Source: a virus (lineage: Duplodnaviria; Caudoviricetes). Taken from it: 51,000 bases of DNA. The stretch is from positions 1 to 51,000 of IMG/VR virus record IMGVR_UViG_3300044648_000011; one strand, given 5' to 3'. This document shows positions 1 to 51,000 of this stretch, in pieces (positions within the stretch are counted from its first letter, which is position 1; the number at the start of each line of letters is the position of its first letter). A model generated the notes under the pieces. That model had not been told where the DNA came from and did no database searches. It saw only the letters and a program-made list of their open reading frames with translations. A program made the translations under genes and the position numbers.

Positions 1-852
1 ATCCCGAGACCGGTGGGGGAGGGGTATACCCCCTGGGGGTCCTAGGAGGTCTAAACTCGCAGGTCAAACCATCTTTCCTGTCAAGTCAGAAGGAGATAGC
101 ACGATGCAACTATGCAGGTCAGAGCTGCGTAAGCCCTACCCATACCCGGTACAGCACACACCCATACCTAGCAGGGGTATGCACACCACACCTACCCCCT
201 CTATACCCCCACGCCTACCCCTACTCCCAGGGCACAGCATGACCATGGGGTACGCACACACCACTGCCCTACCTACAGGGACATGCACACCCACATGGGT
301 ACGTATGGCCCCCTGTGTGGCCCTGTATGCGCATGAACATGGGTACTTGGGGTGCTGACACCGGGAAGCCCTGTTGATCTAGTTACAGCCCCTCTCAGAG
401 CTTCACCCTCCCGAGGTCAAATCAGGGCATAGCAAGGCCCCCCTTATTTAACTCATGAGCTATATACGCCTGACCTGCGTGTTTGCACCTAGCGTTTGCA
501 CATGCGACGGCATTTGGGAAACTTCAAGGGTCTGGATCTGCGCAGGTAGAAAGCTTGCTGTTAGGCATCTGTGCAGGTCAGCTAGCTAAGCCCCAGGCAT
601 TGACGCTTGCTACCTTTTTGGTGTCAGGCCAAGCGGGGAACCGCAGAGGCCAGGCACCGAGGACCTACCTGCCAGCGGAGCAGACCTCGGAAGGGCTAGA
701 AGGTCTGAGCCTCCCAGAGAGGCGGATCAGAAGCCCTGCCCAGTACGACACAACTACATCGCTCACGGACCCGGTAAGGCCGTTCAAAGGCTCGGGGACA
801 CCAGGTAAGACCGGCAAAGGCACTGGGAGCACAGAAAATCTTGAAACCGGGG

Positions 853-882
853 TTGACTCGTCGCGCCGGAGTTTGATACGGT
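853..882 (+). promoter_or_regulatory. SigA-type early promoter
   Basis: TTGACT-18 nt-TACGGT with TG extended -10, preceded by GGGG as in the tRNA promoter. Confidence 0.6.
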
Positions 883-1065
883 TACACCAGCAACACGAGG
901 TCAGGAACACCGGATCCACTGGGATTCAGGAACTTGCACCCTCTCGCAGCTTCACCAGTCAACTCAATCTAAGGTGCCTGTTCTACGACAACAGGTGTTC
1001 GGTAGTGGAAGCTAAGGTTGGACGAACCAAAGCTACCGAACGAGGAGAATCTGTTCCTCAAACAA

Positions 1066-1142
1066 GGTCCCTGCCCGGGGCTGATCATGTAAGGCCGATG
1101 TAAAAGGCAGTGATCAGAGCGGTTCGACTCCGTTCGGGACCA
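1066..1142 (+). ncRNA. tRNA-like element 1 (acceptor stem and T-arm; long helix instead of anticodon arm)
   Basis: GGTCCC/GGGACC-A; AGCGG-TTCGACT-CCGTT; CTGATCA/TGATCAG helix; no D-stem. Confidence 0.65.
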
Positions 1143-1170
1143 CGCAATAACGTCAACGAAAGGTTCGATC

Positions 1171-1320
1171 ATGGCTAAGCTGGACAAGGCAGTCAAGGCG
1201 TGGAAGTCGAAGGTCAAGAGCGGTAAGGGCAAGCTTACGGCTGCTCAGGAGGTCAAGACAGAGCAGGGTGTCTCGCTTGCAGACCTTGAGGCAGAGTTGA
1301 AGGCACGCGGTCTCATGTAA
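1171..1320 (+). CDS. small basic hypothetical protein (49 aa)
   Basis: MAKLDKAVKAWKSK...ARGLM, GAAAGG RBS; below ORF-track cutoff. Confidence 0.75.
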   Translation: MAKLDKAVKAWKSKVKSGKGKLTAAQEVKTEQGVSLADLEAELKARGLM

Positions 1321-1376
1321 TTGAGAGGCTTGGAGCAGAGGCAGGCTACGGCCTGCCTCCCATCCTGGAATCTCAA
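1321..1376 (+). other. long intergenic hairpin with cUACGg tetraloop
   Basis: GAGGCAGGC-TACG-GCCTGCCTC, outer TTGAGA/TCTCAA. Confidence 0.6.
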
Positions 1377-1390
1377 CGAAGGAGAAACGC

Positions 1391-1510
1391 ATGAGTAGGG
1401 GTAAGACACACCGCACACGGTACGGCCAGATTCGTACCATTCGGGTCCGTGGTGGCATCGTAACGCTGGACAAGCACAACAACATCCTCCGTTCGAAGTC
1501 CACCCGCTGA
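1391..1510 (+). CDS. small basic hypothetical protein (39 aa)
   Basis: AAGGAG RBS, MSRGKTHRTRYGQIR... Confidence 0.6.
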   Translation: MSRGKTHRTRYGQIRTIRVRGGIVTLDKHNNILRSKSTR

Positions 1511-1521
1511 AAGGTTTGATC

Positions 1522-1773
1522 ATGTTTACCGAAAACCTCATGGCCTTTGACAAGGTCGTAAAGCACCACAACGGCAAGAACATCCAGGCGTTCCAGGGCG
1601 CGGGCTACGTGATCTTCGATCTCGAGTTCCCCACTCGGGAAGACGGGATGCACTTTGGCTTTGCCGTCAACCAAGCGTGGCGCCACATCGTCACTCGAGT
1701 ACAGTACATCACCACATACGATGATGGTGCCGTGCTCTACACGGTGACGGTCGATCTACCCAGAATCGACTAG
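1522..1773 (+). CDS. hypothetical protein
   Basis: ORF with GAAAGG RBS in operon orientation. Confidence 0.7.
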   Translation: MFTENLMAFDKVVKHHNGKNIQAFQGAGYVIFDLEFPTREDGMHFGFAVNQAWRHIVTRVQYITTYDDGAVLYTVTVDLPRID

Positions 1774-1780
1774 CTAGGAT

Positions 1781-1823
1781 GGGTGCGCGGTTCAGCCGTA
1801 GCCGTTCAATCGGCACGCACTCA
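1781..1823 (+). ncRNA. tRNA-like element 2 (43-nt mini-tRNA, no anticodon arm)
   Basis: GGGTGCG/CGCACTC-A closing helix, CGG-TTCAG-CCG hairpin, GCCG-TTCAAT-CGGC T-like arm. Confidence 0.45.
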
Positions 1824-1916
1824 CGCAGAGGACGTAAAGCGGTACCGCCTAGGGTCATACACTCTAGGGTGTCTACGGGCTGCTAACCCGCTACCTAAAC
1901 TTAGAGAGGCTTGATC

Positions 1917-2489
1917 ATGAGGGCACACATGCTTGCGGTAGTCGTTGCTCTTGGCATCTTGGGTTGGTCCGCAGGTTCGATTGCGGACTACCTGACCAGC
2001 GACGCTAAGCCTGCTCCGGTTGTGCAGGAAGTGGTCAAGCATGAACACAAGCACGATGCGGCGCCTACAGCCGAACAGCTCATCCCGGTAATGCCGTCTG
2101 AGTGCAACGCTAAGGCTCTTGCAGACGTTCAGAGCTACCTAGGCCATGTCGACACCATCACATGGATCTGGGCAGATCTGCCGAGCAAGGTGGCAGGCTA
2201 CGCCTACGCAGGTTCCAACACGATCGCGCTTGACGTTGACCTGGAATGTGGTTGGGTGCCTAGCGTCGTCATGCACGAGTGGATGCACATCGCTACGTAC
2301 GGCACGTACGGTGAGTACCCGGCAGGCAAGCAAGGCGGAGAGCTTATCTCCGAGTTGATAGCAGACTGTGGCTCTGAGACGCTTGGTAACAGGTTTGGCT
2401 ACCAGACCTACACCAACTACGCAAACCGTGCGGGTGGATGCACGGACAATATCAACGTGATGGTTAAGCACATCTTGAACACCTACTGA
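1917..2489 (+). CDS. exported or membrane-anchored zinc metallopeptidase-like protein
   Basis: N-terminal hydrophobic segment; VVMHEWMH (HExxH) with downstream ELIAD. Confidence 0.7.
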   Translation: MRAHMLAVVVALGILGWSAGSIADYLTSDAKPAPVVQEVVKHEHKHDAAPTAEQLIPVMPSECNAKALADVQSYLGHVDTITWIWADLPSKVAGYAYAGSNTIALDVDLECGWVPSVVMHEWMHIATYGTYGEYPAGKQGGELISELIADCGSETLGNRFGYQTYTNYANRAGGCTDNINVMVKHILNTY

Positions 2490-2503
2490 GAGAGGCTAGA
2501 CAC

Positions 2504-3784
2504 ATGCTTAAGAAGCACTCCGAACGCACGGTCAGGAAGCCTTGCCAGAAGTGCGGTAGCCGTAATCTGTACTGGGCTCACGACACCGACCGCGAAACCG
2601 GCGAGTGGTGCGCTCGATGCGACTCGAACGGCAAGTTCACGTTCATTAACCCGGACGGCACACGTCACGACTGCCAGAACAAACACGGTGCCAAGCTCGA
2701 CCCGTTCGGTTTCGACCGGAACAAGAACGGTTTGTACGACGAGGTTAACGACCGGCCCGACGACAAACTTCAGATTGAGGGCAGCAAGACCGAACAGCCC
2801 TACAAGATCCACACCATGCAGGATGGTATCGAGATCCCCAAGCCCGGCCCCCGAGTCAAGAAGGATGATGTAAAGGTGAAGACGGACAGCAACCCTGATG
2901 TTCAGGCCGCACTCGGCTTGCTTGCAGAGGCTCTTGGGGGCCCCAAGCTCGATGAGAGCAAGATCGAACAGATGATTCGAGACCAGATCTCGAACGTTGT
3001 CTTCCCGACTCGCACCGTGGTTGAGAAGCTCAACGGGGAGCGTAAGGAACTCGAGGGTTCGACTCACCACAAGCTCGCAGACGTGACCACGGCTCTCATG
3101 GCGGGTGAACACGTGATGATGGTTGGACCGGCCGGAACCGGTAAGTCCACCATCGCAGAGCAGGCCGCAGACGCGCTTAGCCTGCCGTCCTACTCCATTT
3201 CGCTTAGCCCCCAGACGCCCGCATCGCAGCTTCTGGGGTACATGCAGGCGCAAGGCGAGTACGTGCCGAGCTTGTTCCGCAAGGCTTACGAGAACGGTGG
3301 TGTGTTCCACTTCGATGAGATGGACAACGCTCACCCGTCGGTCCTGGCCACGATCAACGCGGCCTTGGCGAACGGGCACATGGCGTTCCCCGATCAGATG
3401 GTGAAGCGCCACGAGAACTTCCGGGCGGTTGCCAGCGCCAACACCTACGGCCGTGGTGCTACTCGCGCCTACGTCGGTCGACAGGCTATCGACGCTGCGA
3501 CGCTCGACCGGTTCTCCATCGAGACCATTGAGGTTGACGAGTCGCTTGAGAACGAGCTGTGCCACTCAATCGACCTCGAAAAGGCTCAGGTCGACCGGGT
3601 CCTGAAGTTCGTGCGCAAGCTCCGTAAGAACGCTGAGACGCACGGTATGACCGTGGTTGTCTCCCCGCGTGCGTCGGTAGGCATGTGCCGTCTCCTGGCC
3701 GCTGGTCGGTCCTGGGAGTCTGCGGTTGAGGCTCGTGTCCGTCGCGGTCTGAGTGACGCTGACTGGAAAAAGCTCAACGGCTAG
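2504..3784 (+). CDS. MoxR/CobS/CbbQ-type AAA+ ATPase with N-terminal Cys-rich (Zn) domain
   Basis: Walker A GPAGTGKS, Walker B FHFDEMD, ASANT, DAATLDRF, SPR; N-terminal CxxC pairs. Confidence 0.9.
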   Translation: MLKKHSERTVRKPCQKCGSRNLYWAHDTDRETGEWCARCDSNGKFTFINPDGTRHDCQNKHGAKLDPFGFDRNKNGLYDEVNDRPDDKLQIEGSKTEQPYKIHTMQDGIEIPKPGPRVKKDDVKVKTDSNPDVQAALGLLAEALGGPKLDESKIEQMIRDQISNVVFPTRTVVEKLNGERKELEGSTHHKLADVTTALMAGEHVMMVGPAGTGKSTIAEQAADALSLPSYSISLSPQTPASQLLGYMQAQGEYVPSLFRKAYENGGVFHFDEMDNAHPSVLATINAALANGHMAFPDQMVKRHENFRAVASANTYGRGATRAYVGRQAIDAATLDRFSIETIEVDESLENELCHSIDLEKAQVDRVLKFVRKLRKNAETHGMTVVVSPRASVGMCRLLAAGRSWESAVEARVRRGLSDADWKKLNG

Positions 3785-3797
3785 AAAGCTTTGGATA

Positions 3798-3875
3798 GGG
3801 CGATAGGCTAGCGGCTATGCCGGTTGGTGGCCTTAGGGTGCACTGACAGACCCCGGTTCGAATCCGGGTCGCCCA
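3798..3875 (+). ncRNA. tRNA-like element 3 (cloverleaf with elongated anticodon arm)
   Basis: GGGCGA/TCGCCC-A; D-arm GGC-TAGCGGCTAT-GCC; GTTGGTG/CACTGAC; CCCGG-TTCGAAT-CCGGG. Confidence 0.75.
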
Positions 3876-3908
3876 CAAGTTAAAATCAATAATGAGAGAG
3901 GCTTGGAT

Positions 3909-4793
3909 ATGCGGATCACACAAGAGGGCAACCACATTCGTCACGACTTCGATTCCATCGCTGAGATAGCGCAGGTTGCGCGTGACTCGAGTGAGCCCGG
4001 TCGTAGTCGTGGCCGGGGTTACGACGGTAAGAAGAGTTGCTATCACGATCTGGACGGGTTCGGCGGTTACGAATTCTTTCACGTTCGCAACCACAAGGAA
4101 CTGAACAACCTTGTCCAGAACGGATGGGAAGAGCACGCCGACAGCACATACCAGGTCGCAGAAGAGACTCTGAAGTCGGTTGCTCGTGAGTACGACATGC
4201 CGTCATTCCAGAGCTATTACGACGTGACCGGGTCAGACGTTGACGTTGACCGGTTCCTGTCTGGTGAGCCTGAGAACATGATCGCTTACCACATGGTGTC
4301 CACTCCTAAGGCTGGACGAGTGATCACGATCGTGTCTAACATCGCTGTGAATGCGATGACGAGTACCAAGAAGATGATCGCCCGGGGTAAGGCTGTAGCC
4401 GCTTTGGTGATGGCCATCGAAAGTCTTGGTCTCCGGACTGAGCTGTTCGTCGAAATGCAGAATGACTGCGGCTACGGATTCAAGAAAGGCAGTTACACCT
4501 TGCGTCAGGTGACCAAGGTCAAGAGTCCTGAAGACACGCTAGACGCATCGCTGATGCTCTTCGGGTTTGCTCATCCCGGGTTCTTCCGTTCGTTGTCTCT
4601 GGGAGCCATGTGGGCGCTTCCCAAGGAGTTGCACGATGACTTTGGGGTTGGCTATGGGCACGGCCACGCCACGAACGACCTGGGTTACGAAGATGCCTAC
4701 CCGGAAGGGACGATTCACATCCCGTCGTCACTGGACATCGACAACCCGCGTGGATTCGTGGTTGAGCATCTTACAGGCTTGGGGATCATCTGA
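3909..4793 (+). CDS. vWA-like partner of the AAA+ ATPase (degenerate MIDAS)
   Basis: GSDVDVDRFLSGEPENM followed by strand-helix VITIVSNIAVN...GKAVAALV; adjacent to MoxR-type ATPase. Confidence 0.6.
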   Translation: MRITQEGNHIRHDFDSIAEIAQVARDSSEPGRSRGRGYDGKKSCYHDLDGFGGYEFFHVRNHKELNNLVQNGWEEHADSTYQVAEETLKSVAREYDMPSFQSYYDVTGSDVDVDRFLSGEPENMIAYHMVSTPKAGRVITIVSNIAVNAMTSTKKMIARGKAVAALVMAIESLGLRTELFVEMQNDCGYGFKKGSYTLRQVTKVKSPEDTLDASLMLFGFAHPGFFRSLSLGAMWALPKELHDDFGVGYGHGHATNDLGYEDAYPEGTIHIPSSLDIDNPRGFVVEHLTGLGII

Positions 4794-4794
4794 A

Positions 4795-5046
4795 ATGAAA
4801 TACACATGCGATGATGTAGTTGTTCTAGATACAACAGTAGAAGATCATGAAAGTGCTCTTCTCATCGAGATTCGTGAGCGATTCTTTGTTGTATCAGTCG
4901 CACACCGATTCGGAAATTGTTACGAAACGTGCGTATACAGATCCGACCCCGACGGTTGTATCGACGATTGGGGCGAAGTTGTCTGCGTACCCGGAATCGA
5001 TCATTACGAAGCAATTGAATGGCTGTTAGAAGAGTTGAATACCTAA
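4795..5046 (+). CDS. hypothetical protein
   Basis: ATG just after upstream stop; YETCVY motif. Confidence 0.7.
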   Translation: MKYTCDDVVVLDTTVEDHESALLIEIRERFFVVSVAHRFGNCYETCVYRSDPDGCIDDWGEVVCVPGIDHYEAIEWLLEELNT

Positions 5047-5235
5047 TACTGAATGGGAACCTAGTGCGTAAACGGATAGGGAGCGCACCGTGCCGCAGGT
5101 GAGGGTTTAGGCGGATTGAATGTGAGACACGGGTATGGTGGTTGTGGAGAGCTTAGGGGATGCGTGTCGCTACCTTAGGTTCAGTGAAGCCCTAGCGGTA
5201 GGAGTCACCACGGAATCTGTGCATTATGTAAGATC

Positions 5236-5308
5236 GGGTGTGTAGCTCAGCGGCAGAGTGCGCCGGTTAGGGCGCGGGTCGAGGGTTCGAGTCCCTCCAC
5301 ATCCACCA
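5236..5308 (+). tRNA. non-canonical tRNA / tRNA-like element 4 (Ala identity, 6-nt anticodon loop, encoded CCA)
   Basis: GGGTGTG/CACATCC-ACCA with G3:U70; canonical D and T arms; GCGCC-GGTTAG-GGCGC. Confidence 0.8.
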
Positions 5309-5401
5309 GGACAGCAAGGTGCAACCTTGACTAATAGACTCGCAACCTATTGGTTCCTGAGTAACCATGGTCGCCGCTGGCGCGTGTGAAAGGGCTGTCC
5401 G
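5309..5401 (+). ncRNA. candidate four-way-junction RNA abutting the CCA of element 4
   Basis: GGACAGC/GCTGTCC closing helix enclosing three hairpins. Confidence 0.5.
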
Positions 5402-5438
5402 TCAAACTACAGATTTGGAATAAATAGAAGGGGTTGAT

Positions 5439-5633
5439 ATGGCAGACCGATTCAAAGTGGTGTGGAATGGCTCGACCAAAAAGTGGGGAGTTTGGGACAA
5501 GAATAAGGGGGCTTACGCATTCGGAACCGAGCAACTGACGGACGGTCCCAAGCATAAGAAGAGGCTACAGAAGCAAGCCGATGACATGAATAGTGAATGG
5601 GAACGCATCAAGCGAGAGAAGAAAGGCAAGTAA
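5439..5633 (+). CDS. hypothetical protein
   Basis: ORF with AAGGGG RBS. Confidence 0.75.
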   Translation: MADRFKVVWNGSTKKWGVWDKNKGAYAFGTEQLTDGPKHKKRLQKQADDMNSEWERIKREKKGK

Positions 5634-5735
5634 CCGGGCTGAGTCTGTCGGAGAGCGGTTGAAACACCCTCTCCGGTAGAGTCTACCCGGCAACGTGCTT
5701 AAGACGCTTAGAAACGAAATGAGAGGCAGGAAAGC

Positions 5736-5945
5736 ATGAGTGAAGCCGAGCATGTCTATCGTGTTATTCGAAACGATGGTCGTACCATCTGGGAGGGAAG
5801 GGGCTCAGACCCGTTCACCCGACGTGCGTCCGCTCGAGCTAGGGCAACCAAGCTCAACAATGAACGAATTCGTTGGGGTGAAGACCATCCCGCCTACAAG
5901 GTTCAGCGTGCGGTAGTCGAGTGGGAGGATGACACGGATGAGTGA
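5736..5945 (+). CDS. hypothetical protein, YRV...VEW paralog 1
   Basis: VYRVIRNDG...KVQRAVVEWED. Confidence 0.8.
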   Translation: MSEAEHVYRVIRNDGRTIWEGRGSDPFTRRASARARATKLNNERIRWGEDHPAYKVQRAVVEWEDDTDE

Positions 5946-6120
5946 ACCTGAGTACGTCTACCGCGTGGTGCAGGATGACGGCACCCCGATTCGTACGGGT
6001 ACATACGCGTCAGCAGGAGGTCGACAACACACCTACCCAAAACAGCACACAGCGGAAATCGTGGCTAAGGCCAAGGGTTGTAAGGTGCAGCGATCACGAG
6101 TAGAGTGGGAGGACGTGTGA
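5938..6120 (+). CDS. hypothetical protein, YRV...VEW paralog 2
   Basis: VYRVVQDDG...KVQRSRVEWED. Confidence 0.8.
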   Translation: MSEPEYVYRVVQDDGTPIRTGTYASAGGRQHTYPKQHTAEIVAKAKGCKVQRSRVEWEDV

Positions 6121-6293
6121 ACGACAGTAAAGGTTTGGACAACCCCATTGAGGTCGAGTACCGCTACCGTGTAGTCTGGGAGGATGGACGAGAGAAGCTG
6201 TACAAATCACTCGAGGCTGCTTCTAAGAAGGTGTACTACCAAGGCGGTACACTTCAGATGGGCCGAATCGAGTGGACTAACGTTCCCCTTTAA
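6117..6293 (+). CDS. hypothetical protein, YRV...IEW paralog 3
   Basis: RYRVVWEDG...LQMGRIEW; GTGA overlap. Confidence 0.75.
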   Translation: MNDSKGLDNPIEVEYRYRVVWEDGREKLYKSLEAASKKVYYQGGTLQMGRIEWTNVPL

Positions 6294-6305
6294 GAAAGGC
6301 TTCGG

Positions 6306-6476
6306 ATGTCTAAGTTGGAATATTACATAACTACAGGCTTGGTGATCTTCTTAATTCTGCTAAGCATCCTTGAGGCTGCGTTTGGTGATTTCACCAGCGC
6401 AACAGCCTTAACAGCGGTGTCTATCGGCATCGCGGCGCATGTCCGAATTGACCTCATCGAGAAAGGGCGCAAGTAA
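6306..6476 (+). CDS. small membrane protein (56 aa)
   Basis: GAAAGG RBS; two hydrophobic stretches. Confidence 0.6.
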   Translation: MSKLEYYITTGLVIFLILLSILEAAFGDFTSATALTAVSIGIAAHVRIDLIEKGRK

Positions 6477-6752
6477 GTGCCTAGTATCAAGGCTATTCCA
6501 CCAGCACACCTAGCCCAGTATCGGGCTACTCGAAAAGACAAAAAGAACATGTCAGCGTCTGCTAAGACGCAATGTGCATGTTCTCGATGCAAAACCTTGT
6601 ACCGTGCCGAGATGTACAGTTCACGATGTGAATCGTATCATGCGGAACGTCGTGCCAAGCAGCAACGTCTGTACGATCAGCTCAAAAAGGACGCTAACGA
6701 AGGTAACAAGGCCGCTTTGAGACTCGTTCAGAAGTGGAAGTGGGAAGAGTAG
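6477..6752 (+). CDS. hypothetical Cys-containing basic protein
   Basis: ORF track; CxCxxC. Confidence 0.6.
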   Translation: MPSIKAIPPAHLAQYRATRKDKKNMSASAKTQCACSRCKTLYRAEMYSSRCESYHAERRAKQQRLYDQLKKDANEGNKAALRLVQKWKWEE

Positions 6753-6846
6753 CTAGTCGCTTAGCTTGGCACCCGAGTGTGCAGAACGTTCGGGTGTCTT
6801 GCTAAGTACTAGGTATAAAGAAAGTCTTGAGAGGAGTAAGAAAGAC

Positions 6847-7314
6847 ATGGATGAGCCGGTATACAACAGTAATTCGGGTTACTTTAGCGACGCGTTTGGT
6901 GAATGGCACATTCTGCTTGATAACGCTTTGAAGCATCTCGTTGATCTGAACTTTGATACCATCATAGGTACCGGCATGTCAGGCACGCTTGTAGTACCTC
7001 GACTCGCTGCTGATCTGGATGTGTATTGGGCGGTAATCCGCAAACCTAACGTTGACTCCCACTCGAGCAAAAGGGTTGAGGGACGCGTAGGTAAGCGTTG
7101 GGTGTTCGTAGACGACTTCGTATCGTCTGGAGCAACCTACCAGCGTGTTCGCAACGCTGTTCAGGATCACAAATACATACCACCTATGGACCAGCCCTGG
7201 GACGGTACGATGCTTACGTTGGGAGATCACACCGAGTTGGTTGGTGTGTACGAATACCAGCACGGTGGTAAGTTCACCCACTGGGGAGACGGTAACTACG
7301 AATATGGCGGATAG
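6847..7314 (+). CDS. type I phosphoribosyltransferase-family protein
   Basis: PRPP loop VFVDDFVSSGAT; IIGTGMSG; GAGGAG RBS before ATG 6847. Confidence 0.85.
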   Translation: MDEPVYNSNSGYFSDAFGEWHILLDNALKHLVDLNFDTIIGTGMSGTLVVPRLAADLDVYWAVIRKPNVDSHSSKRVEGRVGKRWVFVDDFVSSGATYQRVRNAVQDHKYIPPMDQPWDGTMLTLGDHTELVGVYEYQHGGKFTHWGDGNYEYGG

Positions 7315-7327
7315 TCTGTAGAAAGGC

Positions 7328-7356
7328 TTGCGTCGAATGATTCAAGCTGATACGAT
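7328..7356 (+). promoter_or_regulatory. SigA-type promoter
   Basis: TTGCGT-17 nt-TACGAT with TG extended -10. Confidence 0.55.
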
Positions 7357-7393
7357 AGACTTCCAACTTCAATCAACGTGAGGAGAGATTTAC

Positions 7394-7879
7394 ATGGGTG
7401 CCCCTTCACCTAGGCGAATGAACAAGCTTGGTAAGGTGGGTTGGGAGGTTGCTTGCAACTTCGATAAGTGCAGTCAGAAGTTCTGGGCTGTCGAAAGGAA
7501 GGACGCATCAAAGGCTTGGCGCGATCACGATAGGTCTCACGCTAGTGCACGTCGTGCGGAGGCTCAGAAGCTTAAGGACGCTAAGCGTGATGCCCGGCAG
7601 GCTAAGAAGGATGCCGCAGCTCAGAAGAAGCAAGCCAAGCAGGAAAAGAAGGCACACAAGCAGCGCAAAGACGATGCCAAGAAGGAGGCTTTCCAGAAAC
7701 GTCGAGCTGCGGCTGACAAGAAGAACGAAGAGAGTACACCGGTCAAGAAGTTCTCTGGGTTGCACACCAAAGGCATCCCGAACGTAAAAGATGGGCAGAA
7801 CATCAACGGCATCGTGTACGACAGGGACGGACACCGTGTGCCGCCTGAGACCATCAGGAAGTATTCTAAGGGCTGGTAA
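7394..7879 (+). CDS. zinc-finger (C-x4-C-x18-H-x3-H) protein with Lys/Ala-rich coiled coil
   Basis: CNFDKC...HDRSH followed by KKQAKQEKK-type helix. Confidence 0.75.
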   Translation: MGAPSPRRMNKLGKVGWEVACNFDKCSQKFWAVERKDASKAWRDHDRSHASARRAEAQKLKDAKRDARQAKKDAAAQKKQAKQEKKAHKQRKDDAKKEAFQKRRAAADKKNEESTPVKKFSGLHTKGIPNVKDGQNINGIVYDRDGHRVPPETIRKYSKGW

Positions 7880-8037
7880 TGCCTGAAAGGTTATACAGCT
7901 TAGCTCCAATCACGTCCGAGACCTGGGAGGCTTCCTGCAATAAATGCGGGAAGCCTTTCAGGTCTGACGTTAAGGAGAAAGCTATTAAGAAAGTCTTGGA
8001 TCATGTTAAAGACTGTGGAGGAAAGGGCAAGACATGA
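7879..8037 (+). CDS. small zinc-finger protein (C-x2-C-x18-H-x3-C), 52 aa
   Basis: TAATG coupling; MPERLYS...SCNKCGKPF...HVKDC. Confidence 0.7.
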   Translation: MPERLYSLAPITSETWEASCNKCGKPFRSDVKEKAIKKVLDHVKDCGGKGKT

Positions 8038-8222
8038 AGTCTTATAATCGTGCGGCCATCGCTCAGGAATTGCAGTCCAATGGCTATGAAAAGCTATGGC
8101 AGTATTATGATTACGGCCCTGGCGATTTGATTGCAGTCTGGGAAGCTGGATATCGGAAAGCTCTCGCAGATGCTCGTGAACATTTGAAGGGCGAGCTAAG
8201 GAAGATTTATGACAATCTCTGA
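8034..8222 (+). CDS. hypothetical protein
   Basis: ATGA overlap. Confidence 0.65.
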   Translation: MKSYNRAAIAQELQSNGYEKLWQYYDYGPGDLIAVWEAGYRKALADAREHLKGELRKIYDNL

Positions 8223-9057
8223 CCCTGAGTATTCCTGGCAGCGTATGCAAGACGTCAAGGGTCATCCCCGTTCCGTCTCTCAAGTCAAGTCGTACCTCCC
8301 TGAACTAGGAGGGTGTGGTTACGCCTACTTTCTGAATCGAATTGCACAGACTTGGAACAAGCCAGCAGCCTGGTTTCCCCAAGGCTTGGCAGTCCATGAG
8401 GCAGCAGAGTTCTGGGAGAAGTCAGGACGTGCGGCTACGCGTGAGCAGGTCGTTGCGGCCTATCAGGAGTCCTACAGGAAGCACACAACCCGTCTCGAGC
8501 AGGGTACGCCTAACTTGAACTTCTGGTTCGCCTCAGGCCCTTACAAGGGCTGGGATGACATCACCAGGCGTGCGTATCTCGGACTCGACATGATCGATAG
8601 ATACCTCGAGTATTACCAGAATACTGCGCCTAACGAAGTCATCTGGATTACGCCTGATGGTGAGCCTGCCATTGAGCTTAAATTCGACATCGAGCTTGAC
8701 GGTATTAAAATCACAGGCTTCATCGACCAGATCATCTCTATGATTATGGATGGTCGGCTAAGGCTTAGGGACATCAAGTCTGGCAACAACCCGGGCGATA
8801 CGTTCCAGCTTAAGGTGTATGACATCGCTGTGCTCGAGACATTCGGCATTGCGATTGGTGAAGGTGATTATTGGATGGGTAAGAAGGGCAAGCCTACTAA
8901 GGTGTATGACCTTTCACCCATGAGCCGAGAACAGGTAGTTGACTTGTTCGGCAAGATGGACTATGGTGTGAAACAAGAAAGTTTTGAACCCGACCCAAGT
9001 CCCGAGAAGTGCAGATTCTGTTCTGTCTCGTCGGCTTGCCAATACAGAGAGGGATAA
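8209..9057 (+). CDS. Cas4/RecB-like PD-(D/E)xK exonuclease
   Basis: SVSQ..C, GFIDQ, DIKSG, QLKVY, C-terminal CRFC...C (Fe-S ligands). Confidence 0.9.
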   Translation: MTISDPEYSWQRMQDVKGHPRSVSQVKSYLPELGGCGYAYFLNRIAQTWNKPAAWFPQGLAVHEAAEFWEKSGRAATREQVVAAYQESYRKHTTRLEQGTPNLNFWFASGPYKGWDDITRRAYLGLDMIDRYLEYYQNTAPNEVIWITPDGEPAIELKFDIELDGIKITGFIDQIISMIMDGRLRLRDIKSGNNPGDTFQLKVYDIAVLETFGIAIGEGDYWMGKKGKPTKVYDLSPMSREQVVDLFGKMDYGVKQESFEPDPSPEKCRFCSVSSACQYREG

Positions 9058-9059
9058 TA

Positions 9060-9224
9060 ATGCAAATCGGACTGCCTGGAGCTTTGTTTCTTGTCTTCCT
9101 TGTTCTGAAGCTAACGGAGGTTATCGACTGGTCCTGGTGGTGGGTTACTTCACCCCTGTGGATTGCCGGTGGAATCTCGCTTCTGTTCCTGGCTATTGTG
9201 ACGGTGTTTGTGAGTCGTGACTGA
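9060..9224 (+). CDS. small membrane protein
   Basis: LKLTEVIDWSWWWVTSPLW motif common in phages. Confidence 0.75.
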   Translation: MQIGLPGALFLVFLVLKLTEVIDWSWWWVTSPLWIAGGISLLFLAIVTVFVSRD

Positions 9225-9287
9225 AGATAAGGTTCAGACTGAAAAGGAAATGCAAGAAAAGTACGTCATCCTTCGAAAGGGGAAGAA

Positions 9288-9674
9288 ATGAGCGACGATA
9301 ACAAGACGGTGCACGCTGACATCATCCTGACTCTCAAGGGTGGTCCGTACGACAAGACTCCGTTCATGGAGATGATCCATCACGGGAACGTGTCGGGCGA
9401 CGAGACTTCAGTTGACAGGCTGCGGCAGATCTCTTCCCTGCTGTTCGAGGCGGCATGGCTGATGGAAGACCAGGCCAACAAGTTCTCGGAATACGAAAGT
9501 CTTCGTGTCTTCGAGGACACGTCAGGCAACCAGTGGTTTGAGGTGAAGACAGACGTGTTCTACTGCGCTTCTGACCTCGAAGAGGCTCAGAGTCTGTTCG
9601 TGGCTGGTGCGCCCAACACCACCGAAAAGGCTTTGCGTGCGGTGAATGGCGATAAGCTGAAGGAGGTCAAGTGA
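9288..9674 (+). CDS. hypothetical protein
   Basis: ORF with RBS. Confidence 0.7.
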   Translation: MSDDNKTVHADIILTLKGGPYDKTPFMEMIHHGNVSGDETSVDRLRQISSLLFEAAWLMEDQANKFSEYESLRVFEDTSGNQWFEVKTDVFYCASDLEEAQSLFVAGAPNTTEKALRAVNGDKLKEVK

Positions 9675-10339
9675 TTACCTTCGAGGCATGGCCTAAGACG
9701 CCAAGGCTTAACAACCGTGGGACTACGATCACCGAGAAGATCGATGGCACCAACGCTGCTGTAGTGATCATTCCTGTGAATGCGATCGAAGCATGGGGTC
9801 GGTTGTGCACCGACTACGGTGGCTTTGCCTGGGTGGATGATACAGTTCGTAAGGACATCACTTACGTGGTTGGTGCTCAGTCCCGTAAGCGATTGATTCG
9901 TCCCGGAGACGACAACGCAGGCTTTGCTACGTGGGTAAGCCAGAACGTAGACGAGTTGGTGGATCTGCTCGGCCCTGGTCGCCACTTTGGTGAGTGGTGG
10001 GGACAGGGTATCCAGCGTCGCTACGGCATGGATCGCAAGGTGTTCTCTCTGTTCAACACCCACAAGTGGGGTAAGATCGCCACAGAGCGTCTTGACTGGC
10101 ACAGTCGAGCCCGCGATATCAACATGTCAGTTGTACCTCTTCTCTGGGAGGGCAAGTTTTCGGATGTAGTGGTAGACATGAGCATCGGATCACTACGCCA
10201 GAACGGCTCTTACGCCGCTGCTGAGTGGGGCTTTGCCGGACAACCGGCAGAAGGCATCATTCTTCGGCATAGAGAACTTGGAGGCAATCTGAAGGTGCTT
10301 CTCGAAAACGATGATATCCCGAAAGGAGTAGCACGTTGA
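9671..10339 (+). CDS. RNA ligase, Rnl2-like nucleotidyltransferase domain
   Basis: motif I TEKIDGTNA, QSRKR, FGEWWG, FSLF, EGII. Confidence 0.85.
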   Translation: MITFEAWPKTPRLNNRGTTITEKIDGTNAAVVIIPVNAIEAWGRLCTDYGGFAWVDDTVRKDITYVVGAQSRKRLIRPGDDNAGFATWVSQNVDELVDLLGPGRHFGEWWGQGIQRRYGMDRKVFSLFNTHKWGKIATERLDWHSRARDINMSVVPLLWEGKFSDVVVDMSIGSLRQNGSYAAAEWGFAGQPAEGIILRHRELGGNLKVLLENDDIPKGVAR

Positions 10340-10578
10340 TTGCTGTTGGACTTGTGGTATCATTCGTTGCGGGCGGCCTTGTAATGATGGCCATCAACGC
10401 TCGAATCGATGGAACAAAACGAGCACTTAAGAAGAAGCTTTATGCTGCTCAGAATGCTTTGTTCGATATCGACGGGGTTATTTTCACCTACATCGGTCAG
10501 CTTGACATCGTAGGTCAGGCAATGGCCGACAAGATCTCTAAGTCCATTACCGAATTTAAGAGAGGAATGATCAAGTGA
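10336..10578 (+). CDS. membrane-anchored hypothetical protein
   Basis: N-terminal TM segment. Confidence 0.65.
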   Translation: MIAVGLVVSFVAGGLVMMAINARIDGTKRALKKKLYAAQNALFDIDGVIFTYIGQLDIVGQAMADKISKSITEFKRGMIK

Positions 10579-11471
10579 AGAGGTTCGGAATTGCTGTTCT
10601 CACGGCGCTGATGGCACTTACTTTCACAGCCTGCGCTACCATGTCCACGTCGGCGTCAGAGGTAGCCCTCCAGTATGAGGGCGGACCCATCGACTCCTCC
10701 TCGTATTACGAGTGCTTTGGAGGGGGTACGAAGGAGCACAACGACGTTGGGGATGTTCATTACTACTACCCGGTTGGACAGCGTGACTTTTCGTTCTCTT
10801 CGGATGAGAAGAAAGGAGCTGACTCGGCTGCTCTTACCGCGACCACCAAGGATCTTCAGGAGGTCAAGGTCGAGGGTACGGTTAAGTTCACACTAAATTT
10901 GACATGCGAAGAGTTTAAGGACCCGAGTGGTAAGATCTGGCCGGGTGGTACGGCTCAGTTCTTCCACGAGATTTTCGGATCTAAGCACCAGGCGTACAAC
11001 AACGACGGTGGTCAGGCGTACGGCGAGGGTTGGTCTAAGCTTCTTCGTGAGTACGTAGGCTTTGCGGTTGATCAGACTGTGGACAACGCTACTCTGACTT
11101 TGACGCTTGACGAGTTGCGTGCAAGTGAGTCTGCTAAGACTGGTTGGCAGGGTGCGGTTCAGAAGAACCTTACTGAGGCTGTTAAGAAGCTGACTGGTGG
11201 TGTCGAGGTGTTCCGGATCAACACGGTTCTCCTTCAGCGTCCTGGTGTGAACCCCAAGATTTCTGATGCTCTTGCCGAGAAGCAGGCCGCACAGATCGTC
11301 GCAGATGCCTCTAGTATCGACGCTCAGGCCGCTTCGACGTGGCCTGGTGGTATCTCTGCCTACCTCGAGTATAAGCGTCAGCAGGCTCTGAACGAGGCCA
11401 TCAAGGATGGCAAGATCAAGGTGATTCCGGTCCCGTATGGTTCGGATGTTCTTGTTCAGCCGGGAGGATGA
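10575..11471 (+). CDS. SPFH/band-7-like lipoprotein
   Basis: lipobox FTAC; SPFH-like TKDLQEVKVEGTVKF; C-terminal helix with VIPVP end. Confidence 0.7.
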   Translation: MKRFGIAVLTALMALTFTACATMSTSASEVALQYEGGPIDSSSYYECFGGGTKEHNDVGDVHYYYPVGQRDFSFSSDEKKGADSAALTATTKDLQEVKVEGTVKFTLNLTCEEFKDPSGKIWPGGTAQFFHEIFGSKHQAYNNDGGQAYGEGWSKLLREYVGFAVDQTVDNATLTLTLDELRASESAKTGWQGAVQKNLTEAVKKLTGGVEVFRINTVLLQRPGVNPKISDALAEKQAAQIVADASSIDAQAASTWPGGISAYLEYKRQQALNEAIKDGKIKVIPVPYGSDVLVQPGG

Positions 11472-11472
11472 C

Positions 11473-11676
11473 ATGGCTAAGATCAATGTACTATCTGAGC
11501 CTCGCTATCAACTCGAACTTTCAGCCGACGAGTTGGAAGGTCTGGCAGCTTTGCTAGGATCAGGGACAGGCGAGAATACACTTGACACCTTGTCTCTGAA
11601 GGATGTATACTTGCAGGTACGAGATCACGCAGTCAGGGCTCCCAACCGATTTCGCGAGATTGCCAATCTGTTCTAG
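11473..11676 (+). CDS. hypothetical protein
   Basis: GGAGG RBS. Confidence 0.65.
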   Translation: MAKINVLSEPRYQLELSADELEGLAALLGSGTGENTLDTLSLKDVYLQVRDHAVRAPNRFREIANLF

Positions 11677-11691
11677 TCTGTAAGGAGAAAC

Positions 11692-11856
11692 ATGGCTAAG
11701 AAGGAAGGTCGTTGCAAGGTTTGTCGGACGTGGGTTCCTAAGGCAGTGGGAAAGACTGTGATCGCTTCCCACAGGGTTCCAACCGAAGATGGCAAGAGCA
11801 CGGAGCTTTGCCGAGGTCGCCTTACCGAACCTGTTGAGAAACGTGGCAACTGGTAA
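11692..11856 (+). CDS. small CCHC zinc-binding protein (54 aa)
   Basis: AAGGAG RBS; CKVC...H...CRG. Confidence 0.7.
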   Translation: MAKKEGRCKVCRTWVPKAVGKTVIASHRVPTEDGKSTELCRGRLTEPVEKRGNW

Positions 11857-12080
11857 TGAATCCCAAAGAGGAAGGGCTTCGCTCGGCTGGTGTGCGATTC
11901 AATCCGGAAACGGAAGAATACACCTGGTCGGGCGAAGCCCATGGTGTTCGAGCGTATTTCACCAGTGCAGACGAAACACTAGAGATCTTCATCAGCCCTA
12001 TTTTCACTATGCGTGAAAAGGGTGTAGCATTGGTTGATCAGACCGGGACAATGCGAGTCAACCGGAGGAGGGATCGATGA
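11856..12080 (+). CDS. hypothetical protein
   Basis: TAATG coupling. Confidence 0.65.
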   Translation: MNPKEEGLRSAGVRFNPETEEYTWSGEAHGVRAYFTSADETLEIFISPIFTMREKGVALVDQTGTMRVNRRRDR

Positions 12081-12304
12081 GGTACAGGTATTTCGAGGAA
12101 AGGATTGGGTCAGGGGTTAGTATCTTTAGTCGCTGGGACAGCGAAACCCATCGAATGCACGTTCGTATGCTGCCTCCTCACGACACAGGATGGGAGCCTG
12201 ATGTACTTGCGCTAACTCTCGAGGATATGTTGGATGTCATCCTTGACCCTCCGGTAGAATTGACGGAGGAGCAAATCAAGGAGAAGTTCAATGAAATTTG
12301 CTGA
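12077..12304 (+). CDS. hypothetical protein
   Basis: ATGA overlap, GGAGG RBS. Confidence 0.65.
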   Translation: MRYRYFEERIGSGVSIFSRWDSETHRMHVRMLPPHDTGWEPDVLALTLEDMLDVILDPPVELTEEQIKEKFNEIC

Positions 12305-12629
12305 CGAACCTCCTCCACCGGATGACGCACACCCGTTTTACATCGATGTAGCCGACGATATTCTGGACTCGTTGCTTACCGGAGCTACAAGCATCACGAT
12401 GGTTGATCCGAATATACCTTGGGAAGGTTATTCCTACGACGCTTTCGAGTCTGATCCCTTTCGGCCTATGGAGACAATCACTCTCCAGGTCAGTCGGGCT
12501 GTTAGTCGAGATCATGACGGTAGGTTTTGGACCTGGTTGGTGGCATCAGACAACAAAGGTCGATACGTTACTAGTCCAGCAGAAGAGAGGTCAGTTCGTG
12601 ACTGGAGATTCGGATCGCAAGAAGGATAA
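12291..12629 (+). CDS. hypothetical protein
   Basis: overlapping ORF in operon. Confidence 0.6.
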   Translation: MKFADEPPPPDDAHPFYIDVADDILDSLLTGATSITMVDPNIPWEGYSYDAFESDPFRPMETITLQVSRAVSRDHDGRFWTWLVASDNKGRYVTSPAEERSVRDWRFGSQEG

Positions 12630-12704
12630 GAAGTCGATCAAACGTACCATCAAGAAGTTAAAGAAGCTAACGAAGAAGGAACTGAAGAAACGAAAGGATG
12701 GCAA

Positions 12705-12917
12705 ATGAGCGACGAGAAGGAAGTTCGCCTGGGGTATAGCTCCAGTCACAACATCTCTTTCAATGGAACGTACGAAACGGGTATCCCTCGCAGTGAATGG
12801 GACCACATGTCCGACAGGGACAAGCAAGAGGTTTACCAGGAAGCGCTGAATGATCTGGTCGAAGTGTTCGAGCTAGACGACGATGAGCCGGACTACGCCG
12901 GACGTTCGTGGCGATGA
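12705..12917 (+). CDS. hypothetical acidic protein
   Basis: ETGIPRSEW motif; RBS. Confidence 0.7.
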   Translation: MSDEKEVRLGYSSSHNISFNGTYETGIPRSEWDHMSDRDKQEVYQEALNDLVEVFELDDDEPDYAGRSWR

Positions 12918-12990
12918 TAGGCGTAGTCGTAGCTCAGGTGGCAGCCATTTTGATTACTTGCTACATCATCAGATACGCAGGACGGAACAA

Positions 12991-13431
12991 ATGGCTGTAA
13001 GCCAGGTCGGGCCGTGTGTGGACTGTGTCAAGGAAGGTCTGCCCTTGACACGTCGAGCCACACGGCCCGGCCCCCGGTGTGCCACTCACAAGAGGCTTAG
13101 GCGTAAGATTGCCTCAGACGCCCGGTGGGAGGCGTACATCCTGAAGACGTACAAACTCACCGCAGAACAGTATTGGAGGCTGTATGAAGCTCAGGGAGGC
13201 CATTGCGCACTGTGCCAACGGGCTACGGGGAGAGCTAAGAGACTATCTGTCGATCATGACCATGCGTGCTGCCCCGGCAAGACTTCTTGTGGGCGTTGTG
13301 TACGCGGGTTGCTTTGTGGTCCTTGTAACAAGTTGCTTGGACATGCTAGGGATGTGATAGAGTTCTTCATGAGGTGCATCGAGTACCTGAAGAACCCGCC
13401 TGCTCGACGAGTATTGCGGAGGAGGAAGTAA
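12991..13431 (+). CDS. endonuclease VII (Holliday junction resolvase family)
   Basis: YEAQGGHCALC, LSVDHDH, VRGLLCGPCN. Confidence 0.92.
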   Translation: MAVSQVGPCVDCVKEGLPLTRRATRPGPRCATHKRLRRKIASDARWEAYILKTYKLTAEQYWRLYEAQGGHCALCQRATGRAKRLSVDHDHACCPGKTSCGRCVRGLLCGPCNKLLGHARDVIEFFMRCIEYLKNPPARRVLRRRK

Positions 13432-13606
13432 GATGGAAGCTAAGGATTTCCTGTGGACTTTAGTTTTAGTCCTGCTGTTTATCGGACTGACAGGAGGGTT
13501 CGAATGAAGGTCTGGAAATACAGCTTGTGGACAGCTACACTATTCGTAGTATCGTGGGTCATTTGTCTCGTGTCTGCGCTAGTTGCTGGAAAGGGAGGCT
13601 TGAACA

Positions 13607-13792
13607 ATGCCAAACATGTTTTTTCGAGTGAAACCACGAATTACGAAGTGTCGTTCCACTAATAAATGGATCTTGAATTATTCAGGTCGGCAGCACATCT
13701 GCGGACGCAATTACTCGATGGACGTTGGGTTCACTAGGTGGGAAAATGCAATGATGGAAGCTGTCCTGTATTGTAAAGAGAGGTATGGATGA
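13607..13792 (+). CDS. hypothetical protein
   Basis: GGAGG RBS; ATGA overlap with next gene. Confidence 0.55.
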   Translation: MPNMFFRVKPRITKCRSTNKWILNYSGRQHICGRNYSMDVGFTRWENAMMEAVLYCKERYG

Positions 13793-15543
13793 ATGACCGA
13801 CGTCAGATAGTGTCTGATTATCTGTCTCGAGGTTGGGTGCCATTTGCCTATTCTGGTCAGTTCACACCGCCGCCAGGCTGGCAACGCTCTACCGTGGATG
13901 ACGACACCCTGGATAATGTAGCTTCGAAGAATACCCCGGTAGCTATTCTGCTGGGCAAGGTTTCCGGCATCGTGGTTATCGATCTAGATCAACGCAACGG
14001 TGGCAACGTCAAGGCATTTATGGAGCATTATGGTCTTGGACCTAAGTCCACTCGAGTTCACCGGACAGCTTCGCCCGGGTCATACCACATGTTCTTCAAG
14101 TTCCCGGCTGAGTTGGACGAGCTTCCCAAGACTAAGGGTGAGCGGACCGGCATTCCTGCTCTTGCAGGCGTTGACATGCTCGCAGACGGCTCTCACATCC
14201 TCGCTCCGCCTACGGTTCGGGTAGGTCATCCCGACAAGCCAGACGGCGAATACGAGCTTGCTGTAGACGTTCCTGTCATGGACATGCCAGACGCGCTGTT
14301 GGTTGACTGGTTGGCTGCCACGACTCGACAGACGCCTGAAGGCAAGGCTGTAGGTCAGATCAACCCCAATGATTACGATCGGGTACTAGCTCTTCACAAG
14401 CGGAATATTGAGATCGCCGCGAACGCTGTACCAGGTACAAGGGATGATGTTTGTGTCTCTCGTATCGGATCATCCGTTCGTATCGCTCAGGCCATGCCTG
14501 ATGTCGTTCTCTCGATTGAGAAGATTCGAGAAGATTTCGAACAGGGAGTACCATACGAGATCAAGGATCTTGATGGTAAGCTGAGTCGAGCGATTGAGTG
14601 GGCAGAACAACACGCATGGAAAGAGCTGGTAGCGCCAGAAGGCACATTGCCGGACGGTGTACCACCCGACCGTGCAGGGGAATTCTTCGACGAGTTGAAT
14701 AAGCTAAGGGTCCGAGAGGCTGCTAAGCGTACCTTCAGGCTCGAAGAATTGGAACGAGAGACATCGTACCTAGAGATTGGACCTGTAATGAACGGAGAGG
14801 ACTTTTTGGGCAGCAAGCCACCAACGCCCGAATGGATCGTAGAAGGATTGATTCACCACGGCGGTAGTGCATTGCTAACCGGTAAATACAAGTCAGGTAA
14901 GTCTACGCTCATGCTAAACCTTATCGCTGCGCTCACTACAGGTTCCGTGTTTCTCGGACAGTTCGGAGTAACCAAGCCTAAGCGAGTAGCGTACATCGAT
15001 ATGGAACTTGGGCAGGGTATGGCCTGGCGTTGGCTTAAGGACATCCCGAACGTCGACACAAGTCGACTACTGTACCTTCCTCGTGTTGGACAGGGTAACC
15101 AGCTCAACATGAGGTCTGAGACGCTTCGAGCCAACACAGCTCGAATGTTGATCGAACACAAGGTAGACGTTTTGATCCTAGACCCGTTGTCCCCTGTGAT
15201 GTCCGCTCTGGGCATTGACGAGAACAGCGCAGATGTAGTGCGTCCATTGCTCGACTCATTCGACATGCTCAAGGCAGAGGCCAATCTAGAAGCCATCGTA
15301 GTCAGTCACCACACAGGCCACCAGGACCCATCTCGAGCGCGAGGCAGTACGGCCTTTATGGACTGGGCTTCGTCATTCTTGTCTGTAGTTCGGCAGGGTG
15401 AAGAATACGATTCACCTCGTACCTTCCGTGCAAGTGGTCGAGACGTTGCGGTGAATACCGCAGAGCTAGTGTTTAATGTTCAGCATCGAGAGCTGATCTT
15501 GACAGGGTCGGGACTTCACGTTCCCGACACCAACCCATTCTAA
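13789..15543 (+). CDS. bifunctional primase-polymerase fused to RepA/AAA_25-type helicase
   Basis: IVVIDLD, RTASPGSYHMFF, APPT; Walker A GKYKSGKS, LILDP, HHTG, ARGS. Confidence 0.9.
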   Translation: MNDRRQIVSDYLSRGWVPFAYSGQFTPPPGWQRSTVDDDTLDNVASKNTPVAILLGKVSGIVVIDLDQRNGGNVKAFMEHYGLGPKSTRVHRTASPGSYHMFFKFPAELDELPKTKGERTGIPALAGVDMLADGSHILAPPTVRVGHPDKPDGEYELAVDVPVMDMPDALLVDWLAATTRQTPEGKAVGQINPNDYDRVLALHKRNIEIAANAVPGTRDDVCVSRIGSSVRIAQAMPDVVLSIEKIREDFEQGVPYEIKDLDGKLSRAIEWAEQHAWKELVAPEGTLPDGVPPDRAGEFFDELNKLRVREAAKRTFRLEELERETSYLEIGPVMNGEDFLGSKPPTPEWIVEGLIHHGGSALLTGKYKSGKSTLMLNLIAALTTGSVFLGQFGVTKPKRVAYIDMELGQGMAWRWLKDIPNVDTSRLLYLPRVGQGNQLNMRSETLRANTARMLIEHKVDVLILDPLSPVMSALGIDENSADVVRPLLDSFDMLKAEANLEAIVVSHHTGHQDPSRARGSTAFMDWASSFLSVVRQGEEYDSPRTFRASGRDVAVNTAELVFNVQHRELILTGSGLHVPDTNPF

Positions 15544-15574
15544 GGAGGCACATAATGAACGGATTGGTGGGTAC

Positions 15575-16066
15575 ATGAGCACCCCACTATACGACGAGGG
15601 TCAAGAAATCGTCGTAGGCGAGGGGGATTACAAAGGCCAGTACGGTGTAGTTCTCAAGTTCGAAGACATCTTTGATCGCTACTACGTACAACTACCCAAC
15701 CTATCAGTAACCGGCTACTTTGCTTTTCAGGAACACGAGCTTCTACCGCTTGCACCTGAAGAGGAAGTTTCAGACGAGGAAGAAGAGGACGAGACGCCTA
15801 GGCTTGGCATGACTGATACTGAGTTTGTCCAGCACGTCGAGTTCATGATTAACCGTTCTCTCGACCGGCTAGTTACTGTTGGGCCTGAGACAGCTTTCTT
15901 TGGTTACCAGGAGTTCGAGGGAATGACCCCGAACGAAGTACTCATTCAGCTCATGGACAAGCTCGAGGAAGGTATTGCCCACCTGGCACAAGCACACGTT
16001 CTGGTATCCCGCATCGCGGTAGCTCTCCAGGGCACAATTGAGGAGGTATCGCGTGACAAGGATTAA
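15575..16066 (+). CDS. hypothetical protein (N-terminal SH3/KOW-like, C-terminal helical)
   Basis: EGQEIVVGEGDYKGQYGVV pattern. Confidence 0.65.
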   Translation: MSTPLYDEGQEIVVGEGDYKGQYGVVLKFEDIFDRYYVQLPNLSVTGYFAFQEHELLPLAPEEEVSDEEEEDETPRLGMTDTEFVQHVEFMINRSLDRLVTVGPETAFFGYQEFEGMTPNEVLIQLMDKLEEGIAHLAQAHVLVSRIAVALQGTIEEVSRDKD

Positions 16067-16811
16067 AGATCCGATGAAGCGGTTGATTATCGATATCGAG
16101 ACTTCCGCTATGCGAGGTAGGTTTTGGGGCTTGTGGGATCAGAACATTGGTCTAAACCAACTCGAGAACCCAACCCAGATGTTGTCGTTCGCAGCCAAGT
16201 GGTATGGTCAGAAGAAGACATACTTCTTCGCGGAGTATGAGGTCGGTAAGTCGGCCATGGTTAAGGCGGCTTGGGACTTGCTTGACGAAGCCAACGTGTT
16301 GATTCACTTCAACGGCGATAAGTTCGACCGTCGCCACCTTAACCGAGAGTTCCATGAGGAGCGGCTCGGACCGCCAAGTCCTTACCAGCAGATCGACCTT
16401 ATGAAGGTAGCTAAGAAGTATTTTTACCTGCCTAGCAATAAGCTCGAGTACATCCTTCGATGGAATGGTTTCGAAGGAAAGGTTCAGCACTCTGGCTTTG
16501 GTCTCTGGACTGCGGTAGAATCAGGAGACAAAAAGGCTCGAGCGTTGTTCAAGAAATACAACATCGGAGACGTGGTTAAGCTCGAGCCGTTGTACGACGA
16601 GCTAAAGCCGTGGATCGAGAATCACCCGAACATGCAGTTGTTCGTTCCTCGTGGCGAAGAGCCCTCGTGCCCTACGTGCGGAAGCACAAATTATAATCTA
16701 GACGGTACGGCTGCTCGTGGTAATCTTTCCCGCGTTCAGCGATACAAGTGCAAGGACTGCAATCGCGGGTTTAGCGGTCGCCTGTCCGTGATTCGAGCGG
16801 AGGAACGATGA
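16053..16811 (+). CDS. DnaQ/RNase H-like 3'-5' exonuclease with C-terminal Zn ribbon
   Basis: IIDIET, HFNGDKFD, YNIGDV, CPTCGS...CKDC. Confidence 0.88.
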   Translation: MTRIKDPMKRLIIDIETSAMRGRFWGLWDQNIGLNQLENPTQMLSFAAKWYGQKKTYFFAEYEVGKSAMVKAAWDLLDEANVLIHFNGDKFDRRHLNREFHEERLGPPSPYQQIDLMKVAKKYFYLPSNKLEYILRWNGFEGKVQHSGFGLWTAVESGDKKARALFKKYNIGDVVKLEPLYDELKPWIENHPNMQLFVPRGEEPSCPTCGSTNYNLDGTAARGNLSRVQRYKCKDCNRGFSGRLSVIRAEER

Positions 16812-17419
16812 GTACCCTGAATGACATCATGCCTGAGCTTAAGAAGGCAGCTCGGACTGTGGCCTACAAGTGGCCCCAAATCACGACCGAAGACGACATG
16901 CTTCAGGACTTGTCGGTTCACTTCTTGGAACGTGAAGGTTCGCTAACTAAGCTTTCAGAAATGAGTTCGACTACCCGGCTAGCCAGTCTAATTCGAGTAG
17001 GGCACCAGATTGCATCATCACATCGTGATGACTATGATGTGTTTGCTGGGCAGTTTACCTACTCGGTAGAAGAGGTTCGTAAGCTTCTCGAGAATCGAGG
17101 TTTGGATGTAGACTCGGATTTGTACAGCTATAACCCGGCTGTTCAGGATCTGAAGTTGGCTATTCTTCAACTTCAAGAGAAGAATTTCGATCAGTCTTCC
17201 GCTATCTTGAACCGGTATGTATTTAATCTAGTGCCTGATCGAGATTCAAATGATCGAAAGCTGTTGAACCGGGCAGTAGATTCTTTGACCAAGCTAATGA
17301 ATCGAACTAAGGCGAGTGACAGTTACGAATACAAGAATGGTGGTCGCCATCGTAACAACACGCAGGCTTTGAGTGTCTCTGAGCTGTCGTACGACGGGGA
17401 AACTGAGTTCGATGGATGA
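16808..17419 (+). CDS. sigma-factor-like / HTH DNA-binding protein
   Basis: AARTVAYKWP...DDMLQDL...YSVEEVR, as in the cluster-A phage family. Confidence 0.65.
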   Translation: MSTLNDIMPELKKAARTVAYKWPQITTEDDMLQDLSVHFLEREGSLTKLSEMSSTTRLASLIRVGHQIASSHRDDYDVFAGQFTYSVEEVRKLLENRGLDVDSDLYSYNPAVQDLKLAILQLQEKNFDQSSAILNRYVFNLVPDRDSNDRKLLNRAVDSLTKLMNRTKASDSYEYKNGGRHRNNTQALSVSELSYDGETEFDG

Positions 17420-17494
17420 GCTACAACCAACGCACTGGACGGACGACTACGAAGAGATCCAGGACGTTTGGATGGACGTATGGGAGGAGGCACG

Positions 17495-17674
17495 ATGAGT
17501 CATAGCATCTTTGACATCGCGTTCAGCGATGAGCGGTATCAAGCACAGGTAATGCCAGATCTGTTTCCTGATCAGAAGCAGCCAGTATTGAACAACTGGC
17601 ACCCTGAAGATCTCGAGGCTTTCTGTGGTGGCGAGTATACAAACCGTCGAATTGGTCTCAAGGTTAGTAACTAA
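17495..17674 (+). CDS. conserved small phage protein
   Basis: YQAQVMPDLFP...NW..ED..FCGG resembles cluster-A small genes. Confidence 0.65.
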   Translation: MSHSIFDIAFSDERYQAQVMPDLFPDQKQPVLNNWHPEDLEAFCGGEYTNRRIGLKVSN

Positions 17675-17688
17675 GAAAGGAAGTATCA

Positions 17689-18120
17689 ATGAGCTTCGAT
17701 GACATCAACCGGGAAATCAACGATCGTCGCAAGGCGATGGGTGGCGAGTGGAAGAAGCTAAATCGGGTTGAGCACGGTCGGGTTTCTGGTAAGGTTGTTC
17801 ACGTACAGGCTCGTGACAAGGTCTACGAGGGTCAGACTATTCTGATCACCAAGGGACCGAACGAGGGTAAGCCTCGCAAGGAATGGGTGTTCACTCTCGA
17901 GAACGCTGCGGGTGACAAGGTCAAGTACGCTGCGAATGAGAACGCTCAGTACGCCATCCTTCAGGCTCTTGACGGACGACAGATCGAAGAGGGTGCAATG
18001 ATCGAGGTTTGGGTAACCGAAGATCCTAAAAAGAAGACCGAACAGGCCACCTACAAGGCATCGTATGGTCCTCCGATGGGTAATGATCCTTTCGAGGGCT
18101 CTGACGAGACGCCGTTCTGA
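17689..18120 (+). CDS. putative single-stranded DNA-binding protein
   Basis: beta-rich sequence, acidic C-terminal tail ending ETPF, replication context. Confidence 0.6.
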   Translation: MSFDDINREINDRRKAMGGEWKKLNRVEHGRVSGKVVHVQARDKVYEGQTILITKGPNEGKPRKEWVFTLENAAGDKVKYAANENAQYAILQALDGRQIEEGAMIEVWVTEDPKKKTEQATYKASYGPPMGNDPFEGSDETPF

Positions 18121-18584
18121 TGGCCGACCCATTCACTCCCGATGAGGAGACCTCAGTAACTCTAACGTTGAAGGCTGACAAGGGCTATGACGCTCCCTGG
18201 CTGGTCTTCAAGGCGCCTTCTGTCCAAGACCTGAACAAGCTACTTACGGACGGTGGAGAAGACGTCAGCAGGCTACTGGCCCTCGCAACAGGGGTCAGTG
18301 TGGCTTTCATGAATCAGTACGATAAGCGGATGAATCCTCCTAAGTCTGGTGAACAGGGCAAGTCTGAAGAGGCTAAGCTTCCAAGCCAGGAAGTTGGACA
18401 GGATCCGTTCGTAAAGTCTGGCGGTTATAGTGAGCCGTATGGGATTGGAGCTAAGGGATCGCCTGAGCCTGTACGGGCCTGCCAGCATGGTAAGATGGAG
18501 CTGGTAACACACAAGGGTAAGACTGGACATGTATGTCCCTTGCCTAAGGGTTCCGAGGGTCGGTGTGAGACGATCTTCGTGTGA
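18120..18584 (+). CDS. conserved phage protein with C-terminal Cys/His knuckle
   Basis: TLKADKGYDAPWLV; CQHG...C...C; precedes Pol as in related phages. Confidence 0.7.
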   Translation: MADPFTPDEETSVTLTLKADKGYDAPWLVFKAPSVQDLNKLLTDGGEDVSRLLALATGVSVAFMNQYDKRMNPPKSGEQGKSEEAKLPSQEVGQDPFVKSGGYSEPYGIGAKGSPEPVRACQHGKMELVTHKGKTGHVCPLPKGSEGRCETIFV

Positions 18585-18680
18585 GTAATCGATCGAAGGT
18601 CTAGCACTAGATAAGAGACGGTATGCCAGAGTGCTTAAGGTCTGTCGTTCGCCTTCGATCTCTCTTTTGAAAGGAATCAC

Positions 18681-20519
18681 ATGGAGCCTACCGGGACACT
18701 AGTATTTGACATCGAGACGCATCAAAGCAAATTGCTATACTCGATGGTACCTGAAGAATTCGTACGGTTGATTGGTTATGCATGGGACGATGAAGAGCCA
18801 GTTATCACCACCGACCTCGAAGAGCTGAAAGAACAGATCCTTAAGGCACGATGGATCATCGGTCATAATATCCATGACTTCGACCTTCGCGCCGTGTTCG
18901 GAATCTACTCTGACGTTCCTATGATGCTTGCAGATCAGGGTCGAGTTTATGACACGTGGACTCATGCAGTCCTCGTGCATCCCTGTCCTTACACCTACAC
19001 AAACCGATTCGGTAAGGGCGCTAAGGGTGAGAAGCCAGAACAGATGCGATCGTGGTTCGGCCTTGACGAGCAGGCATATCAGCTTGGCGTCACAGGCAAG
19101 ACCATGGCTTTGTCAGATCTGGCATTCGAGTTTGGTGATTCCAGCCTTCCCAAGAAGGAACGCATTCTCGATGGATACGGGAAGATCCCTACCAACGACC
19201 CTCGATACCGTGAATACCTCGTAGGCGATGTCAAAGCATCTCGTGCGGTAGCGAAGAAGCTGATTGCTCGAGGTGGTTTGAATGAGTACGCGCTTCGGGA
19301 ACAAAGGATCGAATCTCGTAAGGCGGCTATCTCGTCCAACGGATTCAGAGTTGACGTCGAAGTCGCACAAGCTCGAGTAGAAAAGCTGCGAGCTAAGCGC
19401 GAAGTCATCATGAACATGCTGGTAGAGAAGTATGACTTTCCGACCGAAGGCAAACAGCCGTGGCGTTCTTCAATTGGCAAGGAAGCCATCAAGAAGGCTC
19501 TTCGAGACGCTGGTATCGACGAGGGCAGTCGTCCTCACTGGCCTAGGACTCAAGGTGGCGATCTGTCACTAGGTGGAGAAGTTCTCCTTGCCTTGACTAA
19601 GGGCACAGATGCCGAGACTCTGGGCCAGGCGTTGGCCGAGCTGATGGGTCAACGCTCGCTAGCAGAACTGGCCCTGAAGTCCACGTACGCGGACGGAAAG
19701 GTTCATCCCGAGATCTCCATGCTTCAGAAGTCTGGACGTTGGTCTACGACCGAACCAGGGCTTACAGTGTGGACTGCTCGAGGAGATGGAGCGGTTGAGA
19801 AGTCGTACTTCATCCCTGACAATGATGACCAGGTCATTATCGAGATCGACTTGAGCAACGCAGACGCTCGAGCTGTAGCCGCTTTGTCTGGCGATATGAA
19901 GTATGCCGAACGGTTCGAGCCTGGCGCAGACGGTCACTTGATCAATGCATGGGCAGCGTGGGGCAAGGATGTAGTAGGTACCGACAAGCGAGATCCTAAG
20001 ACAGCCATGTACAGGCAGAAGGCTAAGGTGCCTGGTCACGGTTGGGGCTACAAGATCGGACCTAAGAAGCTTCACCTCCAGACAGGGATGCCACTAGATG
20101 AGGCGAAGTTGTTCTTGCAAAACATGAACAAGGCGTTCTCGGGTGTGGTAGCATGGCAGAAGCGAGCTACTCAACACGCTTTGGACTATGGGTACGTGAT
20201 GAACCCGTGGGGACGGAAAATGCCGGTCGACCCTGGTCGGGAGTACACACAAGCTCCCGCTCTGCTTGGCCAGTCGGCTACTCGAGAGATCATCTGTGAT
20301 GGACTCTTGGCAATGCCGTATCACATCGTTCGCACGGTCAAGGCTCAGATCCACGATGCCTTGGTGTTCTCGGTTCCTAAGGCGAACTGGGAAGCTTGCC
20401 GAGATTACCTGCTGACTTTCATCGAGTCTTACATGGACCCGACTGGTGGACAGCGAATCGATTTCCCGGCTGGTAGTGGCCCGGCTGGCGCTAATTGGTA
20501 TGAAGCATCACACGAATGA
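18681..20519 (+). CDS. polA: DNA polymerase family A with 3'-5' exonuclease
   Basis: FDIET, GHNIHDFD, SGRWS, DLSNADAR, RQKAK...GY, QIHDAL. Confidence 0.95.
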   Translation: MEPTGTLVFDIETHQSKLLYSMVPEEFVRLIGYAWDDEEPVITTDLEELKEQILKARWIIGHNIHDFDLRAVFGIYSDVPMMLADQGRVYDTWTHAVLVHPCPYTYTNRFGKGAKGEKPEQMRSWFGLDEQAYQLGVTGKTMALSDLAFEFGDSSLPKKERILDGYGKIPTNDPRYREYLVGDVKASRAVAKKLIARGGLNEYALREQRIESRKAAISSNGFRVDVEVAQARVEKLRAKREVIMNMLVEKYDFPTEGKQPWRSSIGKEAIKKALRDAGIDEGSRPHWPRTQGGDLSLGGEVLLALTKGTDAETLGQALAELMGQRSLAELALKSTYADGKVHPEISMLQKSGRWSTTEPGLTVWTARGDGAVEKSYFIPDNDDQVIIEIDLSNADARAVAALSGDMKYAERFEPGADGHLINAWAAWGKDVVGTDKRDPKTAMYRQKAKVPGHGWGYKIGPKKLHLQTGMPLDEAKLFLQNMNKAFSGVVAWQKRATQHALDYGYVMNPWGRKMPVDPGREYTQAPALLGQSATREIICDGLLAMPYHIVRTVKAQIHDALVFSVPKANWEACRDYLLTFIESYMDPTGGQRIDFPAGSGPAGANWYEASHE

Positions 20520-20528
20520 GAGGAAGTT

Positions 20529-20951
20529 ATGAAACCCCCGCTTACTATCTTGGTAACGGGCAGTCGTTATATCGAGGACATGCAGGCGGCCGAGTCTCAA
20601 GCTCGGCTTCTGCTTGCCCAAGAAGCTGCCCTAAGAGGTCCAGAAAACATCCTTGTAGTACATGGTGCCGCTGAAGGTTGGGATCAGTTGTTTGATCGTA
20701 TCGTGACTCAGTGGACGGGTATGAATTGGTTGGCTGTCCCGGCTTGGAAGTTCGAAACTCCTTTAGTCAGAAATCAATTTATGGTTGATGTAGTTTCTGG
20801 AAATCTTGGAGCTGTAGATCATGACGTTGTGTGTTGGGCGTTTACTAACAAATGGGCGTCTGGAACTGGTCATTGCGCTCGAAGGGCTCGACTGGCCGGT
20901 ATCCCTGTGATAGACTATGGTGTACCTACTGGACCGAACGAGAGGAATTAA
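20529..20951 (+). CDS. SLOG/YspA-like (DUF2493) protein
   Basis: ILVTGSR, VVHGAA.G.D, RNQ.MV, SGT..C...A. Confidence 0.75.
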   Translation: MKPPLTILVTGSRYIEDMQAAESQARLLLAQEAALRGPENILVVHGAAEGWDQLFDRIVTQWTGMNWLAVPAWKFETPLVRNQFMVDVVSGNLGAVDHDVVCWAFTNKWASGTGHCARRARLAGIPVIDYGVPTGPNERN

Positions 20952-20952
20952 C

Positions 20953-21159
20953 ATGGCAAGCACTCTTGAATTGGTGACAGACATCGAACTACTGAAGGAA
21001 GAGCTTCGAGAGGTCGGAGTTGCTTTCGAGCGACTTTCTAACGCTGTGCTGAATGCCACGAAGGCTCTAGATGACCTGAGCGAGGTTCCTCTAATGGATC
21101 TGGAAGATAGTATTCAGATCATCGCTGATGCTCTTCGAAACGCGAACGGCCGAGCGTAA
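20953..21159 (+). CDS. hypothetical coiled-coil protein
   Basis: GAGG RBS. Confidence 0.6.
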   Translation: MASTLELVTDIELLKEELREVGVAFERLSNAVLNATKALDDLSEVPLMDLEDSIQIIADALRNANGRA

Positions 21160-21593
21160 TGGTACCCGACCCTATAGAGCGTTTCATTACCAAGGATTCG
21201 GGTAAGCGGGCCTCGTTCTCGAATGGCGGGGTCCGCGACACCCAGGATGGTAAACCACGGTTTGATTTGGTCCTGGCTAAGACCGTGCCTTACGATCGAC
21301 AGATGCTTACTCGCTGGGCAGCGTTGATGGCTCGAGGAGCCGAGAAGTATTCGGATCGGAACTGGGAACAGTTCAGCGATCAAGACGCACTCGATCGAGC
21401 AATAGCATCGGCTGTTCGTCACATGATCCAGTGGGCAACTGGTGAAGACGACGAAGACCATGCCGCTGCTGTCTATTTCAACGTAATGGCTGCTGAGTAC
21501 GTCAAGGGTGTCCTAAACGGTGACTGGCCTGCCCTGTCTGCTGAAGACCACACACGAGTCCTACAGGCTATCGAGAGGCTGGAAACCCCATGA
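21159..21593 (+). CDS. dATP/dGTP diphosphohydrolase (DUF5664-like)
   Basis: GGVRDTQDGKPRFDL, GAEKYSDRNWE, RH..W..GEDDEDHAAA. Confidence 0.85.
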   Translation: MVPDPIERFITKDSGKRASFSNGGVRDTQDGKPRFDLVLAKTVPYDRQMLTRWAALMARGAEKYSDRNWEQFSDQDALDRAIASAVRHMIQWATGEDDEDHAAAVYFNVMAAEYVKGVLNGDWPALSAEDHTRVLQAIERLETP

Positions 21594-21811
21594 CTCAACC
21601 AGAGTTGCAATACCTACATCATCTACAACGTGCTGATGAACTGCTCCAAGAAGCCGAATCTAGGATGCGCCCTGGCAACACGTTCGATAGTATTCAAGAG
21701 CCCCTAATTAAGGCTCATCTAGAATTGATGAAGGCTCTTAGTACTGCTACCCGCATAATCATCGAGCTTACTACGATACCGCCACGAGTTGTATTTATGG
21801 AGGATTTGTGA
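21590..21811 (+). CDS. hypothetical protein
   Basis: ATGA overlap. Confidence 0.6.
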   Translation: MTQPELQYLHHLQRADELLQEAESRMRPGNTFDSIQEPLIKAHLELMKALSTATRIIIELTTIPPRVVFMEDL

Positions 21812-22206
21812 CCACGACAATCGAACAGCTTTCATTCCAGCTAGAGCCCCCACGCGGTAAGCTGCTTTGGGCAGCCGTAGATCTGGATGGCACACTGGCT
21901 GAAGGCGTATGGACTGCCGACAACCCTACTGCCGATATCGGACCAGTTAAAGTTTACAAGAATGGCCGGACAGCTAAGGATCTAGCAATCGAGCTAGTCA
22001 AAGCCGGCTATAAAATTGTAGTACATACGGCTCGTTCATGGACAGATTATGAAAACATCGAGAAGTGGCTAAACCACAATGAGATTCCCTTTCGGGGTAT
22101 CGTGTGTGGTAAGCTGCTGGCAGCGATGTATATCGATGACCGAGCTATCTCGGCTTTCGAATACTCGTGGCTCCCCGAGAACCAACCAGGAAGGAATAAG
22201 CCATGA
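21808..22206 (+). CDS. HAD-superfamily phosphatase (capless)
   Basis: VDLDGTL, HTAR, GK...YIDDR. Confidence 0.85.
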   Translation: MTTTIEQLSFQLEPPRGKLLWAAVDLDGTLAEGVWTADNPTADIGPVKVYKNGRTAKDLAIELVKAGYKIVVHTARSWTDYENIEKWLNHNEIPFRGIVCGKLLAAMYIDDRAISAFEYSWLPENQPGRNKP

Positions 22207-22378
22207 CCGTTCAGATTCCCCTGAGGAAGCGATACTGTTCGGATTTTACGCCTAAGCGAACAGGTGCAGGCAGTAACGACAGTGGTAAGCCTCGCAGGCG
22301 ACTGCGTAAGCCGGCTCCAGTGTCTCGAATCCGTACCAAGGTGTTGGGTGCCGACATGAAGATTCATTGGGAGGGCTG

Positions 22379-22561
22379 ATGCAGAAGCTTACCCAATATG
22401 CCAACTACAACGGTGACGTGACCCACATCGTAGGCGAGAGCTTTACGTGTCCACGACTTGCGCACCCGCAGTCAACCATGCTACGATGGGTAGCAACAGA
22501 CGCAGTGTATAACTTCTCAACCGATCGTACCCGCGTAGAATTTGATGGAGAGGAGATCTAA
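22379..22561 (+). CDS. hypothetical protein
   Basis: GGAGG RBS. Confidence 0.55.
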   Translation: MQKLTQYANYNGDVTHIVGESFTCPRLAHPQSTMLRWVATDAVYNFSTDRTRVEFDGEEI

Positions 22562-22681
22562 AGTGCACCCTGCGGCAGAGATTTTGATCTGGGCAGGCAC
22601 TGCCACAGTTCTTATCATTTTGGTGGGGCTGGTAACGGCAGTTGTTATCGGAGTTACTCGATCCATTAAAGAGAGGAAGCG

Positions 22682-22876
22682 ATGAGTCTTAAGGTGGAGG
22701 TCATCCTCCGGAATACGTATGATGATGGTCGAACCGAGGACCACCCAATGGCAGACGTTACCTTGGCAGACCAGACAGAGATGATCAAAGTCTGCTACAT
22801 GCTGGTTGCAGTCGCAGACATGATCGCGCAGGTGACGTTGGAAAAGGTCTTGGGTGTTAAGGCAGAAGATGACTAA
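22682..22876 (+). CDS. hypothetical protein
   Basis: ORF with RBS. Confidence 0.6.
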   Translation: MSLKVEVILRNTYDDGRTEDHPMADVTLADQTEMIKVCYMLVAVADMIAQVTLEKVLGVKAEDD

Positions 22877-23132
22877 GATCCTGTATATCTTTGGAGAGGA
22901 CTACGCGGCAGTAACATTCGATAACCTTGCTGAACGAGGCATCGTTACAGCCGAGGAACTGTGGAACACTGCACATTATGAGGGTGCTTCATGTAGGTAT
23001 TCCGAAGGAGATGACGTGTTCGAGTATCAGGCTCTATTGTTCGAAGACGTTGATTCGGATTTCATTGCCTTCGTTCAATTTGAACTGGTAGACTATGATG
23101 CGTCGAAGACGGCAAACATTTATGTAGTGTAG
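22869..23132 (+). CDS. hypothetical acidic protein
   Basis: overlapping ORF. Confidence 0.6.
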   Translation: MTKILYIFGEDYAAVTFDNLAERGIVTAEELWNTAHYEGASCRYSEGDDVFEYQALLFEDVDSDFIAFVQFELVDYDASKTANIYVV

Positions 23133-23184
23133 CGACATGGACCGGTCCGGCCCTTTGGGGTCGGGCCTTTCCGGAGAGGAAGCT

Positions 23185-24249
23185 ATGAAGCTTAACCAGC
23201 TAATCAATCCAGACCTTATGCGTCGTATGCTCGAGGGTGGATTCATTCGCAAGCAGAAGCACCCGAGCCTGGATCTGTACATCTACAACTACAGCGAGAA
23301 GGCTCAGTTCTCCAAGATGTGGAATACAGCTACCCTGGCTTGTCGAGGACTGATCGTGGATGGCGAAGGCAACATCGTTGCTCGCCCCTTCCCCAAGTTC
23401 TTCAACTGGGAGGAACCTAAGCCTAAGGGCAAGAAGTTTCAGATGAGCCTAGACGAACCTGTCGTTGTCACAGACAAGATGGATGGATCTCTAGGTATCC
23501 TGTATCGGGCTGTGCCCGGATCGAAGACGGTAACTAGAATCGCCACGCGAGGAAGCTTCGAGAGCGAACAGGCTAAGCGAGGTACTGAGATCCTAGGTAC
23601 TAAATATTCACACTTCTATCCGCCTGATGGTTGGACCATGCTCTTCGAGATCATCTATCCGGAGAACCGTATTGTACTTGACTACGGCGACATGGAAGAC
23701 CTCGTATTGCTCGGAGGGGTAGACATCGAGAGTGGCACCATAGTCGGCCCTGAGAGCTTCCCTAGGTGGTTCGGCCCCAAGACTCAGACCTTCCCCTACA
23801 AGACTCTACGAGAGGCCCTTAGCGTGGCTCCTAGGCCGGGTAAAGAGGGTTTGGTAGTAAGGTCGCTCATGGATGATTTGATGATCAAGCTTAAGCAGGC
23901 TGACTACATAGAGCTGCACAAGATCGTAACCGGTCTGAACGAGCGTGTGATCTGGGAGCGGCTGTCTGAGGGACGAGACGCCTTCGAAGGCATCCCGGAT
24001 GAGTGGCACAAGTGGGTTCAAGAAGTCGCTGAACCGTTGCTGCAAGCTCATGGTGAGCTAAGGATGGCTGCCTGGGGCGAATGGCTTAAGGTTCGTCACC
24101 TAGTCAACAATCGTCGTGCTTTTGCGATGGCCGTCAAGGACTTGACACCGTGGCTCAAAACTGTTATGTTTCTCTGGGCAGACGGGAAGGACGCACATCC
24201 ATTCCTGTGGAAGCAGGTCAAGCCGAGAGGAGACAAGACGGATGGCTGA
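23185..24249 (+). CDS. RNA ligase, T4 Rnl1-like
   Basis: CRGLI, PFPKFFN, motif I DKMDGSLG, ATRGSF, LFEII, EGLV, IKLK. Confidence 0.92.
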   Translation: MKLNQLINPDLMRRMLEGGFIRKQKHPSLDLYIYNYSEKAQFSKMWNTATLACRGLIVDGEGNIVARPFPKFFNWEEPKPKGKKFQMSLDEPVVVTDKMDGSLGILYRAVPGSKTVTRIATRGSFESEQAKRGTEILGTKYSHFYPPDGWTMLFEIIYPENRIVLDYGDMEDLVLLGGVDIESGTIVGPESFPRWFGPKTQTFPYKTLREALSVAPRPGKEGLVVRSLMDDLMIKLKQADYIELHKIVTGLNERVIWERLSEGRDAFEGIPDEWHKWVQEVAEPLLQAHGELRMAAWGEWLKVRHLVNNRRAFAMAVKDLTPWLKTVMFLWADGKDAHPFLWKQVKPRGDKTDG

Positions 24250-24430
24250 ACATCTGGTCGGTGTGTTCAACACCAGTACAGGCGGTTGCATCGCCGAGTG
24301 TGGCGAGTGTGGTGACAAGATTTCGGCGGGTAATGAGGGTCGAGTCAAGAACCGTATGTCTTCTCACTACAAGAAGAAGCACCCTGAGCACACTGTTAAG
24401 TTCAAGCGATACGATTGGAACCGCTCATGA
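24242..24430 (+). CDS. small zinc-finger protein (C-x2-C-x18-H-x4-H)
   Basis: CGEC...HYKKKH. Confidence 0.7.
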   Translation: MAEHLVGVFNTSTGGCIAECGECGDKISAGNEGRVKNRMSSHYKKKHPEHTVKFKRYDWNRS

Positions 24431-24726
24431 CAGACGAAGTCGAGTACGAATACTATCTGGAATATAGGTATCTGATCACCAATCAGTACAACTTCAAGGA
24501 TGGAGTTTGGGAAAAGGTAGGAGATGCTGAGTGGAGTAATTGGCGCGATGCTTCTGGATACAACAAGAAGGGATCGACTTACTCAAAGCTTAGTGCTGTA
24601 AAGGGTGTAATCACCGGGCACCAGCGAAACGTGAACAGATATCAAAACACTAAATACGATCTAGAGTTTCGATTGTTCCGTCGCCCTGTTCTCACTCCGC
24701 CTCCCTGGGAGCCTTGTGATGTCTGA
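24427..24726 (+). CDS. hypothetical protein
   Basis: ATGA overlap. Confidence 0.65.
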   Translation: MTDEVEYEYYLEYRYLITNQYNFKDGVWEKVGDAEWSNWRDASGYNKKGSTYSKLSAVKGVITGHQRNVNRYQNTKYDLEFRLFRRPVLTPPPWEPCDV

Positions 24727-24876
24727 CAAAAAGAATCGTCGTAAGGGTGACAACGACTCGGACAAGACCGTGCGTATACAACCAGTTAAGAAGGTCGTAG
24801 AAGAGTGGTTCAGCGACGAGAAGGATGGAACTGAACCGCCTACGGGTAAGCGAAAGAAGAATGGGGAGGAAAAGAA

Positions 24877-25785
24877 ATGAGTGGTACGCTCGTAATCTTT
24901 CGAGGGTTGCCGGCTAGTGGTAAGACAACTCGAGCTAAGCTTTTGCGGGCAAGCTCTGGAGGTCGTCTCGTCGGTCGTGACCATCTGCGTGTGATCCTAG
25001 GTGCTGAAGGGCTCGGAACACCAAAGCAAGAAGCCGAGGTGACTGCGCTTCAGGATCGTCTCATCGCTCAAGGCTTGCAGAATGACGAGTACGTATACGT
25101 CGATGATCAGAACCTGAAATCAGTGTATGTGTCTCGGCTGATTGGCCTTGCCCAGAAGTACAACGCCTTCTACGTGATTGAGGACATGACTTTCCTGGAC
25201 GTTGTGACCTGTCTAGAGCGCAACGAAGGTCGGGAACGTAGGGTCCCGGCTGAGCTGATCGTTACCAACTACGAAAAGTATGTCAAGGGTAAGACATACC
25301 CCCTTCCCGTCCCTAAGGGAAAGCTAAGCTCTCCGTATCTTCCTCCTGAGCCTTATGTTCCTCCTACAGGAGGCATCAAAGCTGTGTTGGTGGACGTAGA
25401 CGGCACAGTAGCTGACCACACGGGGATTCGAGGGCATCACGAGTACGACAAAGTTGGTCTAGACCTTCCCAAGTACGATGTCATCAAGATGGTTCGGGCG
25501 GCATTGGAAGCTGGATACACGCCAATCTTCCTGTCCGGTCGTCCCGAGAAGTCTCGATACGATACCCGACAGTGGTTGAACAGGCATGTGACTACAGCAG
25601 GATCTCTGCTGATGCGTCAGGACGGCGACCACCGGGCTGATTACATCGTCAAGAAGGAACTGTTCGACGAGTACGTTCGGAACACCTACCGTGTAGCGGT
25701 AGCTTTCGACGATCGCAATCAGGTGGTTGACATGTACCGAGAGATGGGTCTTACGGTTCTCCAAGTCGCTGAAGGGAACTTCTGA
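24877..25785 (+). CDS. pnk: polynucleotide 5'-kinase/3'-phosphatase (PseT-like)
   Basis: GLPASGKT...RD kinase domain; DVDGT, SGR, FDDRNQVV phosphatase domain. Confidence 0.93.
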   Translation: MSGTLVIFRGLPASGKTTRAKLLRASSGGRLVGRDHLRVILGAEGLGTPKQEAEVTALQDRLIAQGLQNDEYVYVDDQNLKSVYVSRLIGLAQKYNAFYVIEDMTFLDVVTCLERNEGRERRVPAELIVTNYEKYVKGKTYPLPVPKGKLSSPYLPPEPYVPPTGGIKAVLVDVDGTVADHTGIRGHHEYDKVGLDLPKYDVIKMVRAALEAGYTPIFLSGRPEKSRYDTRQWLNRHVTTAGSLLMRQDGDHRADYIVKKELFDEYVRNTYRVAVAFDDRNQVVDMYREMGLTVLQVAEGNF

Positions 25786-26012
25786 TGACCGATGCACAAG
25801 AATGGAAGGCCAAGGCTGACCGTCTCCTCTATGAGCGCTGGTACGTCATTCCCAACGATGTTGTAGGTGGATGGTCTATCGCCGCAATAAACAAGCCGGT
25901 AAGCGAGATCATCGGATTGGAACATATAATTGCGGATGATGTACTGACTCAAGAGATCGCTAGCTATATTGTAGCTGTGCATAACTACCGACTCGGACAG
26001 TCCGATGGTTGA
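25785..26012 (+). CDS. hypothetical protein
   Basis: TGATG coupling; A.YIVA.HN end. Confidence 0.7.
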   Translation: MTDAQEWKAKADRLLYERWYVIPNDVVGGWSIAAINKPVSEIIGLEHIIADDVLTQEIASYIVAVHNYRLGQSDG

Positions 26013-26170
26013 TGTTGTCTGGACTGTCATGATAATCATCATCCTCGTAGTAATTCTCGGACTGTGGCTAACCAGCCCGTAAGACCAGTTCCTAGACCTT
26101 GTCCTCCACACCCCCATGCTAAGTTAATCAAGGGGGTGTGGAGGTGCACGGTATGCAGAAAGAAGGTACG

Positions 26171-26326
26171 ATGAGTACTAAACCTTGGATGGTTCGACGT
26201 TCTGGAGAAACTCAAAGCGAGCAGATCGATCGATTGAATCGAACTTGCTATCACTGCGGTAAGTTCTTCCGACAAGTCTCTGAATGCAATAAACACGAAA
26301 CGGAATGCGAGAAGAGGCCACATTGA
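26171..26326 (+). CDS. small zinc-finger protein (C-x2-C-x12-H-x3-C)
   Basis: CYHCGKFF...HETEC. Confidence 0.65.
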   Translation: MSTKPWMVRRSGETQSEQIDRLNRTCYHCGKFFRQVSECNKHETECEKRPH

Positions 26327-26586
26327 CTTTTGAACAAATCCTCGTCGTGTGCTTCTCCGTAGGCAACCTTACCGGCATGATTCTTAACGTTAAGAAGATC
26401 CCGGCGGGTTGGGGCTTTGTGGCATTCGCTCAAGGCTCTATGGGTCTTTACCTCGCTGTAACAGGCAACTGGCAAGAAGGAATCGCCCAGTACGGATGTC
26501 TTGCCATTTCGCTCTGGGGCCTGTATGCTTGGACCTATCAGCGAAAGGAGAAGGCTCGTGACGATGGGGAGCAAGAGGAAGTTTAA
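26323..26586 (+). CDS. small multi-pass membrane protein, PnuC-like
   Basis: three hydrophobic segments, KK...GW...WGLYAW. Confidence 0.55.
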   Translation: MTFEQILVVCFSVGNLTGMILNVKKIPAGWGFVAFAQGSMGLYLAVTGNWQEGIAQYGCLAISLWGLYAWTYQRKEKARDDGEQEEV

Positions 26587-26771
26587 GGACTGGATTGACG
26601 ACTACGGCACCAAGGTAGGACGCCGTTGGGCCAAGCACCACACTCGTCGTCTCGACCGTATCGAGGGCAAGGAACAGATCCAAGAACAGCTCGAAGACGA
26701 CAATAACGTGAACTACAACGTCGGCATTGCCAACTGGGTATTGGACATGAATCGATAATAAAAGGAGAGAA

Positions 26772-26987
26772 ATGGGCGCTAAGGACTGGCCGAATATCAA
26801 GTACACCAAGCGTCGGGCTAAACGTCATATCAATGTCAAAGGCGTGACCAAGATGCCTTGTGGCCACGAGATCGACGAGATGTTTCGAGGCGAGACCGAA
26901 GAACGAGCTAAGCGTGTAGCTAAAGAACAGATCGAACTCCAAGGCAACGGCCACCTGAGATGGTGCAAGGATTGTAAGAACTCTTAA
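26772..26987 (+). CDS. small Cys/His-containing protein
   Basis: AAGGAG RBS; PCGH...H..WCKDC. Confidence 0.7.
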   Translation: MGAKDWPNIKYTKRRAKRHINVKGVTKMPCGHEIDEMFRGETEERAKRVAKEQIELQGNGHLRWCKDCKNS

Positions 26988-26991
26988 ACGA

Positions 26992-27056
26992 CAAAAAGCC
27001 CCCTTAGGAACCTTGAGCTTAATGCTCTTGGAACCTAAGGGGGCTTATTTTTATTT
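26992..27056. terminator. bidirectional intrinsic terminator at the arm junction
   Basis: A-tract, GCCCCCTTAGG...CCTAAGGGGGC, T-tract between convergent genes. Confidence 0.85.
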
Positions 27057-27064
27057 GTCTAAAA

Positions 27065-27298
27065 TCAATCCTTGCGCTTGTTCTTTGCGCCGAACACTGC
27101 ACCTACAGTAGCGACCGCAGTCAGAACAGCCGTTAGCAGCGTACCGCCTTCAGCCCAACTGATACTCCCGTCCGCTACAGACGTGATGAACAGTGCAAGA
27201 ACACCAGCGGCCGACGTACCAGCCGCCCACACGGCCTTCGCAGCAGTGTAAACAGGCTCCGGTACAGGAACCTTCAGATCAGGATTGGGGACCGTCAT
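27065..27298 (-). CDS. holin
   Basis: two TM segments, AAKAV.A, DG.IS..E, basic C-terminus; directly after endolysin. Confidence 0.8.
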   Translation of the reverse strand: MTVPNPDLKVPVPEPVYTAAKAVWAAGTSAAGVLALFITSVADGSISWAEGGTLLTAVLTAVATVGAVFGAKNKRKD

Positions 27299-27319
27299 TA
27301 CATTATCTCCTTAGTTATC

Positions 27320-28174
27320 TTAGTCAAGCACACCCGGAGGAATCTCTCCACCAGGAGCAAATGGGATTGCGTCTAGGTCGTCCTGCTCCCAGACATCTAG
27401 ACTGCCCTGAGACTTCAACATACCTCGCTGTGCCGGACTCCCTTCTAGATACCAACGCTCTGCCTTTTCAGGAAGGGTTGGATCTAGGCGTACCATAAAC
27501 TGAAGTGCACCGTAGCTGTATGTCTTACCCGGAACCATCTGCGTGCTGTTACCCTTGACTAGCCGTAGGGACATATCTTCTTTCTTCCTTTCAGGGGGAG
27601 GAGGCGGAACATCCAACCCTGCGAGCACCCGCGCTCGAGGGATAATCCGGTTAATAAGCTGACTGATACGACGATCTCCCGGACAGACCTTTCCGTCTGC
27701 CAGCGTCCACAGTTCGCCACCGTAGACACGACCTCCGAATGCGTAACCGGCCCAGTTGCCATCTACGCCCTGTCGATGATACGCGATACCTCGAGAACCG
27801 GGCTTAGAGTTGGGTGCCAGAACAAGCGGGATACCGTGTGTGTGATACGCCCACGCACAGATCTTAGCGATTGCTTCAACCTGAGCATCCGTGAATGCTG
27901 GAACCTGGTGTCCATTGTCCGTATCCCAAGCTCCGAAGGCAGGTCCATGGTCTTCATTCTCGATAGAGATAATGCGATGGTTACCTTCGTAGTTAGCGGC
28001 TCCCTTATACATCGTGTCTCGAGACTGGTAGATGTATCCGTTAGCCTTCGTCGAGAAATGAGCTGCGTGTGCAGGCGCATATCCGACGATGGTGTGAATA
28101 CACACGATGTCGTATCGAGTCATAGGCTTGCTGGAGGCAGCATTAAGAAATACTGCTCCTGGCATGACAGCCAT
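27320..28174 (-). CDS. endolysin, N-acetylmuramoyl-L-alanine amidase
   Basis: CIHT, AHF, ISIENE, YHR, KVCPG; Pro linker and C-terminal binding domain. Confidence 0.85.
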   Translation of the reverse strand: MAVMPGAVFLNAASSKPMTRYDIVCIHTIVGYAPAHAAHFSTKANGYIYQSRDTMYKGAANYEGNHRIISIENEDHGPAFGAWDTDNGHQVPAFTDAQVEAIAKICAWAYHTHGIPLVLAPNSKPGSRGIAYHRQGVDGNWAGYAFGGRVYGGELWTLADGKVCPGDRRISQLINRIIPRARVLAGLDVPPPPPERKKEDMSLRLVKGNSTQMVPGKTYSYGALQFMVRLDPTLPEKAERWYLEGSPAQRGMLKSQGSLDVWEQDDLDAIPFAPGGEIPPGVLD

Positions 28175-28189
28175 CTTGAGTCCCTTCTA

Positions 28190-28969
28190 TCAATCAGGTA
28201 CACAAACCAACATCGATTCCCCAAGAGGACTTGATGTGGTTACTACCGTCCTAGTTTCGTAATGCCATGTCATACCATCAGTAAGAGGACAGTTGCCAGA
28301 AGGACCAACAGGGCCGACAGGACCCATTGGCCCGGTATCTCCTGTATCGCCCTTGTCACCCTTAGGTCCGGTAGGGCCGACCACATGACCAATCATCATG
28401 GAAGGCCAGGCAGGGTCATCGAAGTCAACCCAAAGGTTTCCGTCACTGTCGATGAAGAAGCTGGTTACACTCCGTCCATCTTCCCCGTCTTGGCCCCTAG
28501 AACCGTCTGTGCCGTCCTCACCATCTTCTCCGGGCTTACCACCCTCACCCGGTTGTCCCGGTCGACCAGGGAAGCCCTCAGGGCCTCGAAATGAGGGGTC
28601 ATCCTCAATCTGGTCGTACAAGATGGCTGCGGCTGCTGCGGCCATGGCATCCGCGTCGACAGCTTCTCCTTCATCAGGAAGAGGGATCTGAGGTAGACCC
28701 TTAGCTTCCAGTTGTCGGTTAGCCGCCCGTAGAGATTCCACACCTTCTTCGGTGAGAGCCGACCTAGCTTCGTTTTGAGCGATGTTGATGGTGTTAACGC
28801 CGTTCCACACAACTGACCCGAGTGCGACCAACAGAGAGATGATCACCACGACCTGACCTCGTCGATTGAACCTGCGCTCAATCTTCTCGACCTTAGGAAC
28901 CTGCTCAACCTCAGCTAGCGTGTTCTCAAGGTCAGTCAGAGGCTCCCCGGTGCCTCTTGAGGTATTCAT
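28190..28969 (-). CDS. membrane-anchored collagen-like protein
   Basis: one TM segment; two Gly-X-Y tracts; C-terminal Cys pair. Confidence 0.8.
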   Translation of the reverse strand: MNTSRGTGEPLTDLENTLAEVEQVPKVEKIERRFNRRGQVVVIISLLVALGSVVWNGVNTINIAQNEARSALTEEGVESLRAANRQLEAKGLPQIPLPDEGEAVDADAMAAAAAAILYDQIEDDPSFRGPEGFPGRPGQPGEGGKPGEDGEDGTDGSRGQDGEDGRSVTSFFIDSDGNLWVDFDDPAWPSMMIGHVVGPTGPKGDKGDTGDTGPMGPVGPVGPSGNCPLTDGMTWHYETRTVVTTSSPLGESMLVCVPD

Positions 28970-29303
28970 TTTCTGTCACCAGCCCTCGTACCGTATTTTC
29001 TAGCTTGTCAATTGTTTTGCGATCTTCTTCACGTAATGCCTTAAGTTCTGCGATCTCTGTCTTCATAGCTGCCATTTGCTCGCGTACGAGTGCAACAGCT
29101 TCACGGGCAGCCGCCACTGCGCCCACCTCGCCTTCGAGATCGGCTTTCTTGTCTTCGCGCTTTTCCTTACGAGCGTCTTGCCAGATCTTGGCCAGCCACC
29201 CAATCAAACCACCAGCGGCTAGCAGAGGACCGCCTGTACCAAAGATCTGAGCCCAGTCAAAGGCAGGAGGGTCTGCGGCCTGCTGTAGCAGGAACCAGTT
29301 CAT
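28932..29303 (-). CDS. membrane protein with coiled coil (lysis accessory)
   Basis: N-terminal TM segment then heptad repeats. Confidence 0.75.
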   Translation of the reverse strand: MNWFLLQQAADPPAFDWAQIFGTGGPLLAAGGLIGWLAKIWQDARKEKREDKKADLEGEVGAVAAAREAVALVREQMAAMKTEIAELKALREEDRKTIDKLENTVRGLVTENEYLKRHRGASD

Positions 29304-29737
29304 CTGCCTTCTCCCTGTCTCATACCATTAGCTAGCAAGACAAGTTCCTTGGCTAGTTCTTTTTCCTCTCGAATACGAGTTTGTTTAGCCAATCGCTCTC
29401 TACGAATGTCGTACACGCTTTGCATGGCAAACGCACCGAACAAGAACGCATACGCTAATACCCTAGTGCCTCCCGACAACGCAACAACTACCGAGATGGT
29501 TGACAACCCAATCGCTACGACAAGCAAGCCTGCCATGCGAAGAGATCGCCGTCGGCCCATACCGGCGATAAGAAGGCACCCCGCGATGAAGAATTCAATT
29601 CCGAGGGTAACTTCTGCCCAGTACGGTGCCGAACGCTCGAGGCTTACAATCGGATACACCGTAGAGTAAGCCCCGAACGCCATAAGCAGAACGTAAATGA
29701 GCAGCCGATCCCAATCTGTTTTGAGACGGCTCATCAT
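29300..29737 (-). CDS. four-TM membrane protein
   Basis: four hydrophobic segments. Confidence 0.75.
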   Translation of the reverse strand: MMSRLKTDWDRLLIYVLLMAFGAYSTVYPIVSLERSAPYWAEVTLGIEFFIAGCLLIAGMGRRRSLRMAGLLVVAIGLSTISVVVALSGGTRVLAYAFLFGAFAMQSVYDIRRERLAKQTRIREEKELAKELVLLANGMRQGEGR

Positions 29738-29740
29738 TCA

Positions 29741-30001
29741 TCACACCAACTGATATTCCTTAGGGTCAAAATCAGGGACGGTCTGATACTGAGATTCCAA
29801 CTGTTCGTCTGTCATCGTGTTGAAATGAAGCAAGTGATGCCCCAATGGAATGGAACCAAATGGATATGTTAGTGTTCCATCCTCTTCTAGTACAAACTCC
29901 CATCCGTACGATTCTTCCATTGCGAGCCGAGTGGATTCTTGTCCATCCCACTTAAAGAACTTCTGGATTGAAGGACGTTGTACGTAATATCCGAAAGACA
30001 T
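29741..30001 (-). CDS. hypothetical protein
   Basis: GAAAGGG RBS. Confidence 0.7.
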   Translation of the reverse strand: MSFGYYVQRPSIQKFFKWDGQESTRLAMEESYGWEFVLEEDGTLTYPFGSIPLGHHLLHFNTMTDEQLESQYQTVPDFDPKEYQLV

Positions 30002-30022
30002 CTAAACCCTTTCAATGATTCA

Positions 30023-30787
30023 TTATGGAGCTGAGGCAAATAGAACAGACATACTAGATGCGTGTCCGTCCGCAATGGATGTATTCTGTGTAGACGAGGA
30101 GAAGGCTTGCAAAGAAATTATATCGTTAACGGCTAGTTCCACCAGAATATTGTTCTGAATATCTGTAATGTAAGCCGCAGCGTTACCAGACACATCGAAC
30201 TTGTCTCCGTTAGCCAACGTAGCCCCATTCTTCAACCATCTAGTGCCTCCACTACCTGTAGCAGCAGCGCGACTCACATTCGAAGTCAGCCAGTAAATTC
30301 CAGCCGTTAGGATGGTTACTGTGTTATTAGTTAGGTTGACCGTGACACCACGAGACTTAACCGTGCTGTGCCAGTCAACTAGAGTGGCTGTAGCTGCAAT
30401 AGACTGGGCCGATGTTTGCACCAACTTACAGTACGGTGCTAGACCACCTGAAGCGGCTTCGAGGCTAGTAACTCGAGTATCCAGAGCAGCGTTACCTGAA
30501 CCAGCAGCCAGTGTTCGGTTCTCTACTACAGTGATTCGGGACCGTACGTCCGTTAGCTGTGAAGTAGCCGAGCCGGTAGTGACGTTTGCACCAGTGCCTA
30601 CACCCGTTCCAAACCGATCTGCTAGACGGGCGTTGCCCTGACCACCATTGGTAGCGGTGTTGGTGGTCAGGGCTTCCGTAACATCAAGCCTAGTATCTAG
30701 GTTCTCAACGTTGGTAATGATTTGATTGTTAGCAGCCGAAGAGGCGACTTGCCCCGCTACCGCCGGGGTCATGTTTCCAAAAGCCAT
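30023..30787 (-). CDS. minor tail / fibre protein with C1q-like C-terminal domain
   Basis: RVTSLE coiled repeats; ILTAGIYWL...LAVNDIISL. Confidence 0.7.
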   Translation of the reverse strand: MAFGNMTPAVAGQVASSAANNQIITNVENLDTRLDVTEALTTNTATNGGQGNARLADRFGTGVGTGANVTTGSATSQLTDVRSRITVVENRTLAAGSGNAALDTRVTSLEAASGGLAPYCKLVQTSAQSIAATATLVDWHSTVKSRGVTVNLTNNTVTILTAGIYWLTSNVSRAAATGSGGTRWLKNGATLANGDKFDVSGNAAAYITDIQNNILVELAVNDIISLQAFSSSTQNTSIADGHASSMSVLFASAP

Positions 30788-30788
30788 G

Positions 30789-33323
30789 TCATGCACTCCA
30801 ATAAAAACTCTGATCCCATAGGCCGTACTGAGCGGAATCCCAGTAACCAATGAGAGGCGGACGAAGCATTTCGACTGTTAGGGTATCGACCAATCCCTGC
30901 TCACTGCTATAAGAACGTCGAATACCGTAAATCTGAACCTTCATCTCTTCTCCCATTCCGTCTGGATCTTGGATCAACATAGTGTCACCAAGTTGTAGAC
31001 GGGGGTCGCCTGGGATAGTGATAGCGTCTGTCGTAGGAATCGGGTTGATAGAACGAGGCAGCAGATAGTCAAGAAGACTTTGTGCTGACTGTGGCTGCCA
31101 CTGTACCCAGTCTCCTGACACAGCAAGGTTGCGAGGGCCATAGCGATTAACACTCGGGGTATCCATCTTAGTCACAACGACGTTTGGAGCCGAAGTAATC
31201 AACGTACCAAGCACTCGAAGAGCTGCCTGGTTATCCCCTGTCCCTGTTCCAAACCGAGCAGGATTAGCGTAACCGTTGAAGATAACAACAACCATGTTGC
31301 CATCAGCGTCTAGACGAGCGGTAATATCGACACCGCTGGTAAAGTGGTTAGCTTCTTGCCAGACACCTGCAATGAGGAACTGAACCACATATCCATCGGA
31401 ATCGCCATCGGGATCCCACAAATCAGGTACGTTAGAGTCAGTTACCGTAGCAAATCTTGGAACCTTCCACGGATCTACCTGATAAATATCGTCTCGATAG
31501 ACGGTGAGTTCGACAGTAGAGTTAGCCGGAACATACAATTCATCTACCGAGCTGGCCGCATAAGCTACAGCGCTACCCGTTGCGGTTACTGCCTTGGTAT
31601 CAGCGGTAACAACATTTCGAACGGAGTCTAGGGAGTTAGTGATCTGAAGACCCGTGACATCATCCAAGTTAAGCGTTCGAACAATATCTTCTTGCTTTGC
31701 TAGGACAGTGTCCCTATTCCAAAATCGGAATACACCATGTTCGTCCCACATAGCAGAGCCAAGCTCCGCCGCAGCGACGTCGGTAATAACCTGCCAAGCA
31801 TCTTCGTACTGTCCTACAGGGGTTGCCGTAAGCTTGTTCAAGCCATTATCCAAGACAGCCGGGTATTTGGCTTCCGGCATGAATTGACCCTGAGTGAACT
31901 CTGATTCCAAGCTGCCTATAGAATAGTACCTTGAATTCCAGAAAATATCACTGATAGACGCCTTACGACGAACAACTACCAAGCCCTGAATATAATCTGT
32001 CGGGAACGCATACGGATCGGGTCCGTCTCCCCAATGAGTTTGAATGTTCCATCCGGTGTTGACTAAACCAGCCGATAGCAGCGTGCCATTGGCATAAACG
32101 GCTAGTTCAACAACGTCTGACACGACATGGCAGATGATTGTAAACTGGCAATTATCCACAATCGGAATAGCATACCACGGTGTCACCGCTCCGCCCATCG
32201 TCTCCCGCTGACGAATTTCAGCTCGAATGCTTCCTGTGTTAATTCCAATCCTCAACATATGCATTCGGCCGATATAGATGTCCATCGGATAATACGTGGG
32301 GGTAACAGTACCTGGGTAACTCGGATTGTAGCTTACGTCAGGGTCTGAAACTCGGTTCAGAGTGAATCCGAAGAATTGAGTTCCTGTTGTTCCGAAGTTC
32401 TTTCGATCTCTTGCCCAATACCGATTTTCATTGGCTGACCAAGGACCATCGGCTGTCTCTCCCGTAGCATCATCAGTTACACCGTTGAAACCTCGAGTTC
32501 GACGACCCGGATCCGAGCCGGGATGAACATCCGCAGTCTGTGAGTACATCGGTGCTCCCGTTGTCTCAGACTTAGGATAGCCCTGAGATCTTGAGTTATC
32601 CAGTTGTCCTACACTAGGTACGATAGATCCGTTCCCTGTGATAAACAATTGCATACCAACATCCAGATAATTCCACCAAGGGTCATCATGCTGTCCAAAC
32701 TCCCTGTCGTACTTCCAACGAAAGCGACTTGGAGATGTATCACCATGGCGAAGGCAGTGGTCGATGACCCACTGAGAATCGCATAGCTGAGCTTCTGCCC
32801 AGCCTCGATCCACATGCCATGAAGAGATGGCCCACTTGGGGAACTTAACAGGCACACGAAGCACCTCAGCCCTGTCTAGAGCCGTGATGGTGATGGAGTT
32901 AGAGCCTCGATTGGGTGAGATCAATCGGATGTTTCCTACGAACTGGCTGTACCAAGAGATACCTACTGAAGTATCAATGCCAAGACGATAGGTGATCTCA
33001 CAGCCAACAGGATCTAGACCATACAAAGGTGAGGTACCGTTGTATGGAGAGAACACCCCGGTAAGGTTCATACCGTTGTCCAAGACGCCACCTAGAGAAA
33101 TTTCTAGTTCAGCAGCACTCGAACCTTCAATAAGCATTACCTCTTCAGGAGCCGAACCACGAAGAGACCTGTCCGTACTCACCGTATCGATGTAGCCGGA
33201 CAGGTCACTAAGCTGATGGTCGAACAAACCGTTTCGGTTCCAGTCAACCTTTACTTCAATATAAAACTGACGCTCGGATGAGAGAATAGCTTCCTCGGCG
33301 AACGCGCCACCCTCTGTCTGCAT
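30789..33323 (-). CDS. large minor tail (baseplate hub) protein
   Basis: DWNRNG start, WDEHGVFRF, GDPRLQLGD; position after Dit. Confidence 0.8.
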   Translation of the reverse strand: MQTEGGAFAEEAILSSERQFYIEVKVDWNRNGLFDHQLSDLSGYIDTVSTDRSLRGSAPEEVMLIEGSSAAELEISLGGVLDNGMNLTGVFSPYNGTSPLYGLDPVGCEITYRLGIDTSVGISWYSQFVGNIRLISPNRGSNSITITALDRAEVLRVPVKFPKWAISSWHVDRGWAEAQLCDSQWVIDHCLRHGDTSPSRFRWKYDREFGQHDDPWWNYLDVGMQLFITGNGSIVPSVGQLDNSRSQGYPKSETTGAPMYSQTADVHPGSDPGRRTRGFNGVTDDATGETADGPWSANENRYWARDRKNFGTTGTQFFGFTLNRVSDPDVSYNPSYPGTVTPTYYPMDIYIGRMHMLRIGINTGSIRAEIRQRETMGGAVTPWYAIPIVDNCQFTIICHVVSDVVELAVYANGTLLSAGLVNTGWNIQTHWGDGPDPYAFPTDYIQGLVVVRRKASISDIFWNSRYYSIGSLESEFTQGQFMPEAKYPAVLDNGLNKLTATPVGQYEDAWQVITDVAAAELGSAMWDEHGVFRFWNRDTVLAKQEDIVRTLNLDDVTGLQITNSLDSVRNVVTADTKAVTATGSAVAYAASSVDELYVPANSTVELTVYRDDIYQVDPWKVPRFATVTDSNVPDLWDPDGDSDGYVVQFLIAGVWQEANHFTSGVDITARLDADGNMVVVIFNGYANPARFGTGTGDNQAALRVLGTLITSAPNVVVTKMDTPSVNRYGPRNLAVSGDWVQWQPQSAQSLLDYLLPRSINPIPTTDAITIPGDPRLQLGDTMLIQDPDGMGEEMKVQIYGIRRSYSSEQGLVDTLTVEMLRPPLIGYWDSAQYGLWDQSFYWSA

Positions 33324-34162
33324 CAGGTCTCCAATAGGCTTAATGTACAATTGGTCATGGGGAAATAAGGACTGACATTGCTAAGCTGATCCACGTTCAC
33401 GACCGGAGCACCTCCACCGATCTGCCATTCCGTAGCTGTAGGCCCTTGTTCGAGCTGAGCAGCAGCTAGGTCAATAGACTCGGTAGTATTAGTGGTGAAC
33501 CCCGCAAAGACGGCTCGACTGATTCCGACCGGAACCGTTCGAGTGATTGAGAATCGTGTCCATACGTTAGTGACGTTACAGGCCACCTGAGTGGAAGATG
33601 TCTGTGTCCCGTTAATATCGTACCAATCAAACAAGATCGGTACTGTAACAGGGTTTAGAGCAGTCTTCATCCAAATAGAGCCTGTGATCTCTTCACCTGG
33701 AAATACCGTGGTCTTCTTCTTTTCGTCCATTCGCCAGACACCCGTATTAGTTCGTACGAACCAACGTGTAGACATACCTCCGACATAAGAGATAGTCGAA
33801 GGCCACGCCCATTCACGACTGCCAATACCTAGCGTAAAAGTCATCCCTTGAGCAGTACCGCCCCCGAGTTTAGCGAACGAAGCCTCAGGAGTTAGACGAT
33901 TACGCTTAAGAGGATTGATGAGACGGAAGGGACCTCGTACTAGGCGAAGATGCATAGCTTCAAGCCAGCGATATTCTTCTTCTTCGATATAATTGTAGGA
34001 AAAATCGAACGTCTGGCGATGGCCTGTGATGTCCGTGGTATTCGATCCGGAGAGACCCTGATGGCTACCTCCGAATCGAACCACGTTTAGACCAACACCA
34101 GTTTCAGGACACGTCAGAGCCCGCAAGTCTCCCGTAGGGCCGAGATACCAAATCGGGTCCAT
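33323..34162 (-). CDS. distal tail-like protein with carbohydrate-binding insertion
   Basis: follows tape measure; WTRFSIT, AQLEQG..AT.W. Confidence 0.7.
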   Translation of the reverse strand: MDPIWYLGPTGDLRALTCPETGVGLNVVRFGGSHQGLSGSNTTDITGHRQTFDFSYNYIEEEEYRWLEAMHLRLVRGPFRLINPLKRNRLTPEASFAKLGGGTAQGMTFTLGIGSREWAWPSTISYVGGMSTRWFVRTNTGVWRMDEKKKTTVFPGEEITGSIWMKTALNPVTVPILFDWYDINGTQTSSTQVACNVTNVWTRFSITRTVPVGISRAVFAGFTTNTTESIDLAAAQLEQGPTATEWQIGGGAPVVNVDQLSNVSPYFPMTNCTLSLLET

Positions 34163-36813
34163 CAGTTCCTCCGCTTGTTCTTAATGTTTTCCTTACGAAC
34201 CATCTTAGCCATACCGCTCGGATCTAGACTTACTGACCATCCGCCCATCGCGGAAAGAAGCCGTTCCATAAAGTCCTCAAAATCAACATTCGAGGAATCG
34301 GAGTCGCCAGATCCAATGCGTAGAAGCGAGCTAGCCAGATCGCGGTTGGAAGTAACATAACCAGCAGCAGGCGGCGTGAACTCACCAATAGGACCAGCCA
34401 TCAGGAATGTTTCACCTGATGTCTTAGTGTACAACTCAGGTCCAGACTCATTAGCAAGATACGTACTGCCCCCGCTAACAGGTCCGCCTTCTTGCCTTGT
34501 TGTCAGACTACCTCCGGTTAGCTTTCCGTTGACAGTTCCGAGCATGTTCTTAAACGCATCCACTACGTCTGAGATTAGACCCTTGACATAGTTAAATGCC
34601 CTTACGAACGGAGTTGTGATTGCGTCCCAGATTCCAGACAATGCATCACCAATCCAACCAACCACATTCCAGAAAATATCAACCAGGTCACTGATTCGTT
34701 CCTTAACCCAGTTAACAACTGCTGTAATTACGTCGGATACTAGCTTCCAGACCCAATCCCATGCTGCCTTTGTAGCTGCGACAATTTCGTCCCAGTTCAA
34801 GATGATCAGTGCTACCAAAGCAATAATGGCAGCGATGATCCACCCGATAGGTCCCATAGCGATAACCCATGCAGCAGCCATGCGAATAGCGTTCAACGTA
34901 GCCGCAGCCGCCATAGCAACCCACCCTGCTACCCATGCAGCAGCCGTCTTAGCAGCGTTTGCCACAGCAGCTACAGTCATTCTAACGAATGCAGCAATGG
35001 CCTGGGCAGCCATAATGGTGTAGTACCGAGCTGTAAACATCATGCTCTTGAAGGCACTAGAGATCCAAGCAGCAGAAGCCTTAGCAGCGTGAAGAATAAC
35101 CGTAGCAGACCATCGAACGAATGCCGCAATCTGCGTAGCTAGATAGGCTACAACCTTGACTGTACCCTTCAAAACGTCAACAACAAATGCACCGAATGCC
35201 TTGGAAGCATTCCCTAGAATCTTTGCAGCGGCCTTCATGGCCACATAAGAATCTCTAATGGCAATGATTCCCTGTGCGGCAGTAGCAGCCAGCTTGAAAG
35301 CAGTAACCAAGCCAATAAGAGCAATCACCAGGGGAGCGATGATCTCCTTATTTTCAGAGAAGAATCGAGCTAGTCCCTGTAGCATAGGTCCGACAGTACG
35401 AATGATGGCCATCAGGACAACACCCAGTACATGGACAAACTGCTGGATGAACGGCATAGCGTCCTTAAGGACACGACCGATCGTTCGGAACAGTTCACCA
35501 AATACGTCGGTGCCTACGTCAACAATCTGACCAAGAACCTTACCGATGTTCTTGAATGCATCCTGAACAGCGACTTCTTCCGTAAACTCACGGAAAGACT
35601 GGGTCATCCCTTCAATGATGTCTAGGAATTCCTTACCGCCTCGCATCGCTTCAGAGATGTTCGAGAAGCCTGCCCAGACGTCTGCGATTACGCGTCCTAG
35701 CTGCTTAATCTTTTCTAGGGCGTTTTCGATCCACTCACGCATTTCACCAGTCTTGCGTGCCTCAGAAGCCCATTCACGGAATCGACCTGTGACACCAGCG
35801 ATCTCAGAACCCCACTCGGTAAACAGACTGGAGCCCACGACTGCGAAGTCCTTAAGTACCGATCCAATATCAGCCAGTACCGGCTTCATTTCTCGTAGAC
35901 CTGATGCTACATGCACACCAATTCGAGTAAGGTCGTCCTGGGATTCCTGGGTAGTGGCCATCTTGGCCCACTCCTGAACCATCCCACGAACACCGTTGGC
36001 AGCACCAGCAAGGCCGCTCTTAACGCCTGGAAGAAGTTCCTTCAGGCTCCGGAAGGTCTCATCCATGCCTTCGAAAAGACGTTCCTGGACAACCTTACGA
36101 ATCTCCGCAAGAGGTTCCTTGAATTCCGCCAATGCTCGAGCAGCAGACTGTGCCGAAGGCGTTAGCTTCTTTAGTGCTTCTTCGAAAGCAGCCGGATCTC
36201 CCGATGCTCCCAGAGCAGCAAAGAAGCCCTTCGTTCCTACAGCGATCGCACCGATAGCCAAACCAAAACCAGCAGCAATAGCAGGTAGGGTAGCTAGCAA
36301 CCCTCCAACTACAGAAATAGCTCCTCCGATAGCCCCCAGAATATGAGGAATGGTGAGCAGAGTAGCAGCGATAGCAGTAGCGTATGCAAGCATTCGCCCC
36401 CACGACACGAGGTCGATAGGGATTTTAATCTTGTACGCTGAAACAATCTTGTTAATAATCGCCATGTCCGCTCGAATGCGAGCGATCGTGGTCTTATAGT
36501 CAATAGAGGCTGTGAGCTTGATAGCAGTAGCAGCCTTTTGAGCAAGGTTCTTAATACGTCGAGTTTCGCGTACTAGACCATCGCCGTCTAGCTCAGCTTC
36601 AAGCTGAATCTTCTCGCGCTTTGTAGAATCCTTGACCTTCTTTAGTTCTTCCTTGACCTGTTCGGTAACAAGCTCGACAGGGATCTGAAGCTTAAGACTC
36701 TTCTCCAGATTCTTTAGTTCCTTGCGAAGATCTTCCGGGAATTGGGAAGTGTTGGGCACGGCACGTACTGAGACGCGCCCAACTTCCTTACCACCTGGAC
36801 CAGTCACGGTCAC
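34162..36813 (-). CDS. tape measure protein
   Basis: 883 aa, helical, Ala-rich, Trp repeats; EVGRVSVR start as in cluster A. Confidence 0.92.
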   Translation of the reverse strand: MTVTGPGGKEVGRVSVRAVPNTSQFPEDLRKELKNLEKSLKLQIPVELVTEQVKEELKKVKDSTKREKIQLEAELDGDGLVRETRRIKNLAQKAATAIKLTASIDYKTTIARIRADMAIINKIVSAYKIKIPIDLVSWGRMLAYATAIAATLLTIPHILGAIGGAISVVGGLLATLPAIAAGFGLAIGAIAVGTKGFFAALGASGDPAAFEEALKKLTPSAQSAARALAEFKEPLAEIRKVVQERLFEGMDETFRSLKELLPGVKSGLAGAANGVRGMVQEWAKMATTQESQDDLTRIGVHVASGLREMKPVLADIGSVLKDFAVVGSSLFTEWGSEIAGVTGRFREWASEARKTGEMREWIENALEKIKQLGRVIADVWAGFSNISEAMRGGKEFLDIIEGMTQSFREFTEEVAVQDAFKNIGKVLGQIVDVGTDVFGELFRTIGRVLKDAMPFIQQFVHVLGVVLMAIIRTVGPMLQGLARFFSENKEIIAPLVIALIGLVTAFKLAATAAQGIIAIRDSYVAMKAAAKILGNASKAFGAFVVDVLKGTVKVVAYLATQIAAFVRWSATVILHAAKASAAWISSAFKSMMFTARYYTIMAAQAIAAFVRMTVAAVANAAKTAAAWVAGWVAMAAAATLNAIRMAAAWVIAMGPIGWIIAAIIALVALIILNWDEIVAATKAAWDWVWKLVSDVITAVVNWVKERISDLVDIFWNVVGWIGDALSGIWDAITTPFVRAFNYVKGLISDVVDAFKNMLGTVNGKLTGGSLTTRQEGGPVSGGSTYLANESGPELYTKTSGETFLMAGPIGEFTPPAAGYVTSNRDLASSLLRIGSGDSDSSNVDFEDFMERLLSAMGGWSVSLDPSGMAKMVRKENIKNKRRN

Positions 36814-37561
36814 TCCTTACGACGTTGAGCCGCTGCGAAGGCTGCTCTAGCCATAGCCGCGAACTGGTTTTGTTTCTTCTTGCCTGTTGTCTTCTCCGGG
36901 CGATAAACCGGTTCAGGTCGTGCAGGTGCCTTCTTCTTAGGATCTCGATTAGCCATAGCCAAAGCGTAGGTAATCTCACGCACAGCGTCAATCAAGGATG
37001 CTTCCATGTAAGCTCTAACATCCCAATCTCTAAATTCGGGTCCTCCCCGCATTTCTGCGACGGTGTTAGACGCTAATGGAAGCTGCCTAATCAATACAAG
37101 AATATGACGCGGCGAGTAGCCTGAACCCGGTCTTAGTATTTCTACCAGGTTCAGGCCGTACTCTCTTTGAAAATCAGCCAGAATAGACTCGCCGTGTAGA
37201 TCGATCAGCTCGGCGAGTCTACAGCTTCCCCCGGCTGTGTCGCCTTAGCCCACTCCTTCAGAAGGGTCATGTTACGAAGTAGGTCATTCCCTACAGCCTT
37301 AACCAACCATTCACCCTTATTGTCCTTAACAACGGCCTTAAAAATGTACTGCATGGCCGCTAGAGCGTCGTCTTCAGAAAGGGCGTTGTCATCCTGCTGA
37401 TCGAGAGCCGCAAGGTAGTCCTGAACCTCGTCACGCTTGCTCTTGTCAACACGCATCAAGGACTGAAGAACATACTCGTAATCCCCCACCTGAAGGGTTA
37501 GGGGAGCGTACTGGCGCTCGATAGCTTCATCTAGGTCGGCTAGAGTAATAACATTGCTCAT
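36810..37561 (-). CDS. tail assembly chaperone, long form via -1 frameshift
   Basis: the -1 frame after CCG-GGG reads GSCRLAELID... openly into ORF 36810-37094. Confidence 0.88.
37205..37561 (-). CDS. tail assembly chaperone, short form
   Basis: MSNVITL...TQPGEA, between major tail and tape measure. Confidence 0.9.
   Translation of the reverse strand: MSNVITLADLDEAIERQYAPLTLQVGDYEYVLQSLMRVDKSKRDEVQDYLAALDQQDDNALSEDDALAAMQYIFKAVVKDNKGEWLVKAVGNDLLRNMTLLKEWAKATQPGEAVDSPS
37226..37232 (-). promoter_or_regulatory. programmed -1 frameshift site GGGGGAA
   Basis: L5-type slippery heptamer; downstream frame is open. Confidence 0.88.
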
Positions 37562-37602
37562 GGTTTGGCGAACCTTTCGTTAGTATGGACGGACCTCGAG
37601 AT

Positions 37603-37650
37603 AAAACAAGGGAGCCGGACGGTCCGCCGAGTAATCCGGCTCCCTTTGTA
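37603..37650 (-). terminator. intrinsic terminator after major tail gene
   Basis: AGGGAGCCGGA...TCCGGCTCCCT followed by TGTTTT. Confidence 0.7.
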
Positions 37651-37658
37651 TTACTAGA

Positions 37659-38240
37659 TCACGGGGTGTCGATACCCGGGATCCAAGCTAGCTTAGGCTT
37701 CGTAGAAGCCGACACACGGTCAAGGATGGTGGCACGCATAGGCAGAGCACCAAACTCATCCACCGAAAGGCTGATAGCGTCATCACGACGGAGGCTGGTG
37801 TTGGAGCCGTAAAAGGCGATCTTGTTATCACCATCGACGATGACGATAAGAATTGCCTGTTCGGTCTCTCCACCAGGAGTACCAACCATCGAGTACGTAC
37901 CGACTTCAGTAGCCGTGTTTGCCGAACCGTAGTACAGCTCGAACGTATCAGCATCAAACTGCACAAGCTGGAACGTCACATAGTCGACGGCAGGATCGGT
38001 AACAACCGTCCGTAGAGCCGCCTTCTGCCACGTGCCACGGGTCTCGGTGTCTCCACCGTCAAACCCGAACTCGGGTAGTTCGTCTCGACTCGTGTGGCCG
38101 ATAATAGTAAACCCGGTTAGGGTTGTAGTCTCGTCCACGAAATCGAAAATCTGCTGCTGTGTAGGCGGAGCTACGTCCACTACACCCGTGTAAATGTATC
38201 CAGTCGCGGCCGTAAAGACCGCGTCATCAACAAGCGCCAT
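37659..38240 (-). CDS. major tail protein
   Basis: MAL.DDAVFTAATGYIY, GHTSRDELPEFGFDGGD (L5-like). Confidence 0.92.
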   Translation of the reverse strand: MALVDDAVFTAATGYIYTGVVDVAPPTQQQIFDFVDETTTLTGFTIIGHTSRDELPEFGFDGGDTETRGTWQKAALRTVVTDPAVDYVTFQLVQFDADTFELYYGSANTATEVGTYSMVGTPGGETEQAILIVIVDGDNKIAFYGSNTSLRRDDAISLSVDEFGALPMRATILDRVSASTKPKLAWIPGIDTP

Positions 38241-38251
38241 CTGGCGTCTCC

Positions 38252-38677
38252 TTAGTTTCTAGGCGGCCGGACGGCCAATTGGATTAGGCCCTGGACTCGC
38301 CAGGTACCATCGAACGGTGAATCAAATTGAGTCATACCCATTACTTCAAAGAAGGAGTGGAGGTGACCCACTTCTGGGATTACCGTTTGGCGCCTGACCA
38401 TGTCCCAGAGTACGTGTCGAGCATCAAGATAAAGGTCTTCTGTTTCGACAATCCCGTCTCGGGTGTAAGCGGTCATTTCGACTACTGCTCGATCTAATAG
38501 TCGAGGGTCTACCGCTTGTCCACCAACACGACGGATATTTAGCATAGGGAACGTTCGTCCCGCGTCTACATCCTTAATCCATGAAGTCACATCAAGGGTA
38601 GACCAATGAGAAGCTAGTTCTGACCTAAGGATAGGCAAGATGACTTCTTGAACACGAGGCATGTTACGATCGTCCAC
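38252..38677 (-). CDS. tail terminator
   Basis: PRVQ.VILPILR...WRVQGLIQL.VRP. Confidence 0.8.
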   Translation of the reverse strand: MDDRNMPRVQEVILPILRSELASHWSTLDVTSWIKDVDAGRTFPMLNIRRVGGQAVDPRLLDRAVVEMTAYTRDGIVETEDLYLDARHVLWDMVRRQTVIPEVGHLHSFFEVMGMTQFDSPFDGTWRVQGLIQLAVRPPRN

Positions 38678-38978
38678 GTCGCCAACTCCCCTTGATGATG
38701 TCGAATGCTCCAGTCACGATGTAAAGACCAGGCAAGTACTTCTTAGCCCAGACATTCCATCCACCGAATTCAATCGACTCGGCAGCTTCGTCTACGAGGC
38801 TAACGATCGAATCCTTATCAGTAAAATCCAACTCAATCTTAGCTGCGCCTGTGTGACGATGAGCTGCTAGACGAGCTTCTGCCTTAGCAGCTCCTACTTC
38901 AGCAACGTGATGAACAGCGTCTCGAACACCCGGAAGCTCAGCAACGATCTCAGCGCAATTCCTATACACGCGAGCCAT
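38664..38978 (-). CDS. neck / head-tail region protein
   Basis: SIEFG...GLYIVT motif; synteny. Confidence 0.75.
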   Translation of the reverse strand: MARVYRNCAEIVAELPGVRDAVHHVAEVGAAKAEARLAAHRHTGAAKIELDFTDKDSIVSLVDEAAESIEFGGWNVWAKKYLPGLYIVTGAFDIIKGSWRRGRS

Positions 38979-39331
38979 TAGTTCCTCCGGATCATGTAAT
39001 CGATATGCCTGGTCCTGACACTGCCGTTGTATCGAACTGCCTTACCGACTACAGTCCAACGAACTCCTAGCCACTGAACCTCAGCTTCCAAATCCATCGC
39101 GAGATTGTCACGTCGTGAAAACCTGAGACGATAGTTTTGCTCGGTTTCGTAACCTTCGTTGTCTTGCTCGGCTCGACGTGCGGAAGTACCGGACTGTTGA
39201 GCAGGCTGAATAGTTGCCTTAGCAGGAACTCCTACAATCGATGGGCGAAGAATAGTATTTCCATCACGGTCTGTAACCTCAACCTGATGGAAAATGAGAA
39301 TGTCTTCTACTGCCTTATTTAGTAGGCTCAC
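38978..39331 (-). CDS. head-to-tail stopper
   Basis: DGN, QSGTSARRAEQDNEGY. Confidence 0.82.
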   Translation of the reverse strand: MSLLNKAVEDILIFHQVEVTDRDGNTILRPSIVGVPAKATIQPAQQSGTSARRAEQDNEGYETEQNYRLRFSRRDNLAMDLEAEVQWLGVRWTVVGKAVRYNGSVRTRHIDYMIRRN

Positions 39332-39777
39332 CAGTCCTCCCACCACGGAGGATCCCAACCGGCCCTACAAGGAATCAAGGAACCTTCTGGGAGTGCGTCG
39401 TATCCAATCTTTGGAGTGATGACAAACATACCACCCGAACCAGGTGGCTTGAGTAGATCCCATTCTGAATCGAGAACCTCGAGGCGACCAGAGGCCACAG
39501 CCTGGTAAATGGCGTACGAGTAGTTCCCGTCAGATTCCTGGGAATATCCTTCTGGATTACGAATGAGCCTAAGAACCATCTCGGCTTCGATCATGATTAC
39601 TAGTTCGAGATAATTTGGCCAGAGAATCGGGTCAGCTACTCGCTCATCCAGATCAGGAATTCGATTCCGAAGAATGAGTTCGGCGTCCGCCAACCGGGTA
39701 TTAACCACTAGTTCCATGGCTTCGTCCAGATCTTCGTGATAACGATCCTGGACGTCTTGTAGGGTGGCGTACGCCAT
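39328..39777 (-). CDS. head-to-tail adaptor
   Basis: MAYAT..DV, RNPEGY..ESDGNYSY. Confidence 0.88.
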   Translation of the reverse strand: MAYATLQDVQDRYHEDLDEAMELVVNTRLADAELILRNRIPDLDERVADPILWPNYLELVIMIEAEMVLRLIRNPEGYSQESDGNYSYAIYQAVASGRLEVLDSEWDLLKPPGSGGMFVITPKIGYDALPEGSLIPCRAGWDPPWWEDW

Positions 39778-39781
39778 TAGC

Positions 39782-40108
39782 TCACTCCTTGTGTGCGTTC
39801 ATGTAAGCCTCTACGGCGTGGCGAGGAAGCTTGCCCTTTGCCGGTACGTTCTGAACACCGTTTGCACGTGCCCACTCACGCATCTCAGGGATAGTAGCTA
39901 CCTCAGATACCTCTTCCTGGTCCTCAGATGCCTCTACAGGCTCCTGAACGTCTTCCTCGGTGTCATCACCCTGGGGTGCACTCTCTACAGTCTCTGAGAG
40001 CTTCTCAGCGGGTGCATCTACAAAAGTCCAAGATCCCCCACTGACCAGAGTGTTGGCCTTCTTATTGGGTACATCAACTACAGTTCCATTAAAATGCTTA
40101 ACTCTCAT
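39782..40108 (-). CDS. head-associated protein with Lsr2-like C-terminus
   Basis: GTVVDV...W; EMREWARANG..VPAKGKLP..AVEAY resembles the Lsr2 DNA-binding domain. Confidence 0.7.
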   Translation of the reverse strand: MRVKHFNGTVVDVPNKKANTLVSGGSWTFVDAPAEKLSETVESAPQGDDTEEDVQEPVEASEDQEEVSEVATIPEMREWARANGVQNVPAKGKLPRHAVEAYMNAHKE

Positions 40109-40169
40109 CTAACTTCCTTTCGAGGAAAGGAGGGAGGCCGGGAAGCGGTTAAACTTCCCGACCATCAAC

Positions 40170-41186
40170 TCACGGGGTATCGACCTCAGTAAGCTTGGCA
40201 AACGCTTCTAGATCGCCTACGACCCACCCGAAGGTGACCTCGCACATAACGGCAACCTGGTTGGTCTGCCAAAGGTTAACAGTGTTAGTACCGTCAGACA
40301 GGGTAGCCTGGTCAGATACCTTGAATCGAATTTCATCCGCAAAGCCCCACTTAAGCTGGGAGAAGTCACCCAGGAAAGCGCGCACAGGCGGAGTCGGTCC
40401 AGCATAGGCACCGATACGGCCGGGAGCAGCCTTGTGGAAGTTGGCAGGAAGACCAAGAACACTGGATTCCTGCGCAGCTAGATTCACATCACCGGGAGAA
40501 AGAACGTTCCCGTTAGCGTCCACACCACGCATAGCCGCAGCCAGCTTGGTACGGTAGCGAGGATCGAAAACCCAACGTTCCGGGTCGTAGTCCTCACCGA
40601 TAAGATCGTACAGGGCTAGAAGGTCGTTGATCAGATTTCCAGCATTGGCACCAGCAGGGTCGTGTGCTACGACGTTCGTGGTGTTAACCAGGACGTTGTT
40701 CACATCGATACCCTGTAGAGCAGTACCAAGAAGAGCGTCACGCCCGTGGAATACCGCGAGGTCCATTTGACGGGCAATCGCAGCCGACAGCTTACCGCGA
40801 ATGGAGTTAAAGCGGTTCTGCGGGTTCTGACGAACGAATTCATCCGAAGCCGTCACGATAACCGCGAACTTCACGGGGCTGAACGAACGCGAACCCCAAC
40901 CAACACCAGACAGAGGCTTAACGCCACCTTCACGCTGTTCGTTAGAAGTACCCACGCCGACCTGACCGGCCTGAGGTTCAGTCACGGTAACTGGAATAAC
41001 CGTCTGACCGTAAGTAACCTCGATCTGCTCAGCACCAAGACGAGGCAGAAGCGCCTGTTCGGTAGCCTTAGCGAAAATTTCCCCTACAACCGCCTTGGGC
41101 GCGAAGTCCGCGTCAAGGTGGCTTAGCCGAAGCTGATGCGGGCCATCGCCCGGTGTATTCGGCTCTAGCTCATTAATAGTAGCCAT
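40170..41186 (-). CDS. major capsid protein (HK97 fold)
   Basis: EQREGGVKP, GDFSQL..GFADEIR, LWQTNQVA...EVTFGW. Confidence 0.95.
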   Translation of the reverse strand: MATINELEPNTPGDGPHQLRLSHLDADFAPKAVVGEIFAKATEQALLPRLGAEQIEVTYGQTVIPVTVTEPQAGQVGVGTSNEQREGGVKPLSGVGWGSRSFSPVKFAVIVTASDEFVRQNPQNRFNSIRGKLSAAIARQMDLAVFHGRDALLGTALQGIDVNNVLVNTTNVVAHDPAGANAGNLINDLLALYDLIGEDYDPERWVFDPRYRTKLAAAMRGVDANGNVLSPGDVNLAAQESSVLGLPANFHKAAPGRIGAYAGPTPPVRAFLGDFSQLKWGFADEIRFKVSDQATLSDGTNTVNLWQTNQVAVMCEVTFGWVVGDLEAFAKLTEVDTP

Positions 41187-41204
41187 TAGAATGCTTTCCT
41201 TTGC

Positions 41205-41723
41205 TTAGTTGAACTTAGACATCATGAAAGAAGCGAAATTGCTGTCTGCGTTCTCACTGCCGTCACCCGCAAGACCCTGGGAAGGATCAGTAGCAGGCTT
41301 GTTAGCAGGGACGGTTTCGGTAATACCGAAAATCTTCTTCACTTCGACAGCATCTGCCTTAAGCTCCTCGGCTGTACTGCCCTGGAGCCGGCTTGCGAAA
41401 CTGGTTAGCTTGTCAGTTGGAACACCAGCTTCGATAGCGGCATTCAGCTTAGCCATAGACATAATCGCCTGAGCGAGTTGGTCTTTGGTAGCTTCGTGTG
41501 CGGTGTTCGATTCTGCCAGCTTGGCTTCGAACGCCGTCTGAACTTCGCTCTTTGCGGCTTCCACAGCCTCATTCTTCTTGACACGAGTACTAGCGTTTTC
41601 CTGACGAAGTTCGGAAATCATATTACGAGCAAACTCCGGTAGCTGTTCCACCGTAGTAATTTCGGTCTGAGTCACTACCGTCTCGGTTGTAGACTCAGTG
41701 CCAGTGCTGGCCGTTTCGGACAT
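41205..41723 (-). CDS. scaffolding protein
   Basis: helical, LRQENA..R, RLQGST.EEL..DA, DPSQG; directly before capsid gene. Confidence 0.88.
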   Translation of the reverse strand: MSETASTGTESTTETVVTQTEITTVEQLPEFARNMISELRQENASTRVKKNEAVEAAKSEVQTAFEAKLAESNTAHEATKDQLAQAIMSMAKLNAAIEAGVPTDKLTSFASRLQGSTAEELKADAVEVKKIFGITETVPANKPATDPSQGLAGDGSENADSNFASFMMSKFN

Positions 41724-41810
41724 TTATTGCCTCCTGGGCAGAGAAAAGCATTCTCCTGGAATGCTTGTTGGGCGAACCTTAAAGCCGGCCCTTACGTCCG
41801 GCAGGGTGTG

Positions 41811-42605
41811 TTATGCGGCGATGGACATTTTACGAACGTCTACATCGCCGTTCTCGATGGCTCGACGGAATGCGTTCATCGCATCCTTACCTCGATAACC
41901 TCGAGTTTCTTTCTTCCAGATATCCAACGCTCGTTTGTAAGCGTCTCGACCAGGCCAACTAGCCTTGTCGAACACCGGAACTACCTTGCAATCGCATCCC
42001 GGATGCCATCTGGTCATTAGTTCCTTGAGCGCAGCAGCATCACCGCTTGCCCAAAGCTGTTCTGCTAGTTCATCACTAGCGTTTAGTCCAGCACCACGAG
42101 CCGACTTGTAAGCCGGTCCTCGTGATACCAACATCATGCAAAATCCACAAGTCTCCCGACCTGTTGCTACTCGAGCCCACCCGAGAACTTCATTGTCTTC
42201 TTCGACTGCTCGAAGAATGGTGCGTCGACCGCCATTTTCAACGGCCTTAGCAGCACGCAATGCGACCTGAGCAAGTGAACCTTCTGAGGCGCCTGTCTCC
42301 AGAAAGTCGTCTCGAGCCGGAAACATCTCTTCTGTAAACCAGTCCAGCCGGTATTCAGCAAGATAGATGTCGCGTCGTGGTAGTTCTGGGTGATGCTCTT
42401 TCCGCTGAGAATCATAAAATCGCCTACCTAATTCGGCAGACTTCTTACGAGCTTCATAAACGAACGGAAAGAGCAACTCGAGTAGGAATCGCCAATCGTA
42501 AATGGTTAGGGTAGGAAGGCGATAGCTAGAAGACAGCTCGAGCACCGTAGCCACTAGCTCCGCGCTAATCGCGGCTTGTGCCTCTGCGTACTCTTCGGCT
42601 GTCAT
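41811..42605 (-). CDS. capsid maturation protease / MuF-like head protein
   Basis: GWARVATGRETCGFCMMLVSRGP, WHPGCDCKVVPV. Confidence 0.85.
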   Translation of the reverse strand: MTAEEYAEAQAAISAELVATVLELSSSYRLPTLTIYDWRFLLELLFPFVYEARKKSAELGRRFYDSQRKEHHPELPRRDIYLAEYRLDWFTEEMFPARDDFLETGASEGSLAQVALRAAKAVENGGRRTILRAVEEDNEVLGWARVATGRETCGFCMMLVSRGPAYKSARGAGLNASDELAEQLWASGDAAALKELMTRWHPGCDCKVVPVFDKASWPGRDAYKRALDIWKKETRGYRGKDAMNAFRRAIENGDVDVRKMSIAA

Positions 42606-44020
42606 TCGTCACGTCCCTCCGGTAGTTGAGTTCTTCCTGTTACGGGAGGTCCGTACAGCTCTGCTAGCCTGCCACGCGGACTGTTCTTATCCATCTTCTC
42701 CATCTCTTCACGTTCACCAATGGAGAAGTTGAGCTTGATTCGAGCCATCTCGACAGGGATAACAGCGCGTCCGTCAGGAGTGATAGCCGTAGCTAGCTTA
42801 ACTACCGCGTCAGCCATTGCAGCAAACGTCGGAGTGGCCGGGTTACGCCATACCGTTTCCATTCGGAATGCGTCTGTAGGAATCGTTCCGTCCATTACCT
42901 TAAGGGCAATGCGCATTACCATTTCCCACGCTTCGCCGAACATTCGACACTTGCGTTCAGCCTTTTTGACTAGTCGATCTTCGCTGGCACGAATAGCGTC
43001 AGCAGAAGCCGGATTGTCAGACGAGAAGCTGAAGTACTGGGGAGGGAGACCGGTGTAACCCGACGCTTCCTTACGAAGCATCTCCATTCCTTCACCGAAG
43101 TTACGAAGTTCAGCCGCAGCAAACTGCGAGATCTTACCGTCTGGATCTTCGAAAGCTAGAAGATTAGCAATGTAAGCTTCCCACGAAGATTCTCCGGTTT
43201 GACCCATGATCTCGGCACGATCCACACCAAAGATAACTCGCTGTGGAATGGCCATCAGCTCAGCAGTAGCCTGCATATTCATCATGAGGCGGGACGCCGC
43301 GTCGCTAACACTTCGTAGTTCTGGCTTGATCTCGGAGCAACCATCCTGCTGTTCAATGCGTTCCTTATTAAGGATCGGAACCACAGGGACAATGCCCAGA
43401 TTATGATCTACTCGCCATTCTTCAATCCACCCGTTGTTGTTTCCAACACGGTTACTTTCTACGTAACCAATGGTAGAATTAGGAAGATAAAGAGTGATCT
43501 TTCGAACCTTGACTGTGGTAACACCAACAGGAACGTTGTAAACACGAATAGCTCGAGTAACTCGCCCCGATACCGGATCAACTTCAGCATACATTGATCG
43601 AGGAGACTCAACCTTGATCACCGGAGTGGTCGGATCCATCAAAGGATCGTTAGGATTAGGGGCCGCGATCGTCACATAAGCCCGGCCATGAACCAAAGCT
43701 TCGGTGTGAGCCAGCCCGGACTCGACGTCCATACGGTTAGCCTGCCACCACTGCCACAGTCGGTCATCCGCCTTGGACTTACCGGCTAGAATGAACCCTT
43801 CGATGTCTAGACGCTCTTCAAGGCTGCCTAGATACGTACGGGACCACCCAATTTGAGCTAGAAGATGCTTCATCGCGGGTGGAACGGCTAGACCAACCGC
43901 CTTTGGGCGATACGTGCCGTTGTAATACGCGTTATTGACCTTAAGCTCGCTTGCGTCCCTTCCAAACTTGCCTAGAAGGTATTCGATCTGCTCGGCATTA
44001 CTCTGGACAGGTGCTGTCAT
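42602..44020 (-). CDS. portal protein
   Basis: ERLDIEGF, HGRAY, SDNPASADAI, WRNP.TPT. Confidence 0.93.
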   Translation of the reverse strand: MTAPVQSNAEQIEYLLGKFGRDASELKVNNAYYNGTYRPKAVGLAVPPAMKHLLAQIGWSRTYLGSLEERLDIEGFILAGKSKADDRLWQWWQANRMDVESGLAHTEALVHGRAYVTIAAPNPNDPLMDPTTPVIKVESPRSMYAEVDPVSGRVTRAIRVYNVPVGVTTVKVRKITLYLPNSTIGYVESNRVGNNNGWIEEWRVDHNLGIVPVVPILNKERIEQQDGCSEIKPELRSVSDAASRLMMNMQATAELMAIPQRVIFGVDRAEIMGQTGESSWEAYIANLLAFEDPDGKISQFAAAELRNFGEGMEMLRKEASGYTGLPPQYFSFSSDNPASADAIRASEDRLVKKAERKCRMFGEAWEMVMRIALKVMDGTIPTDAFRMETVWRNPATPTFAAMADAVVKLATAITPDGRAVIPVEMARIKLNFSIGEREEMEKMDKNSPRGRLAELYGPPVTGRTQLPEGRDE

Positions 44021-45705
44021 CGGAATACGGCCACCTTTCCAGTGCGATTCTTCTTGTTCATAAGGTACTCCTGCCTTCCAGCGAAGGCGAGGACTGCGCA
44101 AACAGCCGCATCGATCTTGCGTGAACTGTCTTTGCTCGCCTTACGAATACTGATTGCGTCGTAAGTGGTTGGGTTTCTATGTGCATTCAAGACGTGCTGC
44201 CTCAGAATCGCCGATCCATTATGAGAAACAGCTCCTTCAAGTACAGCATCGTTAAGCTTTTCACAGTCAAGTGCAAATCGCTTAGTCTGACCACGCATAT
44301 CGAATGCAATCAGGTTGTTCGGAGATGCCTTAACCTTAAGCTTCTTCTTATACTGCCTGCTCCAGGCGTCTACATACGATTCGAACTCCTTGACATCCGC
44401 CCGGAATGCCACTACGTTGAATCGAGAGAAGACCCAATGAACAGTAGCGTCGACATCTTCTCGCGGGATTTCACCGCCGTACTTCTCGGGATCCCACACC
44501 TTGATCGGGACAAGAAGACCGTCATCGATACGACATGCCACTAGGGCCGTGAAGTCGCCGGACTTTGATCCGTCGAATCCAAGGCTGATCGTGTCGCCAG
44601 GTTCTAGCGTGACATCCTTAAGAATACGATCCCACTCGTGAGGGGCGATCCAAGCATCCTCAGCCGCGTTAATGTGGTTGAGGAACTTACGTCGAGACTC
44701 TGAGATGGGGTTGTTGATGTCTAGGATCGATCCTACGATGGTATCGATGTCTAGCCAGTATGCATCCCCTCGAGCGGTCGTCAGACCGTCCTTGAGCATC
44801 TTGAGGCCCAACTCAAAGCCTTCTGGGTCCACGTCCTCGGATGGGATCTCCGAAACTGGAGTTTCAGCCGGAGCCTCGAGCGCATCATAAAGAATACCTG
44901 TATCTACAGCGCCCTTAGTCTGCACCGCGATGTAGGAATCCCACATGCGCTCGCCGATGGAGTTTCGTCCTGGGACGTGCGCATTGCAGATAGCCAGGTA
45001 ACGAGCCACACCCATGCGAGACTTCGTGATGTTACCTTCAACGACGCCGTACATAGCGTGACCATCGTTAGTTTCGATCCACTCCTGGATTTCGTTAAGG
45101 ATTACGAATGTGGGACGACCACCTTCCAGAGTTGCTGGAGAGGAGGTTACGCCTTCGATTAGCCCGCCCGAACCATCAGTAGAGTGGATAATAGTCTTAT
45201 TAATATCAAGCTTAAATTCTTCCTTAAGCTTAGGGCTAACCATGCTAGGGAAAAGCTTAAGCGTGTTACCCGTCTGAGTCTGCGATACCGCAGCAATCTG
45301 AATCCACGGAGCCTTTACACGCTTCCCAACGGGCCGAAGACCTTCCCAGTGACTGAACCGAGCAGGGCCACATAGTTCGACGAGTGCCAGCGCGGCACAC
45401 ATCGGGTCCTTACCCCACCCCTTCATTCGCCTTAGCACACCATTACGGTACGCAAAACGGCCCAGCTCGTCTACGGCATACCACCATAGAATGAACCGGG
45501 CCTGTTCTGAAGTTGGAATGAATGGGTCATCGTCATTATCTCCGCCTGGAGACCGTACATACTCGGCTAGCCAGTCTAAAATCCCCCAACCTAGACTCGC
45601 CTTGGGAAGATGCCAGCGTCCGTCTCGACGACGACGCCATGTAGGGCCTATTACGTGCGCGGGTGCAGGCTTAAGGTCCGATAGGCGGACCAGGGTGTCC
45701 ACCAT
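44017..45705 (-). CDS. terL: terminase large subunit
   Basis: RRMKGWGKDP, AAVSQTQT, LGFDGS...D.T, RKIDAAV. Confidence 0.95.
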   Translation of the reverse strand: MVDTLVRLSDLKPAPAHVIGPTWRRRRDGRWHLPKASLGWGILDWLAEYVRSPGGDNDDDPFIPTSEQARFILWWYAVDELGRFAYRNGVLRRMKGWGKDPMCAALALVELCGPARFSHWEGLRPVGKRVKAPWIQIAAVSQTQTGNTLKLFPSMVSPKLKEEFKLDINKTIIHSTDGSGGLIEGVTSSPATLEGGRPTFVILNEIQEWIETNDGHAMYGVVEGNITKSRMGVARYLAICNAHVPGRNSIGERMWDSYIAVQTKGAVDTGILYDALEAPAETPVSEIPSEDVDPEGFELGLKMLKDGLTTARGDAYWLDIDTIVGSILDINNPISESRRKFLNHINAAEDAWIAPHEWDRILKDVTLEPGDTISLGFDGSKSGDFTALVACRIDDGLLVPIKVWDPEKYGGEIPREDVDATVHWVFSRFNVVAFRADVKEFESYVDAWSRQYKKKLKVKASPNNLIAFDMRGQTKRFALDCEKLNDAVLEGAVSHNGSAILRQHVLNAHRNPTTYDAISIRKASKDSSRKIDAAVCAVLAFAGRQEYLMNKKNRTGKVAVFR

Positions 45706-45721
45706 ATCGGCCTTCCTGGAG

Positions 45722-45880
45722 TTATTGGATTTTCCTCTTCTTTAAGATCTTGTTTTCTTGGGATTGCATACACACTGAACAGTATAAAGTTTGGAAAGTG
45801 ACCATGTAGTCACCGACTTTGGCTGTTTTCTGCATCCCTTTGGTTTTCTTATTGCACTTATGCTTGGGAATCTCGCTCAC
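45722..45880 (-). CDS. small Cys-containing basic protein
   Basis: GTG after AAGGGG; HKC...CSVC. Confidence 0.55.
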   Translation of the reverse strand: MSEIPKHKCNKKTKGMQKTAKVGDYMVTFQTLYCSVCMQSQENKILKKRKIQ

Positions 45881-45931
45881 TGTCAACCCCTTCTCGTTGG
45901 TGATGACAGCATACCACACTTCGTGTCTATG

Positions 45932-46003
45932 TGCACCTGGCAGGACTCGAACCTGCGTCTCCGACTTAAGAGGACGGAGCTAAACCATCTCAGCTACAAG
46001 TGC
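45932..46003 (-). tRNA. tRNA-Lys(CUU)
   Basis: cloverleaf, loop CT-CTT-AA. Confidence 0.9.
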
Positions 46004-46004
46004 G

Positions 46005-46079
46005 TAGGTCTGGAAGGATTTGAACCTTCGGTCTCTTCGTTATCAGCGAAGTGCTTTTACCGGACTAAGCTACAAACCT
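46005..46079 (-). tRNA. tRNA-Ile(GAU)
   Basis: cloverleaf, loop CT-GAT-AA. Confidence 0.92.
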
Positions 46080-46080
46080 A

Positions 46081-46157
46081 TGGTGGAGCCTGCGGGGATC
46101 GAACCCGCCGCCTCTTCCTTGCAAGGGAAGCGCTCTTCCTAAATGAGCTAAGACCCC
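46081..46157 (-). tRNA. tRNA-Ala(UGC)
   Basis: G3:U70, loop CT-TGC-AA, CCA encoded. Confidence 0.93.
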
Positions 46158-46159
46158 GG

Positions 46160-46230
46160 AGCCTCTGGTAGGAATCGAACCCACGTCACCTGTTTACAAG
46201 ACAGGAGCTAAGCCACTCAGCTACAAAGGC
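46160..46230 (-). tRNA. tRNA-Thr(UGU)
   Basis: loop CT-TGT-AA. Confidence 0.92.
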
Positions 46231-46234
46231 AATG

Positions 46235-46306
46235 CTGCCCATCAAGGATTCGAACCTCAAACAATTGGTTCAGAGCCAACCGTGTTGCCAATTACACCAA
46301 TGGGCA
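46235..46306 (-). tRNA. tRNA-Gln(CUG)
   Basis: U1-A72, loop CT-CTG-AA. Confidence 0.92.
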
Positions 46307-46364
46307 TTACGAGCCAGCCCCGGTCAATGGAAATTCCAAAGGCACTGAGGCAGACTGGCTCTCG

Positions 46365-46437
46365 ACCCCCTGACAGGACTCGAACCTGCACGTGAACGCT
46401 TAGAAGGCGTCTGATCTTCCAATTGAACTACAAGGGG
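46365..46437 (-). tRNA. tRNA-Arg(UCU)
   Basis: loop CT-TCT-AA. Confidence 0.88.
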
Positions 46438-46438
46438 A

Positions 46439-46523
46439 TGGCAGCGGATAAAGGTATTGATCCCTCGAGTGTAACCCCGGCCTGGTTTTCAAGACCAGTT
46501 TGTGCACCTGCACGCTATCCGCT
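46439..46523 (-). tRNA. tRNA-Ser(UGA), atypical D-arm and T-loop
   Basis: CTGGT-CTTGAAA-ACCAG, long variable arm, G73-CCA. Confidence 0.75.
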
Positions 46524-46527
46524 CTAG

Positions 46528-46600
46528 CACCCCTAACAGGATTCGAACCTGCGACAACCCACGTTCGTAGCGTGGCGCTCTTCCACTGAGCTATAGGGGA
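46528..46600 (-). tRNA. tRNA-Arg(ACG)
   Basis: loop CT-ACG-AA. Confidence 0.9.
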
Positions 46601-46668
46601 TTGTGTCGGAGTTCAGCACCCACCCTCATGCCCTCAACGGACAATCGTGGTACCCGACTCGGGTTCTC

Positions 46669-46739
46669 GTCCTGCCGGGAGGGATCGAACCTCCTACAGT
46701 AGCGGTTTACAGCCGCGCTGCTCTCCAAGAGCGTCAGGA
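46669..46739 (-). tRNA. tRNA-Tyr(GUA), atypical
   Basis: GCGG-CTGTAAA-CCGC; canonical T-arm; irregular acceptor/D junction. Confidence 0.7.
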
Positions 46740-46760
46740 TGGGTCTTTCGACCCTATGGA

Positions 46761-46976
46761 CTAGAATACATCTTCTGGCTTGGCAATAGCACGTACAAAG
46801 AACATAAAGCCCTCTTGCAGATGCGTCTTGGCTAGAGCCATCGAACGCTTGTCGATATCGTCAAACTGAGCAAATTCTCGCCATAGTTGACCGACCTGCT
46901 TCTCCATGTCCTTGACACGATTCATGTCGGCTACATCATCTTCGCTTAGTTCGCGATAACCCTTAACGTCAGGCAT
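46761..46976 (-). CDS. acb2: Acb2-family cyclic-oligonucleotide sponge (anti-CBASS; T4 Vs.4-like)
   Basis: KGYRELS..D...MNRVK...R..ALAKT.LQ.GFM..VRAIA.P..F matches the Acb2 signature; start at ATG 46976. Confidence 0.85.
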   Translation of the reverse strand: MPDVKGYRELSEDDVADMNRVKDMEKQVGQLWREFAQFDDIDKRSMALAKTHLQEGFMFFVRAIAKPEDVF

Positions 46977-47008
46977 CCTCGACCTTTCGTAGTTTATAAT
47001 ACCTTGCG

Positions 47009-47080
47009 TGGAATCTACAGGGTTCGAACCTATGCGCACCGGGCTTCAACCGGTTGCTCTACCCACTGAGCTAAGATTCC
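47009..47080 (-). tRNA. tRNA-Phe(GAA)
   Basis: loop TT-GAA-GC. Confidence 0.9.
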
Positions 47081-47152
47081 ATAAGCAGACACCGCATTCG
47101 ATCCTAAATGCTCATTTAATCAAGGCTCGGAACGTCCCTGAAGTGCCTTACG

Positions 47153-47236
47153 AGGAAGATAAAGGAATCGAACCCTTAGGCTTTCACCTAGTACTAGCTT
47201 AGCACGCTAGTTGCCAACCAATAGGCACTATCTTCC
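47153..47236 (-). tRNA. tRNA-Ser(GCU)
   Basis: loop GT-GCT-AA, long variable arm. Confidence 0.85.
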
Positions 47237-47238
47237 GG

Positions 47239-47312
47239 GGTGACTGGAGGGTATCGCACCCTCTTCCATCGGATTCACAGTCCAATAAACTCACTTTTCG
47301 TATCTCAGTCAC
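47239..47312 (-). tRNA. tRNA-His(GUG), weak D-arm
   Basis: GTGACTG/CAGTCAC-C73, loop CT-GTG-AA; no encoded G-1. Confidence 0.72.
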
Positions 47313-47314
47313 AG

Positions 47315-47386
47315 TCCCTTCACAAGGATTCGAACCTTGGACCCGCTGCTTGTAGGGCAGCCGCTCTTCCGCTGAGCTATAAAGGG
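47315..47386 (-). tRNA. tRNA-Val(UAC)
   Basis: loop CC-TAC-AA (C33). Confidence 0.88.
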
Positions 47387-47387
47387 G

Positions 47388-47460
47388 TAGCTCTCCCGGG
47401 ATTCGAACCCGGACTGAACAGTTTCTAAGACTGTTGCCTCTCCCGTTGGGCTAGAGAGCC
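47388..47460 (-). tRNA. tRNA-Leu(UAG), short variable region
   Basis: loop CT-TAG-AA. Confidence 0.88.
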
Positions 47461-47501
47461 ATATGGATTACAGGCACTTTCATGTCAGCCTGCTTATCCA
47501 G

Positions 47502-47572
47502 CACCGATAGAAGGATTCGAACCTTCGCGGACCGGTTTTGGAGACCAGCCGACACATCCAGCGCTTATCGAT
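47502..47572 (-). tRNA. tRNA-Trp(CCA)
   Basis: loop CT-CCA-AA, G73; weak D-arm. Confidence 0.8.
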
Positions 47573-47608
47573 AAGAGGAGTCAACATTGCCTAGGATATC
47601 AACTCCAG

Positions 47609-47682
47609 TAGCGGGAGTGAGATTTGAACTCACGACCTTAGGCTTATGAGGCCCACGCGCTAGCCTACTGCGCCATCCCGCT
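47609..47682 (-). tRNA. tRNA-Met(CAU)
   Basis: loop CT-CAT-AA; initiator vs elongator unclear. Confidence 0.9.
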
Positions 47683-47729
47683 AGAGTATCCAGGTGGTAG
47701 CGAGGTACCTGGATACTGGTCTGTTATGC

Positions 47730-47861
47730 TCACGGTTGTCCGTACAACTCGCGATACATCTCCCGAACCTCGTGTCGGTCATGTCCTTCTGCGTTCGGCA
47801 CATGCGGCCTGCGCGATTGATCAGCCAACCTGTCCGCGTATCGTTCAACTTCAGTAAGCAT
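47730..47861 (-). CDS. small hypothetical protein (43 aa)
   Basis: GAGAGG RBS, MLTEVERYADRL... Confidence 0.5.
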   Translation of the reverse strand: MLTEVERYADRLADQSRRPHVPNAEGHDRHEVREMYRELYGQP

Positions 47862-47871
47862 ATCTAACCTC

Positions 47872-48309
47872 TCAACTCGTGCTTAGCAGATCATCCGTCA
47901 GTTCGGGCAATGTATCCGTGATGTTGTTCATTACTCGATCAGCGTCCGTTGCGTACATCCAACCACCGTAATACCCATTCGAGTCGTTCCGGAAACTAAA
48001 GACCGAAGTCTGTTCACCCCACATGTCCGATTCAGTGAAGATTTGGAATCCGTAGCAACGGGTTACGTCGTAGTCGTTTTTCTCGTCTTCGCCGAGATCT
48101 ACTTCTTTGACCGAAATTACCGGTCCGTTCTCCAAGAGCTTCTTGACTCCGTGGAAATCATAAAAGTAGCTGTGCGAGCAACAGTCACCTTCGACTGTGA
48201 AGGCAAAACGTCCTTCGTCCGTCTCGAAGACCAAGTATTCGTCGTTCATAAAGACACGCTCGATGACCTTGCCAACCAAATTCCCTAGGCCGTTGTCTGA
48301 ACTCCACAT
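47872..48309 (-). CDS. conserved phage hypothetical protein
   Basis: GDCCS...NDSNGYYGGW motif; GAGGAG RBS. Confidence 0.8.
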   Translation of the reverse strand: MWSSDNGLGNLVGKVIERVFMNDEYLVFETDEGRFAFTVEGDCCSHSYFYDFHGVKKLLENGPVISVKEVDLGEDEKNDYDVTRCYGFQIFTESDMWGEQTSVFSFRNDSNGYYGGWMYATDADRVMNNITDTLPELTDDLLSTS

Positions 48310-48358
48310 GATCTTCTCTCCTCTCTACGTTAGAGGCAGCAGCGTACCACCGCCCACG

Positions 48359-48430
48359 CGCACCGAACGGGATTCGAACCCGCGTCTCCCAAGTTGACAA
48401 CCTGGTGCTCTACCGCTGAGCTATCCGTGC
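48359..48430 (-). tRNA. tRNA-Asp(GUC)
   Basis: loop TT-GTC-AA, G73. Confidence 0.9.
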
Positions 48431-48434
48431 TTGA

Positions 48435-48538
48435 TAAGACCATACTACACGACGACCCGACTTGTGCACAAGCCTCTCGCGCCCCTTCCCCACATCCGTA
48501 TTCACCCTAAAGGATGACAACAACCTCGTATGGTCTTA
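48435..48538 (-). ncRNA. candidate structured RNA between tRNA-Asn and tRNA-Asp
   Basis: perfect 11-bp closing helix TAAGACCATAC/GTATGGTCTTA. Confidence 0.45.
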
Positions 48539-48540
48539 CG

Positions 48541-48614
48541 CTGGCTAGACAGGACTCGAACCTGTAACAACCGGGTTAACAGCCCGGCTCCCCTGCCGAT
48601 GGGGACTCTAACCA
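48541..48614 (-). tRNA. tRNA-Asn(GUU)
   Basis: loop CT-GTT-AA, U1-A72, G73. Confidence 0.88.
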
Positions 48615-48689
48615 TGAAGGTCAGCCGTATTAGGGTCTGACCCTGTCGACTCCTTCCACAAGAAGTTAATCTTGCACAGGTGGCCGTCG

Positions 48690-48760
48690 TCAGGCCACGA
48701 GGAATTGAACCTCGTCCGCTTCATTCCAAATGAACCATGCAACCACTACACCATGGCCTG
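48690..48760 (-). tRNA. tRNA-Pro(UGG)
   Basis: C1-G72, loop TT-TGG-AA. Confidence 0.88.
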
Positions 48761-48917
48761 GCAACGCTAGTCGCGGTGGTCGATCACACCATCCCACTAG
48801 CTCTGGGCACCTTGAGAATTCAAGTCTCGTCTTACGTCCTTAGGATGCACGCCCTAAGGAACCCAGCTAAAGCTAGTCACAGTTTCACTGCCGTGAGGCA
48901 GGCTTTCTGCAACCGCG

Positions 48918-48989
48918 AGCGTTATACAGGATTCGAACCTGCTCCGTCTGGTTGGAAGCCAGACATGCTACCGTTAACACCAATAACGC
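48918..48989 (-). tRNA. tRNA-Gly(UCC)
   Basis: loop CT-TCC-AA, U73. Confidence 0.93.
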
Positions 48990-48992
48990 AAG

Positions 48993-49071
48993 GGGCCGGT
49001 CCGGAAGATTCGAACTCCCGATTCTCCCAATTGTGAGGGATTTTCTTCTGCCTGAACAAAGATTACCAGCC
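48993..49071 (-). pseudogene. pseudo-tRNA / tRNA-like element
   Basis: GGCTGGT/ACCGGCC, GGGAG-TTCGAAT-CTTCC; irregular core; TCCC-TCACAATT-GGGA. Confidence 0.65.
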
Positions 49072-49075
49072 TTTG

Positions 49076-49147
49076 TACTCCGTACGGGGATCGAACCCGT
49101 GCTTCCAGGGTGAAAACCTGGCGTGCTTACCATTACACCAACCGAGC
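49076..49147 (-). tRNA. tRNA-Glu(UUC)
   Basis: loop TT-TTC-AC. Confidence 0.9.
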
Positions 49148-49209
49148 AAACCGCCTCTGCCGAGATTCATACTGCCGGTCGTTACGAAGCGGTAGATCTT
49201 GTGAGTAGA

Positions 49210-49238
49210 ACTCTACATCGTGTCTGGAGTCTTGTCAA
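49210..49238 (-). promoter_or_regulatory. SigA-type promoter driving the tRNA array
   Basis: TTGACA-17 nt-TAGAGT about 60 nt upstream of tRNA-Glu. Confidence 0.8.
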
Positions 49239-49411
49239 CCCCTGGATCTGATTAAGTTTTGGAGCCCTCCTCGCAGTCCGGGCCGAAGCCTATGGCAAGG
49301 TTACTCGTGCGGGCACATCACACGGTTGGGTTTGCCTCCGAAGAGGCCACTAGGGTGGAGAGGGCACCCTAGGCAAAGCCTGATCAGTGTCGGAACACGA
49401 TCAGGAGCAAG

Positions 49412-49582
49412 TTACCAGATATTTTCTGTCCAAATCCACTTGTGCTGTTTACGGCCATGGTTCAACATGTCCAAAACCGCAACGCCCTTTTTCTTGTTTT
49501 TGATCTTTGTAGAACAATCAGGGCAATACAGCACGTGAAGATCCCCTTCTTGGCGGAATTTCACCTTGGGTCGATCGCTCAT
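49412..49582 (-). CDS. small zinc-finger protein (C-x2-C-x18-H-x4-H)
   Basis: MSDRPK...CPDC...HGRKQH. Confidence 0.7.
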   Translation of the reverse strand: MSDRPKVKFRQEGDLHVLYCPDCSTKIKNKKKGVAVLDMLNHGRKQHKWIWTENIW

Positions 49583-49728
49583 CGCTTCCTTTCGGGCAAG
49601 ACCTTTCGTCCAGGCCCGATGCAATGACCTACAACACCTCGGATCTTGTTGTCGTGCTCTTCGATCTTCCCTGAGCTTAACACATCAACCTGGTTATGGC
49701 AAATCGGACATCTGTACTTCCGAGCCAC
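49579..49728 (-). CDS. small CCHC zinc-binding protein (49 aa)
   Basis: GTG coupled to TerS stop; CPIC...H...CIG. Confidence 0.65.
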   Translation of the reverse strand: MARKYRCPICHNQVDVLSSGKIEEHDNKIRGVVGHCIGPGRKVLPERKR

Positions 49729-50180
49729 TAGTTAGCCTCCCGTTGCTTCTCGAACAGCTCTTCGAAGCGCTGAGCAGCATTAATGACCTTGCCAGTAGCT
49801 TCGTTTCGCTGTACTTCTACCTTGACCCTACGACGATCGCCTTCAGTGAGTAGTAGTTTGCTCATCATCGCGTCGATCGTTGACAGAAGCATAGCAGACA
49901 TCTTCGAAGAAAACAACATGTTGTTCAGAGCGTACATCGTGATTCGTGCATACTCCCAGTCAGAAGGTTCCCAAAACCTGGTTTGACCTGAGTTAGGAAG
50001 GCTGTCCCATAGATCTTGAATGAGTGGATGCGTTTCAACGCCCAAGTCAAGAGACGGGATCTCTACATCGCCGATCATCCGAACTGTTTCCGTCACTAGA
50101 CCATCTTCTCCGGTCTTGTTACGACGTACTCGTTCTGACGGGTGCTTACCAATCGGTCCGGGCTTACCAAGTCCTGGCAT
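49728..50180 (-). CDS. terS: terminase small subunit (L5 gp5-like)
   Basis: GPIGK...RVRRN, WEPSDW, LLLTEGDRRRV; ATG 50180 after AGGAGG. Confidence 0.8.
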   Translation of the reverse strand: MPGLGKPGPIGKHPSERVRRNKTGEDGLVTETVRMIGDVEIPSLDLGVETHPLIQDLWDSLPNSGQTRFWEPSDWEYARITMYALNNMLFSSKMSAMLLSTIDAMMSKLLLTEGDRRRVKVEVQRNEATGKVINAAQRFEELFEKQREAN

Positions 50181-50218
50181 TTTAGCCTCCTGGGCTTTAG
50201 ACACCTCCTGGGTGTCGA

Positions 50219-50524
50219 TCATCGCAGACCGGGGTGTCTCCCAGTCGGTCGTTTTCTTAACATCTTGAGTCTCGCCTTGGCATTATTGCCTTCGCGGGAA
50301 CTTTTCTTAGCATGACATCGCTCACATACAGCTTGCAAATTCGAAAATCGATGATCATCGCCTCTTACTATATGATCTACTTCAGTAGCTTGAATCTGAC
50401 AACCATCATCGATAATTTTACAAGTATACTTATCTCTTTTTAGTATTTTAGGAACAATATAAGTTTCCCAGTCTTTAGGAAGACGTTCCTTCCTAGTAGA
50501 AGTAGACCAAGTCACTATAATCAT
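50219..50524 (-). CDS. HNH endonuclease (packaging-associated)
   Basis: RD.Y.C...C...ATEVDHI...NLQAVC..CH..KS. Confidence 0.92.
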   Translation of the reverse strand: MIIVTWSTSTRKERLPKDWETYIVPKILKRDKYTCKIIDDGCQIQATEVDHIVRGDDHRFSNLQAVCERCHAKKSSREGNNAKARLKMLRKRPTGRHPGLR

Positions 50525-51000
50525 CCTTAGTTATATCTATGTTATCTAAGTAGTTAGAAGGTCTCTTGAAGTCTCTCATATGTTAATACATGTCCACAAG
50601 AGTAGTCTGTGGTCGTCTGAGACCAGATTGTGACGTAGTTCACACTCATACCAACATGATAAGTGTAGGTGGTCCGGTAGGGCTGGTAATGGTCCCTTAC
50701 GACGCGACGCTGTGACCTGCATGTTTACCTGTTGATCAAGTATATTACCACTTGGCTATATACGCTGGTCAGAGCGTTCTAGACCAATGTTGATTACAGT
50801 TGCTTTTATGGTCTATCACCTCAACGTAGTCTTCGCAGGTAGAGAGATCGAAGTATGTCCACACTTGCAGATTGGTCTAGTAAATTGGTCTATTCTAGTA
50901 GAGCCATCGTTGTAGCGATTGATATAGCGGAATGACACGGGGGTATGCGTATTTTGGGCTTAGATCAGCTCCCTATCCCGTACGTAACCTCGAAACCGCA

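Follow-up and report, generated by a model that had tools for sequence, protein, structure and literature searches.

The early operon of an uncultured soil phage related to mycobacteriophage L5 contains three clear folds and one doubtful fold of the tRNA top half (acceptor helix and T arm), all without normal decoding. They are located in a 51,000-nt stretch of DNA (IMG/VR record IMGVR_UViG_3300044648_000011), referred to here as the window. Comparison with other phages supports the view that the elements, at least those of the class of the leader element E1, are maintained mimics of the tRNA top half. With a probability of roughly 0.55, E1 and E3, perhaps together with E2 and in part E4, act in cis as tRNA-like processing or stabilizing modules of the early polycistronic transcript; most likely, they would mark, for the host enzymes that trim tRNAs, the sites at which the early message is cut and capped. 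The basis for this reading comprises the folds and their placement, the C74 rule, recurrence in related phages, covariation in Cluster A mycobacteriophages and the coincidence of the L5 counterpart with a mapped 3′ end.

Elements of the Early Operon

As originally predicted, the four elements lie on the plus strand between ORFs taken as genes, at the coordinates in Table 1, and are separate from the tRNA array. A strict descriptor, scanned over positions 1 to 45,900 on both strands, gave 5 sites, compared with 0.95 ± 0.97 (maximum 3) in 100 dinucleotide shuffles. Three of these are E1, E3 and E4, all intergenic and in the orientation of the operon; the other two (9393-9462 and 13542-13641) are weak, fall inside ORFs and look like chance.

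Table 1. Features of the window discussed in the text.
Feature	Coordinates	Strand	Evidence
Possible early promoter (TTGACT, 18 nt, TACGGT)	854..883	+	by-eye reading
E1, leader tRNA-like module	1066..1142	+	fold and descriptor
Long intercistronic hairpin, without U tract	1321..1376	+	z -5.4
E2, 44-nt three-way junction, weak candidate	1781..1824	+	fold, z -3.9
E3, intercistronic tRNA-like module	3797..3876	+	fold and descriptor
E4, near-canonical tRNA	5236..5308	+	Rfam tRNA 45.7 bits
Long intercistronic hairpin	5634..5690	+	z -4.6
tRNA array, 19 ARAGORN calls and tRNA-His (Rfam only)	45931..49147	-	ARAGORN, Rfam

E1 occupies a non-coding leader position and ends 28 nt upstream of the first early ORF (ATG at 1171). 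Its acceptor, GGTCCC(T)/(C)GGGACC, consists of 6 bp and one U.C mismatch, and its T arm, AGCGG-TTCGACT-CCGTT, has a perfect 5-bp stem with the loop TTCGACT. The anticodon arm is replaced by a perfect 7-bp helix (CTGATCA/TGATCAG) with a 23-nt loop, and the 3′ tail is A73-C74. The fold (MFE -32.1 kcal/mol, z -2.5) persists when E1 is refolded inside the 286-nt leader. The first 38 nt overlap a mechanically called 206-aa ORF with a TTG start (483-1103), for which searches of Pfam and PHROG gave no match. The candidate promoter upstream would put E1 roughly 180 nt inside the leader; it is regarded as putative because the consensus scan did not list the TTGACT/TACGGT site.

E3 lies between a MoxR-like ATPase gene (2504-3784) and a DUF7192 gene (3909-4793), and its A-C end is 32 nt upstream of the ATG. 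The acceptor/T stack is 11 bp with the T loop TTCGAAT, and the middle of the MFE fold is an over-long 10-bp arm with a UUAG tetraloop. The weak points of the stack are the mismatch in E1 and, in E3, a length of only 11 bp. E2 is a 7-bp closing stem enclosing two small hairpins, followed by A-C. Its “T arm,” a 4-bp stem with the 6-nt loop TTCAAT, fails all T-arm descriptors applied; E2 folds well yet stays doubtful as a tRNA-like element, in agreement with its earlier ranking as the weakest member. An acceptor helix with a T arm, proposed for all four, is present in E1, E3 and E4 and doubtful in E2.

E4 (73 nt, inside a 392-nt gap at 5047-5438) has a perfect 7-bp acceptor with G3.U70, A73, an encoded CCA, a D arm and a T arm, and a 6-nt anticodon loop, GGUUAG. 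It alone passes the gathering cut-off of the Rfam tRNA model (RF00005, 29 bits); E1, E2 and E3 have no tRNA-clan match at E ≤ 10 in a 4.6-kb Rfam search. A canonical anticodon arm (5-bp stem, 7-nt loop, U33, 3-nt anticodon) is absent from all four elements. All end in A73-C74, as had been claimed, and an N73-C74 ending is likewise the norm among the tRNA genes that this phage carries, C74 being encoded by 21/21 tRNA-like descriptor hits in the array. The set is heterogeneous: one module belongs to the leader, one lies between cistrons, one element is an Ala-type tRNA close to canonical except for its 6-nt loop, and the last is a doubtful mini fold. The single dedicated system of mimics initially envisaged gains no support from this set.

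The ARAGORN results bear on whether E3 and E4 are unusual working tRNAs. A pseudo call or no call had been expected: E4 is indeed labeled “tRNA-???” with a 2-nt “anticodon,” but E3 is drawn as an odd tRNA-Gln(ttg). E3 could thus be a tRNA-Gln(UUG) beside the Gln(CUG) of the array, where Gln(ctg) is the only glutamine call, and the related phage G001 offers a parallel, with Lys(ttt) in its early arm and Lys(ctt) in its array. E4, which shares G3.U70, A73 and CCA with the array tRNA-Ala, would be an alanine acceptor that decodes abnormally or gives alanine outside translation. However, the E3 drawing requires an A.A first pair, a mismatched anticodon stem, G33 and a 19-nt unpaired variable region; it competes with the 10-bp arm of the MFE fold, and E3 lacks the Rfam match that E4 has. 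A loop of 6 nt is not known as a decoding geometry for the anticodon. Working tRNAs are accordingly considered very improbable.

Three other candidate identities were rejected. As a tmRNA (RF00023, cut-off 47 bits), E4 reaches 35.1 bits, with 312 positions of the model skipped, and ARAGORN reports no tmRNA. A YrlA/Y RNA identity conflicts with the open acceptor ends of the elements, and the 51-kb genome has no TROVE match. An attP or tRNA-fragment integration scar was discarded since both acceptor strands are present and the genome has no tyrosine or serine recombinase match.

Recurrence in Related Phages

A leader element of the same architecture and unrelated sequence is found at the E1 position in two of four related IMG/VR phages, G001 (L004 1314-1389, z -3.6) and G003 (L006 5388-5476, z -3.8). 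In the window and in both of these phages, the acceptor and T-arm elements with non-tRNA middles stop 28-36 nt upstream of the first early ORF. The strict leader element was not found in G002, G004 or the cluster L phage LeBron.

This recurrence weighs against a reading of the elements as functionless remnants of early-arm tRNA genes, kept by chance. E4 is nearly a normal tRNA, differing mainly by one missing loop base, and a recent one-base loss from a tRNA gene would look alike. The array of G001 holds a comparable short-loop, defective tRNA without C74, which may be a pseudogene, and the canonical tRNA-Lys(UUU) in the G001 early region indicates that tRNA genes do occur in the early arm; for E2, E3 and E4, moreover, the searches gave no close relative in which conservation could be seen. 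Against decay, E1, E3 and E4 keep perfect T stems, the G53-C61 pair and a canonical T loop, the middles of E1 and E3 are stable new helices (7 and 10 bp) rather than eroded sequence, and A73-C74 is kept in 4/4 elements. The same architecture at the leader position of diverged phages, together with the covariation in Cluster A described below, upholds, at least for the E1 class, the earlier argument against decay. Decay is thus quite improbable.

The E3 slot behaves differently. In 6/6 relatives, the corresponding spacer is a plain long hairpin (z -2.4 to -8.3), and two more spacers of the window also contain long hairpins (Table 1). The conserved feature is therefore structured intercistronic RNA, and tRNA-likeness is dispensable at this slot.

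Cluster A Mycobacteriophages and the Pleft RNA

In Cluster A mycobacteriophages, transcription of the early arm likewise runs inward from one end, with a non-coding leader separating the early promoter from the first small ORF. As with E1, a fold with an acceptor, a T arm, N73-C74 and a non-tRNA middle precedes the first early gene; unlike E1, it combines a 6-bp acceptor with a conserved D-like arm (loop GGAATG) and additional hairpins. It was found upstream of the gene 89 homologue in all 21 phages sampled from 154 blastn hits, with an invariant T loop, TTCGATT. In alignment A1, 98.9% of cells pair, compared with 82.1% in shuffles (0/500 reach 98.9%), both sides have changed in 8 of 16 pairs, and the covariation score is 0.379 vs. 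0.100 (slid controls ≤ 0.066). RNAalifold recovers the same helices. The covariation anticipated for the acceptor and T stems is thus seen in Cluster A, but the resulting covariance model, R1, does not match E1. R1 gives E3 24.6 bits (E 0.002) and is not specific, since a canonical tRNA-Lys scores 24.2 bits. Architecture and position are all that links E1 to the Cluster A element, with no detectable homology.

The L5 and D29 elements stop about 50 nt upstream of gene 89. In L5, the element spans about 51,133-51,228 and coincides with the mapped, unexplained 3′ end of the Pleft RNA, a very abundant and stable transcript of about 500 nt that ends at 51,140-51,190 (Dedrick et al., 2017, PMC5712189). 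Pleft RNA is essential and toxic, properties that, like its abundance and stability, were shown for L5 and D29 only; L5 deletions 51,195-51,619 and 51,195-51,407 could not be purified (PMC5712189). The simplest account given by the authors for the 3′ end is transcription termination, and the term tRNA-like does not occur in that paper, which deals with L5, D29 and StarStuff (PMC5712189). The drop in read depth (51,140-51,190) falls within the element rather than at its 5′ boundary, and smaller RNAs have the same 5′ end as Pleft; therefore, the published data do not show an efficient RNase P cut at about 51,228 (PMC5712189). Retention of the L5 element as a 3′ cap fits these data better than cutting at its 5′ edge.

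Proposed Processing Mechanism

In the cis-acting reading, the coaxial acceptor/T-arm stack and the N73-C74 tail would present the RNA to host tRNA-maturation enzymes, the 5′ side to RNase P and the 3′ side to the tRNA 3′-end pathway and the CCA-adding enzyme. Since none of these enzymes reads the anticodon arm, that arm would be under no constraint to stay the same. RNA ends would be set some 30 nt ahead of the following start codon, separating the leader RNA from the coding message and leaving either a compact, exonuclease-resistant, tRNA-shaped cap or a free small RNA. An actinobacterial precedent is YrlA of Mycobacterium smegmatis: RNase P RNA cleaves its tRNA-like domain in vitro, and CCA is added to this domain in vivo (Chen et al., 2014, PMC4201824). 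A processing or stabilizing role, as first suggested, fits the Pleft RNA end at the L5 counterpart and the hairpins in the E3 slot, whereas cleavage in this phage, like the acting enzymes and the effect on stability or translation, is what we infer from these features.

A role in trans is compatible with the cis role. Released anticodon-less tRNA shapes may titrate host factors recognizing the body or the 3′ end of tRNAs, such as tRNA-targeting defense nucleases, nucleotidyltransferase toxins, RNase P, the CCA-adding enzyme, synthetases or EF-Tu, resulting in counter-defense or host shut-off. The rank of Pleft RNA as the most abundant phage transcript (PMC5712189) would suit such decoys, and it has been proposed that phage tRNAs whose anticodon loops are altered escape tRNA-targeting defenses (van den Berg et al., 2023, PMC10264068). 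In addition, a G-U-U-R-G loop core is common to E4, ARAGORN's reading of E3 and G001 1342-1412, the G001 early region carries its canonical tRNA-Lys(UUU), and the alanine mark G3.U70 occurs in E4 and in G004 45747-45824, a segment that resembles the tmRNA 5′ strand. However, the loop likeness is based on just three short loops, the short-loop tRNA of G001, which lacks C74, may be a pseudogene, and plain hairpins at the E3 slot of relatives are not what a decoy model predicts. No defense system, target or binding partner was identified, and the literature search yielded no paper describing a phage tRNA-like decoy. The decoy idea of the original prediction gains no direct support here and is rather unlikely.

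Comparison With Known tRNA-Like RNAs

The mascRNA module of MALAT1 has a tRNA-like fold and is an end signal for tRNA-processing enzymes. In plant mitochondria, t-elements, which are tRNA-like folds in longer transcripts, mark RNA ends (Forner et al., 2007, PMC1920247). The feature that defines these systems, an acceptor/T-arm stack with a T loop within a longer transcript, is found in E1, E3 and E4 and is doubtful in E2; as in the window, the anticodon region is dispensable. The known modules are organellar or nuclear and eukaryotic, with ends mapped by experiment, whereas the elements described here are predicted from sequence and belong to the operon of a phage with an actinobacterial host.

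Other systems share single traits. E4 resembles the tRNA-like domain of tmRNA (RF00023) in G3.U70, A73, CCA and the T arm, but has D and anticodon arms and no mRNA-like domain or pseudoknots. YrlA and Y RNAs of bacteria and phages are likewise non-decoding tRNA mimics; they are permuted, end at the anticodon-stem position and lie beside Ro60/Rsr, in contrast to the open acceptor ends of the window elements (Chen et al., 2014, PMC4201824). Nuclease-evading phage tRNAs are similarly phage-borne, with anticodon loops unlike those of the host, but still decode, whereas the anticodon loop is missing from E1 and E2 and too short in E4 (van den Berg et al., 2023, PMC10264068). Subscription journals and supplements aside, no paper was found on tRNA-like folds punctuating a phage early operon.

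Significance

Signals for RNA ends that resemble tRNA are already known from organelles and eukaryotic nuclei. The comparison with Cluster A offers a testable answer to how the 3′ end of the L5/D29 Pleft RNA arises, a question open in print since 2017, and indicates which part of that RNA may matter. Because D29 and other Cluster A mycobacteriophages serve widely as genetic tools, the way their early genes are regulated is also of practical importance. Annotators should be aware that functional RNA modules may lie behind “pseudo-tRNA” calls in the early arms of phages. A bolder proposal, judged unlikely, is that the tRNA-shaped end would be the active part of an abundant, essential, host-toxic leader RNA, conserved in architecture across L5-like actinophages: its mimicry of the top half and N73-C74 would flood the tRNA 5′/3′-end machinery or soak up defense toxins attacking the acceptor ends of tRNA, with E3, E4 and perhaps E2 adding dose. 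If true, the tRNA-shaped end of the leader would be an RNA-only weapon for host take-over or anti-defense.

tRNA-like elements of the early operon

The best-supported reading of E1 and E3, two tRNA-like elements of the early operon, is that they are cis-acting modules recruiting host tRNA-maturation enzymes; E2 possibly joins them, as E4 may in part. This reading rests on the folds, their placement, a rule for the base at position 74 (C74, the C after the discriminator base N73), positional recurrence, covariation in Cluster A phages and coincidence with a mapped RNA end. All four elements lie on the plus strand where the original prediction placed them, within gaps between ORFs taken as genes (see table). 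The acceptor of E1 comprises 6 bp and one U.C mismatch, its T arm is perfect (AGCGG-TTCGACT-CCGTT) and its anticodon arm is replaced by a helix, as had been proposed, here a perfect one of 7 bp; the fold is kept on folding the whole 286-nt leader. E3 has an 11-bp acceptor/T stack, a T loop TTCGAAT and the elongated middle foreseen for it, which in the MFE fold is a 10-bp arm with a UUAG tetraloop. ARAGORN, expected to return a pseudogene or no call, does call E3, but by forcing it into a tRNA-Gln(ttg) with several defects; E3 has no Rfam match at E<=10. E2, previously ranked the weakest member, folds significantly (z -3.9), but a 6-nt loop sits on a 'T arm' of 4 bp, and the element fails every descriptor written.

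E4 passes as a tRNA in Rfam (45.7 bits), carries G3.U70 and A73 and encodes CCA; the anticodon arm is indeed shortened, with a loop of 6 nt. It might just as well be a tRNA gene damaged only recently, or an oddity that accepts alanine. Folded as a whole, the 392-nt gap around E4 does not outperform shuffles (z 0.16). One contig from the soil runs shares just the last 33 nt of E4 and then continues as an unrelated tRNA, and the 48 hits of the E4 anticodon-arm 16-mer in IMG/VR include none (0/48) in a tRNA-like context.

A strict descriptor (perfect 5-bp T stem, TTCRANN loop, adjacent 7-bp acceptor with <=1 mismatch) finds 5 sites on both strands of positions 1 to 45900, against 0.95 +- 0.97 (maximum 3) in 100 shuffles. 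Besides E1, E3 and E4, it detects two weak sites inside ORFs.

Coordinates of the features discussed
Feature	Genome	Position	Strand	Remark
Terminal region	window	1-1060		genome end
E1	window	1066-1142	+
Small genes	window	1.1-27 kb	+
Spacer hairpin	window	1321-1376
E2	window	1781-1824	+
ATPase and DUF7192 gene pair	window	2504-4793	+	flanks E3
E3	window	3797-3876	+
E4	window	5236-5308	+
Spacer hairpin	window	5634-5690
Structural genes	window	3' of the plus-strand small-gene block	-
Large terminase gene	window	44017-45705		in the minus-strand structural block
tRNA array	window	45931-49147	-	ARAGORN, Rfam
tRNA-His(GUG)-like gene	window	47239-47312	-	Rfam only, 38.3 bits
Non-canonical array fold	window	48996-49074	-
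tRNA with short loop	G001	L015 1342-1412	+	in the tRNA array
tRNA-Lys(UUU) and 126-nt element	G001	L004 1702-1904	+
78-nt element	G004	45747-45824 (L026 6147-6226)	+
tRNA with 8-nt anticodon loop	relative L007	3483-3559	-
tRNA with 8-nt anticodon loop	relative L010	3484-3558	-
Leader element	L5	~51,133-51,228	-
Mini tRNA-like fold	L5	~50,427-50,513 (L028 928-1014)	-	gene 88-89 gap
63-64 region	D29	L049 16330-16470	-

Genome organization

The window, 51,000 bases long, comprises an entire IMG/VR virus record (CheckV completeness 98%), and its layout equals that of mycobacteriophage L5, turned round. The large terminase shares ~64% identity with the terminases of Rhodococcus phage RGL3 and of several mycobacteriophages. 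Window DNA is present in soil metagenome sequencing runs, with no RNA run among those listed. No integrase or resolvase was found, nor any window-encoded gene for a CCA-adding enzyme or RtcB; a YrlA reading and an attP reading were rejected, as no genes in support of them were found. At the head of the early arm stands a gene pair for a MoxR-like AAA_5 ATPase and DUF7192. The pair has the same place in Pseudonocardiaceae prophages (Actinocrispum, Amycolatopsis), in Gordonia phages and in mycobacteriophages such as LeBron (loci L002-L014 and L027 for all of these groups together).

The terminal ~1 kb has no supported gene and may serve as operator or packaging region. Words resembling TGCAGGTCAG occur there in three copies, at 113, 470 (inverted) and 572, together with several direct repeats. 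As a stoperator-like site the word is unconvincing, with 8 matches genome-wide against 3.45 expected and 2/100 shuffles reaching 8. A candidate promoter read by eye at 854-883 is not listed by a consensus promoter scan.

3' ends of the elements and of the tRNA array

E1, E2 and E3 end in A-C, as predicted, and E4 in A-C-C-A. In the window array, C74 follows the discriminator in 21/21 descriptor hits, and most tRNAs stop short of CCA; only tRNA-Ala and the hit at 47389-47460 (tRNA-Leu) have a full C-C-A or C-C-C at positions 74-76. The A-C ends of the elements thus tie them to tRNA processing. The related phage G001 has C74 in 23/25 hits (L015, G001 1-7000), the two exceptions being a chance hit in a coding region and a short-loop 'tRNA-???' of its own array. 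C74 without a full CCA may be a consistent style of 3' end that mirrors the maturation route of these phage tRNAs.

Non-canonical tRNAs occur in the window array and in relatives as well. A further tRNA-like fold in the window array, with an 8-nt loop UCACAAUU (z -1.7), is called by neither ARAGORN nor Rfam, and a tRNA-His(GUG)-like gene of the array is seen by Rfam only. In the relatives L007 and L010, one tRNA each has an anticodon loop of 8 nt and the 4-base 'anticodon' tttg, and in the G001 array the short-loop tRNA (4 to 6 nt, GUUG core) lacks C74.

Cistron junctions and leader elements in relatives

A megablast of the window against INPHARED gave no hit, and distant blastn there gave gene fragments only. 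Relatives were sought with the ATPase as anchor in IMG/VR, metagenomes and GTDB genomes, which yielded 13 ATPase/DUF7192 loci over three partly overlapping collections (L012/L013 match L003/L002; L010 resembles L007), with ATPases 46-64% identical to that of the window. None is close enough for covariation in E1-E4 (best ATPase identity 64%), and exact words of E1 and E3 have 0 hits in IMG/VR. Contigs of four soil runs, aligned to positions 900-5500, represent strains ~97-98% alike, with <=2 changes over E1, <=1 over E2 and E3 uncovered, a variation too small for covariation.

In all six IMG/VR relatives (6/6) the ATPase/DUF7192 spacer, which E3 occupies in the window, is taken up by a long hairpin of great stability that lacks a U tract (z -2.4 to -8.3), and hairpins of the same kind lie in two further window spacers. 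The first 6 kb of the window contain six gaps of >=70 nt, four with tRNA-like candidates and two with long hairpins. Taken together, the conserved theme is structured RNA at cistron junctions, of which tRNA-like folds are one form.

Leader elements recur in two of the four whole phage records compared (G001-G004). A 76-nt cloverleaf-like element of G001 (7-bp acceptor, two hairpins, T arm, A-C end; z -3.6) ends 28 nt upstream of the first early ORF, and an 89-nt element of G003 (perfect acceptor, 7-bp middle helix, perfect T arm, A-C end; z -3.8) ends ~36 nt upstream of the corresponding ORF in its own genome. G002 and G004 have no strict leader element, and a strict T arm is absent from the G002 leader and from the early arm of LeBron (cluster L). 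Some 200 nt upstream of its ATPase gene, G001 also carries a canonical tRNA-Lys(UUU). Directly after it comes a tRNA-like element of 126 nt that has a D arm, encodes CCA and bears a long insertion in its anticodon/variable region. On the early strand of G004, ~6 kb downstream of the ATPase gene, lies a 78-nt element (acceptor GGGGCUG/CAGCUCC, G3.U70) whose 5' strand is like that of the tRNA-like domain of tmRNA, but without the mRNA-like part. None of these elements resembles E1-E4 in sequence.

The leader RNA of L5 and its covariation in Cluster A

Because the window layout is L5-like, the transcription study of that phage is pertinent (Dedrick et al., 2017, PMC5712189). A stable RNA, more abundant than any other of the phage, comes from ~500 nt between Pleft (TSS 51,672) and gene 89, and is processed to 100-400-nt species with a common 5' end; some 90% of transcripts stop within 51,140-51,190, for which the authors consider termination the simplest explanation (PMC5712189). 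Deletions 51,195-51,619 and 51,195-51,407 could not be purified and 51,407-51,619 could, and the leader region proves toxic to M. smegmatis and, it seems, to E. coli (PMC5712189). The terms 'tRNA-like' and 'secondary structure' are absent from the text of that article.

The L5 minus strand has a tRNA-like element here, whose acceptor is GGGTAG/CTACCC and whose T arm is TCGGG-TTCGATT-CCCGA; it also has a D-like hairpin, further hairpins and an A-C end. Its one Rfam hit, tRNA-Sec (22.1 bits, E 1.4), falls short of the threshold. The element overlaps the mapped 3' end region and its 5' third lies within both unmakeable deletions. Read depth drops inside it, away from its 5' edge, which fits better with an element retained as a 3' cap than with efficient RNase P release. 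The elements may also act in trans, as decoys or sponges, and this could coexist with a cis role; the toxicity and abundance of the L5 leader RNA argue for some trans effect.

A strict scan of the right arms of L5 and D29 finds only the leader element, one coding-region hit without acceptor in D29 and a mini element in L5; multi-element punctuation is thus not a general Cluster A feature. The mini fold (6-bp closing stem, one hairpin, perfect T arm GAGGG-TTCGACT-CCCTC) is alike in architecture to E2; it is missing from D29, where the gene 88-89 gap is shorter. The 63-64 intergenic RNAs of D29 and L5 are structured yet yield no hit in the strict T-arm scan; the D29 region, a reported candidate small RNA, has a ~13-bp closing stem (z -2.2) and no strict T arm.

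Blastn with the L5 element matches 154 phage records. In L5 and 20 fetched records spread over the identity bands (n=21), a stem with perfect pairing lies directly upstream of the first early gene, and its loop is TTCGATT without exception (21/21). In the alignment of these elements, 98.9% of cells in the three named helices pair, against 82.1 +- 1.5% in shuffles, 0/500 of which reach 98.9%; both sides have changed in 8/16 pairs, and the covariation score is 0.379 against 0.100, with <=0.066 in slid controls. The shuffle control ignores relatedness; the slid controls keep it and agree. Up to four pair types occur per T-stem position, an acceptor change is compensated in Ph8s, and only Adzzy has a non-pairing acceptor (2 unpaired cells). 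RNAalifold, run blind, recovers the same helices and a covarying middle hairpin. A covariance model built on the Cluster A element misses E1; it gives 24.6 bits to E3, 23.1 bits to the G003 element and 24.2 bits to a canonical tRNA-Lys. Being this unspecific, it was rejected as a homology test; it detects tRNA top halves generally, not homology to the Cluster A element.

Proposed mechanism and significance

In the proposed mechanism, tRNA-like modules would recruit host tRNA-maturation enzymes to the early transcript, RNA ends would be set ~30 nt before the following start codon, presumably by cleavage, and a stable tRNA-shaped end or fragment may be left behind. Actinobacterial enzymes do accept tRNA mimics: YrlA of M. 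smegmatis is cleaved by RNase P RNA in vitro and receives CCA in vivo (PMC4201824).

In no paper found is either the L5/D29 leader end or the punctuation of a phage early operon described as tRNA-like. A large survey of viral structured RNAs treats tRNA-like candidates in general terms only (PMC10690425), and a D29 preprint notes the sharp peak before gene 89 and mentions tRNA 0 times (10.1101/2025.11.21.689395). tRNA-like end-forming modules as such are already known. The tRNA-like reading turns an unanswered question about a model phage into one that can be tested directly.

What the first reader, a model, noticed from the sequence alone, without database searches (positions are those of the whole stretch)
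5236..5308. Alanine-chargeable but probably non-decoding tRNA
Seen: G1-C72, G2-C71, G3:U70, A73 and an encoded CCA, with normal D and T arms. The anticodon hairpin is GCGCC-GGTTAG-GGCGC (6-nt loop), and the D-to-T segment is 1-2 nt short. Known: AlaRS recognises G3:U70 and ignores the anticodon. A normal tRNA-Ala(UGC) already exists at 46081-46157. Inference: an Ala carrier for non-ribosomal use, an EF-Tu/AlaRS/toxin decoy, or a mistranslating tRNA. An alternative weak register would display UAG.
Basis: partly seen in the sequence, partly recalled or inferred. Interest (0 to 1): 0.75.

Follow-up and report, generated by a model that had tools for sequence, protein, structure and literature searches.

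The report
Phage tRNA look-alike without working anticodon
A soil phage carries a well-folded tRNA-shaped gene built on its likely host's valine tRNA, but with a swapped, too-short anticodon loop and the alanine charging mark, so it probably cannot read codons and may act as a tRNA mimic.

Summary
Window 5236-5308 (+) is a 73-nt cloverleaf (ARAGORN tRNA-???, Rfam tRNA 45.7 bits). It has G3:U70, A73 and an encoded CCA, lacks nucleotide 26, and has a GC stem capped by a six-base loop without U33.

New here:
- Its last 25 bases match exactly only the tRNA-Val(CAC) gene of 14 Actinomycetota genomes; the named ones are Intrasporangiaceae.
- Outside the anticodon arm 52 of 60 positions equal that tRNA. 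Inside the arm 3 of 17 do (p = 2e-7).
- So the arm was replaced, not shortened by one deletion. A single A3-to-G change created the alanine mark.

No orthologue was found in the phage, IMG/VR or metagenome searches I could run, so conservation is untested. The phage is about 51 kb, actinophage cluster-A-like, and has no integrase. It also has 20 ordinary tRNAs, Pnkp/RNA-ligase repair genes and a second non-decoding tRNA-like element at 3797-3876. Similar anticodon-less tRNA-like genes with CCA occur in IMG/VR (27 unique here). Phage T5 has an annotated 'RNA3', and earlier notes of this scan describe such mimics on other DNA.

Best reading, 0.38: a selected, alanine-chargeable, non-decoding tRNA mimic. 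Main rival, 0.35: a dead hybrid tRNA.

The parts
5236..5308 (+). tRNA-shaped gene, 73 nt, with encoded CCA
   Evidence: ARAGORN tRNA-???; Rfam tRNA 45.7 bits; sequence read; fold
5260..5275 (+). Replaced anticodon arm: five Watson-Crick pairs (four G-C/C-G) closing the six-base loop GGUUAG (5265-5270). No U33, and no position-26 base before it.
   Evidence: Direct reading. 3 of 17 positions equal to tRNA-Val(CAC), against 52 of 60 elsewhere. No tRNA with this stem in 121 Intrasporangiaceae genomes.
5238..5238 (+). G3, paired with U70 at 5302. This is the alanine identity pair; the matching tRNA-Val(CAC) has A3-U70.
   Evidence: identity set from passages of PMC9976931
5283..5308 (+). 26 bases (end of T stem, T loop, 3' acceptor strand, A73, CCA) identical to tRNA-Val(CAC) genes of 13 of the 14 matching Actinomycetota genomes (the 14th, L359, matches 25)
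   Evidence: The exact 25-mer is found in 14 genomes, and all 14 hits are tRNA-Val(cac). One exact and five 2-mismatch hits in 201 genomes of the same order.
3797..3876 (+). Possible companion: a second tRNA-like element in the same transcription direction. It has an acceptor stem and a perfect T arm, and a long hairpin with a UUAG tip in place of the anticodon arm.
   Evidence: ARAGORN gives an implausible tRNA-Gln call; fold; no Rfam match at E<=1; no match in 5 candidate host genomes
5053..5112 (+). 60-base non-coding element upstream; whether it belongs to this gene is uncertain
   Evidence: 90% and 88% identical to Microbacterium phages Huwbert and Triscuit. In Huwbert it lies 20 bases upstream of tRNA-Asn.

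Best explanation
It is a real gene for a tRNA-shaped RNA that the phage keeps as a non-decoding tRNA mimic.

Shown:
- The scaffold is that of tRNA-Val(CAC) of Intrasporangiaceae-type actinobacteria, the likely host group.
- The anticodon arm has been exchanged for a GC hairpin with a six-base loop lacking U33, and position 26 is gone.
- A3 has become G, giving G3:U70 beside A73, G2-C71 and an encoded CCA.

Inferred:
- It is transcribed with the early rightward genes.
- It is released by RNase P and 3' trimming, and folds into the usual L shape, because the D-loop GG and the T loop are intact.
- ValRS no longer recognises it, because the anticodon is gone.
- AlaRS alanylates it.
- It cannot pair with codons on the ribosome.

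My preferred mechanism is that it acts in trans. It would occupy a host protein that grips the acceptor/T-arm half of tRNA, for example a tRNA-directed defence enzyme, in a phage that otherwise invests heavily in tRNA supply and repair. I give the decoy step itself only about 0.2 to 0.25; the partner is unknown.
For: - Real cloverleaf.
- The 3' 25-mer is exact only in tRNA-Val(CAC) of 14 Actinomycetota genomes. It is rare even within their order: 1 exact and 5 two-mismatch hits in 201 genomes.
- Val(CAC) is the best BLAST hit in 5 of 5 such genomes, over the tRNA only (E 5e-10 to 3e-7).
- 52 of 60 positions are identical outside the arm, against 3 of 17 inside (Fisher p = 1.8e-7).
- The three stem changes relative to Val(CAC) all keep or improve pairing (A3G; C25U; G50A turning G:U into A-U), and the new arm is a perfect helix.
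- The full signature (GGG start, UCC-A-CCA end) occurs only in tRNA-Ala, one Aeromonas-phage suppressor and this gene among 144 unique tRNAs of relatives and comparators.
- The gene lies 40 kb from the tRNA array, on the other strand, in the early region.
- A second non-decoding tRNA-like element lies 1.4 kb upstream.
- The phage has 20 ordinary tRNAs and Pnkp- and Rnl1-like repair genes.
- Comparable anticodon-less tRNA-like genes with CCA exist elsewhere. 27 of 49 unique IMG/VR pattern hits keep acceptor, D and T stems but have a 4- to 6-base hairpin loop. T5 RNA3 is annotated as a tRNA-like RNA and folds with a six-base loop.
Against: - No orthologue was found, so there is no conservation or covariation evidence for this gene.
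  - 0 hits for its 3' 25-mer in IMG/VR.
  - 0 of 48 hits for its hairpin lie in a tRNA.
  - None of 119 metagenome hits to its 5' part shares its arm or 3' strand.
  - 0 of 50 records of terminase relatives hold a 73-nt match to the model; the best is 47.7 bits, all ordinary tRNAs.
- There are no expression data.
- The folding energy is not unusual.
- G4-C69 and G20 of the alanine set are absent.
- G3:U70 also occurs in 5 ordinary non-Ala tRNAs of the 144, so the A3G change could be an accident.
- The arm swap could be a one-step recombination between tRNA genes that left a dead hybrid.
- Pnkp is present in only 2 of 50 records that carry short tRNA-like genes, so there is no class-wide link to tRNA repair.
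- A related phage has a sporadic six-base-loop tRNA in its array.
Confidence: 0.38

Rival explanations
1. Dead hybrid tRNA. A host-type tRNA-Val(CAC) copy in the phage recombined with another tRNA gene, or was otherwise rearranged in its middle, and lost a loop base. The product has no function and simply has not yet been deleted. The G3:U70 pair is a chance transition.
For: - It is a singleton: no orthologue in any search.
- The D loop and arm resemble actinophage tRNA-Asn(GUU) weakly. The best full-length body hits are Rhodococcus-phage tRNA-Asn at 78.7%, E = 0.03. Asn ranks first among 144 tRNAs. The only one-base insertion that restores U33 gives anticodon GUU (my reading).
- Another six-base-loop tRNA sits in a related phage.
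- G3:U70 occurs in 5 ordinary non-Ala tRNAs of 144.
Against: - All 21 pairs are intact, and all three stem substitutions keep pairing.
- The arm resemblance to Asn is not decisive: Lys(CUU) ties at 11 of 16.
- The gene lies outside the tRNA array, in a compact early region, next to a second non-decoding tRNA-like element.
- Similar anticodon-less designs recur in other phages.
Confidence: 0.35
2. Cis-acting processing signal. The tRNA shape serves only to attract RNase P and 3' processing enzymes, cutting the early polycistronic transcript between the gene ending at 5046 and the gene starting at 5439. The element at 3797-3876 would do the same between its neighbours.
For: - Both tRNA-like elements sit in intergenic gaps of one transcription direction.
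- At the place of the 3797 element, related Mycobacterium and Gordonia phages have a GC-rich inverted repeat (my reading) instead.
Against: - A processing signal needs neither a match to a host tRNA's acceptor stem, nor G3:U70, nor an encoded CCA.
- Any ordinary tRNA would serve.
- No transcript ends could be examined.
Confidence: 0.12
3. Attachment-site remnant. The 3' part is the core that integrases use at the tRNA-Val(CAC) gene, kept from a temperate ancestor or used with an integrase supplied in trans.
For: In one genome with the exact tRNA (G101), a repeat of the tRNA's last 21-23 bases lies 34.6 kb downstream, with a tyrosine integrase 0.7 kb from it. So this tRNA end is an attachment site there.
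Against: - The phage has no tyrosine integrase or serine recombinase (0 matches).
- The likeness covers the 5' half of the tRNA too, and stops at the tRNA borders.
- The repeat in G101 has no tRNA-like 5' part.
- No terminase relative in 5 such genomes.
Confidence: 0.06
4. Alanine donor outside the ribosome. The alanylated RNA feeds a tRNA-dependent transferase, for example in cell-wall or lipid modification.
For: Alanine identity elements together with a disabled anticodon.
Against: No tRNA-dependent transferase turned up among the 61 and 15 proteins scanned. Many small ORFs have no family, so this is weak.
Confidence: 0.05
5. It still decodes abnormally: doublet or frameshift reading, or Asn-to-Ala mistranslation through the GUU in the loop.
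For: The loop holds GUUA, as in tRNA-Asn. Doublet decoding by normal tRNAs is described (search listing and abstracts of PMC12202706 and PMC6920855).
Against: No U33, six-base loop, no position 26. No paper in the library describes a natural six-base anticodon loop that decodes (0 papers for five phrasings).
Confidence: 0.04

Closest known systems
tRNA-Val(CAC) of Intrasporangiaceae-type Actinomycetota (for example loci L363, L371)
   Same: Acceptor stem 13 of 14 bases. T arm and 3' end 26 of 26. D stem, A73 and encoded CCA. Overall 52 of 60 positions outside the anticodon arm.
   Different: The anticodon arm is wholly different (3 of 17). The loop has six bases without U33, there is no position 26, and the D loop is two bases shorter. 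A3 is replaced by G, so the valine anticodon determinant is lost and the alanine determinant gained.
Phage T5 RNA3 ('putative tRNA-like RNA', NC_005859 33877-33949), and T5 RNA1/RNA2 ('tRNA-like stable RNA with unknown functions')
   Same: Phage-encoded and 73 nt, ending in ACCA. Its predicted fold has an acceptor-like stem, a T-arm-like hairpin and a middle hairpin with a six-base loop. Function unknown.
   Different: T5 RNA3 has no clear D arm or canonical T loop in the fold. It lies inside the tRNA array beside tRNA-Asn. No likeness to a host tRNA and no G3:U70 were examined or seen. I did not test sequence relatedness.
   Same: Intact acceptor, D and T stems and an encoded CCA, with a shortened middle closed by a 4- to 6-base loop: 27 unique sequences. 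3 of the 27 also have G3:U70 and A73 (L289, L290, L344).
   Different: Most have tetraloops and other acceptor sequences. The set comes from a pattern I chose and is not shown to be one family. Only 2 of 50 of their records carry Pnkp.
tRNA-Ala and the tRNA-like domain of tmRNA
   Same: G1-C72, G2-C71, G3:U70, A73, CCA and a GGGUUCGA-type T arm. A local tmRNA match scores 35.1 bits.
   Different: No Ala anticodon. The tmRNA score is below gathering (47), there are no tag frame or pseudoknots, and ARAGORN calls no tmRNA. A full D arm and a middle hairpin are present, unlike tmRNA.
Natural dual-identity tRNAs (tRNA-ProX of Streptomyces; abstract of PMC10404621)
   Same: One tRNA scaffold joined to foreign identity or anticodon elements, in Actinomycetota.
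   Different: Those keep a normal seven-base loop and decode (Asn or Thr codons read as Pro). This one has no usable anticodon.

Membership tests
Canonical elongator tRNA (Rfam RF00005) | Cloverleaf with four arms and a score at or above the gathering threshold | tested here: met
   45.7 bits against 29; 21 standard pairs
Canonical elongator tRNA (Rfam RF00005) | Seven-base anticodon loop with U33 and a three-base anticodon | tested here: not met
   Six-base loop GGUUAG without U33. Passages of PMC7609411 state that the loop has 7 nucleotides.
Canonical elongator tRNA (Rfam RF00005) | Elbow elements: GG in the D loop and a UUCRANY T loop | tested here: met
   Direct reading
Bacterial tRNA-Ala (identity set in PMC9976931) | G3.U70 with A73 and G2-C71 | tested here: met
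Bacterial tRNA-Ala (identity set in PMC9976931) | Minor elements G4-C69 and G20 | tested here: not met
   U4-A69. By my numbering the short D loop has C, not G, before A21.
Bacterial tRNA-Ala (identity set in PMC9976931) | Anticodon NGC | tested here: not met
   Loop GGUUAG
Bacterial tRNA-Ala (identity set in PMC9976931) | Alanylation by AlaRS | not testable with these tools
   Needs an enzyme assay
tRNA-Val(CAC) | Acceptor stem, T arm and A73 of the Intrasporangiaceae gene | tested here: met
   13 of 14 acceptor bases and 26 of 26 at the 3' end
tRNA-Val(CAC) | Anticodon CAC (A35 is a valine determinant; PMC9976931 passages) | tested here: not met
   Arm replaced
tmRNA (RF00023) | Score at gathering, tag reading frame and pseudoknots | tested here: not met
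   35.1 bits against 47, with 312 model positions skipped; no tmRNA call by ARAGORN
Phage attP at a tRNA gene | Core identical to the 3' end of the target tRNA | tested here: met
   26 bases. The same end is repeated beside an integrase in G101.
Phage attP at a tRNA gene | Integrase in the phage | tested here: not met
   0 matches to PF00589 and PF00239 in a record rated 98% complete
Phage tRNA-like stable RNAs (T5 RNA1-3 type) | Phage-encoded, tRNA-like fold, no usable anticodon | tested here: met
Phage tRNA-like stable RNAs (T5 RNA1-3 type) | Accumulates as a stable small RNA | not testable with these tools
   No RNA run holds the stretch

The most novel reading that the evidence does not exclude
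The phage has re-tooled a copy of its host's tRNA-Val(CAC) into an identity-switched, anticodon-less alanyl-tRNA. One base change (A3 to G) moves it from ValRS to AlaRS, and an arm swap bars it from the ribosome. The charged mimic is then used off the ribosome, as a decoy that blocks a host enzyme aimed at tRNA acceptor ends or as an alanine carrier. It would be one example of a wider, undescribed class of phage anticodon-less tRNA mimics.
Probability: 0.15. Interest if true: 0.8.

Novelty: new variant of a known kind. Interest (0 to 1): 0.55.

Why it matters
Phage tRNA genes are usually discussed as codon supply or as replacements for tRNAs that host defences cut (passages of PMC10264068). 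A tRNA-shaped RNA that cannot decode, copies a host tRNA's enzyme-facing half and carries the alanine charging mark would point to a different use: RNA mimicry aimed at tRNA-binding proteins.

It also gives a concrete, testable case of identity switching by one base.

The exact match to tRNA-Val(CAC) offers a host lead (Intrasporangiaceae-type actinobacteria) for an uncultured phage.

The recurrence of anticodon-less tRNA-like genes with CCA in other viral contigs suggests that annotation pipelines, which discard such calls, may be hiding a class of phage RNAs.

Tried and rejected
- **Sequencing or assembly error.** Rejected as far as the data allow: the Logan contig at depth 60.2 is identical, though probably from the same sample.
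- **One-base deletion from a canonical loop.** Rejected: the whole arm differs from the closest tRNA. Only the insertion G[U]GUUAG gives U33, and it still leaves G32 and G38.
- **Seven-base alternative registers.** None pairs (my reading).
- **tmRNA or permuted tmRNA.** 35.1 and 17.8 bits, both below gathering.
- **Y RNA (YrlA).** No Rfam match; the ends are at the acceptor stem, unlike YrlA as described in passages of PMC4201824.
- **Orthologue searches that found none.**
- **Sequencing runs.** No RNA holder was listed. Runs X2, X3 and X5 cover only parts at or after 5439, plus a 32-base piece at 4608-4639 in X2, and give no cover of the tRNA. One X2 contig is unlike the window upstream of 5439. 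I draw nothing from this.
- **Flanks as structured RNA.** z = -0.8 and -1.0.
- **Promoter and terminator scan of 3500-6000.** 0 promoters and 1 terminator-like site on the other strand.
- **Link between short tRNA-like genes and Pnkp.** 2 of 50 records; I ran no baseline.
- **Donor of the arm.** Not found among host tRNAs: 3 hits against 12 control hits in 121 genomes. Asn and Lys arms tie.
- **Shared motif.** TTAGGGNGC lies at the tips of both tRNA-like hairpins, but with 2 sites against 1.05 expected and 29 of 100 shuffles reaching 2, the count alone is not significant.
- **Synteny.** Relatives with the AAA-ATPase/DUF7192 pair have no tRNA there.
- **Upstream ORFs.** The ORFs before the 60-base element in the window and in Huwbert are unrelated.
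- **Literature.**
  - 0 papers for five phrasings of 'six-nucleotide anticodon loop'.
  - 2 irrelevant papers for anticodon-less phage tRNA-like terms.
  - No paper on T5 RNA3 came up.
  - The RloC wobble-excision idea comes from recall only, and I do not rely on it.
  - My first recollection of tRNA-ProA was wrong; the abstract of PMC10404621 corrected it.

Full report
**What is there**

The window is a single IMG/VR virus record of 51,000 bases, rated 98% complete. Its large terminase is 64% identical to those of Rhodococcus phage RGL3 and Mycobacterium cluster-A-type phages. Long ORFs and GC skew show rightward genes up to about 26 kb and leftward genes after that.

ARAGORN finds 21 tRNA genes. 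Nineteen lie in an array at 45931-49147 on the minus strand, and two lie on the plus strand at 3797-3876 and 5236-5308. Rfam adds one more in the array, at 47239-47312.

The gene in question is called tRNA-??? with a two-base anticodon, and scores 45.7 bits against Rfam tRNA. Reading the sequence gives:
- a seven-pair acceptor stem with G3:U70, then A73 and an encoded CCA;
- a four-pair D stem and a seven-base D loop with GG;
- no base at position 26;
- a five-pair GC-rich (four G-C/C-G) stem closed by the six-base loop GGUUAG, without U33;
- a five-base variable loop, a five-pair T stem and a canonical T loop.

The thermodynamic fold agrees but is not exceptional (z = -1.66). Of the 22 tRNA or tRNA-like genes, only this one and tRNA-Ala(UGC) at 46081-46157 encode CCA.

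**Is it an artefact?**

One contig of 51,026 bases at depth 60.2 in a public run is identical across 4600-6000. That run is probably the source sample, so this argues against an assembler slip but is not independent.

**Relatives among phages**

I found no orthologue.
- The 3' 25-mer has 0 matches in IMG/VR.
- The 16-base hairpin has 48 matches, none in a tRNA (0 of 48).
All are ordinary tRNAs with other 3' strands and arms.
- A covariance model of the gene was run over the full records of 50 of the 80 terminase relatives. It gave matches in 17 records, all 74-79 nt and at most 47.7 bits. The best are tRNA-Asn(GUU), then Pro, Val, Lys and His.
- A 10.2-kb fragment with an identical terminase (G001) is a close strain. 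It has an extra tRNA-Leu(CAA) and one base change in tRNA-Ala, but it does not reach this locus.

BLAST of the body (D arm to T arm) against 50,697 phage records finds, as best full-length hits, tRNA-Asn(GUU) of RER2-like Rhodococcus phages (78.7%, E = 0.03, 41 listed rows), then Caulobacter-phage tRNA-Pro. Among 144 unique tRNAs from relatives and comparators, Asn ranks first by both best and mean score (31 and 18.3), but not by much.

**The scaffold is a host-type valine tRNA**

All are in Actinomycetota. The named ones are Ornithinibacter, Fodinibacter, Phycicoccus and Oryzobacter, and Phycicoccus belongs to Intrasporangiaceae. All 14 are the tRNA-Val(CAC) gene.

In a sample of 201 genomes of the same order, only one has the exact 25-mer and five have it with two mismatches. 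The match is therefore narrow.

In five of these genomes, tRNA-Val(CAC) is the best BLAST hit of a 146-base query. The alignment covers window 5235/5236-5308 only, and the flanks are unlike. By the covariance model, Val(CAC) is top in four of the five genomes (54.8-51.2 bits). A tRNA-Lys(UUU) scores 57.6 in the fifth, and tRNA-Ala(GGC) scores 54.1. Total scores do not single out Val; the acceptor stem does.

Aligned by structure, 52 of 60 positions outside the anticodon arm are identical to Val(CAC), against 3 of 17 in the arm (Fisher p = 1.8e-7). The differences outside the arm are:
- A3 to G, which makes G3:U70;
- two bases fewer and one change in the D loop;
- C25 to U, giving G10:U25;
- loss of position 26;
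- A44 to G;
- G50 to A, turning a G:U pair into A-U.

All three stem changes keep or improve pairing, and the new arm is a perfect five-pair helix. By contrast, the phage's own tRNA-Ala(UGC) has only weak partial matches in the same genomes (E about 1e-4). All 13 tRNA genes seen around the model's top hits in these bacteria (13 sequences, 6 distinct) end in CCA, two of them cut short by ARAGORN's call boundary, which fits a host origin for the CCA here.

My rough estimate that such a 25-mer match arises by chance somewhere in the collection is about one in ten before the taxonomic fit is considered. It is an estimate, not a computed value.

The gene is not a tRNA-Ala that lost a base. It is a valine-type scaffold in which one transition created the alanine determinant and the decoding arm was replaced.

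By the published identity sets (passages of PMC9976931), valine identity needs A35, which is gone. Alanine identity rests on G3.U70 with A73 and G2-C71, which are present, plus the minor G4-C69 and G20, which are absent. The same review notes that replacing the 3-70 pair with G3.U70 gave tRNA-Tyr a double identity. Alanylation is therefore a reasonable prediction, not a result.

The full signature (GGG start, UCC-A-CCA end) occurs in none of the other isotypes among 144 unique tRNAs, apart from tRNA-Ala and an Aeromonas-phage amber suppressor. G3:U70 alone occurs in 12 of the 144, including 5 ordinary non-Ala tRNAs.

**Where the arm came from**

This is unknown. No tRNA with this stem was found in 121 Intrasporangiaceae genomes (3 pattern hits against 12 for the reversed control, none a tRNA). 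The arm matches Asn(GUU) and Lys(CUU) arms equally, 11 of 16.

**Context**

The phage carries an Rnl1-like RNA ligase (23137-24249), a Pnkp-like kinase-phosphatase (24877-25785) and a further ligase-like gene (9671-10339). Together with tRNAs for every amino acid except cysteine, this indicates heavy investment in tRNA supply and repair.

A second tRNA-like element lies at 3797-3876, between the AAA-ATPase and DUF7192 genes. It has an acceptor stem, a perfect T arm and a ten-pair hairpin tipped by UUAG instead of an anticodon arm. Related phages have a GC-rich inverted repeat (my reading) at that spot and no tRNA.

Both odd elements are in the early region, 40 kb from the array.

A 60-base element at 5053-5112 is 88-90% identical to a non-coding stretch of two Microbacterium phages. 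In Huwbert that stretch lies 20 bases upstream of tRNA-Asn.

**Is there a wider kind?**

I scanned IMG/VR with a pattern for a common D arm, a shortened middle, a common T loop and CCA. It gave 66 loci and 49 unique sequences. Of these, 27 keep a 7/7 acceptor stem and good D and T stems but have only 17-21 bases in the middle, closed by a 4- to 6-base loop, mostly tetraloops such as GAAA and GCAA.
- Three of the 27 also have G3:U70 and A73.
- One of those three is the only tRNA-like gene ARAGORN calls in the 7 kb fetched around it, in a complete 44-kb phage, between an outer-membrane-barrel gene and a CHAP gene.
- One sub-group with the same acceptor stem occurs in at least 24 loci with a conserved middle.
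- Only 2 of 50 records carrying such genes have Pnkp.

Phage T5's record annotates RNA3 as a 'putative tRNA-like RNA', and RNA1 and RNA2 as tRNA-like stable RNAs of unknown function. RNA3 is 73 nt, ends in ACCA and folds with a six-base loop in its middle hairpin.

Earlier notes of this scan describe anticodon-less tRNA mimics in four other phages. I used one as the lead to T5 and tested none of the others.

I found no paper on six-base anticodon loops or on anticodon-less phage tRNA mimics in the library. Supplements were not consulted.

**Attachment-site question**

In one genome with the exact tRNA, the last 21-23 bases of the tRNA are repeated 34.6 kb downstream, next to a tyrosine integrase. 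This tRNA end therefore serves as an integration site there. But the phage has no integrase of either family, the likeness includes the 5' half, and no terminase relative is present in five such genomes. I keep this reading as a minor rival.

**Verdict**

The anatomy is real. The decoding arm is disabled by replacement, not by a slip. The enzyme-facing half copies a narrow host clade's tRNA-Val(CAC) with the alanine mark added.

I favour a selected non-decoding mimic acting in trans (0.38). Within that, the decoy mechanism is my preferred but weakly supported step. A dead hybrid tRNA is nearly as likely (0.35). The remaining readings are a cis processing signal (0.12), an attachment-site remnant (0.06), an alanine donor (0.05) and abnormal decoding (0.04).

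What is missing is conservation and expression evidence.

Noticed in passing
window 3797-3876 (+): Second tRNA-like element: acceptor stem, perfect T arm, and a ten-pair hairpin tipped by UUAG in place of the anticodon arm. ARAGORN's tRNA-Gln(ttg) call is implausible, and there is no Rfam match. It shares TTAGGGNGC with the tip of the 5236 element.
   Followed up: partly
window 5053-5112 (+): 60-base non-coding element, 90% and 88% identical to Microbacterium phages Huwbert and Triscuit. In Huwbert it sits 20 bases upstream of tRNA-Asn. The upstream ORFs are unrelated. One possible compensatory change in a hairpin (my reading; RNAalifold counted it as one-sided).
   Followed up: partly
window 23137-24249, 24877-25785, 9671-10339 (+): Rnl1-like RNA ligase, Pnkp-like polynucleotide kinase-phosphatase and a further RNA-ligase-like gene. 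Together they look like a tRNA repair kit in a 51-kb actinophage that also has a near-complete tRNA set.
   Followed up: partly
window 47239-47312 (-): Rfam finds a tRNA (38.3 bits) that ARAGORN misses. By my reading its loop shows GTG (His). With it, the array covers every amino acid except Cys.
   Followed up: no
L263 2087-2157 (complement), record G020: A phage with a 68%-identical terminase has, in its tRNA array, another tRNA with a six-base anticodon loop (CAUGGG; ARAGORN gives His|Pro) and one acceptor mismatch.
   Followed up: no
L292, L297, L301, L304, L310 and others (IMG/VR): A group of 73-nt tRNA-like genes with the same acceptor stem and CCA, in at least 24 loci. Their shortened middle holds a conserved AGGAGGU-AUG-like stretch instead of an anticodon arm.
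   Followed up: no
L353 3519-3591 (-), record G054: In a complete 44-kb phage with terminal repeats, ARAGORN calls one tRNA-like gene in the 7 kb fetched around it. It has G3:U70, A73, CCA and a UUUG tetraloop in place of the anticodon loop, and lies between an outer-membrane beta-barrel gene and a CHAP-domain gene.
   Followed up: partly
G101:C1:51648-86322 (loci L398, L399): A 34.6-kb stretch bounded by tRNA-Val(CAC) and a 21-23-base repeat of its 3' end, with a tyrosine integrase at 85007-85576. It is probably an integrated element in an Oryzobacter genome.
   Followed up: partly
L052 262-336: The annotated amber-suppressor tRNA (CTA) of Aeromonas phage Akh-2 carries G1-C72, G2-C71, G3:U70, A73 and CCA, so it looks like an alanine-inserting suppressor.
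   Followed up: no
L177 / record G001: A 10.2-kb IMG/VR fragment with a 100%-identical terminase is a close strain of this phage. It has an extra tRNA-Leu(CAA) with CCA and one base change in tRNA-Ala.
   Followed up: no
window 2504-4793 (+): A MoxR-type AAA ATPase followed by a DUF7192 protein. The same pair sits near the right end of Mycobacterium and Gordonia phages.
   Followed up: no
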